The notes below the pieces were generated by a model that made no database searches, had not been told where the DNA came from, and saw nothing but the letters and a program-made list of their open reading frames with translations. From contig NC_081396.1 in NCBI RefSeq assembly GCF_030684315.1, forward strand, positions 3,968,001 through 4,032,000: a DNA stretch of 64,000 bases. Reading direction: 5' to 3'. A program made the position numbers and the translations under genes. Below are positions 1 through 64,000 of this stretch, in pieces (the first letter of the stretch is position 1; every line of letters starts with the position of its first letter). This stretch comes from Stegostoma tigrinum (lineage: Eukaryota).

Positions 1-2330
1 GATCAGCTCGCATATTTGCTTCTGATTTTCCCACACACTTTTGGGAGGCCTCTAACACAAACCAAATAAGATGATCATCCTTCTCTCATTTTAAAATTGA
101 CCCACATGGTTTCACTAGCCGGTTTCACAGCAATACCTCCACTTTGTATAACTGTAAAGTTCTCACAAAATAAAAGCGCCACTCCCCCTTCTGACTTGCT
201 TCCCATTGTCTCCTTACTATAGCCGTACCCCTGGAACATCAACTGCCAGTCCTGTCCATCTCTGACGCAGTTTTTCTAATTGCAATCTTCCCGAACATAC
301 CTGAAGCCTATCTGTATTCTCTGTCAGTCCTGTTGCTTTCAAATAACAATGTTTAATTAATTCGTCTTACTTTGTCTTTGTCAATGTCCTGTCGTTATTG
401 CCTATTTAATTGATCATATTATCTCCTGTATTGGTTTCAGACTTACTCTTTTCTTCCTATTGCTTTGGTTCCCACCACTGCCATACCATTCCCCCAACTA
501 ACTTAAAGCCTCACAAACAGTGTAAGCGCATACCCCATCATGGATATTGGTTGTCTTCCATTTCGGCTGGAAACCTTCCCTCTTACACAGATCATTTGTA
601 CCACTGAAGAGATCCCAACGGTCCAAAAAAGGCAAAACTTGTCCCCTGCAAGACATCATCAGCCACACAATCATATGCCCTATTCTTCTACTCCTACTCT
701 CAAAGTTACAATAGATAGGAAATAAAGCCCAACACTAATTTCGCTTTCCTTATAAGTGATTGTTAAATTTAAAAAAAGTTCGATTTTGTTGTGATTTAAG
801 GACGAGCACACGCAAATCTGTTGTGTTGATTTCTCAATTTATTTTTATTTAAATAAGATTGAACCGTTACATTTTTGCTCTCAAACTGCATAACCTCAAC
901 TTTTCCATTTATTCTCATTCTTTTCATCTCTTCTTCATTAATATGCCAAGTTTTTTTTTGAACTTTGTGCTGACTGTCACGTCCTGTCTATATCCCTCAG
1001 CATTTTTTGCGCCATCTTCACCATTTACCTTTTCTGATTTTTTTGTTTTATTTGCAAACTTGCTGAAAACATACTGACTTTCCTCAACTCAGTCATTATT
1101 GTACCCTTCAAATATTTGTGCACCTCACACTGATTCCAGTGATGCTACATTAGTTAGACGTTGACATCCTATAAAATAAAATTCTTCATCTAAGTGTCTT
1201 TCTGCTTTGATTTTGGCAATCCTCTGTCCAGGCTACTGCACTACCTCCAAAGCCACTAGCTCTTATCTGGTTGTTATCATACAGGTGGGACCAGATCTCA
1301 TGTCTTCGGAAAATCTCCACATATTGCAAGTGCTGAACCCTCCTTATTTTTTATTCTACGTTATCACATCTTCTTATGTTACTTACCAGGCGAAATTTCA
1401 CTTGCATGAAACTATTTTCTGTCCTCTTGATTATGCTATGTAATTTTTAAACGCACTGTTGTTACATTTTCCCCAGTAATGATATTCAACAAAGTGACTT
1501 TACTCACCCTTTCTGTTGTCTTTTTTTCAATAAAGGTGTTATCCAATCATCAGGGTCTTTTCCAAAATTAAATGATTGCTGGAAAGTTGAATCCAGTATG
1601 TTGAACGCTTCTGCCCTTATTTATTCTTTTTTTAAATCCTCAATCGGATCTCATTAGTTGCAATGTAATTAGTTATATTTAGTCCTATTGATTTATCTGC
1701 TCTTTTACCCAGTGAAAGTTACTGCGTTGTATTCCTCACCTTTTATTTTTGCCCTTTCGTATTTACCCATTTTGGAATGCTAGTGTGAAGGTAGATGCAC
1801 GGGATTTTTTCAACTCGCCTGTCGCATTATGGTTCCTAAATATTCATCCCCAGCTCCATTAATTTTGGCCTATCTTTTCCTTTCAATATATTTAAGGAAG
1901 TTTCTGCTGTCCGTTTCAATATTACCTGTAATTTTTCATTCAATGTTTACCTTCTCACGCATCATTAATTTTTTGCTTTCCCTTTGATAGTTTTTTTAAA
2001 CTTCCATAATACTCTCTGCAGCCATAATATTTATGACATTTCATGTTATGTCTTTTTATTCTTTTTTTGCTGTCTTTAACTTCCCTCCTTAACCGTAATA
2101 ACTTGACTCCTTCCTATAATCCTCCCATCTCACTGGGATATATCTTTGCTCTGAGCCATGAAATATGAAAATCTTATTGCATGCTATTGCCCATCATAAT
2201 TCTTCGCTGCTAAACACGTTTGAAGTCCATTCCAGCCAGCTCTGCCCTCATTTCTTTATAATTATCCTGATGTACACTTGTTTCCAACACAAATTTCTGT
2301 CTCTCCAACTGAATACTAAATTTTGTTGTT
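1..2330 (-). mobile_element. Highly decayed CR1-type LINE fragments
   Basis: The reverse complement resembles the CR1 ORF1-end/ORF2 sequence seen on + at 2400-5800 and 58400-60100. No intact ORF; boundaries approximate. Confidence 0.5.
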
Positions 2331-2399
2331 CCCATCTAATCTTAGAATCTGTCATTATTTACTAAAATTGCCGCATTCTGCATTACCAGATCCAACATG

Positions 2400-5300
2400 T
2401 CAAGTTGTCAGGTTCGATGCACAACATATTGTTGGAGGAATCTGTCCCGCAAACAGCTGTAGTGGACAGGTCTCTGGCAGTGAGCCTGGACTTGCAACGC
2501 AGACGGGAAGGGGGTAGAATAGGAAAGCAATTTTTGAGGGGAAATTCAATAGTAAGAGGCAGAGACAAGCCGCTTTGTGAATGCGAATGAGACAAACAGA
2601 ATGTATGTTGCCTCTTGGGTGCCAGGGTCTGTGACGTCTTTGATCGTGTTTTCAAGATCCTCAAGGGGGACGGTAAGCAACCAGCAGTCATGGTACACAT
2701 CATTGCCAACGAACAAAGGTAGAAAAAAGGACTGACAATGTGAAAAATGACTGTAGAGAGTTAGGTTATAAATTCATGTCAGCAATAAACAGGGTCGCTA
2801 TCTGTGGATTATTAACAGTGTCATGTGATAACGATGTAAGGAATATGGAGAGAATGGAACTTAACGAGATTACCGTAGGGTTTGTGTCGGAAGGAGGATT
2901 TCTATTATGTGGTTAATTGTACCACATTCTGGGGAAGGTGGGACCCGTACTGTAAGGATGGTCTGCACCTGAACAGGAAGGGCACAAATACCCTGGGAGG
3001 GAAGTTTGCTCAAGTTGTATGGGATGGTTAACCTAGATTGGCAGGGGTTGGGAAACGGGTTTTGTGATTCAGTGGATGTGGTATTCAGCCTTCCAACAGA
3101 CACAACCTGGAGGGACCCTGTTAATAAAGATGTACGTTCGATGGAGCTTAAGTGTGGACATAGGGATGGTTTGAAGTGTGTATATTTCAATGGTCAAAGT
3201 TTCAGAAATAAGGCAGAAGAACTTAGAGCTTGGGTCACTACTTGATACTACGATTTTGTGACCAATATGGAAACTTGGGTAACTCAGGGGCAGGAATAGT
3301 TTTTGGAAGCTCCAGGATTTAGATGCTATCAAAGAAATAGGGAGGCCGCTAAGAGAGGCAGGGAGTGGCGTTGTTAGTTTGGGCTGAGATAGCAGCTCCT
3401 GAAAGGCATTGGAGTATGATACGTCGACAGAATCAGTTTGGGTTGAGGGCCGGAACAAGAAAGGAGCAGTTACTTTTTTAAAAAAATTATTTGCAGACAC
3501 CTTAATAGTTGCAAAGAAGTTTTGGAGAGAATTGGGAGGCAGATATTGGAAAGAGGCAGAAGTCACTGTATTGGAGTTATGGTTGACTTCAACTTTCCAA
3601 CTGTTGATTGGAAACTTTTTAGTTGCAATAATTTAGATGGAACAAATTATGCCCAGTGCATTCAGGGAGGATTCTTGACACAGTATGGATGTAGAAAAAC
3701 AGAAGGAGAGACCACTTTGGATTTTGTGCTTGGCAATCAACCGGGCCAAGTGTTAGACCCGTTGGGAGGATAGCATTTTTGGGGAAATTATCGTAAATCT
3801 AAAACATAAAATAGGAACAGGCGCTGCCACGGAAGAGCACTTTTGAAATGTGGAAATTGTTTCAGGAATGCACACTGCGTGTGCGTGATATGTTTGTCCG
3901 TAAATGGCAGGGAGGATACGGTTGAGAAAGGGAACTTTGGTTCTCAAGAGAGGTCGAATGACTGATTCAGTGGAAGAAGGATGTTCACATAATATTTAGG
4001 AAAAAAAAGTTAGAAAAAGGCTCTCAACGGATACAAGTTCGCCAGGAAGGAACTGAAGAAAGGTCAGAGGAATGCAATAAGGGGTCATGAGAAGACCTTG
4101 GCGGTTTGGTTCCAGAAAAACTTCATCGCTTTTTACATGGGTGGAAGCAGTAAGGGAATGACCAGAGAAACAGTAGGGCCGATCAACAATTGTAAAAATA
4201 ATTAGTGCACGGAGCCTAAAGACACAGGAGAGGTCCTTACGAAATAGATTTCTTCAGTTTTCACAATTGAGAGGGAGCTCGTTGTAGGGAAGAACCGTGT
4301 GAAACACATTGGTCGGCGACAGGAGATGGATGTGAGTAAGGAAGATTTCCTGGGAAATTTGAGGAACTTGAAGATAGACAAGTCCCTGGTCCTGATGGAA
4401 TTTGTCCAAGGAATCTATGGGACGCGAGGGAAGAGAGCAGAGGGCCTTTGGCGATGCTCTTTTCGGTCTCACTGTCTCGAGGTGAAGTGCTGGAAGTTTG
4501 GAGAGAGACAAACAGCATTCCCTTGTTCAAAAAAGGAAATAGGGATAACCACAGAAATTACAGATGAGTTGGCCTTCCTTCCGTGGTGGGCAAATTATTG
4601 GAAAAGGCTCTGAGACCTAGTATTAATGGTCACTTGGGTAGTCACAGTTTGATGTGTGCCACTCAGCATGGATTTGTGAGGGGTAGGGCATGCCTTAGAA
4701 CCCTTACTGAATTCTTTCCAGAGGTGACCAAACACGTGAATGAAGGTAGAGCAGTTGCTGTGGGATGCATGGATATAAGGTTCCCGATGGTAGGCTCATG
4801 CAGAAAGTGAAAAGGCATTGGACAGGTCAGATGTGGCAGATTGGATTCAGAATTGGCTGAACCTTAGAACACAAAGGTGGTAGTGAACAGCAAAATGTGC
4901 ACATAATGATCAGTTTCGAGTGGTGTACCACGAGGATCTGTTCTGCGTCCTCTTCAATTTTTGATTTTTGAAAATGATTTGGATGTAGTAGTGGAAGGGT
5001 GGATTTCTAAGTTCACGGACGATATGAACGTGTGTCATGTTGCGAATAGTGCGGGGCCTGTACGAGGTTACAAAGGGACATAAATAAGATGCAGAGCTGG
5101 ACTGAGAAGTGGCAGATGAAGTTTAACCCTGAAAAGCGTGAGGTGATTAATTTTGGAAGGACAAACATGAAACCAGAAAACAGGGTTAACAGACAGTTTC
5201 TTGGCAGTGTGGAGGAGTTTGAGGGATCTTGGGGTTCATAATCACAGTTCCCTGAATGATGCCATTCAGGTGGATAGTTTTGTTCAGAAGGCTTATGGTG

Positions 5301-5830
5301 TCTTAGCTTTCGTTACTCGTGGGATTGAGTTCAAGAGCCGTGATGTTATGCTCCAGCTGAACAAAACCCTGGATTGGACAAGTCTGGAATAATGTGTCCC
5401 GTTCTGGTCGCCTCATTACAGGAAAGATGTGGAAGTGTTGGAAAGGTGCGTAGGAGATTTACCAGGATGTTGCCTGGAATGGTGGGAAGGCGTTTGAAGA
5501 AAATGTTGAGTAGAGGTAGGGCTTTTCTCATTGGAACGTTGAAGGCGAGAGCTGTAGAAGATGATCAGCGGTATAGATAAAGTGGACAGCAAGACACTTT
5601 TTCCTCGGGTGGAGGTAACTATTTCGAGGGGGCATAGTTTAAAAGTGGGTGAATGTAGATATAGGGGAGACGTCAGAGATAGATGCTTAACTCAGAGAAT
5701 GGCAGGGGCGCTGAATGCTTTGCTGGAGAGGGTAGTGGTTTGGCATTGTTATGGACATTTAAGCAGCTATTAGATTAAATTACGGGTGATAGTCTTTGAT
5801 AATGGTAGAGGTTAGATTGATCTTACATTT
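2400..5830 (+). mobile_element. Near full-length degenerate CR1 LINE (ORF1 SGNH-esterase remnant plus ORF2 endonuclease/RT)
   Basis: ORF fragments read GNSIVRGRDK (CR1 ORF1 esterase, GDSIVRG-like), LKCVYFN..RNKAEEL, ESVWVE, DFNFP, QHGFVRGRACL, RRRFTRMLPGM and RGHSLKV. Many stops and frameshifts. Confidence 0.9.
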
Positions 5831-6479
5831 GGGTGAAAAGTGCTTTCTTTCCCTGTTTATTGCTTTCTTCCACAAATACGATTTCCACATTTTATGATAG
5901 TGAAGTCCATATAGAATTAATAGTTGAGGAGATGCCGACTTAATGTCATGTTTTACATCAATGTCTATTGCTGTTATGTTTCAAAGGTAGTGACCGTTGA
6001 CCTTATGAAAACGTGGAACCTACCTCAACTTTTCCAGCGGAGTGTCTTCACAGGTCTGATGATGTTGAGTGAATTATCCACTATCAGCCTTCACTTCCAT
6101 CTACTGGAGAACCACAGCCATTGCATCTCCCTTCAAAATACCCACAACAGATATTTGATGTTGATCGACAGAGAACACAATTTTGCTGTTGCTCCAGTTC
6201 ATCGCCATGAACTGGTGTTCCCAGATTTGACTTAGCAAATTGCTGAAAATAGAAAGGGTTAACTAATACCAAACCAAAGGCACCATTGAGCAAAATATAT
6301 CAACTGCTTGACACGTATTTTTGTTCATCTCATTTGAGAGGAAATTGCTCAGAGAAAAGTGTGCCGATAATTCGTGCTTTCTTCTTTCACTCAAAACATA
6401 ATTCATCCCCCTCTTGAAAGATAGTGTAGAGACACCATCTCTCAAATTTCAATGACAAAGAACCTCCAGAAAGACATTC

Positions 6480-6715
6480 ACCGTCCAAGGCTGATCGTGA
6501 ACAACACCTTTGTCTGTCCAACTGCCTTTTCTCTCTTTGGTTTTTATGCTCTCGTTTACTCCCTAACCGACAAACGTCTCTATTTCTTGCATTTAAACAC
6601 ACGTTTTCCAACAGTTCTGAGGAAGGGTCACCGGACCCGAAGTGTTGACTCCTTTTATCCCTTACCAGATGCTGCTCGTCCTGCAAAGTTTCTCTGGCAA
6701 ATTTGATTCTGCTCC
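6480..6715 (+). mobile_element. Penelope-like element terminal fragment with degenerate hammerhead core
   Basis: CTGAGGAAGGGTCACCGGACCCGAAGTGTT at 6617-6646, followed by the agatgctgc terminal motif shared with other PLE ends in the window. Confidence 0.65.
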
Positions 6716-9559
6716 AGGGAGTCAAGATTTGTTGTTTGAAGAGTGTTTTTTTCTCCTTCATTCTTAACACAAGATGTCGTTTTGTTCCATGTTTGTTTGT
6801 GCATGTATGATTGTTATTCAGTGTGTCGATATGTCTGTATGTCTATGTCTTATTCTGTGGCCACTTGAAGAGCATAATTTTTTCTGCAAGCGAATTTCGT
6901 TGTCTGAGGCGAAAAGCATGATCAGGTCGATTTGAAGTGCTCAAGTGCTCAGATTGCTCGACTTCATGCAATGGAACTTATCTCTTTCCTGAAGTCATCG
7001 ATTCTTAAGAGGCGGTATCTCCCACCAATAACTCCTTTAATGCTGCAGAATGCCAGTTATGAGTTATTTACCTCTGTTTTGGCATCTAAACCTGCTGTCT
7101 GGTCATTGTCACGGTTCATGCGAAAGCAACGGAAACGTACCATTTGTCTCCATCTCTAAAGACCTCTCCCACATACAGTCAATATGCAGGCTGTTTCTAT
7201 CATTCTTAAGCATTCTTGAAGTGAGACTTCGGGCGCATCACTCGTTGCCTGGAATTAGGAATCTTACCATGAAGAAAGTCAATTTGCCGCAAACATGCTT
7301 CCATTCTTTTGATGTATATTAGGCACATGAGTTTGAAACAGGAACACTCCATTTGATAGTGTGGCTGAATCTGCGTGCTATTTAATGCAATTTTCAAATC
7401 CCAGCATTCCACCTGGGACAGCTTGATACACATTTCCATTAAAACCAATAGCGTCGCGTGTCTCCATGCAAAAATTACAAAATGAAGCAATAAGCCTTTT
7501 CACACATCCTCCAGGACGACAACAATGCCTTGCAGTTGCTTCTAAACAACGTAGGTTTTCCCGATCTGTCTGGCATGGAATGAAGAAAATGATTGTTGTT
7601 GTGATCTTCACATGTGTCCGTGACATCAGTAGGAGAGGTGGACAAAGTGGTAATGATGACGTAAGAGACTCTTTCTTTCAGTTCTTTTTTTTGTTTTGTG
7701 TGTGCATGCGGAATTGTGATTATAATAATCTTGTGAACATAAAATGTTGAGGTTTGGGTTTTATGTCAGTTAGGAGACGTGAGTAGCATCAATGGAACAA
7801 TAAAATATCATTAAATGGAAGAGATAGAATACAGTTTGATTTGGCTCACTCACACCTGCTTCTGTGTGATTTTCGAGGTTGTCCATGTATACAGATACTT
7901 CGGGGGAGAATGACTGGACATACTGTGCAGGAATGGAAGTTAATATCAGAAGTGATATAGTGATGTTATAATCCCAAAAATCTATTTGATAAATGTTTTA
8001 ATGAGATCAGTGCTATGATTCATCTGACAATGTCAATCATCACTGTGGAGAATAATATTGAGCTCCAAGTCTCAGGCGAATAATGCCTATTTGTGCTTCA
8101 TGTTACATTGAGTGAAGATGACATGCAGAAGGACTTCTTGATCTGTGGTCGTTCTTCTTTCTTCTACAGGACTTGAACACGAGCAGACAGATAAAGAGCC
8201 TCTGCAGCATTTCTTCACCTCTGAAAAGAAACAAAAAAATTCCTGAGGGCAAGTGTCAAACAATTTATCGCGTAAAAGCTCCCAGTGATAATCCACTGAA
8301 GTTGTTGCGAGCTTGTGCAATATAAAGAGCTTCAGATCCAGTTAAATACCACAGGCACTCTGGAATAGCTGACATTCTCAGTTACTTCCACTCAGAAGAC
8401 GGTGGGAAAATGTGGTAATGTAAAGTGTAAGAATGCTGACATGTATCTGGACTTATCAGCAGTGCTGGAGATGCGGTATGGAGCGGCAAATGAACTTCAA
8501 ACACAGCTTATTTCACACCGTGAGAAGAATAGAGACCAGCATGTGTCAAAGTAAAGCATAGATGGAGACGGTGTGGGTGTCGGGGAGGATTATGAATGTG
8601 AGTTCTTTACAGAGAAATGCACATTTCACGAAAATTTAATTTAAACAATCTATCTGAACTATTGTGTGCTCAAGACAACACAATAGCTCTTTAAAACATA
8701 ATTGAGCCCATTTGATGTGTAAGTCCGCAAAATTGAATAGAACTGGACATTGTACATTAAATCATACAATCATCTGTACACAAGAAGGCCTTCTGCCCAA
8801 TGAGCCTGCACAATGAAAACGGCATTAATTCTACATTGGCCCCATTTTCAAGGACTAGATTCATCTCCTTCAAGATGATGATATTTCAAGTGGCCATTCT
8901 GTAGTTTCCAATGGTTGTTATCTTCACTGTCTGGTCTAACAATCATTCTGTGCAGCTCCGAAATAACTTGCATGCCCTTTCCATATATGCCTCCACTGAG
9001 TAAGGAGAGTGCCCTTATCCTCTTTAAATATTTGAGTGATCTACCCTGCCACTTAGGGCAGATGTGAAGTGCTGGGAGTGGGCCTCATCCTGATCCCTCT
9101 GTCATTCTCGAAGAGTGTGTCTGTATGTCTCCCTCTGTGAGAGAAATGAGGGTCACTTTCCTAAGGGGAAGCTAACACAGATTGACCACCTGAAGTTCCA
9201 GTCACATTCATTATGTGGTTCCAGATGAAAGCGTCGCAGTGAAAATATCATTGAGGAGAACATTTGAAACATCAGAACATACAGGGCCATGGGACAAGCG
9301 CTGAAAACTGTGACTAGAACAGTTGGATGTTTGATGACCGGCAGTAACACGATGATCTGAAGCCTCTTTTCCAATGTGAGAAAAATGTGTTGAAATGGAG
9401 ATGTGCATGTGGGGCAGAAAATGATCCATGTAGGTTAGTTTGTCAGGATTATGCTAATTTAACAGAAATATACAATTTATGAATGATTTCAGAAACGGGA
9501 AACAAGCTGTGGAGACGTCAAAAGAATATCTGTCATTCCAAACTTTATACAGGCTGATA

Positions 9560-9690
9560 AAAAATAAAGAACTGTGGATGCTGCAAATCTGAAGCAAAAA
9601 CTGAATTTGCTGGTGAACCGCAGCACGATGGCAGCATCTGTGGGCAGAAAACAGAGCTAATATTTCATATCCAGTGCCCCTTCTTCAGTA
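9560..9690 (-). mobile_element. Penelope-like terminal fragment (degenerate)
   Basis: Plus strand gaactgtggatgctgcaaatctg...gcagcatctgt...cagagctaatatttc...ttcttcag is the reverse complement of the PLE end/hammerhead motif family. Confidence 0.55.
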
Positions 9691-12600
9691 TAATGTTAGT
9701 TGTGCAACTCCACATTAAAATTCTGCAGTGGCAAAAATAAATCAAGTTTATCTATAGATTCAGAAATTTTCTTTTCATCAAACACTCTCTCATCGCTCTC
9801 ATCAGATTACGACTTTCAATTTTACCAACTTAAGAGAGGATCTAATACTCCTGCATTTCACCTAAGGTCGTGAATGTCTCTGCTTCAATGATTTCTTTCT
9901 GTCACTGAACAGGCGTGTCGAATGGAGAATTGGTTTCTCCAGCACCTATCGCACTTCATGTCCTTCATTGTGCCTCGTGTTATCAGTGAATCCACTTCAC
10001 CCTCCTTTATTCTCTCTGTCTCACTGCCCTTCTCTGTCATGTTCCATTTTTGTCCTTTCAAAAGTCTGAAACTTGAGATTCATCTGTGAGTGGAGCTGGT
10101 CAGAAGTTTTTATCCCCTGCCTGGAGTGGGTGAGAATTGGTTTCACTTTCTACAGATAACATGCCTATTCCTTTGGACTGATGTGAGGAGGCATTACTTC
10201 CTGAATGGAATGTGAATCTTCTCAATTCTAAATGGAATTTATCACCATCAGGAACATAATCCACAACAATTGCAAAATTTATGGAAAAATCTTTACTGTT
10301 TGTGCAAAATAATGAAGGATGATGGCAGAGAAAGGGGATGACAAGTTTATATTGTATGCCATTACTATTGTATTCCTCAGTCTCTCTGCATTATATCCTG
10401 CCTCATCTCGTATTTATATCAAACTGACAATGAAGAAGTGACAATATGAGCATAGGGTTTGTGAAAAAGAGGTTAAAAAAAAACAATCAATTGTTATTGC
10501 TCACGAAGTGACAAGGGGCATTTCATGGGGGACATTTCTGGGCAACAAGAACGAGAATAATAACAGGTTTAATTCAATCACAGGAACCACATTTAGTCAA
10601 TAGATGCTTTGTTCAACGTCACAAAATCTGCTGAACAGGGCATTTGAGAGAAGCTTGCACAAATATTCTTTAATTTAAGGTATGGATACTGTTGTGTGCT
10701 TGAACCCAGGGGTTCCTGTTTCTGCAGCACAGGCCTTAATCAGCTACGCCAGAATGCCATTGGTCTGGGTCGAGCCATTTGCCCTTCTCCTTAACCACTC
10801 GTTCACAGTATCGTCATGTATTTTTTTGTTTTGCGTCCATCTTACTCAGCAAGATTTTCAAAGCTCTTGCTTTTGTGGACAGCTCACAAATGATTATTCC
10901 CCACTGAAAATTCATGGAAGAAAACAATTATTTTTGGAATTGGGACAAAGCGGACATTTTCATCTCATCATTTCATCTTTGGAGGGGACTTCTTCATTCT
11001 GTTGAGGACCATTTAACTGTGCTCCTCAGCAAAATATGACCTCACAACAAAAACGAGGTCATTGCGTTGAATTGACCAAGAATGACACATGAGCCAGTAT
11101 CCAGAGTGTGCAGCAAATTCAGACCAGCCAGCACCAACATTGAGCCTTGCTGCGCCAGAACAATGCTCACTTCCTGCTCCATGCCTCCCAGTCATCATTG
11201 CCTTTCACTTTTATTTCACTTCCTCACTTTGACTCTTAACTTCGTGCGACGACAAGTCTCTGATTGGAAACTGCAACTTCTGAAAATTAATTCCTGCGTT
11301 ATGGAAGCTACTCACTGGGATTCGATATATTGCTTTTCCCGAATTACACTAGATATGGAGATGTTGAGGGACTCTCTTGAACACTTGAAATCCTTGGCCC
11401 GTAAGTTTGATGTTGATACTCCTAAGGTCGGAGTTTCAGGATTTTGACTCATTGGAACTTAAGGAACAGTCATGTATTCAAATTCGAAATGGTGACTGGC
11501 TTCAAGGGGGTTGGTCGATGATGTTTTCCTGTAAATCCACTGTCGTTGTCCTTCGCGATGGAAGTAATCTCTCATTTGACTGAATCCTACAGATACAGGA
11601 TGGGTGTTCTGTTTGTAATGAAAAATCCATTTTTGTCTCGATAATTCGCAGACAATTTTCATTTCTTGACTTGGGGTTGTGTCCAGACATGGGTGATGTA
11701 AATTCAGAATCTTAATCAGTTACAGCAACGATACCAAAACTGACTCTTGCGAACTTACTTTGACACACTCTTGTGCATATTCATCCTGTCAAAGCCAACA
11801 TCACCAGTTAAGGCACTCTTTCTAAACTTTGAAATGGTTCATATCATCACCCTGTGTTTTAGTGTGAAGAATGACGAGCTGTGATAATCTGATGTTCAGC
11901 AAATGTACTGTTGAAATGTGCATAACACGCCGATGGTAACAGTACTGAGTTACAGTGAAGGGTGGCTCCAATAAAGGCATCATTCAACTCGTCTGATTCC
12001 AGACTCCAGTCGAGAAAGGACAAAACGTTTGTCGCTGAATTTGTTTGGGGCCTTGACTCGAAAAAAACCATAACTCAGGCTGTGAAAATAGATTCACTGG
12101 AATAGGTTAAAAAATAGCTAAGTGACTTCAAATAAAATGTTGGGAAGCTCCAGTAGAGCTTGATGACACTGAAGTCGCCAACTGAGGTCAAACGTGTTTC
12201 ATTTGCAAATGAAATTCAACACTTCACAAAACGGGGATCATTGAAATGGGGCAATGACGAGAATTATGTTTACTGCTTTCTGACCTTGTGAATGTTCTCT
12301 TCCCCATTCAGACCACAAATCTGCAGCACATATAAGCTGGATGTGCACCAGGTACTAATGCAATCAATGATGCTGCTGACTGCAAGCCAGCAGATTGTAG
12401 GCTCAAATCCCACATGGTTCAAGTTTTCTCCACTTTTGAGCGAAGTTTTCTGATTCCCATGAAGCTGGGTATTCCTGACGCCTCAGTTCAGTCAATGCCC
12501 CTGAGTCTATGATCATCAACGTCTCAGAATCCTCAGAGAATGTGAAGTTGAAATAATCAAGCAAACTCCTTGTGGTCAGCTCTCAGGTTCCCAAAACCAA

Positions 12601-13699
12601 TGTGAAAATCACTCCAGATCCAGGAAGTGGAAAGACTCAGTGACTAGCTTTGTGAATTTCGTTTAGAGTTGGAATCAGTCGAGAACGAAGGGTGAACGTG
12701 CCCGCCGGAGCAGTGACAGTCAGGACAAATTATTTGTCGCGTGGTGGCAGCAGAGCACATGTGCATTTGCCTCGTTCCAGGGGAAACATCTTGTGAATCT
12801 CGTTCTTTTGGACTTAAAGGGACCGAGATTGTAAATTGCTTTTACAGGGGTGACGAAGGGAACCTTTAGACACAGTGTGAATAAGGCAAATGTTTATCTC
12901 TTCCGAATTTTTATCCTGAACTAACGAATTTATTTATTAGGGTATTTCAAGAGGATTTGCTTTTTGGAAACTCAAACCAAACAATACATCAAGATCTGAC
13001 AGTGTCACAAATCATAATTCAATCGACATTGGATATTGTTGGCCTTTGGAAGTAAGTTTTGAAGAAAAGAAAAAGCAACAAATGATTCCTTCTTTATATC
13101 CCCCTTTCGCCCAATAGCTTGAATCTATGTCTCTTGAATATCAGCTCATGTTAACAGCTTCTGTTTATCTACAGAATCTAATCTAGGAGTTGCGAGTATT
13201 CACATCCACCTGCTACACTTTTCCTTCTTTTTGGTGGAGACTGAAAGTTTGGAAGATTCTGAAAAGGTTCTGGTGAACTTTTAGGTGTCTAGAATCTCTC
13301 TTGTTTAGTCCCTGCCTTCGGCTCTCTGTCTTCACATCGAAGCCAGAGTCTTGTAATTAATTCTCCCTCCCACTCTTTTTCTTTTATTCTTCTCTTTTGT
13401 TTGACTTTGATTTCACAGAATATTAGAAGGGGAAGATTTACAAACTAACTGTGACATATGAATCTGATGGAGTCACACAATTTATCAAAAACAAGATGAC
13501 ATTAGATCTTGAACATGGAAGGAAAATACCAGAATCACAGTGAGAGAAAGTATGTGTGTTGTGTTCGGAGAAGGCCTTACGGCGTAACTGCATCATTGAA
13601 TTCCGAGCTGAGACAGGGAAATGAACTCCTTTCCACAATCCCCACGTCACCATAGTTTCTGTCCAGTTAGAGCCCGTTTGTTGGCAGTCAAACTGGACA

Positions 13700-14460
13700 G
13701 AAAACGCAGAAATATGTGGATTGTGGAGAGGAATTCATTTCCCTGTCTCAGCTGGGAGTTAATTCACACTGAATTACCAGAAACAGTTCAATAAGCTACT
13801 CAGTGTGTCGGCAAGGATTCCTTCAGTCATCTGCATTCCTGAAACACCATTTCAAAGTTTGGACTGCGGGAAATGTCGTAAAAAGTCAATGGGACAGCAC
13901 TGCTATCAAGGCTTTTCAAATGTTCAGACTTGACAAACCTTCAGCTCGCTCACATTAATGGGAGACATTTTAAATGTCCAGAATGTGGAAATGTCATAAA
14001 ACGTCTGGGGTCCTGACGAACAGTCAACATACATACATGGAGGAGAGACCGTTCAAGTGCCCAAACTGTGATGGAAGCGATTTATATCATAGGGATTTGA
14101 TGTCCCATCAACATGCTCACATTACTGAGTGACATTTTAAATGTCCAAACTGTGAAAAATGCTGCAAAAAACACCACGAACCTGAGGTCCCAACATTTTT
14201 TTTTCATACTGAGGAGAGATCTTTATGATTGTCTCTCTGTGGAACTAATTACAGGGGATTATCTCAACTCTCAGTACACCTGTGAGTTACACTGGGTAGA
14301 AACCATTAATCTAATCTGTGCGAGTTCGCCCATTCAATCACTGTATTGACACGGAAGTGAGACCACACGGAGGGCAGCTGTTTAACTGCTCTGTATGAGG
14401 TAAGTGCTTCACTAACTGAACTACCCAGCTGCGAGAGAACATAGCTCACATTATCTCAAA
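13700..14460 (+). pseudogene. Decayed C2H2 (Kruppel-type) zinc-finger array
   Basis: Repeated units such as DCGEEFISLSQL, GRHFKCPECG, EERPFKCPNC, SHQHAH and HTEER linkers; many stops and frameshifts. Confidence 0.8.
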
Positions 14461-14670
14461 AACGATTAGACTTTGGTGCGAGTCACACATCGGTCTGAAA
14501 GCAGGGATTGAATAATCTGCATAAAATCAAACGAATCAGCTGGGCGTTACAGTTACTTCGGCAGGCCATTTTAATGTTACACATACAATGCGTTCTTTTC
14601 AAAATGCTCTCCCGTTCCGTGGAAGAGAAATCATTATAGACCCAGATAAATGCAGAGCTACCCTCACATT

Positions 14671-14711
14671 AGAGAGAGTTTGAGAGGGAGGGAGAGAGAG
14701 AGAGAGAGAGA

Positions 14712-14756
<45 letters not shown>
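14671..14756. repeat. (AG)n microsatellite
   Basis: Direct dinucleotide run. Confidence 0.97.
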
Positions 14757-14759
<3 letters not shown>

Positions 14760-14763
<4 letters not shown>

Positions 14764-15000
14764 TTTTACTGGTGGCGACTTCAACTTCAGAGAGATAACT
14801 TCCATGATACACGTCTCTAGCCCCTCGACACAAATGCCACGAAACTGCTGAGGATACCCCGTGTTTCTTTTATCGCTAAAAGTTCCATCGCTTCTCGTTC
14901 TGTCCATGCCTCCAATAAATCCATCATCAACGCTCCTCAAAAGTAATGACCCCTTTTCTGATCATTTTACAAACCACTTCGTGAGTGCCTTCATCCATTG
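14760..15000 (+). mobile_element. LINE AP-endonuclease remnant (possibly Tx1/L1 clade)
   Basis: Translated motifs FTGGDFNF near 14765 and PFSDHF near 14950 match the GDFN and SDH motifs of APE domains. Clade assignment is a guess. Confidence 0.45.
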
Positions 15001-15619
15001 AAGTCTCATTTCATCAGGCCAAACGCTCGGGAGATAAAAACCTAAAGGTTACCAGATACTGTCAGCAGTACATATACCCCTCCCGTAATGACCGCCCACA
15101 CCCCAACCACCAGCTTCTGATGAATCAGCTCTCCTCCATGTTGAATAGCATTTCCAGGAGCCAATCAGGATGACAAGGGTTTAGATTATATTCTGGGGGC
15201 AGAAGTTCAATGCCCACTGCAGCGCGTGGCCGACTGGCAGCACTTAAACCCAAGCATGGCAAGTCATCAAGAACAATGCTGCTAGAATGGATCTGAAACT
15301 GTTTAGAGGAAATCAACACATGATCAGAACAGGATGTTGTACATGTTCAAGAGCAGTCCCCTTGTGTGGGCAGCACGTGTCATGAACAGAATGCCTTTGA
15401 GGCAAGTCGTGGCAACCTGAGAGGTGTTGTTCTCATCTGCAGAGCAGTCCCAAAACCTTTTGGATCTGGGAACTACTTCATGAAGGCCGCAAGCCTCCTG
15501 AACATTGTTCAGGACATGTGTTCCTTGTTTTGATGGTCACATTGCACTCTATGGTGAACCTGCAGAAAATTTAAGAGAGTAAAAAAAAAACCCAAATGAA
15601 CTGCGTACTCTAAATCAGG

Positions 15620-15800
15620 AATAAAAAAAAACAAAGTTGCTGGAACGGCTCAGCAGGTCTGGCCGCATTCAAGGAGGACAAAAAAGAGTTAACATATCGG
15701 GTCCGGTGACCCTTCATTAGAGCTGATGGTAGCTGGGAAAACATCAGTTTACATGCAGTAAATAGGGAGATGGGTCGGGAAAAAAGCAAAGAATAGGACA
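15620..15800 (-). mobile_element. Penelope-like terminal fragment with mutated hammerhead core
   Basis: Minus strand reads CTAATGAAGGGTCACCGGACCCGATATGTTAACTC, the same family as 6617. Confidence 0.65.
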
Positions 15801-15809
15801 GAAACAAAA

Positions 15810-15938
15810 NNNNNNNNNNNNNNNNNNNNNNNNNNNNNNNNNNNNNNNNNNNNNNNNNNNNNNNNNNNNNNNNNNNNNNNNNNNNNNNNNNNNNNNNNNN
15901 NNNNNNNNNNNNNNNNNNNNNNNNNNNNNNNNNNNNNN
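15810..15938. other. Assembly gap (N run)
   Basis: Ns in the sequence. Confidence 1.
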
Positions 15939-16074
15939 AAGGAGTTTGTCACGATCAGGCTGGGAGAGTGAATAGTTCTTCATGTGTACTGTTCGTGACT
16001 CACAACAGCGGGTGTTTCGTGGCAGGCAATGTTGTAACGAGTCCTGGTGTGTGGGGTGGTGTGTGGCTTGGATA

Positions 16075-16420
16075 TGAGAGAATACATGACCTAAAATTAT
16101 TAAACTCAACATTTTTGAGGCCGGAGGGCTGTATGGTCCCCAAGAGGACAATGAGGTGTGGTTTCTCCAGCTTGAGCTGGGATTCACTGGTACACTGTAG
16201 CAAACCAGAGACAGAGAAGTTGGGAGCAAGGTGGTGCATTGAGGTGGCAGGCAACAGATAGTTCAGGGTCTGTTTTGCAAGCAGAATGTAGATGTTCTGT
16301 GAAGTGGTCGTCAAGTCTTTGCTTGATTTCCCCAACGTCGAGGAGACCACATTGTGAGCAACGAATACAGTAGGCTAGATTCTTGGAACTGCAGGTAAAG
16401 TGTTGCATCACCTAGAAGTA
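16075..16420 (-). mobile_element. Penelope-like element GIY-YIG endonuclease remnant
   Basis: FTCSSKNLAYCIRCSQCGLLDVGEIKQRLDDHFTEH...LIVLLGTIQPSGLKNVEF matches the Cys-rich GIY-YIG C-terminus of vertebrate PLEs. Confidence 0.85.
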
Positions 16421-17161
16421 ATGTTTCATCCTTCGCTGGCTTTCACAATCCACCGTAATGTGGCCATCTCATACCAGAAGCTGGACACCAGATATTGCGC
16501 CAAGAAAATTGCATTGCCGGTCTTAGCATTGGCCAGTGCTCTGAGCTGTGTCAAGAACGCCCTTTGCTATTTCAGTTATCAGTCAATATACAGCCTATTC
16601 GGGTACCCTAGCTCTGCAATATCATGCCCACTTTCCACAAATCACCTGCCTTGTGTTCAATGCTGTGAGTGTCAGATACATCTATTTGGCTAGGAGGCTG
16701 TGGGGAACTGAAAATGGTGAAGATCCTGAATTTATGAACCGCGAGAAGTCCATAGCCCTGACGTTCGTTATCTAACTCAGCTTCCTCCTCCAGTGCACAA
16801 CCTATTTTCGTCATTTGCTTTATCGATTGATTTCACATAAGGGTTACATCAGCAGCCTGAACTTCAAAGACCCGCAGTACGTCCCTCAAGAAATATCCAA
16901 CGACCTCCATATAATCTGAAACAATATCATTAACTATACTGTTGTCCTCAACAAGGAAGAAGAGGATCTGAAAAAAATGCTGATGTGTCCTTTCACTGCT
17001 CCAACTGAATGATTGAAATGGCAAAATAAGACACACCAAAACACCGTTCTGTTGGCTTTTGATATCAATGTGGCTGCGAATATAAAACACAAATTTTGAA
17101 TTTTTTTAAGTAGTAAATTTAAACTGTGAAGAAAACAAAAACTAAAAACTGAGGGGTATCA

Positions 17162-17380
17162 CGGTGTGAAGCTGGATGAACACAGCCGGCCGAGCAGCAT
17201 CAGAGGAGCAGGAAAGATTGCCGTTTCGGGTCGGTACACTTCTTCAGAAAACCTTCTACGAAGGGTCCCGATCTGAAACGTGGAGTTTTCTTGCTCTACT
17301 GATGCTGCTTGGCCTGCAGTGTTCATCCAGCTTCACACCGCGTTATCTCAGATTTTCCAGAATCAGCAGTTCCTACTATC
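17162..17380. mobile_element. Foldback of two inverted PLE terminal/hammerhead segments
   Basis: 17162-17249 and 17254-17340 are imperfect reverse complements (cggtgtgaagctggatgaacac / gtgttcatccagcttcacaccg). Confidence 0.85.
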
Positions 17381-17814
17381 TCGAAAAAAACTGAGGAGAG
17401 ATTATTCCCTTCACAAAGTGCTAAAAACAATTACGCATGCTCAGAGTTTATGCCTCACTTGGTAGAATTGTTACGGACCCTCTTCATGGAAAATGAAATA
17501 CACCCCGTCGTCATTTCATGAAATAAAAAGCAAGACAGTTATCGCCACAGTCCTGAGCCAATATTTATCTTTGTTTGGTAAGCGGGAATAGGGTACTAAG
17601 CATGGTAATCATTCATTATCATAACGAATGGCGGAGCTGACTGGAATACACATATACTGTTCTTTCTCTTCTTGTGTGTTTGTTTCGATGTTAACAGAGA
17701 ACAGTGAAATCTGTTTTCTGCGTGTTTTTTAGATCACCGTTCGGGAGTAGTGAAATATTCCTCTGTACACAGCTGGTGACATGTTCCTTGTATTACAACA
17801 AGAAAGTGTATAAT

Positions 17815-17930
17815 TTCGTTCTTTCGTTTGTTCTTTCTTTCTTTCTTTCTTGCTTTCTTTCTTTCTTACCTTCTTTCTTTCCCCCCTTTCCTTACTTCTT
17901 TATTTCGTATCTCCTTTCTTTCCTTCTTTT
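17815..17930. repeat. (TTTC)n degenerate microsatellite
   Basis: Direct tetranucleotide-like run. Confidence 0.85.
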
Positions 17931-18267
17931 CATTACATTTGCGAGATGATTAAATTGCTGAATTTTACCGATGTTGTGAGCTCACCAGAGAAACAGATTT
18001 TCGAAGATTCACCTTTTTGCTCACCATCGTTCAAGTATTTAAATAATACAACATCGGGCTGTGAGTTTTGTTGTTGTTACCGTAGGAAGTAGCAGCTGCT
18101 CCATGTCATGTCGCACGTACAGTATAAAGATAACATTAATGCTGCATTAAAATCTGAAGAAAGCAGCTGATTTGGAAACATACAGGAATGTAAATATCAG
18201 ATGGATTTGTGTTCAAAACTTAAATGAATACATTGCTCAGGTTGATATGTGATATCTTTATAATTAC

Positions 18268-18468
18268 CTGTGAGAAAAGCTGAATACTGATGAATTTCAT
18301 CCTCCATCTCCGATTTGTGAAAGGTGGAGATGGAAATGAAACAAAGGTCATTCCGTTCCTCAAACTCAAAAACCTGCTGTTGCGCGTCAGCTTGCTGACA
18401 CTCCTTGTTTGCACAGTGGCACTGTGAGGCCAGTAGGCGTTCAGCAGACTGTTGCTGAATGGAAACAT
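18268..18468 (-). pseudogene. Candidate isolated exon of an unidentified gene (201 nt, phase 1-1, open)
   Basis: Acceptor ctctcatctgtttcaag| and donor |gtaatt flank a stop-free 67-codon frame, DVSIQQQSAERLLASQCHCANKECQQ...EIHQYSAFLT. Protein not recognised. Confidence 0.35.
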
Positions 18469-18689
18469 CTTGAAACAGATGAGAGACAGTGTTCCCATAG
18501 CGGAAAGGATACTGGAATTGAAGCATTAACCCCGACTTCCCTTCGCAAATGTTATAAGATCTGCTGAGATTTTTCAACAAGATCTGCTTTTGTTCCTTAC
18601 AGACAGCTTCCACTCATGGAAATATCGGTAATGATCCTGAAGCCGTTATTATTTTATGTCTCGAAACGTAAGCTGATCAATCGGCAGTA

Positions 18690-18881
18690 GGAACTGCGAT
18701 GCTGTAGAATCTGAGATGACAAGGTGTAGAGCTGCATGAACAAAGCAGGCCAAGCAACATCAGAGGAGCAGGAACTCTGAAGTTTCTGGCTTAGAGTTTA
18801 TGCCGGAGCCGTCAGCATTTCTGCTCCTATGATGCTACTTGGCCTGCTGTGTTCATTCTTCTCTACACTTTGTTATCTCAG
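18690..18881. mobile_element. Foldback of inverted PLE terminal segments
   Basis: 18711-18780 and 18812-18881 are imperfect reverse complements (ctgagatgacaaggtgtagag / ctctacactttgttatctcag). Confidence 0.8.
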
Positions 18882-19179
18882 CTGATCAATAGGGCTTGTT
18901 TATTCTAACAGTAATACTAACTCGCAATTACTGGTATTTTCTCGCTTCTCCTATTTATTTTGTCTTTGTGACTGCAGTCTGAATTATCAGAGCATAGAAA
19001 CTCAGAGGTTTTCTGTCACCACTTCAGCTTCATTGAGTTAACCAATATTTCCCATTGGTGTGAACAACTTTAGCAGATGCATTATAATCATAACACTTCA
19101 AAAACAATGTTAAAATAGAGAACCTTGATTCAAAATTCGAGAATAGATTCGGTTTATTTAAATGAAGATTTGTATCTAC

Positions 19180-19370
19180 ATCAGAAACAAAAGACACAGT
19201 TCCTGGAGAAGGTTAGCATGTCTAGCAGCATTTGTAAATGAGAAAACAGAGTTAACGTTTTGGGTCCAGTGTCCTTTCCTCAGAACTGATGCTGCCAGAT
19301 GTTCTGAACCTCTCCGGCAACGTTGCTTTAGTTCCTGAGTTACGGCATCTTCAGTTCCTTCGGTTTTAAT
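19180..19370. mobile_element. PLE terminal fragment(s) with degenerate hammerhead, partly inverted
   Basis: cagagttaacgttttgggtccagtgtcctttcctcag is the reverse complement of a CTGAGGAA..GGAC..AAACGTT core; followed by gatgctgccaga on the + strand. Confidence 0.6.
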
Positions 19371-19759
19371 TATATCTACATTATCTGCTTGGGTCAGCAG
19401 TTAACAGTGAACATCCCACTGCAGCTTTGTGTCTTCATACTGTTAAACTTTGTTCCATGCAAATAGTTCAACTTATCTCTTTATTTAAATACCTGACTGC
19501 ATTGAAATGAACTGAATGAGTGGCAACAAGCCCAAATGGATGTGAATTAATTTTGCATTAATATCTTGCATTCATTCCAGGATTCAGCAATATTTTAGCT
19601 AATGGGCATAGACATTTAAACGCCACAAGATAGGGCTCTCTCAACTTTCTGTATGCAGACTGCACGATGCACGTTTAAGATAACCCCATGATTACTCAGC
19701 TGTTCTAGTCATCCAAACAGATTAGTGAATCCCAGAAATCGCCCTCAATCCTTGACTAG

Positions 19760-20090
19760 TTAACAGAATGAGGACGTCGCTGGCTAGGCAGAATTTGTTG
19801 CCTATGCTTAATTGCCTAAAAATCAGTCCAGAATGCTATGGGTCTCAAAGACACATGTCGGGCTGACCAGGAAAGAATGGCAGTTTCCTTGCCGAAAAAC
19901 CACTAATGAACCAGATTGTTAACTTTTTCCAGATAATCAACTGTGAAATCATGGTCATCATTAGACTCTCCATTCCAGATATTTTATTGAATTCAAATTC
20001 TACAGTCTGCCGTAGTGGAATTTGAAACCATAACATTATCTTGTCTCCAGTTTAACAGTCGAATGATAATAACATTCAGCCGTCACTTCA
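19760..20090 (-). mobile_element. Shark SINE remnant (tRNA-like head, LINE-like tail)
   Basis: Minus strand has a B-box-like ggtttcaaattccactacggcagac near the 5' end and resembles an abundant elasmobranch SINE as I recall it. Family not confirmed. Confidence 0.5.
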
Positions 20091-20689
20091 CCCTAATGTT
20101 ATTCCATACTAAGTTATTTTCTTTCTCTTCAAGGAGCCCTTACTTTAAGTGTAGAATTGTTATTCTCACGAAATCGTTTCTACTTCCAATCCCTTTTCCG
20201 TTGTCTATTCATTTCCTAGATTTCGTTTCATATTCTGTACTATGTGCAATCAGTTGCTTTCGCTATTTCCATCTATTAATCTCCTCTATTATGTACTGAT
20301 CTATCAAACTTTTGGTCACTATCTCGACATCATTTCAATCACTGTTGTGTCACTGTTGATACCTCAATATCTTGCTCGAAACATGCCTCAATTTCTCTCA
20401 ATGTCTTTCTCTCTCATTCACTCAATGTTTCTTCTTTCTTCATTTAAATCTCCCAATTTCTTAGTTTTGCTTGTTTTTGTATTGTTGCTCATGGCGCAGA
20501 CCAATCACATCCAACAGATTTCGCACCTTTGTGTCACTGCAAATTACCAGCACTTTTCAGAACATGAGACATCAGTAATTGTGCAGACCTGAATTTGACT
20601 ATCGGTGCATTATCATGCTGACTCGTGATCATCATGGCTTATTCCTTTATCCTCGTTGAAAACATTCAAAAATCTGGAAGGTGTGTTTT

Positions 20690-21215
20690 TTTTGTTTTAA
20701 AATGTAGGTGTGAATTGGCTTGTGCAAAGGGGAGAGATTGGAGGCGCAGTAGGAAGAGATGTGATCATTGTGGCAGTAGCTCGGAGAGACAATGTGTCGG
20801 CAGGGGTAGTTGTGCTTATGGATTTTGTGGAACAAGTTGAATCGGACAGTGTAGGTCTGGGGTGTCTATCAGGTTTGAATTTGGTGGGGGGTTGAGGCTG
20901 GTTATCAGCAGAGGACACCAGAAGCAATGAGGTAAGGGACAGTTTCGGAGACAGTGGATTGATGAGCGGGGTTGCATCAATTTAAGACATGATGTCAGAG
21001 AGTTGAATTTTGGTATTTGTGACACAGAGCTACTTCCTGCACAAACACCGCCCCTGCCTTTGTCAGCGGGCTTGACAGTGAAATTAGTAATGGTATGGAG
21101 AGATTGGAGCACTGCACATTCGGAGGGAGAGACGTTAGAATTGGTTAGAGTTGTGGTAAAATTCAGGCGATCGTTGATTTGGGAATTCTTGCTTCAATAA
21201 CTGAAGAAAGAGTTC
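20690..21215 (-). mobile_element. Penelope-like element RT N-terminal remnant
   Basis: LQSLHTITNFTVKPADKG contains the IKPADKG-type motif typical of PLE reverse transcriptases. Confidence 0.75.
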
Positions 21216-24200
21216 CTGTTTTAAACCATGCCTGTGTGAATAGTTTGATGTGCGAGCCTGCTTTCATGTGTAACCGTGTCAGTGATTGTCAGAGGTAGTT
21301 GGAGGTGTCGAGTTTAGCTGACAGTCAGATCAGCTCTCATCTGACTGACTAGCGGACCAGGCTATTGTGGCTGAATGAGTCATACTCAAACTCAATTCAC
21401 TTGATTGTATCTGATGTCAAAAATAATTTAAGAGAATCTTGGAGCAGTAGCAAGGGTGTGGGCACACGGCATGGCGAGTGATCCAGATCCAATTCTGCTT
21501 GAAATCATCAGACCACAGGTGCTGGAGATCCGAAACAAAAACTGGAAGGGTTTGGAATTCTCAGAAAATCAAATGCATCTATGGATTGAAAAGATGAAGC
21601 AAAAAAAAACAGAACTAAACTTTACAGTTCAATGTGATTCTCCTTTGGAACCGAGGAGAGGTGATGAATTATTAGATTCAACACAGTGAAACGGGGGAGG
21701 AGGGGCGTGGTTTGGGAAGATGAAAACAAACTGAAGTTCTACGAAAATAAAAGTGGTGAGTGACTTTGGAAACCATTATTGCATAAACTAAGTTCAGAAA
21801 CACTCTTGATAATTGGAAAGAAGACAAACCATCGATCAAGTGCAACTGTTGACAACAGAATGAAAACCCTGAATGAAAACAATGTCTTCAAAACTAAGAC
21901 AGAAATTGCGAAGTAATTTCCATATCAAAATGAAAGACACAGTTCGTAACCTGCATTTATTCAACTCTAAAACGCAAAAAAGTGGAAAATGTTGAAGTGA
22001 CGTGTCGATTGACCATATACTCCAACTATCCTGACACATTCTCTTTTGCAGGTACCTGCAATATAAATAATCCAAGAATATACAGGACAGCCATTCTCCT
22101 TGCAGATTTCGTCAACATATGATTTCTGTTTTCTTGGGCAAACTCATTTTCATTTTCTGTTGCATTTTATTTTATCTGAGGAAATATTCTTTGTCGATAT
22201 AAATCTTGCATTTCTTGCGTTTATTCTCACCTTCTCTTCCGGTCACTCGTGAAATATTATTGGTAATTGTTAATGTCGCTGGATCTGCTTTCACAATATG
22301 CCTGTGGAAGTTATCGCTTTGAACCATCACTAGATTCATTAAAGAAAAATAACCTGCTATCTCACTAACACTAAGAGATTCTGTCAATTGGTGTAATGTA
22401 TTTTTTTCCAACTGTCCATCTCCTGTGAGTCTTCTATAGCTCATTCCAAACACTGGGCATAATATACTGTCCGTATATAATGGTTCAGAAACAACGTAAT
22501 GCAATGGCCCATTTCCAGAACAATCGATAAGGAAGAGCCAATGCAGTTTGACTGTAATTTCAACAAATCAAATCTATCAGCCTTTTGATGGCAGGAACTT
22601 AATGCAAATAGAATAGACTATGTCATGACTAGCAGAGGATACGGGAAGAATACGATCGAATGATGAGAGATTGTGCTTGAAATAAATGGAGGGAAATGTG
22701 ACTTCACATCCAGAAGGCAATTGGTGTGGGATTTCACAGTTCACAGCTGCGTAATCCAAACTCTCCCAGTGACTGCAACAAGCGAGTTGGCTGAAAGAGT
22801 TGTGCTGAAAAGCATTCACTCTACTTTCCAAAGAACGAGCGTTCCATTACTCACAACAATGCATTTGACTGTTAGTTTAGTTAATGAAGCTTTACATACT
22901 CCATTGCCTACAATTGGCGATTGTTGGAATTGTATTGCATGGAATGTCTTGCACAGGAACTGCAGCTTGTCCGTGCCAATGTTTATTTCGACACAAGTCT
23001 TCCCCCGGAATGCAACATCTGAAACTAATCATGTCTTTTCTGATTTTCTTTCTTCTTCCTTCTTTTAGCTCTCTTTAACATTACCCGCAATAATTAACTC
23101 AGTAAATCCATTTGAGTGCATGTGTGCGTGGACTGCAGTAAAATGCAGGAAGCAGTTTTGAGGTTAAACAGCAAGCTAGTTATTTCCTGATTACAATCGA
23201 CAATGATGATTGTTGCATTTTTTAAATGTAATTCAGGTCCATTCATCTACATAATCTACATTTCCCCTCTATTGTAGCGTTATTCCATCTCATGATTCTG
23301 GAATATTCATTTCAGCATCTGCAACACAAGACAATTATTGCATGCTTTATGTGGTCCTTGGCAGTTTGTGTATCATTTATGTGATTGCCAGAGCGTTGCT
23401 GTTATTGAACCACTTTTTTGAAACGTATCTTTGAATGGTGGTTATTTCTGAATATTGAACTGAACGACAGGACCTTTGGTACAAAGGAGTTATTGGACTT
23501 TAGGAAGTACCATACTATAGGCTAAGAGTCAGGCAAAAATCAAGCAGACTATGTGGAAATCCTGTAACATCATATAGCAAAATGGCATAAAGGAACTAAC
23601 GAAAAAAAACCCTGACATTCTATTTTCCAAATACAAGTCAGCCTGTTACAATATTCGAGTTGGAATGTATTCTTGTTCATCATTTGCTTCACGATTGTTT
23701 AAAATCAAATTTGTTAACACAGGAAATATCAATTGCAGGACAGTGCAGATTTCAAGGTTTCTCCATTTAGATTAGGCCATGGTTACTGTATATGAATGTT
23801 AATTTCGTGCACTTGTCCCATCCCTTTCTTTAGGTTGATATAAGAATGTCTGTTGATTGCTATTTTGAATTGATTTGGCCACTGACTACCAATAACTCTC
23901 TGAGAAATAATCCACAGATTTACAACCGCTTCGTGCAAAACTTCATCTTAGCTCTGCCCAAAATGTCGGAAAATTTCTGATACCGTAGCCTGGTATGAGA
24001 GACTTTGCTGCATCGTGAATTAAAGGAGCGAGACCAATTTTTGCATCCTTTAATATTTCGATTATATTTCATTTCCACAGGGGAGGAATTTCAAATGTCA
24101 CCCATGAAACACTAAATGATCAGTTAAAGTTAATATACCAAAATTCCCTCGATTTTGGAAAGATCCCAGGAATTTGGATCTCAACAAATATGACTTTTCA

Positions 24201-24764
24201 AATCAAGAATACAGGAAGGCAACAATATAAAATGATCTGTCAGTTGGCTAAATATCTGTTATGGACGGTGTTGCAATTGATCGTGAAAGAGATTATATCT
24301 TTCCAGAAATTGCTGGAGATATTTGACACATTTGGCAGAATTTGTCGGGAGAAAGCTGAATTACCATTTCAAATCCAGTGACTGTTCAGAAAACCGAGCT
24401 CTGAGAAACAATCACCTGACTGGGGCCATTGACACTGCTTACTCTCCACAAATTCTGCCCTTATGCTCGGTTTCTCCTTTAATCGATGATTGTGTTTCAG
24501 ATGTCCAGCAGTTGCATTTATTTAATTTATCATAACTGTGTCCTGAGACAATACTCAGAGTACTTGCGAAGATGCAAGGTGGTTTCTTCAATGGGAGATT
24601 CTGTTCAAACAATTTGTTGGAATTCAGGAAGGAGCAACATGAGTTGTGATGAAAAGGAAAATTTGCAGGCCGACTGCACTTAGACTTTGAAAGGCTTAAG
24701 TCAAGGTTTTCATGGCAAATCTAAGCTTTTGCTGTTGGAAATAGATTCCAGCTTGAATACAAGA

Positions 24765-25016
24765 ATCCCCTCCCTAACTCCCCAAATCTCCTCTCCTCTC
24801 CACCTATCTTCTTTTCTCTCCATCTTTGGTCTGCCTCCCCCTCTCTCCCTATTTATACCAGAACCGTCCCTCCACCCCACTCTCTGATGAAGGGTCCAGG
24901 CCGGAAACGTCAGCTTTTGTGCTCCTGAGATGATGTTTGGGCTGCTGGGTTCATCCAGCTTCACAATTTGTTACCTTGGATTCTCCAGCACCTGTAGTTC
25001 CCATTATCACTGATAC
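24765..25016 (+). mobile_element. PLE 3' terminal repeat with hammerhead core
   Basis: Pyrimidine-rich tract, then CTGATGAAGGGTCCAGGCCGGAAACGTC (24884-24911, stem II base pair mismatched), ending in cccattatcactgata. Confidence 0.85.
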
Positions 25017-25784
25017 AAGATAGGTTGGTGGGGAAAAAATAGAGAAAATTGTTATCAGAAATTCTTTTCTGATTGGACGGATGAGACAAACTGAATCGGT
25101 CTATGTTGGACTCTCATGTATTGGCAATTTAAATAAATGACGTTGATGAGAGATGCGAAGGTGCTGTCAACAATAACAAAATGTGCAGCAATGTAAGATG
25201 TGAACAGACCCAGAAGTCGAAAAATGAAGAACAACTGAAGAATGCAAAGTTTCAGAAGAATTTAACTGTTTCACGTGCACGCATCATAAACAGTCAGTAT
25301 TCAGTCACAGATCATTATCAGGAAGGCAAATGAGATGTGACCCTTTGTGGCCAAATGAGTTGAATGTAAAGGTAACAATGACGTGATTTATTTCGACAGG
25401 GCATTAATGATATTATGACACCATACTTAATTGGACCTTTGTTCTCAGTTTTCACGAAGCATGTAAGTTTAATTGGTTCACGAGAGATGTTGACTGAACA
25501 AAGTGGAGTTTCGTGTCTCAATAGCTTAGAGTGAAGCTGATCACCAGTGAGTGGTGACTTGATTTAAGTTTGCACTTTCCAGAATGATCTTGCCATTGGT
25601 TGCTCACATATTGCTTTCTTTACCATTGCACAAATATGAACGACTATTTTCAAATTGGCATCTACAGCGATAGCAGAGAGACAAGGTCGTTGTTCACTTT
25701 TGAAACTTTGACTCAGAAGACTGTGGAAGCAGGAACATGAAATGCTTCAAGAAGTAAATAGATTCTTGATGAGATAGAGATTCA

Positions 25785-26470
25785 TAGATTTGTACAATCA
25801 TGAAGTATGGGAACAGACACTCCGTTCCAAACAGTTCGTGTCATAAATAATTCCAAATTGAAGTAGACCCATCTTCCTGAACGTGGATAATATAACTCCG
25901 AAACTTTCCTACTCATATTGGCATCTAAATGTATTTTAAACTTTGTAAATTTACACTCATTCACCACTTCACCAGGAAGTTCATTCTACACGAGAACCAC
26001 ACTCTGGATAAAACATAACCTCATGTCTTTTTTTAAATCTTTCTCTTCTCACATTTAAAATGTGGCCCATAATCTCTAATTTCGCTTCCTTTGGGAAAAG
26101 CGAAGTACCATTGATTCTACCTGTGCCTTTTGTTATTTTATGAACTTCTATCAAGTCACATTTCAACATCCTGTGCTTCAATGAAATAAAGGTCGCAGCC
26201 TATCCATTCTTTCCGAGTAACTCAAGCCTTCCATCCACTGAAACCTCCTGGCTAATCTCTTCTGAACCCTTTCAAGCTCAAGAACATCCCCCTATAACTG
26301 GCTGACCAGAACTGGAGAACCTATGCCAGAAGAGTTTTCATCAATCTCCTGTCCAACATCACAAAAGCGCCAAACGTTATGCTCAAAGGACTAAGCAATG
26401 AAGACAAGCTGGCAAAACGCCATTTTAACCATTCTGTGTTCATATGAGGTTCACTTTCAAGAATTACGTG
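25785..26470 (-). mobile_element. CR1 LINE 3' fragment
   Basis: ORF 25981-26181 (RMLKCDLIEVHKITKG..LFPK..GHILNVR) matches the CR1 ORF2 C-terminus. Confidence 0.8.
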
Positions 26471-26489
26471 CCTAGCAGCGAGCTTTGAA

Positions 26490-26850
26490 AGGTTTGTGGC
26501 TCAGTTTGAGTTTCTGGGTGTGAGTTTGCTCGCTGAGCTGGAAGGTTAGTTTTCAAACGTTTTATCTCCATTCTAGGTAACATTATCAGTGAGCCTCCGA
26601 TGAAACGCTGGTGTTATGCCCCGCTTTCTATTTATCTGTTTCGGTTTCCTTGGGTTGGTGATGTCATTTCCTGCGTTGGTGATGTCATTTCCTGCTCTTT
26701 TTCTCAAACAGAGACACAAACGGGAATTCCTGGAAGCATGGCATTCCAACCGGAACTCCATCAACAAACACATTGCTGTGGAGCCAGTCTACCATACTCT
26801 GAGAAAAAGAACAAGAAAACAGACAAATATGATGTCATCCACCAAGTTAA
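26490..26850. mobile_element. Second PLE family: inverted terminal repeat with degenerate hammerhead plus endonuclease C-terminus
   Basis: + strand KQRHKREFLEAWHSNRNSINKHI (GIY-YIG C-terminus). Minus strand CTGATAATGTTACCTAGAATGGAGATAAAACGTT near 26557-26590 resembles a decayed hammerhead core. Confidence 0.75.
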
Positions 26851-27944
26851 TAACTATAATTGTCATCTTTCTCAGTAAAAAAAATCACACAAATGACAAC
26901 CAAAAGAGCACCCAGAAGCAATCCCTGTGGAAAACCGCTGGTTGCAGTCTCCGGTCAGAAATGCAACGTCTCCCATTTTTTAACCATTCCCTGATGGTAT
27001 CGCTATCTCAATAGCTATGAAACACGACTAGGGTACAAAGAAGAAAAAGAACCAGTTAATTGAATGTAGACATAAATGCAAGGGTTAGATAATGGAAGAA
27101 CAGTGAGACAAATTCCACTGATCAACTGTGATCCCACATGCCAGTAACATGCTCGGTGTGAGCATTGTATTGCACACTACTTTTGTTCCAAATTTTAAAT
27201 GTCTCTCTTGCAGTTTGTCCATTGTTTAAGGTATGGCAGGGGAGGTGCTGTGACGTGTTGGTCATTTCCATGCTTGTTAATAATTGCTCTCCATGAATTT
27301 ATCCGGTCAATCAATAATTGATTCCACTCATGATGACGACCATTTTGTGTAGAAATAGACAAATAACATTCAGTGACAGCTCGTCCCATTAGTTGATGTA
27401 GAAAATAAAATGTCATTCACTTTTCACAGTAGGCATTGTAGAGGTGGCACTGTCAGCGCTCATGCAAATTTAAACACTCGTATTAAGGATTTAACTCTTA
27501 TCCACATTTTCAATTAATTATCGTCGACTGGCAATGACGGTATTCCATTTCCCGGTGTCTCAAATACAGCACAGCACTGAATGGTCTCGCAGCTGCGCTG
27601 GGAAGATTGTGCATGCATCATTTCTGGCAGGTAATTGGCAACCTAATTCGTTTCTTTCTTTAATTAAAAAAAATCTGTCTTGTTAAAATGAACAAATCTC
27701 TTCTGTTAAAACATATTCCTCAGTTCTGAGGTTTGAAGATTCTGTCACTCCACTCCTGTCCACGAAAAAAAATCAAAGAGTAAAAACAATTACTTCATAT
27801 TTTGATTCTACTAATGATGACGGCCATTCTGTGTAGGAATCGACAAATAACATTCAGTGACAGTCTCGTCCGATTAGTTGATGTAGAAAATAAAATGTCA
27901 TTCACTTTTCACAGTAGGCATTGTAGAGGTGACACTGTCAGCGC

Positions 27945-28722
27945 ATCCACTGCATCCACTGTACCCGGTGTGGCTTCCTCTACATTGGGGAAACCAAGCG
28001 GAGGCTTGGAGACCGCTTTGCAGAACACCTCCGCTCAGTTCGCAACAAACTACTGCACCTCCCAATCGCAAACCATTTCCACTCCCCCTCCCATTCTCTA
28101 GATGACATGTCCATCATGGGCCTCCTGCAGTGCCACAATGATGCCACCCGAAGGTTGCAGGAATAGCAACTCATATTCCACCTGGGAACCCTGCAGCCTA
28201 ATGGTATCAATGTGGACTTCACCAGTTTCAAAATCTCCCCTTCCCCAACTACATCTCTAAACAAGCCCAGTTCGTCCCCTCCCCCTACTGCACCACACAA
28301 CCAGCCCAGCTCCTCCACTCCACCCACTGCATCCCAAAACCAGTCCAACCTGTCTCCGCCTAACTAACCTGTTCTTCCTCTCACCCATCCCTTCCTCCCA
28401 CCCCAAGCCACACCCCCATCTCCTACCTACTAACCTCATCCCACCTCGTTGACCTGTCCATCTTCCCTGGACTGACCTATCCCCTCCCTACCTCCCCACC
28501 TATACTCTCCTCTCCACCTATCTTCTTTTCTCTCCATCTTCGGTCCGCCTCCCCCTCTCTCCCTATTTATTCCAGAACCCTCACCCCATCCCCCTCTCTG
28601 ATGAAGGGTCTAGGCCCGAAACGTCAGCTTTTGTGCTCCTGAGATGCTGCTTGGCCTGCTGTGGTCATCCAGCCTCACACTTTGTTGTCTTGGATTCTCC
28701 AGCATCTGCAGTTCCCATTATC
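27945..28722 (+). mobile_element. Young 5'-truncated Penelope-like element (GIY-YIG C-terminus, 3' UTR, intact hammerhead core)
   Basis: Translation CIHCTRCGFLYIGETKRRLGDRFAEHLRS...LIFHLGTLQPNGINVDF, then a pyrimidine tract and CTGATGAAGGGTCTAGGCCCGAAACGTC at 28598-28625. Confidence 0.92.
28598..28625 (+). ncRNA. Minimal type I hammerhead ribozyme core
   Basis: CUGAUGA-(A)-stem II GGGU/GCCC with CUAG loop-GAAA-C-GUC cleavage triplet; the short palindromic helix III (ACGU) is typical of PLE hammerheads. Confidence 0.8.
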
Positions 28723-28900
28723 TCTTTCCCCTTTTCTATTGTCTTTATTCCCCATGTCTTTACTCTTCCTACTAAAGTGCATAATATCACGCTTTCCCAC
28801 ATTGTATTCCATCTGCCACTTCATTGCCCATTCTCCTAGCCTTTCTAATCCTTCGGTAGCTTTCCTGCATCCCTCCAATTGTTAACAATGTCACCTACCT
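28723..28900 (-). mobile_element. CR1 RT fragment
   Basis: GLERLGEWAMKWQMEYNVGK..IMHF. Confidence 0.8.
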
Positions 28901-29109
28901 ACCAGATTTGATCAGGAACTCTTGATATGGAGTAATGGCGATTTATTTAAAAGTTTAAACAAAAGAATTGTTTGCAACATTCCAAACTACAATGGCCCCC
29001 AGATGATTAAGCAAGATGGGATGAACCACGGAAGTTAATGCAACAGAGGTTGTCTCAATCTTCATTATAAGGCCTGCTTGGGTGAAATGTGAGGAGGCGA
29101 TTGCTAACA

Positions 29110-29556
29110 AGCATAGAACATGGAACATAGAACATTACAGCACAGTACAGGCCCTTCGGCCCTCGATGTGCCGACCTGTCATATTGATCTCAAGCCCAGC
29201 TAACCTATACTATTCCATGTACGTTCATATACTTATCCAATGACGTCTTAAATGTACCAAAAGTTGGCGAATCTACTACCGTTGCAGGCAAAGTGTTCCA
29301 TTGCCATACTACTCTCTGAGAAAAGAAACTACCTCTGACATCTGTCCTATATCTTTCACCCCTCAATTTAAAGCTATGCCCCCTCGTGCTCGCCATCATC
29401 ATCCTAGGAAAAAGGTTCTCCCTATCCACCCGATCTAACCCTCTGATTATTTTATATGTTTCAATTAAGTCACCTCTCAACCTTCTTCTCTCCAATGAAA
29501 ACAGCCTCAAATCCCTCAGCCTTTCCTCGTTAGACCTTCCCTCCATACCAGGCAAA
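29110..29556 (-). mobile_element. Young CR1 LINE 3' end
   Basis: Open 116-aa C-terminus (LFSLERRRLRGDLIETYKIIRG..RGHSFKL..FFSQRVV..WNTLP) and a short tandem-repeat tail (catagaa repeats). Confidence 0.93.
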
Positions 29557-29559
29557 AAG

Positions 29560-29652
29560 GGATGAAGGGTCTAGGCCCAAAACGTCAGCTTTTGTGCACC
29601 TGAGATGCTGCTTGGCCTGCTGTGTTCATCCAGCCTCACATTTTGTTGTCTT
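29560..29652 (+). mobile_element. Truncated PLE terminal fragment
   Basis: gatgaagggtctaggcccaaaacgtcagcttttgtg... (hammerhead core truncated and mutated). Confidence 0.8.
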
Positions 29653-30299
29653 ACTTCATATTTTATCCATTACAACACACGGAACGGCAATTGTTTATGT
29701 TGGTAGCTGTGAGATTGTATTGATAAATATATCAGTGGTAATGAAGATAAAGCAAATTGTGCAAAGGCCATTTCTTCTGCAGAGTTTGAAATCACAGCTA
29801 AAATCCTCACTTCATCGATGTCGTATTGGTAGCTGGCTGATACTACAGTTTGTTCCTGCGCCATGAGGAGAACAGTGCTGGAAGTCAGCCAATCTTAAAA
29901 GCAGAAACTTACATCGATCTGAATGCTTTAGAAACACTTGTTTGAACAAGGTGCAGTAGGTGTCAAACTGATGATGAAGCGCTGCGTGCCTGGCCTGTCA
30001 AACATAATGGGATAGTCCCAGGAAACAGCTATCAATGCAGTCAGGTAATTACGCCCAATTTGTTATTTCAACCTCTGAAAGGCATGGTTGACACTTGAAT
30101 GAAAACGCTCAGATAATTTCAGAGCCACCACTGATATTGAGTTGGCCAATGGACATCTGCAATCATCACAATTTAATATTGAGGTCCATAATTGGACCGC
30201 CTGATGATCTCATGTTATGTTCTTTATTCACGACCAAAACCCTGGCCCTGACATCACACGAGGTGCTTTCATCACAGCCAACCAATTTGCATTCACAAA

Positions 30300-30590
30300 T
30301 GACATGTTGTTGGGATAATAGTGCATTGATTTCTATATTCTTGAGAAATCAATTGTTTTTATCTACTGAACAGGGATACACGGACACTGTCTTAAAACTT
30401 CCTTCCCGACTAGATTTAAGTGTGAAACTTTGTAAATCCTTATTTTCCATCACATAATTAGAAAGACACTGCCTCGAGATTCTTGCCTGAATAGAATTAG
30501 GTATATGCTTTGTTAGTCTTTATCTTTCCGCACTCTGGTATGTGGAAATTGTCTCAAATAAGACTAAGTTGGGCAGCGTTTCCTCAGGTA
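30300..30590 (+). mobile_element. ERV 5' LTR, partial (U3 part only)
   Basis: Aligns by eye with 44715-45005 (shared cttaaaacttcc, aaactttgtaaatccttat, gtctcaaataag). Similarity stops before the TATA/polyA part; no clear primer-binding site seen. Confidence 0.8.
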
Positions 30591-30949
30591 ACTGGATTAT
30601 CCGGGAGGTTTGCGTCCTTCAGTTGCCGGGGTTCGTGTGCCTAGGTCAGGAAAGTGGAAAGTCCGGGAGGTTAGATTCCCCCGGTGGGTGGGGTCAGAGT
30701 CCTTAGGCCAGGAAAAAAAAAACTGCCTTAGTAAGCCTCGGGGTGTTCGATTCAGATTGGAAAAGTAGGATAAGTCTTCTGATGTAGGTTTCGGATAGTT
30801 AAAGTGCCTGTCTGTCTCAACCACCCTGCCTTAGGTTGGTTGTTAAGAGGGGAAATGCCCCACGCGAATGCTGGGTACTCGAAGTGGGTGCTGAGGATAA
30901 GGAGACTGGTGTTGCACACAGAAATATGTAAAAAGTAAAGGCACTAAAA

Positions 30950-33072
30950 ATGGGACAAATGTTAGATTAGTCTGGTGTCGGGACTCCTTTTCATCGGTTT
31001 TACCAGGATGACCCCGAAGAGGAAATAGAGTACCGAAGTCTGTTGGAATGGCTAAACAAAAAAAAAATGGAAAATGAGAATTGCCATTCGGTGGAACGTG
31101 GGATATTGATCGATGTACTAAAGTACAAGAGGCAATATCGACACGTAATGCGGGAAGTAAATGGAAACGGTTGATATCATCTCGGAAAAAAAAGAGAGCT
31201 GAAGAGCTGAATGAAACATCAAAAATGGCCAGTTGCGTGGATAATGCACGGAGGAAAGGGATTAGTGCATGTGATAGTAAGGGAAAACCTAAACCTTGGG
31301 AGATTTTTACGCCGCAGTGTCAGGATCATGCGATGAATGAACATGGCAGAGTTAAACAAGAAAGGCTGGAAAGGGAACGTTGGGACAAAAACCGGGGATG
31401 AAAGCTGCTGACAGAAGATAAAAAAAATCGGAGGTAACTCCTGACATACCTGGTGTGCCAATGTTTGTCAAAAATAATGACACAGGTAAGCAAGATGAGG
31501 AGAACTGGGGAAGGCACGCCTTGCCCATCGGGACTACTAACCCCGCCACAACTCGAACCATCCTTGACCAACCTACATCGAAAGGCACCGCAATACTGCC
31601 ATCAGTCTCAGGAATCGCCCGGAGCCCGATTACTGCCATTGTACACTGACCACAACAAACCTCCTACAACAGAATCTCCAAGTCCTTCAGAAATCAGTCC
31701 ACGTGAACATTCTGACAAACCCATGGCTTGGACAGACTCTAACTCCTGTCATAGTACGTCTAAGCCAAAACAGACAATCAGGAAACAAAATACGGGACAG
31801 ACCACAAGTGGACAAAAGGAGGGGGGTGCATCACTCTTTTAAAACCCACAGGGGATTGCTGAAAAAAATGTCAGCCCCGCATGCAGTTTCCTCAGCCCAC
31901 GAGTTCCTGTCTTGTGTCACCTCGCGATTCTGTGAGTCGTGAGAAGTATGTTAGTTCCGATTCACGGGCTGATGATGATGAACCTGAGGACAGTGCTTGG
32001 AAGAGACCCTCGGACACCCCTCCCCGAAAGAACGACCGCCAGAAAAGAAATCCACAATCTCCGAATCGTACAGTCCCTCACCTGAGCCCAACGCAGGGGG
32101 ATCAAAATACGATGCAGGCCGACACCTCTTGGAAGCTGCAGGAGATGTGTTTAATTATGCTAAGAGCCACGAGTAGAAAGACTAATCCTGACGACTTCAT
32201 AGGCTATATCCTGAGCACTATTCTGACGCACCAAGCCCCCCTGCAAGCCCTCTTTAGATGGCGCTGTATGGCTGTTACCCTCATTGAATTTTCTAGTTGG
32301 AAAATCCCCCTGGGAGACCGAGCTCCCCAAGACTGGGATGTTTTTATAAGTCCTGTAGCTGAAGGTCTTAAGCTACTAACCATTAAAGATCCCCTCAAGC
32401 GAACATTGCAGCAAGCAGTCGATGTTCCCAGAGTGTCAGAGTGCAAATCCAATCCCGGGGAGTGAGTTCTGGGAATGTTTCTGCTCCACCTGTGCCACTT
32501 ACTCTGGTGATACTGCCTACTTTGCAGGAAATCCCTCACCACAGTACAATGCTCTTTTGCTGCATTGTATACCTGAGGCTGTGGCGGTGGCTCTTCGTAC
32601 CAATAACATGGATTGGCCAGATAATAACCGTGCTCAAGTGGGAAGGGCCTTAACTTATTACCGGAAGGAATCCTTGCTGACCAGAGTCACATATGACATG
32701 GTGCAGCATCACCTGTGCCAGACCAGGTCCAGAAACCCAGCTCATCCAGCATTGGACTTCCAATTAGTGAGGGCATTTTACACCGAACCCCAGAGCTATT
32801 TTCCTGGCTGGGTCGACAATTATGGTAACGGTTTTGTCACTCATCCACACGGTCCTACTGCTCTTCACTATGGAGCACCATATGCACCCGCTCCACCGTT
32901 CCGGAGACCCAGTGCCGCTTTGCCGCGAGGCGCAACACCACACTCTACTGAGGGATGTTTTAACTGTGGCAGTTGGGATCAGTGGATGAGAACTTGTGCT
33001 CAGAATCAATGTCAAGGGCGAACACAAGGAAGAAGGCCACCGTTTTCAACAAATAATCCTTTTTCAGCCTGA
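30950..33072 (+). pseudogene. gag: ERV copy 1 gag (disrupted)
   Basis: Starts MGQ (myristoylation-type), has a matrix PFGGTWD motif, and ends with a nucleocapsid knuckle CFNCGSWDQWMRTC (H to Q) and TGA at 33070-33072. Confidence 0.85.
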
Positions 33073-36000
33073 CGAACTTCACCCCATAATCTGCACATTT
33101 TAAAGAGAGATCCGGAGGATCAACCTATTGTTAATCTAACTGCACAAAGGGTAGCAAGTTCTTTTGTGATTGTTACTGGGGCCAAGACACCTGTGTTGGA
33201 TGCATCATGTGTACAGCAATATTGGTTTACACTCTCACCCGTCTCAGTAAGCCTTAATGGACAGACTGGACAGGCAAACGCATACTCTTTAACAGAACCA
33301 TTGGCAGTTCAATTTGGCCCTGTAAACTGTATTATTTATTTTGACCAGACCCTCACGTTGGGAGTTAATTTAACCGGGAGAGATTTGTTTTGCCTTCTTG
33401 AAACTGAAATTCTGTGTCTCAACAAGGGCATTAATGTCAAAAGTGACCCGATTAAGCGACATTTTTGGGTTCATCGATCGCCACACTGATGAACGATTGA
33501 CTTATCTCTGTGAGATAGCACCCTTCTCCTTCAAATCCCTAGCCCTCAAGTTGACTTGTGTTATGACCCTACAGGCACTTCCTGTTAATTGGCTGGTATT
33601 TACCCCCTATCTAGGATCAGGTTTATCTGTTACTATTATCGAGTATATGGAGGGAAAGGAAGGATCAGCGTTTCAGGTGGAGGTGCCACCCCATCTATGC
33701 CATGAATCGTGTCTGGTATTCCCTTACCTCACACTGGCAGTGAGCACCGGCTATAAAGTCAAGTCTTTGGGATTTCTAGCGCACCTCTTGATCCAACAAT
33801 TATACGTGGAAGTGGAGTGTTATTCAGAGCAGGTGGCTGATGGTCTCATTAGATATTATAGTCATCATTTTGTTGTCTTTGGGCCATTACGTCGCCACCA
33901 TGCTCATCATAGTGCCTCTAAGGAGTCTTCTCCAGACCTGTGGTCTACATCCACACATGAGGTAGGATACACTCCGGTCACCATCGTGGGAGTGCGCTTA
34001 CTCTCAATACCTCAGTACCCCGTCAAACCTGAGACAGTGAAATGAATAACCTCCTTGATCATGTCGTTCCTCCAACCAGGTATATTGTTCCCTTGTCAAT
34101 TGCCTTGCAATACTCCTATTCTGCCCGTCCCTAAACCCAGCCGCCAGGAATGGCGACTGGTCCAGGACCTCAGACAAATAAATAAGATAGTGCGACCCTG
34201 ACATCCGATTGCCCCTCATCCTGCCACTATGCTTCGCAACATTCCCTTAGATGCGTGTGTCATCACCGTTTTGGACTTGCAACATGCATTTTCCATGATT
34301 CCCTTGTATCAGGGGTCTCAATATCTGTTTGTCTTTTCCTTTAAAGGACAGCAGGAGACCTGGATTTGTCTCCGCCAAAAGTTCATTCACTCGCCTATCC
34401 TAGTTTCCCACGTCTGGCACCGGCAGCTCCAAGATCTCTGAGTCTTGGATGGCTCCACTGTTATCCAATATGTTAACGATTTGCTCTTCGCAAGCCCATC
34501 ATAATCCAAAAATGTTCTGGATACGAACCGCCTTTTAAACACTCTTCAATCTTGGGCATATCTTATGACCACTGTGAAGGTTACGTGTAATCAACAGAGG
34601 GGGCCGTTCCCAAGGATTCTGCTCAGCGCCTGGGAACAAACGCTCACCCCTCAGTGCATTGCTCCTATTCTGATGAACCACGCCCATAACCCCAAAACAA
34701 GTAAGGGCCTTTTTAGGCTTGGTAAATTATTGTTGACAGTGGCTCCCTAATGTCCCTTTGCTTAAAAAAAAACTACCGACCCCTTTAGCTTCTTGAAAAA
34801 AACCCATAAAACCTTCACCCTCCCCGAGAAACAACAGTCTTTGCAGACTTAAAAGCAGATCTTGCTGCTGCCCCGGCTTGGGGAAGACCTTTACATGACA
34901 GACCTTTCAGGCTATATGTTAATGTTCTGGATGGGTGCGCCACTGGGCTATTGACACAGACTCGTGGCATGTGCAAACAACCGGTCACCGACGACTCTAC
35001 CTGCCTGGACTCTGTCGCACGTGGGCTTACACCTTTGTTCCAAGATTCTTCTTGCGATTTATACTTCAGTCACTACAGCCTCTAAAGTGATTCTCCACCA
35101 GCCACTTACTGTCTAAAACTCACATGCCATTGTCGCCATCCTCTCCTCCCACCAGACTCAACACCTCACCCAGGCACATTTTAGCTGCTACGAAGTCGCA
35201 CTCCTTAACAATCTGCTCTTGACATTCCCTTCCTGCTTCACAAATAACCCAACCACGTTTTTGAGCACCAATCTCCGATGAGTTTTTAGCACACCTGCAT
35301 GACTGCTTACGAAGGAACCAATTTCTAACATTTCTGCACCGGTACCTGACTGACTTCACGGTCCCTTCTCCGGATGTTATCCTGTTTGTTGATGGCAGTT
35401 CCTCCAAGTTGCCCTTGGGTAACACTCTGGATATGCAATTGTCGATGTTGCCTCCACATTAGAATCAATGGTGTTTGAGCCCCCGGTGTCCGCTCCGAAA
35501 GGAGAACTTTTTGTCCTTACCTTTGCTTGCATCCGAGCATCAGGGAAGTCAGCGAATATTTACACCAACTCTCAGTATGCCTTCAGAGTCTCCCACAACT
35601 TTGGCCAGTTATGGTGTCAGTATGGGTTTTTAACATCTTCAGGTTCACCCTTCCAACATTCCCCGTTTGTTAAAAACCCTCTCCAGACAATCCTCCTGCC
35701 TAACCATGTGGTTATTATCAAATGCGCTGCCCATGCCTCCGACGAATCCGTAGTTACTCAGGCAACACTCGGGCTGATCAGGCGGCCAAACAGGCAACTG
35801 CAGATCAAACCTTTATTGTTCCATGTACGAACAAGCAGGTGGTAAATCCAATGCCTCATTCGGACTAGATGGGCATGCCAGAAATAGCCACTGTTCAGCA
35901 CCTACAGGGCGATGCCCCTGCTTCTGAAAAGGACATTCGGACGGTGCATGGATGTTCGTTTTCTGCATCGTCAGGCCTTTGAATTACCCTCGTCGGCCAA

Positions 36001-37043
36001 GTGTGTCGACCTGTTGCTTTGTTACCAATGTTTGTTGACTGTCTGCATTCTGATACCTATGTTGGCAAGGAGGCAATGAGTGGTACCTTGTGGCACCCCG
36101 ACTGGCTGAGGCAGCCACCACACCCCCCCTGCCCCTGTCTCAAACAGCATCATTTCTCACATGCAAGCAAAACAATTTTGGTCTGGGGGAGACGTGCTCA
36201 CCAGGAAAAAGAATCAGGTGGACCGTTTCAATGCATTTAGCTGGATTTGATTGAATTACCTCGTGTAAATAGTTGTAAGTGTTGTCTTGTCATTGCAGAT
36301 TCATTCAGTAGGTGGAGAGAGGCTTTCACAATGACACATAACAAAGCCTCAACAGTAGTGAAGTTATTATTAACTGAAATAATGCCGAGGTTAGGAGTGA
36401 CTCGACAAATTAGTTCTGTCAATGGCATCACTTTGTAGGAAAGATTAATAAGGAGCTGTGTGACACGTTATGCATCCAGCAGCAATTCCACTGTTCATAC
36501 CACCCCTCAGTGTCAGGGATAGTGGAAAAAGAGAATGGAACGCTCAAAGCGAAATTGACCAAGTTGATATTAGAGACTGGTCTTAGCTAGTTAAAGGATT
36601 TGCCGCCAGCTTTGTGCCACACGCGAATAACAACCTATTCTACGACTGGACTCACAGCAACAGAAATAGTCTACGGCTGACCAGCAAAACACCCTGGGAT
36701 GCCAATACCAGCCCACCCACCCAAATTGACTTGAATGTGATGGCAGAAGAAATGCAAAGGTATATCCTGAAGCCAACATCGTCTCCAAAGTTTCTCCATT
36801 CACTGGTGAAGTGTATCTTTGGAACACATTTGCAGGCACTAGACCAAAACCTGAAGCACAAGAATCGCTCGACATGACGACAGATTGGCGATTTCGTACT
36901 TGTCCGAGATTGGGATCGCCCTAATCTTGGGCGCAGGTGGAAAGGGCCATTCTTTGAACTCCAACAGCTCTCTAAGTTAAAAGAATCACTGGATCCACCT
37001 CAGTAACTGCAAACGACAGATTCCCTCTTCGCTTTGCAATTAA
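33073..37043 (+). pseudogene. pol: ERV copy 1 pro-pol (protease, candidate 2H domain, RT, RNase H, integrase; disrupted)
   Basis: IVTGA (DTGA decayed), CNTPILPVPKP, WRLVQDLRQIN, LDLQHAF, QYVNDLL (YVDD class I type), LFVDGS, NIYTNSQYAF, LHSDTYVG, RWKGPF and WIHLSNCK. Confidence 0.93.
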
Positions 37044-37051
37044 CCATTTGA

Positions 37052-37860
37052 ATGAGGATTATTCTGATAGTGCATGTCCAGCAAACAGTCTCTTGCACAG
37101 AACACACGTCCAACTGCACGGGAATCAGATAACATGTTACCTGCTCCCAGGCTAAGAACGGATTCGTTTTCCTTCTTAATGAGACCTTCACAATTGCCAC
37201 TAAAATTTTGCTGGTGCTGTTTGCTGTTGGGGCCATTGGACACCTCATGGTCTCTTGTCCCCAATGAGCGTGGATTCAATGCCGAATTGCCACACGCTTC
37301 CTGAGCCAGGAGCTTTGTGATGCATGGCAGGATCCAATTGCCTTGGCCTCTTCCTTGTGTTATGGCTTCCTTGGAACTGTTAGCTTGGGAGGATCCCCGG
37401 GGTGGAGTGCGCAAATAAACCGAAATTACCTTATATGTTGACTCACCACCCTGGGAAACAGCACAATGAAAGCATTGGAGGCAGTCAACCAAGAATTTGC
37501 CGAACTTCATCTCTATGCTCAGTAAACCCGGTATGCAATGGACCATCAACAGGCTCAGCAAGGTGGAGCAAGGTACTATCATAGAGGACAAGTACATGAC
37601 CATGTTACCGATGAGTCCTCCCGTGTTACCCAGGCGATGCAAGCCATACAAGGGCTCTTGGAACAGTACAGAGAGGTGCCCTGACCGGGGCGGGGTTGCT
37701 CTTTCGGATGGCTTATTGGCAGGTCTTGTGTCTAATACCTGTTGCATGAGCTAGTTATTCTACAAGTTGTCATAGCGTTTGCTGTGTGTTTATTGTGTGC
37801 CTGTAATATTGATTCAGGCATGTGTTTGCCAGATCTGCAGCTCCTTTCTTGTCCCTGACA
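37052..37860 (+). pseudogene. env: ERV copy 1 env remnant (internally deleted)
   Basis: MRIILIV start; ELHLYAQ*TRYAMDHQQAQQGG resembles an immunosuppressive domain; hydrophobic TM region; homologous to copy 2 env. Confidence 0.7.
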
Positions 37861-37901
37861 TAAGTTAACATGAAATGATAAACGGAGGGAATGAGATGTT
37901 G

Positions 37902-38803
37902 TATCAGTGATAATGGGAACTGCAGATGCTGGAGAATCCAAGATAATAAAATGTGAGGCTGCATGAACACAGCAGGCCCGGCAGCATCTCAGGAGCACAA
38001 AAGCTGACGTTTCGGGCCGAGATCCTTCATCAGAGAGGGGGATGGGGTGAGGGTTCTGGAATAAATAGGGAGAGAGTGGGAGGCGGACGGAAGATGGAGC
38101 AATGGGAGAGAGATTCCCTGTGGTTGGTCCAGAGGGAGGAGGGTAACTTCTTCAGGTTAGGCATTCCTGGAAGAGGCTTCGCAGTGAGGTTAAAATTGCA
38201 TCAGTGATAATGGGAACTGCAGATGCTGGAGAAACCAAGATAATAAAATGTGAGGCTGCATGTACACAGCAGGCCCAGAAGCATCTCAGGAGCACAAAAG
38301 CTGACGTTTCGAGCCTCGACCCTTCATCAGAGAGGAGGATGGGGTAAGGGTTCTGGAATAAATAGTGAGAGAGGGGGAGGCGGACCGAAGATGGAGCAAT
38401 GGGAGAGTGATTCCCTGAGGTTGGCCCGGAGGGAGGAGGGTAACTTCTTCAGTTTAGGCATCCCTGGAAGAGGCTTCGCAGTGAGCTTAAAATTGTATCA
38501 GTGATAATGGGAACTGCAGATGCTGGAGAATCCAAGATAATAAAATGTGTGGCTGGATGAACACCGCAGGCCCAGCAGCATCTCAGGCGCACAAATGCTC
38601 TCTCCGATTGCTCCATCTTCGGTCCGCCTCCCCCTCTCTCCCTATTTATTCCAGAACCCTCACCCCATCCCCCTCTCTGATAAAGGGTCTAGGCCCGAAA
38701 CGTCAGCTTTTGTGCTCCTGAGATGCTGTTGGGCCTGCTGTGTTCATCCAGCCTCACATTTTATTATCTTGGATTCTCCAGCATCTGCAGTTCCCATTAT
38801 CAC
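37902..38803 (-). repeat. Tandem 297-bp PLE-derived hammerhead-containing repeats (2.3 units) plus one inverted unit
   Basis: atcagtgataatgggaactgcag recurs at 37903, 38200 and 38497. Hammerhead cores on the minus strand at about 38006-38033 and 38303-38330; inverted unit 38598-38803 has a CTGATAA-mutated core. Confidence 0.92.
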
Positions 38804-38809
38804 ACGGTG

Positions 38810-39160
38810 GATGTGAGTTTGGTATTGCACACTACTTTTCTTCCAAATTTTAAATGTCTCTCTTCCAGTTGGTCTGTTGGTTGGGGTGTGGTGGGAGAGG
38901 TGGTGTGAAGGGTTGATTATTTCCATGCCTGGAGATAATTGCCCTCCATTTATTTATCTGGTCATTCAATAATTGATGCTGCAAATGATGACAGCCATTT
39001 TGCATAGAAATAGACAAATAACATTCAAAGGCAGCTTGTTCCATTAATTGATGCAGAAAATAGAATGTCATACAAGCGTTACAGTAAACATTGTAGAGCT
39101 GGCATTGACTGCTCTCATGCAGAGTTAAATGCTCATATCAAGGAATTAATTATTATCCAC
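38810..39160 (+). repeat. Diverged paralog of host sequence 27158-27505
   Basis: Shared blocks gtattgcacactactttt..ccaaattttaaatgtctctctt, tagaaatagacaaataacattca and ttatccac. Confidence 0.88.
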
Positions 39161-39336
39161 CGTTTCGTAGATGCAGTGCCTCTTTGCCACGAGATGGAAC
39201 ACCACGCTCTGCTGAGGGATGTTTTACCTGCGTCAGTCAGGATCACTGGATGAGAACTTGTCCCCAAAATCAACGTCAAGGGAGACTCCAAGGAAGAAGC
39301 CAAACCTTTTCCACTAATAATCCTTTTTTAGCCTGA
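39156..39336 (+). pseudogene. gag: ERV copy 2 gag 3' end
   Basis: Intact CCHC knuckle CFTCVSQDHWMRTC; homologous to 32892-33072; TGA at 39334-39336. Confidence 0.85.
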
Positions 39337-42300
39337 CTATCTTCATCCCATAATCCGCCCTTTTAAACTATGGATCCGAAGGATGAACCTATGGTTAATA
39401 TAACTCTACAATGTGTTGCAATGCCTTTTGTGACTGATACTGGGGCCGCAACATCAGCACTGAATGCTTCATGTGTACAGAAATATGGGTTTAAACTCTC
39501 ACCCGCCTCAGTAAGCCTTAGTGGACATACTGGGCAGGCAAACGCATACCTTTTAACAGAACTATTGACAGTCCAATTTGGCCCTCAAATCTGTGTTATT
39601 CAATTTGCCCAGACCCTCACTTTTGGAGTTAATTGAGTGGGGAGAGATTTGTTGTACCTTCTTCAGATTGAATTTCCCTGTCTCAACGAGAGCATTAGTA
39701 CAAAAAGTGACCAGATGAAGCGACAGTTTCGGGTTCATCGATCGCCACAATGGTGGATAGTTGACTCGTCTCTCCGAAATATCACCCCTCCCCTCAGATC
39801 CCTAACCGTCATGTTACCTAGTGCTATGACACGACAGACGAGTCCTGTAAATTGGCTGCTATTTACAATCCCTATCTGGGATCAAGTTTATCTGTTATTA
39901 TTGTAGGGGATATCAAGGGAAAGGAAGAATCAGTGTTTCTGGTGGAGGTGCCACCCGAACTGTGGCACTGATCGGGCATGGTATCCCCTTACCTCATATT
40001 GACTGTGCACACCAGCTATAAGACTAAGTCCTAGGGATTTCTCGTGCACCACTTGATCCAACAGTCAGACCCAGAAGTGAAGGGTTATTCACAGCAGTTG
40101 GCTGATGCTCTCATTACGTATTATACTGACCCTTTTGTTGTCTTTGGGTCAATACATCTCCACCACCCTCGTCATAGTCCCTCTGAGGAATTTTCCGCAG
40201 ACCTGTGGTCTGCTTCCACACATGAGGTTGGATGTATTCCAGTCACCCCCATAAAAGTACAGGGCATCCCGGTAGCGCCCCTACCCTTGATACTTCAGTA
40301 CCCCTCAAACCCGAGGCAGTGGAAGGAATACCTCCCTGATCAATTAGTTCCTCTGTCAAAGTATATCGTGCCCTTGCCAAATGGCTTGCAATCCTCCATT
40401 TCTGCCTGTTCCTAGACACGTCCTCCAGGAGTGGCGACTGGTCCATGACTTCAGACAAACAAATAAGATAGTCCCACCCTGACGTCCGGTTGTCGCTAAC
40501 CCTGCCACGATCTGTCTAGCATCCCGTCGGACGCATGTGCTTTCACCATTGTGGACTTGAAAAATGCATTCTTCGCTGTTCCTTTGCATAAGAGGTCTCA
40601 GTATCTGTTTGCCCTTACATTTAAGCGCCAGCACTAGACCCGGACTCGTCTTCGCCGAGGGTTAAATCACTCGCCTACCAGCTCCAAGATCTCCCACTCT
40701 TGGATGGCTCTACACCTTTCCAATACGAGAACGATCTGCTCCTTGCAAGCCCATCATAATCCATTAATGTTGTGGATACCAACAGACTTTTAAACGCTTT
40801 CCAATCTTGGGGATATGCTGTGCCCACTGTGAAGGTTGCACGAAATCAACGGCAGGTGTAGTTCCTGGGAATTCTCCTCAGCGCCTCAAAATGAACGCTC
40901 ACCACTGAGCGCATTGCTCCTATTCTGATGAACCCTGCACACCACCCCAAAACACGTGAGGGCCGTTTTAGGCTTAGTAAAATATTGCTGACCGTGGCTC
41001 CCTCCTCACTTGCTTACTAAACTATTAGCCCCTTTGGCTTCTTTTGAACTCCCAATAAACTTCAACCTCTCGAACGAAAAACAGTCAGCCTTTGCAGACT
41101 TAAAAGCAGCCCTTGCTGCCACCCCAGCTTTGGGAAGACCTTTATATGACAGGCCATTCCAGCTATACGCTAATCGTCTGGATGGGGACGCTACTGGGGT
41201 ATTGACACAGACTCACAGCATTCACAAACGGCCCGTTGCCTCGTACTGTCCCCGTCTGGACTCTGTAGATCAGGGGTAACGCCCTTGTTCCCATATTCTT
41301 ACAGTGATTTATTCTTTCGTCACTGCAGCCTCTAATGTTACCATCCACCAGCCACTTACTGTCTATACCTCACATGCCATTGTAGCCCTCGTCGCCTCCC
41401 ACCAGACTCAACACCTTACCCAGGCTCGTTTAAGTCGCTACCAAGTCGCACTTCTTAATAGCCCCCTCTTGGCATTCTCTTTCTACTCCGCAATTAACAC
41501 AAACACCGTTTTGAGCGCCCCCACCCCCACAAGATGAATTCTTAGCACCCCCTCATGACTGCTCACTTAGGAACCAACTTCTAACATTTCTGCACCCATA
41601 CCTTACTGACTTCCTACTCCCTTCTCCGGATGTTATCCAGTTTGTTCATTGCAGATCTTCCATGTCCCCCTTGGGTCGCCCTCTCTCTGGATACACAATT
41701 GTCGATGCCACCTTCACATTAGAATCACTGGTGTTTGAGCCGCCTGTGTCTGCTCAGAAAGCAGAACATTTTGCCCTGACCTGTGCTTGCATCCTAACCT
41801 CAGGGAAGTCAGTGAATATTTACACTGACGCTTGCTATGCCTTTGGAGTCTCCCACCACTTTAGCCACTGATGGTATCAGTGTGGGTTTTTACCATTCTC
41901 AGGTTCACCCATCCAGAATTCCCTGTTTATAAAAAAACCTTCTCCAGGCAATCCTCCTTCCTAAACAAGTGGCTATTATCAAATGTGCTGCCCATACTTT
42001 TGATGATTCCATAGTTACACAAGGCAACAGTAGGGCTGATTAGACGGCGAAACAGGCTACTGCAGATCAAGCTTTTATAATGCACTCTATGAACAAGCAG
42101 GAGGTAAACTGAATGCCTCCTTCGGACAAGGTGGGCATGCCAGATATAGTCAATGTTCAGCACATGCAGTGGGATGTCCCTGCTTCCGAAAAGGAAATTT
42201 GAAAGTTGCATGTATGTTCACATTTTGCGTCTTCAGGCATTTGGATTACCCTCGTCTGCCAACTGTGTATACCTTTTGATTTGTTACGAATGCTTGTTGA

Positions 42301-43325
42301 CTGTCTGCATTCTGACACTCACGTTGGCAAGGAGGGAATGAGAAGTATTATGCTCCGTACCTTTTGGCACTCTCAACTGGCTGAGGCAGCTCCCCAGGCT
42401 CAAAGAACATCATGTTTAACATGCCAGCAAAACAATGTTGGTCAGGCGGTGACATGCCCACCAGGAAAGAAAAAAAAAAAAACAGGTGGACCGGTTGAAT
42501 GCATTTAGCTAGATTTTATTGAATTGCCGAGTGTAAATAATATGTGTGTTGTTGTGCCATTGCAGATTCATGCAGTAGGTGGATAGAGGCTTGCGAAATG
42601 ACAAACAACAAAGCTTCCACAGTAGTGAAGTTATCATTGGCTGAAATAATACCGAGGTTTGGAGCGTCTCACCAAATTAGTTCAGACAATGGCACTCACT
42701 TTGTAGGAGAGGTAAATAAGGAACTGTGTGATGCGTTATGCATCCTGCAGCGATTCCCCTGTCCATACCACCACCGGGCAACAGGGATAGTGGAAAGAGA
42801 TAATGGAATGCTCAAAGCAAAATTGGCCAAGTTGACGTTAGAGACCAGCCTTAACTGGTTAAAAGTTTTGCCACCAGCTTTGCACCACACGCAAATAACA
42901 CCCCATTCTATTACTGGACTCTCGTCAGCAGAGGTAGTCTCTGGTCGACACAGCAGAACACTCTGGGATGCCAACACCAGCCCACCCAACCAAATTGCCT
43001 TGAATATGATGGGAGAAGAAATGCAAAGGCACTTCCAGCAATGAACATGTCTCAAAAGTTTCTCCATTCACATTTGAAGTATGCCTTTGGACCACCTCTG
43101 CAGACACCAGACCAAGACCTGAAGGACCAGAATCGCTCTTCATGACCAAAGATCGGAGATTTCATTTTTGCCTGAGACTAGGATCGCCCTGAGCGCGGAG
43201 GGAGGTGGAAGGGGACACTTCAGGTGCTTCTTCAAATTCCAACACCTCTTTAAGTTAAAAGACAGAATCGCTGGATCCACCTCAGTAACTGCAAACGATG
43301 TGTTCCGTCATCAGGCTGCAATTAA
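39337..43325 (+). pseudogene. pol: ERV copy 2 pro-pol (disrupted)
   Basis: FVTDTGA protease, VDLKNAFF, QYENDLL, SAQKAE, NIYTDACYAF, HSDTHVG..CLTC (HHCC), SSDNGTHF, GIVERDN. Confidence 0.93.
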
Positions 43326-43333
43326 CTTTTGGA

Positions 43334-44690
43334 ATGAGGATTATTCTGACAGTGCATGGCCAGCAGGACAATCTGTTTTATAGAACACACATCCAGCTGC
43401 ATGGAATTTGGATAGCGTGTTACCCGCTACATGGTCCGTAAAGGCATTATTTGTGGCAACAGCAGGCTGGAACCATAACCAGCTCTGTCAAGTAGAGTAT
43501 TCTTGTAAAACTTGCAGAGGGGAGAGGGGAACTTGGACGAGAGGTCTGTAGGGTAGGTGTGTGGAATTAATAGGTAATGACCCCTCACACTGTATGAGCA
43601 TCAAACCTCGGAATTGGAAGGAAGGGGCTAACTGGACCAATCCGAATAGCTATCTCTTTTGCTTCTATGGAACTGGGACTTGTTGTGTGCATGCTGTAGT
43701 CATTAATCATCCCCAAAATATTTCCTGGCCCGATTGGTGAGTAAAAGAAACTGCACAACTAAAGGAGGACTGTTGAACTACCCCAGTTTAGAATCTATGC
43801 CAATAACTATGACCCCGGACATTCAGTGGATTTGTGGGGATCTTAATAGCACCCATGTAGGAACGAAACACGGGACGTTTCCATTTAACACCACAGGCTT
43901 CCATCCATATAAGGGTCAGTCCTCCTGAATACCTATCAAGGAATACTTGAATCTGTGATCTGCTACCAGGCTAAGAAGGGATTCATTTTCCTGCTTAACA
44001 GGAAATTCTCGACTGCCACTCAAATTTTCCCGGTGCTGTTTGCTGTTGGGACCATTGGGCCTATATCGTTCCCTTGTCCCCAAAGACCATTGACTCTACA
44101 GTGAATTGTCACACGCTTCCTGAGCCGAGAGTCATGTCTGCATGGCAGGACCTGATTGCTTTGGGCACGTCCTTGATTTCTGGCTTCCTGGGAACTGTGA
44201 GCTTGGGATGGTCCCGCGGGGTCGGGGGCGCACATAATCCAAAATTACCTTATATGTGGACTCACCACCCTGGGAAGCAGCACAATGAAAGCATTGTAGG
44301 CAGTGTACCAATAATTATCCGAACTTCAGGTCTATCCTCAGCAAACCCGGTATGCAATGGATGATCAACTTTCTCAGCAAAGAGGAGTATGTATTATCCA
44401 AGAGGACAAGTGTATGACCCATGTTACCGAATGAGTCCGAAAATATTACCCACGCTATGCAAGCCATACGGGGCACTTGGAACAGTTCAGAGAGGGATCC
44501 TGACCGTGGTTGGGTGGAGGGTTATTGGGATGGCTTATTGCCAGTTCTTGGGGCTCATACCTGTTACGTGGGTTAGTTATTCTAAAAGTTGTCATAGCTG
44601 TTTGCAACATGTTTATGTTGTGCCTGAACTCTTGCCACACACATGCATTTGATGGACGAGCAGTTCTCTTCTTGGCCCCAACATAGATTA
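43334..44690 (+). pseudogene. env: ERV copy 2 env remnant
   Basis: MRIILTV start, Cys-rich SU-like stretch, fusion-peptide-like WQDLIALGTSLISGFLG, and QQRGVCIIQEDKCMTHV (ISD/Cys-loop-like). Confidence 0.72.
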
Positions 44691-44714
44691 TCATGAAATG
44701 ATAAAAGAAGGGAA

Positions 44715-45406
44715 TGAGATATTACTGGGATAAAGTCACATTGATTTTCTATATTTTCGAGAAATTAATGGTCTTTATCTGCTTAACCAGAGGTATGCAG
44801 ACACCGCCTTAAAACTTCCTGCACGACTAGAATTAGGTGGAAAACTTTGTAAATCCTTATCTTCCTACGCATAAGTAGAAAAGCACTGCCTTAAGCTTCC
44901 TGACTGAACAGAATTCGGTATAAATATTTTAAGTCTTTATCTTCCTACACAGGGGTATATGGAAACTGTCTCAAATAAGGTGAGACGGGCAGCATTTGTC
45001 GACATGTGAGACTTCTGAAATCCTCTGAAGAATGTCACATTTGTTCCTGTGTAAGGGGCCAGGGCTCTGACTTTTGTTCAAGCCAGACACTTCAGCGGTT
45101 TGAAATTACATTCTTTCGCTTCAGCAACTTGAAATCGCCTCCTCCTATGAGCAGTCACTTCATGAATGCTCAATACTGTATCCTTCTCTCTTTATGTTTA
45201 TGTTGCAGTAATTGATTGTGTATCATGTCATTGTCTGTATAAAAAGAGGGAATTGTCCGCTGCTCGGGGAAAATCACTTACGAGAATCTGCACTCGGTGC
45301 CAGGTTGAGTACAGTGATCCTCCACGGATTGTACTTTCTTTGTAATAAAGAATTTGTGTCTTTTCTAAACTAGCTTGTGTCTTGCTATTGCATCAATTCC
45401 GTGACA
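44715..45406 (+). mobile_element. ERV 3' LTR
   Basis: Preceded by polypurine tract aaaagaagggaa (44703-44714); TATAAAA at 45238, AATAAA at 45344; ends ...ccgtgaCA. Exact start is 44715 or 44720. Confidence 0.82.
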
Positions 45407-46519
45407 GTATCTGAAAATGAGCAGGATAACAAATGGTCCCTATTATCAGTATTTCTTGCTCCCCAGCTCACCATTATGCACATTTTTCACTGTCCAACTG
45501 CTGTTCTCATGGAGTTCCATCTCCACCTGTCTCCATCTTACTAAATGCAACCATCTAAAACCACCCCGCATTCCCCTTTCTTTAGCATACGGACCTCTAT
45601 TTCCAGCTGCAGTTGGCTTTGAAGAGCATCAATGGACCAGAAAGATTGAGCCTGTTTAATTTCCAAAGATGCTATCAGAACCGCTTAGCTTCACAATCGA
45701 TTTTTATTTCTGCATTTTTTGATTTTTTTTAGAATGACAACACTGCTGTCTATGTGCTTATTTCTATAATCCAGTACTTCAATTATTTCATGATGTTACC
45801 TCATTTCAATAAGAGATACTGAAATACTTCCTTCATACCCACAGGCATTCATCTTTTTAAGGCCACCAACAGAAAGTTCCAATTTTCTCCTGGAGTGTCA
45901 GGCAAATTGGGTTTCCAAACAAGGCAGAATATCAATCAATGAGCGATACATGGAGCCAGCCTCACACTTTATGTACCCGAATAGTGGAAAAACAGTCTTT
46001 GGCTCTTATCCCTCTTCCCACTCAGCTCTTCCACTTGGTATGAAGCTGCTATCGATCATCCAAACCCCACGCTGACTTGCAGCATGTGCAGCGGGGTGAA
46101 AGTAAAGCCTCGAAAATGTGAGGGAGAAATGAGGCTATTCGTTGAATGAAAAGTTTCAGTAACATCCAAGGGAGGTCGCCAGGCCAGATTGTCAATATGC
46201 CACTGCTTTCAGGGGTAGAGTTTGTCAAGAAGAGAAGAGCTGGAATCTCCTGGGTGAGATCTGAGACCCCAAATAAGAGCATCTGAGTTCGCGAGTGTAT
46301 TGCGTGGGGCTTACTGGCGGCTATCATGCTGGGAACACCGCCAAATGCCTTTTTGTGAGTCAAACTTCTTATTTTGTGTCAGCTTCTGGCGTGAGCAGGA
46401 GTTTGCTAAATTCACTCTGAGACACCTGAATAAGTTTAGACAGGGTGTGTGTGGCATCTGTCAGTCTCAAGCGACCATGGATCTGTGCCTGGAGAGTTTT
46501 TGTTCAGCTGCTGTTGAGA

Positions 46520-47920
46520 GTACTGCATCTGTCGTGGTTGTACAGGTCCACACGGGAGTGACAGTCTTGGTTGCAGTGACTGCATTTGAAGACAAGCTCC
46601 TCCAGTGTTGCCGTGTTGCTGTCTTTCCATCGAGTGTGCTTTTCCTCAGCGTCAAGCCTCCGTTTCTCCTATCGTCGCTCCAGCCCTCTGTGTAGTTCCC
46701 GCCTCCAGCATGAGCAATCATTTGTGACATCTCTCGAAGTCCAGGTTCATTGACTTCATGTCCCTTTTGCAGACGTGTTTGAGACGAAGATGAGGTCGTC
46801 CTCGTCCTCTCTTGCTGATGGCCAATTCCCCATACAGCACAATTTTTGGGATCCTCCCGTATGGCATATGATGCATGTGACCCAACCTGTGGAGGCGATG
46901 TTGTTGGAGTAGGGTAAAGATGCTGGGTACCTGGGCACGGGTGAGGACTTAGGTGTTGGTGACTCGGTCGGTCAACTTGATGTCCAGAATGTGTCTCAGG
47001 CTGCAAAGGTGAAAAACATTGAGACACCGCTCTTGACTGGAGTAGAAGCTCCAAGTCTCGCTGCCGAAAAGTGGTGTGATGAGGATGCACATCCAGTAGA
47101 TTGTAATCTTGGTGTTCATAGTCACCTTTTTGTTCTCCCAGGCTCTCTTGGCCAGCCTGGCGAATATGGAGGCTGCACATCCAATCCGTCAGTTGATCTT
47201 GGAGTCCAGGGAGAGACTGTCTGTGATGGTGGAACCGAGGTATGTGAATTCGTGGACTACTTCCAGCTCGTAGTTGTTGATGATGATGATAGAGGGGTAC
47301 TCAACGCCTTGACCCAGCACTTTGGTCTTCTTCAGGTTTAAATTTCTGGCAGTCTTTTGAGAGGTAGTCCATAACGAGCTGCAGTTGCTCTTCAGTATGT
47401 GGTGCCAACCCTGCCTCGTCTGCAAACAACATGTCTCCAATGAGCCCTTCACAAACCTTGGATTTTGCCCTCAGCCAGGACAGTCAAAACAGCCTTCTGC
47501 CTGATCCGTTGTGGAGGTAGGCACCATTAAGTAATGTTGCAAACACGTGTTTCAGCATGACTGCGAAGAAGATGCCAAACAGGGTGGCGGCAAGCACGCA
47601 GCCCTGCTTCACACCGCTGTGGATGTTGAAAGACCCCGAAGAAGAGTCATCATATTTAACAACGCTTTTCATGGCCGTGTAAAATGATTGGACTATTCTG
47701 AGGAGTCTCGGAAGACAACTAATACTGGCGAGGATTTCGAACAAGCTGTCTCTGCTTGCAAGGTCGAATGCCTTCGTGAGATCAATGAAAGCGACACAGA
47801 GTAGTTGTTCTTTGCTCTCGGCATTTCTCCTGTAGCTGTCAGCGGGAGAAGATCACATCAGTTGTGGAGCGTTCTGACCTGAAACCGCACTGGGATTTGG
47901 TGTATATTCGTTCAGCGAGT
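46520..47920 (-). mobile_element. RTE-clade LINE, 3' half, degenerate
   Basis: GFRSERSTTD, AFIDLTKAFD, GVKQGCVLA..LFGIFF, NLKKTKVL and LEVVHEFTYLGSTI are typical RTE ORF2 motifs. Confidence 0.9.
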
Positions 47921-48624
47921 TTAGACTATGAGCCATAAAAACAGGAAAAGGGAGTGAGCGTGACATTAAAAAAAAACACAGTCATAGTGTTTAAATAAAC
48001 GCAAATGAATCGGTAAATTGGTAGGGACGGAGAAGGAACATTCAATATGTCAGTGACCTGGCGAGAAAATCATTGCTCCTTGACTTACTTTTCAGTTTGT
48101 CGACAAGCAAGAGAATTGAACCCAAACATGGGGCATGACTGGAAAACACTGAGATTTGAGGAAAAAAATAGTGGAAATCGATTTGTATCTCAATCCACGG
48201 GAACTAGCATTGACTCATGAGTCGTCTTTTTTTTTAAACCTGTGCTTAGATTGAAGTCTTTTGTAAACTCCTTTTATAGACTAATGCAAGTTTCAGATGG
48301 AAACACAAACCGAACAATGCAACAAAATTTGATAATCAACTGCGTTATCTGCGCCTGAATGTCACTGATCTTTACATATAATACGAGAAATATTCGTCTG
48401 TTCTGTCTGTGCGAAAACAGTTCAAAAATCAGCAATTTCTGTGAGGCACAATGCAATTCAGTGTGAGTTTTCCAAAACACTAAATGTGGAAAGGCTTTTA
48501 ACTAGCGACTTTTTTTGGTAAAAATCGTTATGCTATTGACGTTTCCAGGAAATTAAGTCTTCTCTTTATGTATGAGACATCAACTGATCATCCAAACTAC
48601 AGAGACAAGAGAACACGAACAAAA

Positions 48625-49050
48625 TTGAGAAACTATGGTAATGTAAGAATTATGGGAGAGTATTCAATTATCCAGCCAGGTTAATAAAGCATGACCACAG
48701 TCAGAAGGAGATCAGCACCACAGAATATTCATGGATATGTGCGCACTGCAGTCAAGAATTCAATAGCTATTCTTTTCTGGGATATTCACACAGCGATATG
48801 AGGGTGAAGTCCTTTACTTGCTCCGTGTGTGATGGAATATATTAAGTCCACCAGCCTGCTGCCAGATGTGTGGACTCACAATTAAGATAAGCCATTCTGC
48901 TGCATTGCCTGTGGACGAAGGTCCAGGTAGTCATGTAAGATCATTACATTCATTGGAATTGGAGAGAGGCCATTCACCTGCTCCGCATGTGAGAGAGGTT
49001 CATTCAGTCATCCAGTCTGCTGAGGATCATTCCTGAATATGTGCACAACT
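48625..49050 (+). pseudogene. Decayed C2H2 zinc-finger array
   Basis: Remnants KSFTCSVC, DKPFCCIACG and GERPFTCSACERG..QSSSLL; many stops. Confidence 0.75.
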
Positions 49051-50717
49051 CAGAGAATGTACCATGGCATGTCAAGAGCAAAAAATGCGTTTCTTCATAA
49101 ATATCACTGGTGGGAAAACATACAACAAATTATGTTAAACGGAAAAATTAAAACTCTTATCTCACCTGGAAAACTGCGTACAGTTTTACGGTTTTTTGTG
49201 AAAGAATGGAAAGTCAGGAGGCGGAGTCATGACGAAATCACAACGCTGTTCTCGGGATGATGCATATCACTGACTTTGCAAAGTCGGGCCTATTCTCCTC
49301 TGAAGAGCAATAATTTTCAATTTGGTTGAATTCCTTAAAATGCTGATGCGTTTCAGTAGAGCTGGATAGGGAGAAACTGCTTCCATTGAAGAAGAACTGT
49401 AAACATTCAGGCGCTGGTCAAATATAATTGGCAATAGGAACAACTCAAAATTAGATAAAGTGAAGCTTATTTTAATGCAGTGAAAATTGCAAACTGCGCT
49501 GTGACGTGGGGATTATTCGGGGAATTCAGAAGTATTATTGCCTGGCGAGATGCTTGGAAAGAATAGTTGTGATTGATCAGCAACGATGTCGGTGTCGGTA
49601 AAAAAAAAACAAAGAAGCCTGACCAAGCATCTCCCATATTGAGCAGCACAGCTTCTGTTGTCAGTTTCGACATAATGTTTTGTTTCCTATCAATGCCTTT
49701 GTTATTTCGAATTCCACACTGTAATTCTGCCTGTGCATTTCTTTCAGACTCTTTGCACATTTAAAAATTCCTGCGCCGGTGAAAGTATTTGACTCTTGCT
49801 CGAACAGTTTGGAAGTGTCTCTCTGTGTACCCAATTTAATTCAATAAGCACTTTTTTTTTTCTTTTTTGAATTTGTACGTGTGTAATGTTTGTATGTATT
49901 TAAGTTGACCACTAATCTCTTGCTGCTATATAAGATTCAATTTTAAAGATTAAGTGGTAATTATTTGAAAATTATGGAAGTGCTGGAAATAATTACCTAG
50001 CTTTTGGTGCTCCAGGCAGACCATGATATCAGATCTGGTCGAGGAAAATCTTCAACGGTTGGTATTTTGAAACAGCAGTTTTTTAAAAAGAAATTCGTAT
50101 TACACGTGTAGCTCCCAGAATATGTAAAATTTAACGAGTGGAGAAAGATTCAGTGTGTCCAGAACAGGCAGTTTCCAGACTCTGAGAACGATTCATTTTA
50201 GTGGTGCTGAATTATGTCTTGTGCCACTCAGGTCTCAGTGTGCCTGTATTCTTGACTGAACGTGATATGTGTGGCTGATGAACATTTAATTGGGCATGTT
50301 AGGTCGAAATGTATCCGTTGAAAACTCATGGTCTAACGATGTTGGATGTATTGTGGTTTTAGACAGAATCGAGTGAACTTTCTAACTCCATTGCCTGTTT
50401 TTAGCAGCTTCTTGGTCGAACAACAGTCGTGATGTTTTACAATGACTTCAAAAACGGTTGTGAACTTCTTGCGATCTCATCATTCTGCCTGTGGATTATG
50501 CCATCAGACATATCAAGTGAAAGATGAGTTTACATTAATGAGCCACAAGCTCATGAAGCATTAACAGAAATGAATGCATGAAACAGAATCAGACATAAGT
50601 GTAAAGCGTTTGGCCAGGATCGGAGCTGAGTGGACAAACGTGGGAAAATCTATCATTACCGATGTCCCTTGAAGAAAGAATTAAGCAATTTCAAGTGTCG
50701 TGCATATCCATTCCAGT

Positions 50718-50723
50718 TTTATT
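50718..50723 (-). promoter_or_regulatory. Candidate polyadenylation signal for membrane IgM mRNA
   Basis: AATAAA on the minus strand about 440 nt downstream of the TM2 stop. Confidence 0.5.
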
Positions 50724-51164
50724 GACCGTTTCATACAGATTGTTATGGAAATATTTGTGTTAAGTTTACCAAAAATTAACATAATGACTGGATGCCACAT
50801 TGAGATGATAAGTCACGAGCTCTGAGCTCTGAATTTAATGCTCATTGGTAACAGTCGCCAGAAAAAGAAAATGCGGTCTCAACATAAATGAGAGGCACTG
50901 TTCTGAACAAGGAATAACAACAACAAAAACACAAATTGACTTCAAACAATTGAGAAGCTACAAATTATTACAACAATAAAAATCTTGATGTTATCAAACA
51001 AGTTAAATTGAAAAACCCATCGAATATTTGCTCAGTGACACACTGATAAACTGAAATTATCTCACTGCTAGTGTCAACAACAGGACTGATTGCACATTTG
51101 GAATTCAGTGGCCTCGATAACCATAAAATTTCTTCGAGGAAATTCTTTGGGTTCCAAAATTCAT

Positions 51165-51173
51165 TCACTTGAC
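51165..51173 (-). CDS. IGHM: IgM heavy chain TM2 exon coding part (V-K-stop)
   Basis: Acceptor ttctttttcag|GTC AAG TGA completes the conserved KVK cytoplasmic tail. Confidence 0.9.
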   Translation of the reverse strand, partial: VK

Positions 51174-51311
51174 CTGAAAAAGAATGATTACGAAATGATT
51201 TAGGTGTTTATGATCAGAGAATTCAAGTTTTAGTTTTAACTCAATGACACACTTCGCCATTTCACAAGGTGCAATGGTCTGGTGGAGTGTGAATGATTTC
51301 ATTATTCTCAC

Positions 51312-51439
51312 CTTCACCAGAGTGACAGCAGCACTATAGAAAATGCTCAGGAAGAACAAGGTGATAAATGTAGAAGCAGTCGTCCATATGTTGCCGTTAT
51401 CATCCTCAAAGTCTTCAATCCAATTGTGATCTTTCAAAT
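51312..51439 (-). CDS. IGHM: IgM heavy chain TM1 exon
   Basis: (D)LKDHNWIEDFEDDNGNIWTTASTFITLFFLSIFYSAAVTLVK contains the conserved Ig TM (CART) motif; flanked by ag| and |gtgaga. Confidence 0.95.
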
Positions 51440-54190
51440 CTATGAATATAAGGCAGAAGCAAAGGATTTAGAATGCTCATTGATCCGATGTATCTTTATC
51501 TAAATAATGTCATCAGGGACCATTGCACCTTCTTCAAGTTGTCAGGTTGTTCTCAAAAAGTGTTTCTTCCTCTCTGACCATTATTGTGTTCGTTACTCTC
51601 AGCAATAACTTGCTAACATTAATTGTACATGTTCTTCCCTTCTTTACCATGTCTGAATATTGTGGCACATTTCTTCATTTAAACTGTTCTTGGACACTAT
51701 AATCATTGTTATCATTCCAGATATACAGATTGAGAACGATGCTATTTATCCTCTCATTATGTTTCTAATATAGCCTGTGGCAGCTGTTAAGTTGAAAATT
51801 GTGGTCATCACTGGATTAGAGTTCAAATATGTTTACTGATCTTCTTTATTTATATGCGTTCAATTGCTTGAAAGTCAGAAAAAAAATTGGACCCAGAGTA
51901 AGATTTTTTTTTCCATCTGAATTGCCCCTTAGTTTATTTTAGTCTATAGCATGGTGTGTATGTTTTCCTTTTTTCTTTATTGTTTGGGTATCTGATTATC
52001 AGGGATTTTTCCTTCGCATTTGTCCACATTGAAGCTTATGCATGACCAAACATATTCATGTTGCCTTGGTTCTGGTGTGTTCATTCACACCTTTTTGCTT
52101 GCTTCGGTAAATTGTTCATTTCACAATTTGTAATTTTCATGATGTAATTATGCCACTTCGTTCGTTAATGCTAATCTTTCTTTTTTGTTGTCTTTGTGAT
52201 TGTTCTTTTGTGGCGTGCTTTTGAAAATGTGTCTTAATGCATCGATTTCAGTTTCTATCAAACTTAGATAATTTTCATGTTTATACTCCATAAATGAGTT
52301 ACGTTTGTATGTACCTTCATGGTTTGAGTGATGTGTGTATTTAAGTGATGATATGATTTCTTTGGCAATGCATCCTAAACCATCTCCTGATAGGATTTCT
52401 TGTGCTGTTGTGTGTGAATGTTTACTGATATTGTGCTATTTCCCTTTTGATACAAATACCCCACTGTGTGTTGATCTATGTAATTTTGTGTCCACATGTG
52501 AGACTCATAAATTGTGTGTATGCATAACCGTGGTTATGTGCTGATCATGATAGTTTAAATGTAAGTAACGAAGTTGCCTCTTTCCACATATGATGATATT
52601 TCTTCCAGTGCGATAATAATGAGATTAAAATTTATCTCTGCGCTCACATATGTCTAAGTGAGCGCACATGTGGGAGGATATACCTCGGATATTGCATGTA
52701 TGTTTATAGTTGCATGTCTGTACATATTATTGTGTATGAGTGGATTTGGATTCATGAACATTTTGTGTGCTAAAGTGGGTTTTTGCTTTTCATGATCATG
52801 TGCATTTACCATCCTTTGTTTGGGTGTGTTTCTTTCTATGCGCTGGACGTATTTGTGAGAGTCTGTATGACAGTTCATATATCAGATGTAAATATGCTTC
52901 TCTGCATGTATGCATATTTCACACCTTATCTGCATATGCATTTATATTTGGACATATCTATGTCCCTTTAGCTGAGAACTTTTGTATGTGCGTTTTCAGA
53001 GCGTTTATTAGTGTTTGTCTGTACCTATGTTTCTTTATGCTCTGTCAACAGACTTTTTTTTTCATTATTTAGCAATTTTACTCAGTTTCCAATTATTATT
53101 CCTCATCCAGATGGTGTAGGTAAACTTTCTCTCCAGAATTGCACCTAAGGACTTTGTGATTGACGTTTGATGTAAAGATAGAATTTCTGTCTCCGTGATT
53201 AAAGGCCTGAAAGCAAATCGCCACCACCCCAGAGATGCATAGCAACATTTCAGAGTATGTTGGATATAAAATATGTATAAGGCAAGTGGAAGGAATTGGC
53301 CTTCTGTGTTTGTATACCAGAACTCATTCCAAGGGTTCCAGGATTTTGATTCAAAACTGTGTAAAATAAGTTGGAATAAAGTAAGTTTGGTTTCTAGATT
53401 ATTCAGAACCAATGTTAACAGATGACTAATGGAACAAACATATCCAACATGCCTCAAAGGAAGTATGTTGTGTGGAAAATTTAAATCATTGGTCAGTAAG
53501 GAAAAAGCTGACTGCTCCTGTTAGCTACTAAATCACATTACAGAGGGTGTACAACGTGAAAGCTCGGCAAAGGATTTAGCATACAACTCGTTAATTGTTG
53601 TCCGTTGTTTTCCCTCTGCCCGACAAGAACAAAATTGCTTTCTGTTATCTTTGGCGTGGAATTTAAAATGTATTCTGTCAACAGATGCACCACTATGAGA
53701 TACCTGGAAGTCCCCAGATAAAAGGGTAAATTCAAGTCATTCTGAACACGATACAATAGGTGCTCAAGACAATACTATCTTGTCAGTGTGTTCCAATCAA
53801 AATAATTTTAAATGTCTCTAAAGATTATATTCCCAGTCAGTACAGCGGGGCAGTGTAAGCTGGCATGGAATTTATAGATATGCGTCAGTGAAGAATCAGG
53901 AAACCAAAATCGTAATTCGTAGTGTTCATTTGTGATGGAATGGGCATTGGTAAATTTTGTCACAGTGTGATTTAGGTTGGAGAAGTTACTTTGCAGAATC
54001 CTGCAATGACTGAGCATCAGTCTGTCACTGAACAGGATCGATCTGAGCAGGGAGCATTAACTGCGCAGGAAAAAGGCGTGGATGTGCTAATTGTTGACAT
54101 TGATGAGAAGGACAGAATATTATTAAAAGTGGGAAACACCATCAATTAAACGGTTGACGATTCGCATAACAATTGGAGGAAAGAAAACAG

Positions 54191-54196
54191 TTTATT
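54191..54196 (-). promoter_or_regulatory. Polyadenylation signal for secreted IgM mRNA
   Basis: AATAAA on the minus strand 36 nt after the secretory stop. Confidence 0.75.
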
Positions 54197-54232
54197 ATTT
54201 TTAATGAATTTTTAAGTGTAATCTTAAAATTT

Positions 54233-54624
54233 TCATTGGCAAGAATTAATGGTGTCCATCAGTGCAAGTGAAATATTCACAAAACTTGGTTTACCACTTG
54301 ATTTATCAACCGTTCTGTTGATGATCTTCAATGGAATTGCTTCATGTCCCACCACACAGGAGTAAGAAGCACCGCTGGCCCACTCCTCCGCTGCAATGGA
54401 TAATAGGCTGTACAGGAAGAAGGAGGTGTTATCACTCTCAGCCGTCACCTCGGTGTTCTTGTAGTTACTGGGATTAATTGGCTTGTCATTGGTTGTCCAT
54501 TTGACAAAGATCTCTTGGGGCCTGAAACCTCTCACTAAACAGGTGAGCGAAACAAACTTCTGTGCTGAGATGTCTTCTGTCGTTGGTAGGAGGACGGACA
54601 CCACTGGCTCCAGAGGATTTATCA
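54233..54624 (-). CDS. IGHM: IgM heavy chain CH4 plus secretory tailpiece
   Basis: [40 protein letters not shown]|[20 protein letters not shown] (tail N-glycan site NIS, penultimate Cys). Internal donor G|gtaaa after 54295 for TM splicing. Confidence 0.97.
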
Positions 54625-54884
54625 CTGCAGAATATTTGAAATAAATCAATTTTTTTTATAAATCAAGAAGCAATCTTGGAATTTCAACGAATATTCAAAC
54701 ATTCCATGCTAAGTTTGGGATTTATTCACTTTTATTTTTTTAAAGGACCACAATGGTATCCGTTCTATTCATTAAAAATAAAGTTTTGTTCAAAAGTGAC
54801 CTCGATATTATCAGTCCAAAACTGAGAAATTTCGTCCATTTGTCATTACTCATGTTTACATCACAAAACTTCAGATCTCTTCCT

Positions 54885-55145
54885 AGATAATAAAGTCTGA
54901 AGCTGAATGAACACAGCAGGCCAAGCAGCATCTCAGGAGAACAAAAGCTGACGTTTCGGGCCTAGACCCTTTATCAGAGAAGCTGAAGTTTCGGGCCGAG
55001 ACCCTTCATCAGAGAGCTCTCTGATGAAGGGTCTCGGCCCGAAACTTCAGCTTTTGTGCTCCTGAGATGCTGCTTCGCTTGCTGTGTACATCCAGCTTCA
55101 CACTTTGTTATCTTGGATTCTTCAGCATCTGCAGTTCCCATTATT
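54885..55145. mobile_element. PLE terminal foldback with three hammerhead-derived cores inside the IgM CH3-CH4 intron
   Basis: Cores at 54950-54977 (-), 54985-55012 (-) and 55021-55048 (+); perfect palindrome 54980-55053. Confidence 0.92.
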
Positions 55146-55342
55146 CCAGATCTCTTCCCAATTTGTTTGACTTATCACAACTGAATATCCTTTAATTCAT
55201 TTTTTAAAAAAAATCTGTTACTTAGCTCTCATGCCATCATTAATCCTCCCAATGGTGTTACATTTCCAATCAAAGCATTTTAACAATGTAATTGGGTCTA
55301 AATTACACATGGGATACTTCATGCATTCATTTCTTCACTCAC

Positions 55343-55648
55343 ATTTCTGCTTGTGGATAGAGTGTCTCAGTGGAGTTGGTAAATACTGATTGTTCACCAC
55401 GCATTCAAATTCATCGCCGCTCAGCCAGGATTCAGTCGAAATATCTAACTTGCTGATCACACCTTCGGAATGTTCTCCCGACTGATCAACAATCTCTGAT
55501 TTCAGCGTCTTCTTGTCATGTATCCAGGTGAAGTTGGCTTCAAAATGAAGATTGTACGCAATGCAGGTTAACGTCACTGTTGCCTGCAGTAAGACCTGTT
55601 CAACTGGGGGCGGTAGTATTTTGGCTGTGTAATCATGGCACTCTGAAA
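55343..55648 (-). CDS. IGHM: IgM heavy chain CH3 exon
   Basis: VSECHDYTAKILPPPVEQVLLQATVTLTC..W..FECVVNNQYLPTPLRHSIHKQK; 306 nt, phase 1-1, ag| and |gtgagt. Confidence 0.96.
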
Positions 55649-56914
55649 CTACAATGGAGCAGAAGTCAGAATCAATGAAAAAATGTCTCAGAAGAAACAA
55701 AACACCAGTGTTCAGTCTATTTACTCACAACGTAAATAAACCACCTTTGCGAGGGCAACTTCTAATGATTCCTGCAAGGATACATACTTTTGTTGATTTA
55801 TTTTGAGTTGTGAAACATTATTGATTACCTATGAAATGCCCTGTGTAATTATTACCAAAGAAAATTACCTTTGCAACAAGTGAATCCTGTGTAAAACAAG
55901 CAAACAAAAAAGAAAAATATCATCACTACCACGATTTAACCCATGGAGTAATTTCCTTTCAGATTTCTTGTCTCAGATAAGCCCAACTATTGATAATTTT
56001 AGCAAAACTTATCTCGAATCAACATAATGAAATCATTTTTACTTTCATGAGACGTCTTTGCAAATGCCGCTGGTAATGGTGAGTGGAAAATCAAATAACA
56101 TTTCTTTGTAAACCTGCATTCAAACGCAGTTACTCTCTTATTCCTCATGTAATTATGGAAATTTTCCTATGTTACAGGAGTGGTGAGCTTTCACGGAAAT
56201 TCTATTCAATGTAATTTAACGTAGTGGAAAATAAGTTGTATTATTGATGTGAGATCGTGCTTTAAAGTAGCTCATGAAATAGTATTCCTCGTTTGCCGAA
56301 TTTGGAGTAGACCTGAAAACGAAACACAAAATACAGCATCGGAAATAGAGTTGGACACTCCCCCCGCCCTCAGCCTTCCCTACATCAGTGAGATAATGAA
56401 TGTGTTCAAGTTTCATTTTATTTAGCCACCTGCAATTTTAAATGTCTTCACAGATCAAAAAATAATCAATCAAGGGGAGGTACATCCTGACGTTCAAGTC
56501 ACCTGATATTTGCACTGGCAAATTTTAGACTTCCACTACTCACTGCGTAAACGTATCCATCATGAAACCAGGCTAAAGTATGTTAGCTCTAATGCTTGGA
56601 TAATTCATTCCGATTGTGGCATTCCCACCAGAATTTATTGTCCTGCCACATCCACGAATGACAGAAAATGTCTAAAGCAGGCTCGATGAGATCAAGTTTA
56701 TCTTTGTTAATAAAATTTTGTTCACACTTGGTCTTAGCTTTGGTGTCATGATTGAAGTTAAAGAGCTCTGAAACATGTTAAAAAATATCGTTCAATTCTC
56801 AACGTCAACAGATAGTTCCTGATCTTGGAAGGAAGTATTGAACGCATTATTTTTATTTTCAAATATTAGTCTTCATATTTTCCTGTGTCATCTTCTGACC
56901 TCAAAACTGAAAGA

Positions 56915-57260
56915 TATAGGAACAGAACAAGAAGATACAGTCAATCAAGTCTGCTCTGCAATTCGACCGTGGCTGATATGTTTCTCAACTCCATTGTCCC
57001 TCCTGCTATCCATACTAAGCACCAGACAATCTAACTCTGTTCTTTTTGTTTCAATGACTTGAAACTCACAGCCCTCTGGGGCAGTGAGTTCCATGGATTT
57101 ATCACTCACTGGCTAAAGATATTCCTCTTTGGTCCAGCTCTATCTATTCCACCCTTTGACTCTGAGGCTGTGTCGTCGGGTCATAGTCAACCTACTATTG
57201 AAAACACCTTCTCCACATCCAGCCTACCTCGATGCTTCAGTGTTTTCTAATTTCAACGAG
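56915..57260 (-). mobile_element. CR1 3' fragment in the CH2-CH3 intron
   Basis: The reverse complement resembles the CR1 C-terminus and 3' UTR (ccatggaactcactgccccagagggctgtg). Confidence 0.7.
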
Positions 57261-57594
57261 AACACTTCTGGACAGCTTCCATCCCCACAACCCCCATTAT
57301 CCTTGAGGCCATGACCAGCAAAGGATTCTGTATTCCAACTCCCTCTCCAAGTATTGTCAAACAATAAATGAATCCAATTAACTGTCATATGTCGTCAACA
57401 TAAACAGAAGCACCTATCTCTGATTTGAATTCTGAGCAATGCTGAGTTACAACTCAGAATACAATGAGTTGCACATTGTATGATCTCACATTAGAACTTT
57501 TTCCATCCTTTTCACTCAGCTGGATATATTAAGTGTATTGGATTTGCATCAACAGTCAGAATTAGTGTTCTTTGTGTTGGAATGCATCTCTTAC

Positions 57595-57906
57595 CCTGTG
57601 GTCCAGTGATGTTCTGACGTTGAATGAGCCCTTCGTGATCGACCTGGCACGTATAGACTGCTCTGTTGAACCATTCACTATAAGGCACTCTCAGTTGACT
57701 GGTTGTTGAGAAGTTTCCATTTGTTTCACACACGGCAGAAGTGAAGAAACCAGATTTCACCTCTCCTCCATTCTTCAACCAAGTCACGGAGATTTTCTTT
57801 GGTTTGAAGTCAAAGATTGAACAGACAATGGTTGCAACTTTTCTGCTCTCAATTTCTTCACTGGAACTCACAGTGAGGAGAATAGTTGGATGGGCAACAC
57901 CGTTAC
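57595..57906 (-). CDS. IGHM: IgM heavy chain CH2 exon
   Basis: (C)NGVAHPTILLTVSSSEEIESRKVATIVC..VTWLKNG..AVYTCQVDH..NITGPQ; 312 nt, phase 1-1, ag| and |gtaaga. Confidence 0.96.
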
Positions 57907-58399
57907 CTTTAGAAAACAGATCGTGAAAATTATCTGATTTGAGAACAAATATTGTCAGTTCTTCACTTTCATTGCTTATTGTGGTTAGTCGATACATTAC
58001 AAGGATACTATTTGTGCAGAATACAGCAAAATGTGTCATTCAGGCAGAAAGATCAGCAGGTTGATATCAAGGTCCAAAATTGGAAGAAACAGCAAGTGCT
58101 AAGTATGGTGCAGAAATTATACATCAGTCAAATCATTGAAAGGATTCTGGCGAGTTGAAGAGAAAAAAAATGAGAAAATTAAGTAATTGACATCACGGAG
58201 ATATGTTGAGAGAGTGGCAGGGCACATTATTCCACGAGATGTAGCCTTCAGGTGAGTCACAGGAAGTTATAAAATGGCGGCGGGGGGTGAGGGGTCATGT
58301 CTGTCACAATATTGAGCCGGATGCTTTCAGTAGTCAAGAGAAATGATCGTAGATACCTCCTCAAATGAAGACAAATAAGAAAGACTTTAAAAACTAAAA

Positions 58400-60110
58400 T
58401 AAAGCAAAACACCTGTTGGGAGAGCAAGAAAGGCTCCACAGTAGGTCCAATTGATGTAAGTGCAGATACGTCAGCAAATTTTCATAAGTGTACATAAGTA
58501 GGGTAATGATTGTAAGGATTTAACCATTGCTCAATGTAGGCTGAGCATTCAATATTTAAAATATCCAGAAGGAGTGGAATTGTGAAATTGAGCATTTTTA
58601 ATACAGTACATAGGAGGCCTTGTAAGTGAGGTTGAACCAGGACCGAGCTTTAATTCATGACGCCGAAAAAGTGCTTAATGTATCAAAGGAGAAGCATGTT
58701 GCAGAGAATCATCACAAATTCATTACATTCGATCTTGTTCTGGAAAGCAATAATAATCGGCCTGCACACGAATTATGAAAAATGTGAAGGCCAAATTTAA
58801 AATGATCGGGTGCGCTTTGACCACAGTGAACTGAGAACGGACATATAATGGTAAATGTAAGTGGGAGCAGGAGGATGCATTCATGGAGGAAATATAAATA
58901 CTGAAAGGCCAACGTGTTCCAACAAATTAACGACTTGTGATGAAAAATACAGTGAGCCTTGGACATCAAAAGTCATGCTGAATTATATAAAGAAGCAACA
59001 GAAAAGGCTGATGGCATGTGCCGAATGTTTAAAACAATAGAAGCCCTCATGACGTACAGAACGTGCAAGGGGAAGTTTTAAAAGAGAAATTAAGAGAGAG
59101 AAACAAAGCATAAAATTATATTGGCACTATATTGGAATTTTAAAATCTAAAGAGTAGTGTTACAATTTGATTAATGACAGAAGGATAACAACAGAAACCA
59201 TAGGGCCCATTAAGTGCTACAGTGATATTATTTGCGTGGGCTAACATCACATAGGTTATATCATAAATGAATGCATTTTGTCGGAGTTTGCTATGAAAGT
59301 CAAGATGCGGGTATAGAAATCATGGACACGGGTTGTGATGTGCTTTTAGAAATCTGCATTCGAAGATTGGATGCTCTGTGTTGTATTCTGAGCCCGATGA
59401 AATGTCTCCAAGGCTGTTGAGTTACGACAAGGAAGAAATGGTTGAGGTGATGGCAATAATTTCAATTTCTCCTTTGGCCTCAGCCGATAAGCCAAATGAC
59501 TGTGGGTCAGTAAATATAGTACCATGGAGCAAAAGGGAGCAAATTATAAACCATGACATCTTGGGACAGTCAAACTACGCTGAGTCGTAAGGAAAAACAT
59601 TGGAAGCAGTTCAGAGAAACACAATTAATCTTCTTTTGGAAGAGTTTCATAAACAGAAAGAATTCTCGGAAAATTTTACTGCTGGGAAGCCATGGCTTAA
59701 GACCTCGAAGGGATTTTTCAAAGACTAACGAGGTTGTTCGATGATTGCAAAGCTAAGAGGCAATGGGATCTGAGGAAACTTGATTGGATCCAGAACTGGC
59801 TGAGTGGCAGAAATTGGAGGGTGATGGTCATGGTGTGTTTGTGTGATTGGAATTCTATGCCGTGTTGAGCTCTGTGGGCTTCAGCAGAAATAGCCTTGCT
59901 GTTTGTAATGTATACCAGCAACTTAGATTTGAATCCAGAATGTTTGGCCAGAAGTATCGCAGATGGAATGAAAATTGTTGACCTGGAAGTCTTGACCTCA
60001 AAGATAATAAAACATTGGAACTTTTTTTTAAAATAAAGGCTTGCTCGATAGGCTGATCATGACAAATGGAAACCATTCTGGGTAAGTGTGAGGTGATGCA
60101 TTCATGCATG
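58400..60110 (+). mobile_element. Highly decayed CR1 ORF2
   Basis: Remnant motifs (PDEMSPRLL, WIQNWLSGR, GKCEVMH) across frames. Confidence 0.65.
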
Positions 60111-60119
60111 CACATCGAC

Positions 60120-61030
60120 ATGTGCAGTTTGGGAACAGACACTTTCGTTTAACACGTCCAATGTGATCAGGTATCCCAAATTAACCTGGTAACTTGTGCC
60201 AGTATTTACCACATGTCCCGCTGAATCCTACCTATTCATGTCCCGGTCCAGATAACGTTCAAATGTTGTCATCATACTACAACAGTTCCTCTGGCATCTC
60301 CTTCTGTTCACATGTCACCTTTTGCATGGTCCCTGCTAACTCTTTGCCTTCTCAACCAAAACCTATGCCCTCGATGATTTGGACTCCCCTGTCCCGGCCA
60401 AAAGTCATTGGCTGTTCACTCTGCCCATTTTCCTCATAATTTTACAAACTTTTATCAGGTCTCCTGTCTTCGGCTTTGTATGGAAATTAACCCCGTCTTA
60501 TTCAGCCTTTCTCTGTAATTTAAATCATCTGCTCTTTCAAGTGGAATAAATAATTCAGAGGATGGTGAAACTGGAGCTGAGTGATTGTGAGACATGTTAA
60601 AACTGAAACGCTCGTCACATATAGAACTTAGAACACAGAACAATACAGCGCAGAACAGGCCCTTCGGCCCTCAATGTTGCGCCATCCTGTGAACTAATCT
60701 AAGACCCTCCCCCTACACTATACAATCATTATCCATATGCTTATCCAAGGACTATTCAAATGCCCATATTCTGGCTGAGTTAATAACATTGGCAGGCAGG
60801 GCTTCCCACGGCCTTAGTAACGTTCTCTGAGTAAAGAACCTGCCTCTGAAATCTGTCTTAAATCTATCACCCCTTAATACCAGAAGCATTGACGCAAATA
60901 CTTGCAAAGCCAAAGCAGCAAGGCTATTGATCCAGTGTTAGTAAATTAGATGAGAATAGTCGTCTAGTTTTTTTTTATTGCTGCGTACTGAGTGGACTGA
61001 AGGGCCAATCTTTCTGCTGTACACAAGCAT
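60120..61030. mobile_element. Nested CR1 3' ends (mostly minus; younger copy 60620-60880)
   Basis: 60620-60880 closely matches 29110-29370 (agaacaggcccttcggccctc..ctctgagtaaagaacctgcctctga). Confidence 0.75.
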
Positions 61031-61111
61031 GATTATATGAAAAGTGTTATGAGTAATGCCCTATTCACATAAATCACACATATCTGTTTACCCCGTTCCC
61101 ACAGCACTTAC

Positions 61112-61408
61112 ATGGCATTCCAGTGCTCTTGTCGGACTCGCTGTGTCGAACCTCACAGATAATTTTTTCGCATTCTGTATCCGACCCGGTGACCGCTATC
61201 TGACTGCTCAGTGTGTAAGTGCCCTTCTTGTTTCTCACCGATGGGTACGTCAGAACTCCAGTCGTGATCAGCTGCCCATCTTTCTTCCAGGTCACACTGC
61301 TGGTGTCAGGGGAATAGTCCAATGCCAAACAACCAAAAATCACAGAACCATCAGTGTTGTGTTGCTCACAGGAGGCTAGTCCATAAAGTATCGGGGAAGA
61401 TGGTGACA
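61112..61408 (-). CDS. IGHM: IgM heavy chain CH1 exon
   Basis: [71 protein letters not shown]; 297 nt, phase 1-1, ttctttcccag| and |gtaagt. Confidence 0.96.
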
Positions 61409-61444
61409 CTGGGAAAGAATGCCGGAATAAGCATGTTAGAAAAT

Positions 61445-61820
61445 GTTAATTCATAGAATTCCTATAGTGTGTAAAAACAATTTATTCCGACACATCGGCA
61501 TTGCCACTCGTAACAACATCCTATCCAGGACCATTCCCCTCACCGAGAAAGCAGAATTTCCCATGGCTAATTCACCGAATATACATGCCCCTGGGCAATA
61601 TGGACAATTTTGAGCCGTCATTCTAGCTGACCTGGACATCTTTTGACAGTGAGATAACAAAGTGTGGAGCTGGTTGAACATGGCAGACCAAGCACCATCT
61701 TTACTGTGTCAGGAAATGAAAACACCCTGCAGAAAGACATGCAGATATGTTGAGAATGTGCAATCTCTGTACAGACTGTCGTCCAAGGGTGAAAGCAAAC
61801 CCGGTTCCGAGAGCACCGTA
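61445..61820 (-). mobile_element. HE1-like V-SINE remnant with a small PLE fragment inside
   Basis: Minus strand cttggacgacagtctgtacagagattgcacattctc and ggtgaattagccatgggaaatt resemble the V-SINE central domain; gagataacaaagtgtggagctgg (about 61650-61700) is PLE-like. Confidence 0.6.
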
Positions 61821-62065
61821 AATTCAGCTTATTTTTGCTTTATGATATTTGTTGATCATGATCTGTTATTTCGCTCTCCAGACAACACGCCTTGTAGCTT
61901 GACCGTTATGTTGTAACTAAGGAATAAGAACATTCCAATCACATCACCATTCAGTTTTGAATTATTTTGCCTCTAACAAAATTTAAATTTCAATTGGATT
62001 ACAAGTGAATAGAGGAGAAGTTAAATGAAATAAAACCCAAAACACTGCGTTTGCTGTAAATGAGA

Positions 62066-62208
62066 NNNNNNNNNNNNNNNNNNNNNNNNNNNNNNNNNNN
62101 NNNNNNNNNNNNNNNNNNNNNNNNNNNNNNNNNNNNNNNNNNNNNNNNNNNNNNNNNNNNNNNNNNNNNNNNNNNNNNNNNNNNNNNNNNNNNNNNNNNN
62201 NNNNNNNN
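62066..62208. other. Assembly gap (N run) in the J-CH1 intron
   Basis: Ns in the sequence. Confidence 1.
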
Positions 62209-62479
62209 TTGATCATCACGCACTACCTCAGATACCCCATTTGCTGAAAAGTTTAAAGTGACTGAACTGCAAAAGTGACTCTGTAATCTGTAATTACAGG
62301 ATTAAAATGAAACTCTCATTAAAACAAAAAGCCCTGTTGATGAAAGCATGTGAAGCAGCTTTTTGACATCCTGAGTTGTGAAACTCCTCGGAGTGGACCC
62401 TTCTGACTAATTCCAATCGAACACGTCAGAAATTTGATCTGTCTGAAAGGAAATTAGGTCTTTGGAAGCCAAAAAAATT

Positions 62480-63500
62480 CAATTGTTTCACCATGAATTT
62501 AAAAATCCTATTTCAGCTAGCGCAGTTCCAACTGTAGTTGCAGGGCGTTCCGATATAGTTGGGGTAAATCTCCCAGGGCAGTGATCACCATTGACTCCTG
62601 GTTCCATGAAGTGTCTTGGATTGGGGAACGACATGGGCGAGGTGGTGTCTTTGTTATTGTCTGATGCTGCCACGCCACAGAAACTTGACTGATATTCGGC
62701 GTTCTTCCAACTTGATCACCACTTAGAAGAGGTAGAGAACATACTGTTAGCAGTATGTGCCCTCATGGTAGATAATACAATTTGCATCACGATACAGGCA
62801 ATGAAGGACACATAGCTGCCGAGTTTGAAACAAAAAGAAATGACCCATACATTCTTTGATTATATTCGCACGTGTGATGTCGTCATTGCTGTATCCAGTA
62901 GCATTCTTTGACTGTTGTTAATTATCCGTGGGGATGTGGTGGAGAGTTGTTTTCTTCTACCTTTATTGACATGACAAAGCAGATACTCACAGTCTTGTTT
63001 GGACGGGTGTGTTAGGCCCAGCAATATCGTGAAGAAGCAGCAATATCGTCAAACACAGAGAACAATTGCACTTGGCCTCATTGTCTTTCATTTGGTGCCC
63101 TGTCCTTCTCCGTGGTAGAGGTTGTGGGCTCAGAATTTTCTGGGTGTGGAGTCTGGCTGAGTTTCTTCAGTCGAACTCGCAGTGAACTAACAACAGCCCC
63201 TCTGCATTAGAAGTGGTGAATATTCCACGTGATAAATGGAATGCCAGACAAGTGCATTCCTTCGTGCTGCATGGTGCCAAGCTTCTAAAATGCAATTGAA
63301 GCTTCACTCATACAGAAAACTGGACTGATTCCACTCACACTCTGTCCAGTGCCTTGCTGATGGTTAGTGCTTGGTGGCAGCAGGTAAATTACTTGCCGAA
63401 AATGTCTACCATGCTCTTGGTGCATGGTAAATCATGTTCTTTTTTTTCAATGATAGTATGTTTATGATGTGGGATTCAGCAATGATAATAATATTATCAA
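62480..63500 (-). mobile_element. Old LINE remnant in the J-CH1 intron
   Basis: Decayed sequence reminiscent of an abundant shark LINE; no intact ORF, clade uncertain. Confidence 0.35.
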
Positions 63501-64000
63501 GGGAAATATTTAAAGTTATTCTTTAGGCAGATGGAATACATTTGGCACAAGTGCGTTATTTAACTTATTTTCCATTGTCAATGCATGTCAGAATATTTTC
63601 TCTTGGAAGAAGGTCGCTGCAGAAGCGCCAAGAGAAGCAGTGGACGATATCTGTGAGAATCCCTGCCACCATTGACCTCATGCCAATTGTTTGGAAGTTT
63701 GAACTGAGAATGAGCAATAATCTGAATTCTAGAGGCCTCTGAAAATATGTGGTCCTCCATTTAGAATCAGAGACTTTGGTGAATTATGGTTAGCTGCTAA
63801 ACATTTCGCCAGGAATGATTCAACAAATTAACAAATGTGATTTAACTGTCAAATTGACACAAATATCACCGCAAAAACTCTATTTTCTCAGTTTGAACAT
63901 CACTGCCTCACACTCTGTCCTCAACTTCCACTGATATTGATAACCCCCACACTGTCACATAGCCATTCACTCTAGAATGCATGAGCTCATTCACGCGAAA

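Follow-up and report, generated by a model that had tools for sequence, protein, structure and literature searches.

The window, that is, the whole 64,000-nucleotide stretch of Stegostoma tigrinum DNA analysed here, carries two decayed endogenous retrovirus (ERV) copies on contig C55 (Table 1). The ERV gene order, comprising gag, an in-frame stop, protease, RT, RNase H, and integrase, corresponds to an epsilon-like (class I) layout. The gag of copy 1 was matched by tblastn at 32461-32652, and Pfam RVP gave E values of 0.052 (below the cut-off) and 7e-4 for the proteases of copies 1 and 2, respectively. The peptides on which an earlier, sequence-only reading had based its proposal of a 2H phosphoesterase domain between protease and RT were located as claimed, with SPQVDLCYD at the site at 33547, FPYLTLAVSTGYKVKSLG at 33725, and PDLW, the RT N-terminus, at 33932 in copy 1, and PNRHVT*CYD at 39810 in copy 2.

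Table 1. Retroviral features of the window (positions are those of the window)
Feature	Position	Strand	Remarks
Whole copy 1 stretch (LTR-like part, gag remnant, pol, 3' region)	29651..37902	+	Shares about 92% identity with the single provirus of each of three other C55 units checked
LTR-like repeat	30298..30581	+	78% identity to 44713-44997; boundaries approximate
Degenerate retroviral aspartic protease region, copy 1	33115..33405	+	In frame behind the gag stop; tblastn with skate Pol
Predicted 2H/CNPase-like domain of ERV copy 1, broken	33475..33904	+	Residues 1-144 of the L007 model projected onto the window
Motif-1 site, copy 1	33547..33558	+	QVDL, without HxT/S
Motif-2 site, copy 1	33725..33736	+	YLTL, without HxT/S
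Copy 1 region coding for RT, RNase H, and integrase, interrupted by stops and frame breaks	33932..36707	+	Pfam RVT_1 E 1.8e-11; tblastn with skate P0007, residues 161-1204
ERV copy 2, late gag to 3' LTR-like part	39156..45233	+	78% identity with copy 1
Broken counterpart of the domain in ERV copy 2	39738..40169	+	Site 1 reads HVT followed by a stop, site 2 reads YLI; stop codons at 39762, 39819, 39969, and 40032

From the GRD motif of the protease to the NTP motif of RT, copies 1 and 2 count 243 and 249 codons, respectively. The corresponding distance is 240 residues in an intact skate Pol and 299-311 in four teleost-type proteins, and 127 and 137 in two newt relatives that lack the domain. 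The insert between protease and RT is real. Its net excess over the newt relatives is about 110 codons, against the about 150 extra codons proposed earlier, and the folded domain has about 144 residues and in copy 1 runs to about 33904 rather than ending at 33830. The newt proteins P0027 and P0029 were rejected as carriers of the domain, having been matched via the protease only, and P0010 was dropped as a repeat-protein false positive.

In copy 1 the domain is a dead relic that encodes no enzyme, because its motif sites read QVD and YLT, lie 178 nt apart, and share the stretch with four stops in the first frame (33487, 33490, 33511, and 33586). HxT/S is thus absent from both positions that the sequence-only reading had marked in copy 1, and its spacing of 'about 55 aa' corresponds to no continuous reading, since the frame breaks between the sites and the two quoted peptides stand in different frames; across the family, the sites most often lie 180 nt apart. 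As evidence for the motifs, the window copies yielded the expected His at site 1 of copy 2 only, since site 2 of copy 2 is Tyr and copy 1 has neither His, leaving one His between them. The stops, the frame break, and a dN/dS near 1 ruled out copy 1 as a co-opted host gene.

The motifs were instead found in the wider family. A DNA search of the host's own genome returned 40 matches, and the 30 best were taken as loci; among these loci, HxT/S was present at site 1 in 22/30, at site 2 in 21/30, and at both in 19/30. Tyr occupied site 2 in seven of the 30, all on contig C55 and including both window copies. When the same genome was searched at the protein level, 126 matches were obtained, with several falling in each locus, and a more distant second ERV family with the domain came to light (L061-L065, on C34, C19, C14, C22, and C10), which is 30-36% identical to the unbroken family copy L007 in four aligned rows and groups with skate and Heptranchias elements in the RT tree. 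Database proteins of Leucoraja, Amblyraja, Mobula, Scyliorhinus, Heptranchias, Chiloscyllium, Narcine, and several teleosts also carry the domain, and skate P0007 is an intact protease-domain-RT-RNase H-integrase chain. In an alignment of 65 proteins, from which P0001, P0002, and P0010 were excluded beforehand and to which the two newt proteins did not align, HT/HS was found at site 1 in 45 of the 50 proteins covering it, at site 2 in 58 of 60, and at both in 40 of the 46 covering both sites, the intact skate Pol included. All these counts lean upward, as near-duplicates were counted and motif-bearing rows had served to build the profile. The sequence-only reading would have been refuted by the absence of any 2H profile or fold match, or by intact relatives lacking His at both positions; a fold match was obtained, as shown below, and intact relatives keep both His. 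The sequences that keep the motifs share no more than 19-44% identity with the skate domain, and the residue at position +5 from the first His is aromatic and nearly invariant across relatives. When an unbroken family copy was shuffled, two HxT/S motifs 55-95 aa apart arose in 54/20000 cases. By sequence, the domain of the ERV family has the motif pair that defines the 2H superfamily, namely two HxT/S each followed by a hydrophobic residue. The Chiloscyllium and Narcine proteins P0031, P0033, and P0035 have a teleost-like version of the domain, so cartilaginous fish have at least two distinct versions.

Searches with established profiles gave no sign of the domain. The Pfam 2H families matched neither window copy (three frames each), none of 14 stop-free family stretches, and none of 20 database relatives; the Pfam CNPase model PF05881 matched no ERV copy or relative scanned and, when run against the genome, found only the host CNPase gene on contig C41. 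A word-seeded protein search recovered no relative among 230 candidates, PDB sequence searches with one family copy and with the first profile returned no 2H match, and a phage tblastn gave one chance match only (E 5). The domain profile had a sole match among PDB sequences, human CNPase (E 0.79), whose two His motifs line up with those of the profile. In an ESM feature search, the top match of L007 was the tRNA_lig_CPD cluster (0.96), whereas the skate domain reached only 0.81-0.82.

Models of the two unbroken natural domains, both built on 17-sequence alignments, had pLDDT values of 92 (L007) and 90 (skate), and predicted a two-lobed 2H fold. With Foldseek, the list against the PDB was filled by CNPase catalytic domains (best E 3.7e-6), and fungal Trl1 (6u05) followed at E 9.7e-5. 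In VIA, the L007 model matched CNPase at Z 14.7 (rmsd 2.6, 140 aligned) and Trl1 at Z 12.3, and the next family, in a group with bacterial and plant CPDases, rotavirus VP3 (6.9), and Acb1 (6.7), reached only Z 7.1. The skate model, compared with 48161 chains, matched CNPase at Z 13.0 (rmsd 3.6, 139 aligned) as the sole match at Z >=8, the rest scoring 6.9 or less. The nearest fold in both predictions is thus CNPase or the Trl1 CPD, and not the LigT-like enzymes, despite an identity to CNPase of 13-16% and a motif spacing of 60 vs 79 in CNPase. Nor do the models place the domain closest to the viral 2',5'-PDE and cGAMP PDE enzymes and their relatives (ns2, VP3, AKAP7, Acb1); VP3 scored Z 6.5-6.9 and Acb1 5.7-6.7 across both models, MHV ns2 5.2 and penguinpox cGAMP PDE 4.9 with the skate model, and AKAP18 4.6. 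In each of the two models motif 2 is followed by a helix (96-109) that comes after a strand (85-90); by the order of elements, this helix may be equivalent to CNPase alpha7. The earlier proposal that the ancestral virus family encoded a 2H phosphoesterase domain is borne out by the two HxT/S in most copies and by the CNPase-like fold predicted for unbroken natural copies.

The dN/dS values, calculated among nine stop-free loci with 12 of 36 pairs saturated, were 0.10-0.42 between different subfamilies or families where dS was measurable, while of five close pairs four lay at 0.59-0.79 and one at 0.33. Copy 1 gave 0.64-1.13 against five C55 paralogues (one on 31 codons only) and 0.86 against copy 2. 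The domain was thus constrained during virus replication and has been drifting since insertion. Its occurrence under purifying selection in several cartilaginous-fish ERV lineages shows that it was long kept in Pol rather than captured once. In an RT tree of 20 rows, unrooted and comprising fish and amphibian ERV proteins only, without WDSV, WEHV, or an outgroup, copy 1 fell in a starred clade of nine (100/98) with Mobula, skate, and Heptranchias elements, apart from the main teleost clade. By sequence and predicted structure, the domain belongs to the known 2H/CNPase-like kind of fish retroviruses, here in a cartilaginous-fish ERV lineage, a placement that had been foreseen and that agrees with the skate, ray, and shark relatives carrying the domain as well as with the RT clade; the IgM-like exons of the window likewise speak for a cartilaginous fish.

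The shared Tyr at site 2 and a shared flank ruled out copies 1 and 2 as independent witnesses of the domain. Six loci resembling copy 1 were found on C55, spaced 115-119 kb apart over C55:3417585-4001940. Three of the five other units were checked, and each holds a single provirus with about 92% identity to copy 1, behind which comes sequence that matches the downstream flank of copy 2 at about 79%; the flanks common to these three units extend into the last immunoglobulin constant exon. Together with the site-2 Tyr and the neutral divergence, this makes a single old insertion, co-duplicated with host IgM-like gene units, the best account of the two copies, which would be its paralogues. Cartilaginous fish have a multicluster IgH layout, and co-duplication of the provirus with IgH clusters is likely because the flanks shared among units reach the last constant exon. 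The provirus copies could thus date the expansion of the IgH clusters. In the window, four immunoglobulin C1-set exons were recorded on the minus strand at 54236-61445 among 104 open stretches scanned; the two tested matched IgM and other heavy-chain constant regions, and the ERV lies downstream of this gene. At 37900-39156 the 92%-type unit, with copy 1, meets the 79%-type unit, which comprises copy 2 and the flank downstream of it; this junction is full of short inverted and tandem repeats and has the look of a rearrangement by which two paralogous units were joined. A separate reverse transcriptase fragment at 47487-47852 on the minus strand (Pfam RVT_1 E 7.5e-11) lies in a stretch missing from the three other checked units and is likely a later LINE insertion.

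Considering these results, we propose, with a probability of roughly 0.65, that the stretch is the decayed remnant of a predicted CNPase-type 2H phosphoesterase in the Pol of an epsilon-like retrovirus, likely opening 2',3'-cyclic phosphates to 2'-phosphates. According to PMC4643303, His309 of CNPase activates water, His230 protonates the 3'-O, and the product is a 2'-phosphate; Phe235 and Tyr168 bind the substrate, and helix alpha7 is described as CNPase-specific and tied to stereospecificity and substrate range. The aromatic residue of the viral domain at +5 from the first His corresponds to Phe235. Fold likeness to CNPase alone does not fix the substrate, and CNPase-type chemistry is probable because both motifs, the aromatic at His+5, and a predicted helix behind motif 2 occur together. 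Catalysis would proceed as in CNPase, with one His activating water and the other protonating the leaving 3'-O, and the substrates would most likely be products of host RNases, either RNA ends bearing a cyclic phosphate or 2',3'-cyclic nucleotides. In stop-readthrough Gag-Pol, Pol domains are made in small amounts and packaged with RT. The position of the domain in Pol behind an in-frame gag stop suggests low-level synthesis and packaging with RT, and for WDSV stop suppression has been predicted (PMC3185560). The domain may thus have entered virions as part of Gag-Pol, and the opening of a cyclic-phosphate end would free a 3'-OH next to RT, which might allow the healing of damaged primer tRNA or genome ends. 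A broader scenario, in which fish retroviruses of both cartilaginous and bony lineages have an active CNPase-type Pol enzyme that is packaged with RT as a counter-defence, to mend primer tRNA and genome ends cut by nucleases or else to remove a nucleotide-based immune signal, is put forward only tentatively; if true, no retroviral enzyme that repairs RNA or degrades a second messenger would have been shown before it.

The function towards which the sequence-only reading leaned, that of an immune antagonist degrading 2-5A or cGAMP, like ns2, VP3, and the poxvirus and phage cGAMP PDEs, is weaker than the cyclic-phosphate reading and in our view unlikely. Such enzymes belong to the same superfamily and are present in the fold lists, and some RNA-virus 2H domains target 2-5A according to PMC9503650, yet VP3, Acb1, ns2, and the penguinpox PDE score far below CNPase (Z 5-7 vs 12-15 for CNPase and Trl1). 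The host has OAS1_C matches at two places, namely about four OAS-like genes clustered at C34:15626912-15723185 and one more at C3:87247874-87255175, and an elephant shark OAS is listed in PMC6307210. RNase L was not detected in the host genome by a limited search, in which both KEN-domain loci found were IRE1, a weak argument against a 2-5A target. Furthermore, a Pol-encoded domain made in small amounts would be better suited to work inside the virion than to clearing a cytosolic messenger.

It is improbable that the domain was kept mainly as a binding module or decoy for host CNPase, with catalysis secondary. Host CNPase, whose gene is present, is the closest fold; CNP is listed as binding HIV-1 MA and inhibiting particle formation (PMC7471995); and the two newt ERV relatives without the domain suggest that it is dispensable. 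Both catalytic motifs are nevertheless conserved across the divergent relatives, and the identity to CNPase is low for a surface mimic. Still less credible is the hydrolysis of ADP-ribose 1'',2''-cyclic phosphate or a related NAD-derived cyclic phosphate, as by plant CPDase, which appears in the fold lists at Z 5.7-7.0, half the CNPase score. Macro domains are reported from the same group of fish ERVs in PMC4977317, but Pfam reported no macro domain in the Pol proteins scanned, and the models predict a putative counterpart of helix alpha7, which PMC4643303 links to the substrate range of CNPase. That the stretch is a meaningless spacer with motifs by chance deserves almost no credence, since the lack of both motifs in copy 1 and of any Pfam match is set against the motif conservation, the shuffle rate, the purifying selection, and two high-confidence models that both point clearly to a single fold.

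Among known systems, the CNPase-type reading finds its closest solved fold in vertebrate CNPase (PDB 2xmi, 1woj; PF05881; Z 13-14.7), with which the viral domain has in common the two HxT/S, the aromatic residue at His+5, and, judging from the order of elements in the models, probably the helix after motif 2. CNPase has about 215 residues vs about 144 in the viral domain, which lies inside a polyprotein and has no Pfam match. The cyclic phosphodiesterase of fungal Trl1 (PDB 6u05; PF08302) follows at Z 12.3, though the ligase and kinase domains of Trl1 are absent beside the viral domain. Rotavirus VP3, MHV ns2, Acb1, and penguinpox PDE are likewise virus-encoded 2H enzymes but reach Z values of only 4.9-6.9, and by predicted fold the viral 2',5'-PDEs and cGAMP PDEs would represent a different branch of the superfamily from the ERV domain. 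A 2H domain in WDSV is related after Mazumder et al. (2002) in PMC9503650. The walleye epsilonretroviruses (WDSV A4GTG3 and WEHV-1 Q9WHI8) were the top viral fold matches of both models (E 8e-9 to 1e-5, TM 0.68-0.75), as whole entries labelled 'Envelope polyprotein' without an aligned range. The domain is the same as that of the walleye retroviruses, for which the earlier reading had mentioned one in pol; here, by contrast, it lies in endogenous, decayed elements of a cartilaginous fish.

Ray-finned fish have CNPase-encoding epsilon-like ERVs (after Basta et al., 2009, in PMC4977317). Teleost ERV Pol proteins (Takifugu, Sarotherodon, mormyrids, Salarias), which may differ from the elements of Basta et al., carry a homologous domain with both motifs between protease and RT. 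Their motif spacing is 63-69 vs 60 here, the protease-RT stretch here is about 60 residues shorter, and in the RT tree copy 1 sits apart from them, grouped with elements of rays, skates, and sharks in a starred clade. The section of PMC4977317 on cartilaginous fish makes no mention of the domain, a term search of the main text of the shark ERV paper PMC4422223 found no phosphodiesterase, CNPase, or phosphoesterase, and the accessible part of PMC3185748 holds nothing on the domain. A literature search that covered few subscription papers returned no functional test of the domain and no report of it for cartilaginous fish, though Mazumder (2002), Basta (2009), and Fodor and Vogt (2002) may list shark elements or processing sites. 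The domain is thus known computationally in fish retroviruses, and the window copy adds little beyond host range, the extension being a further host lineage. The fold narrows the question of function to CNPase-type chemistry, and the intact natural records make its testing cheap.
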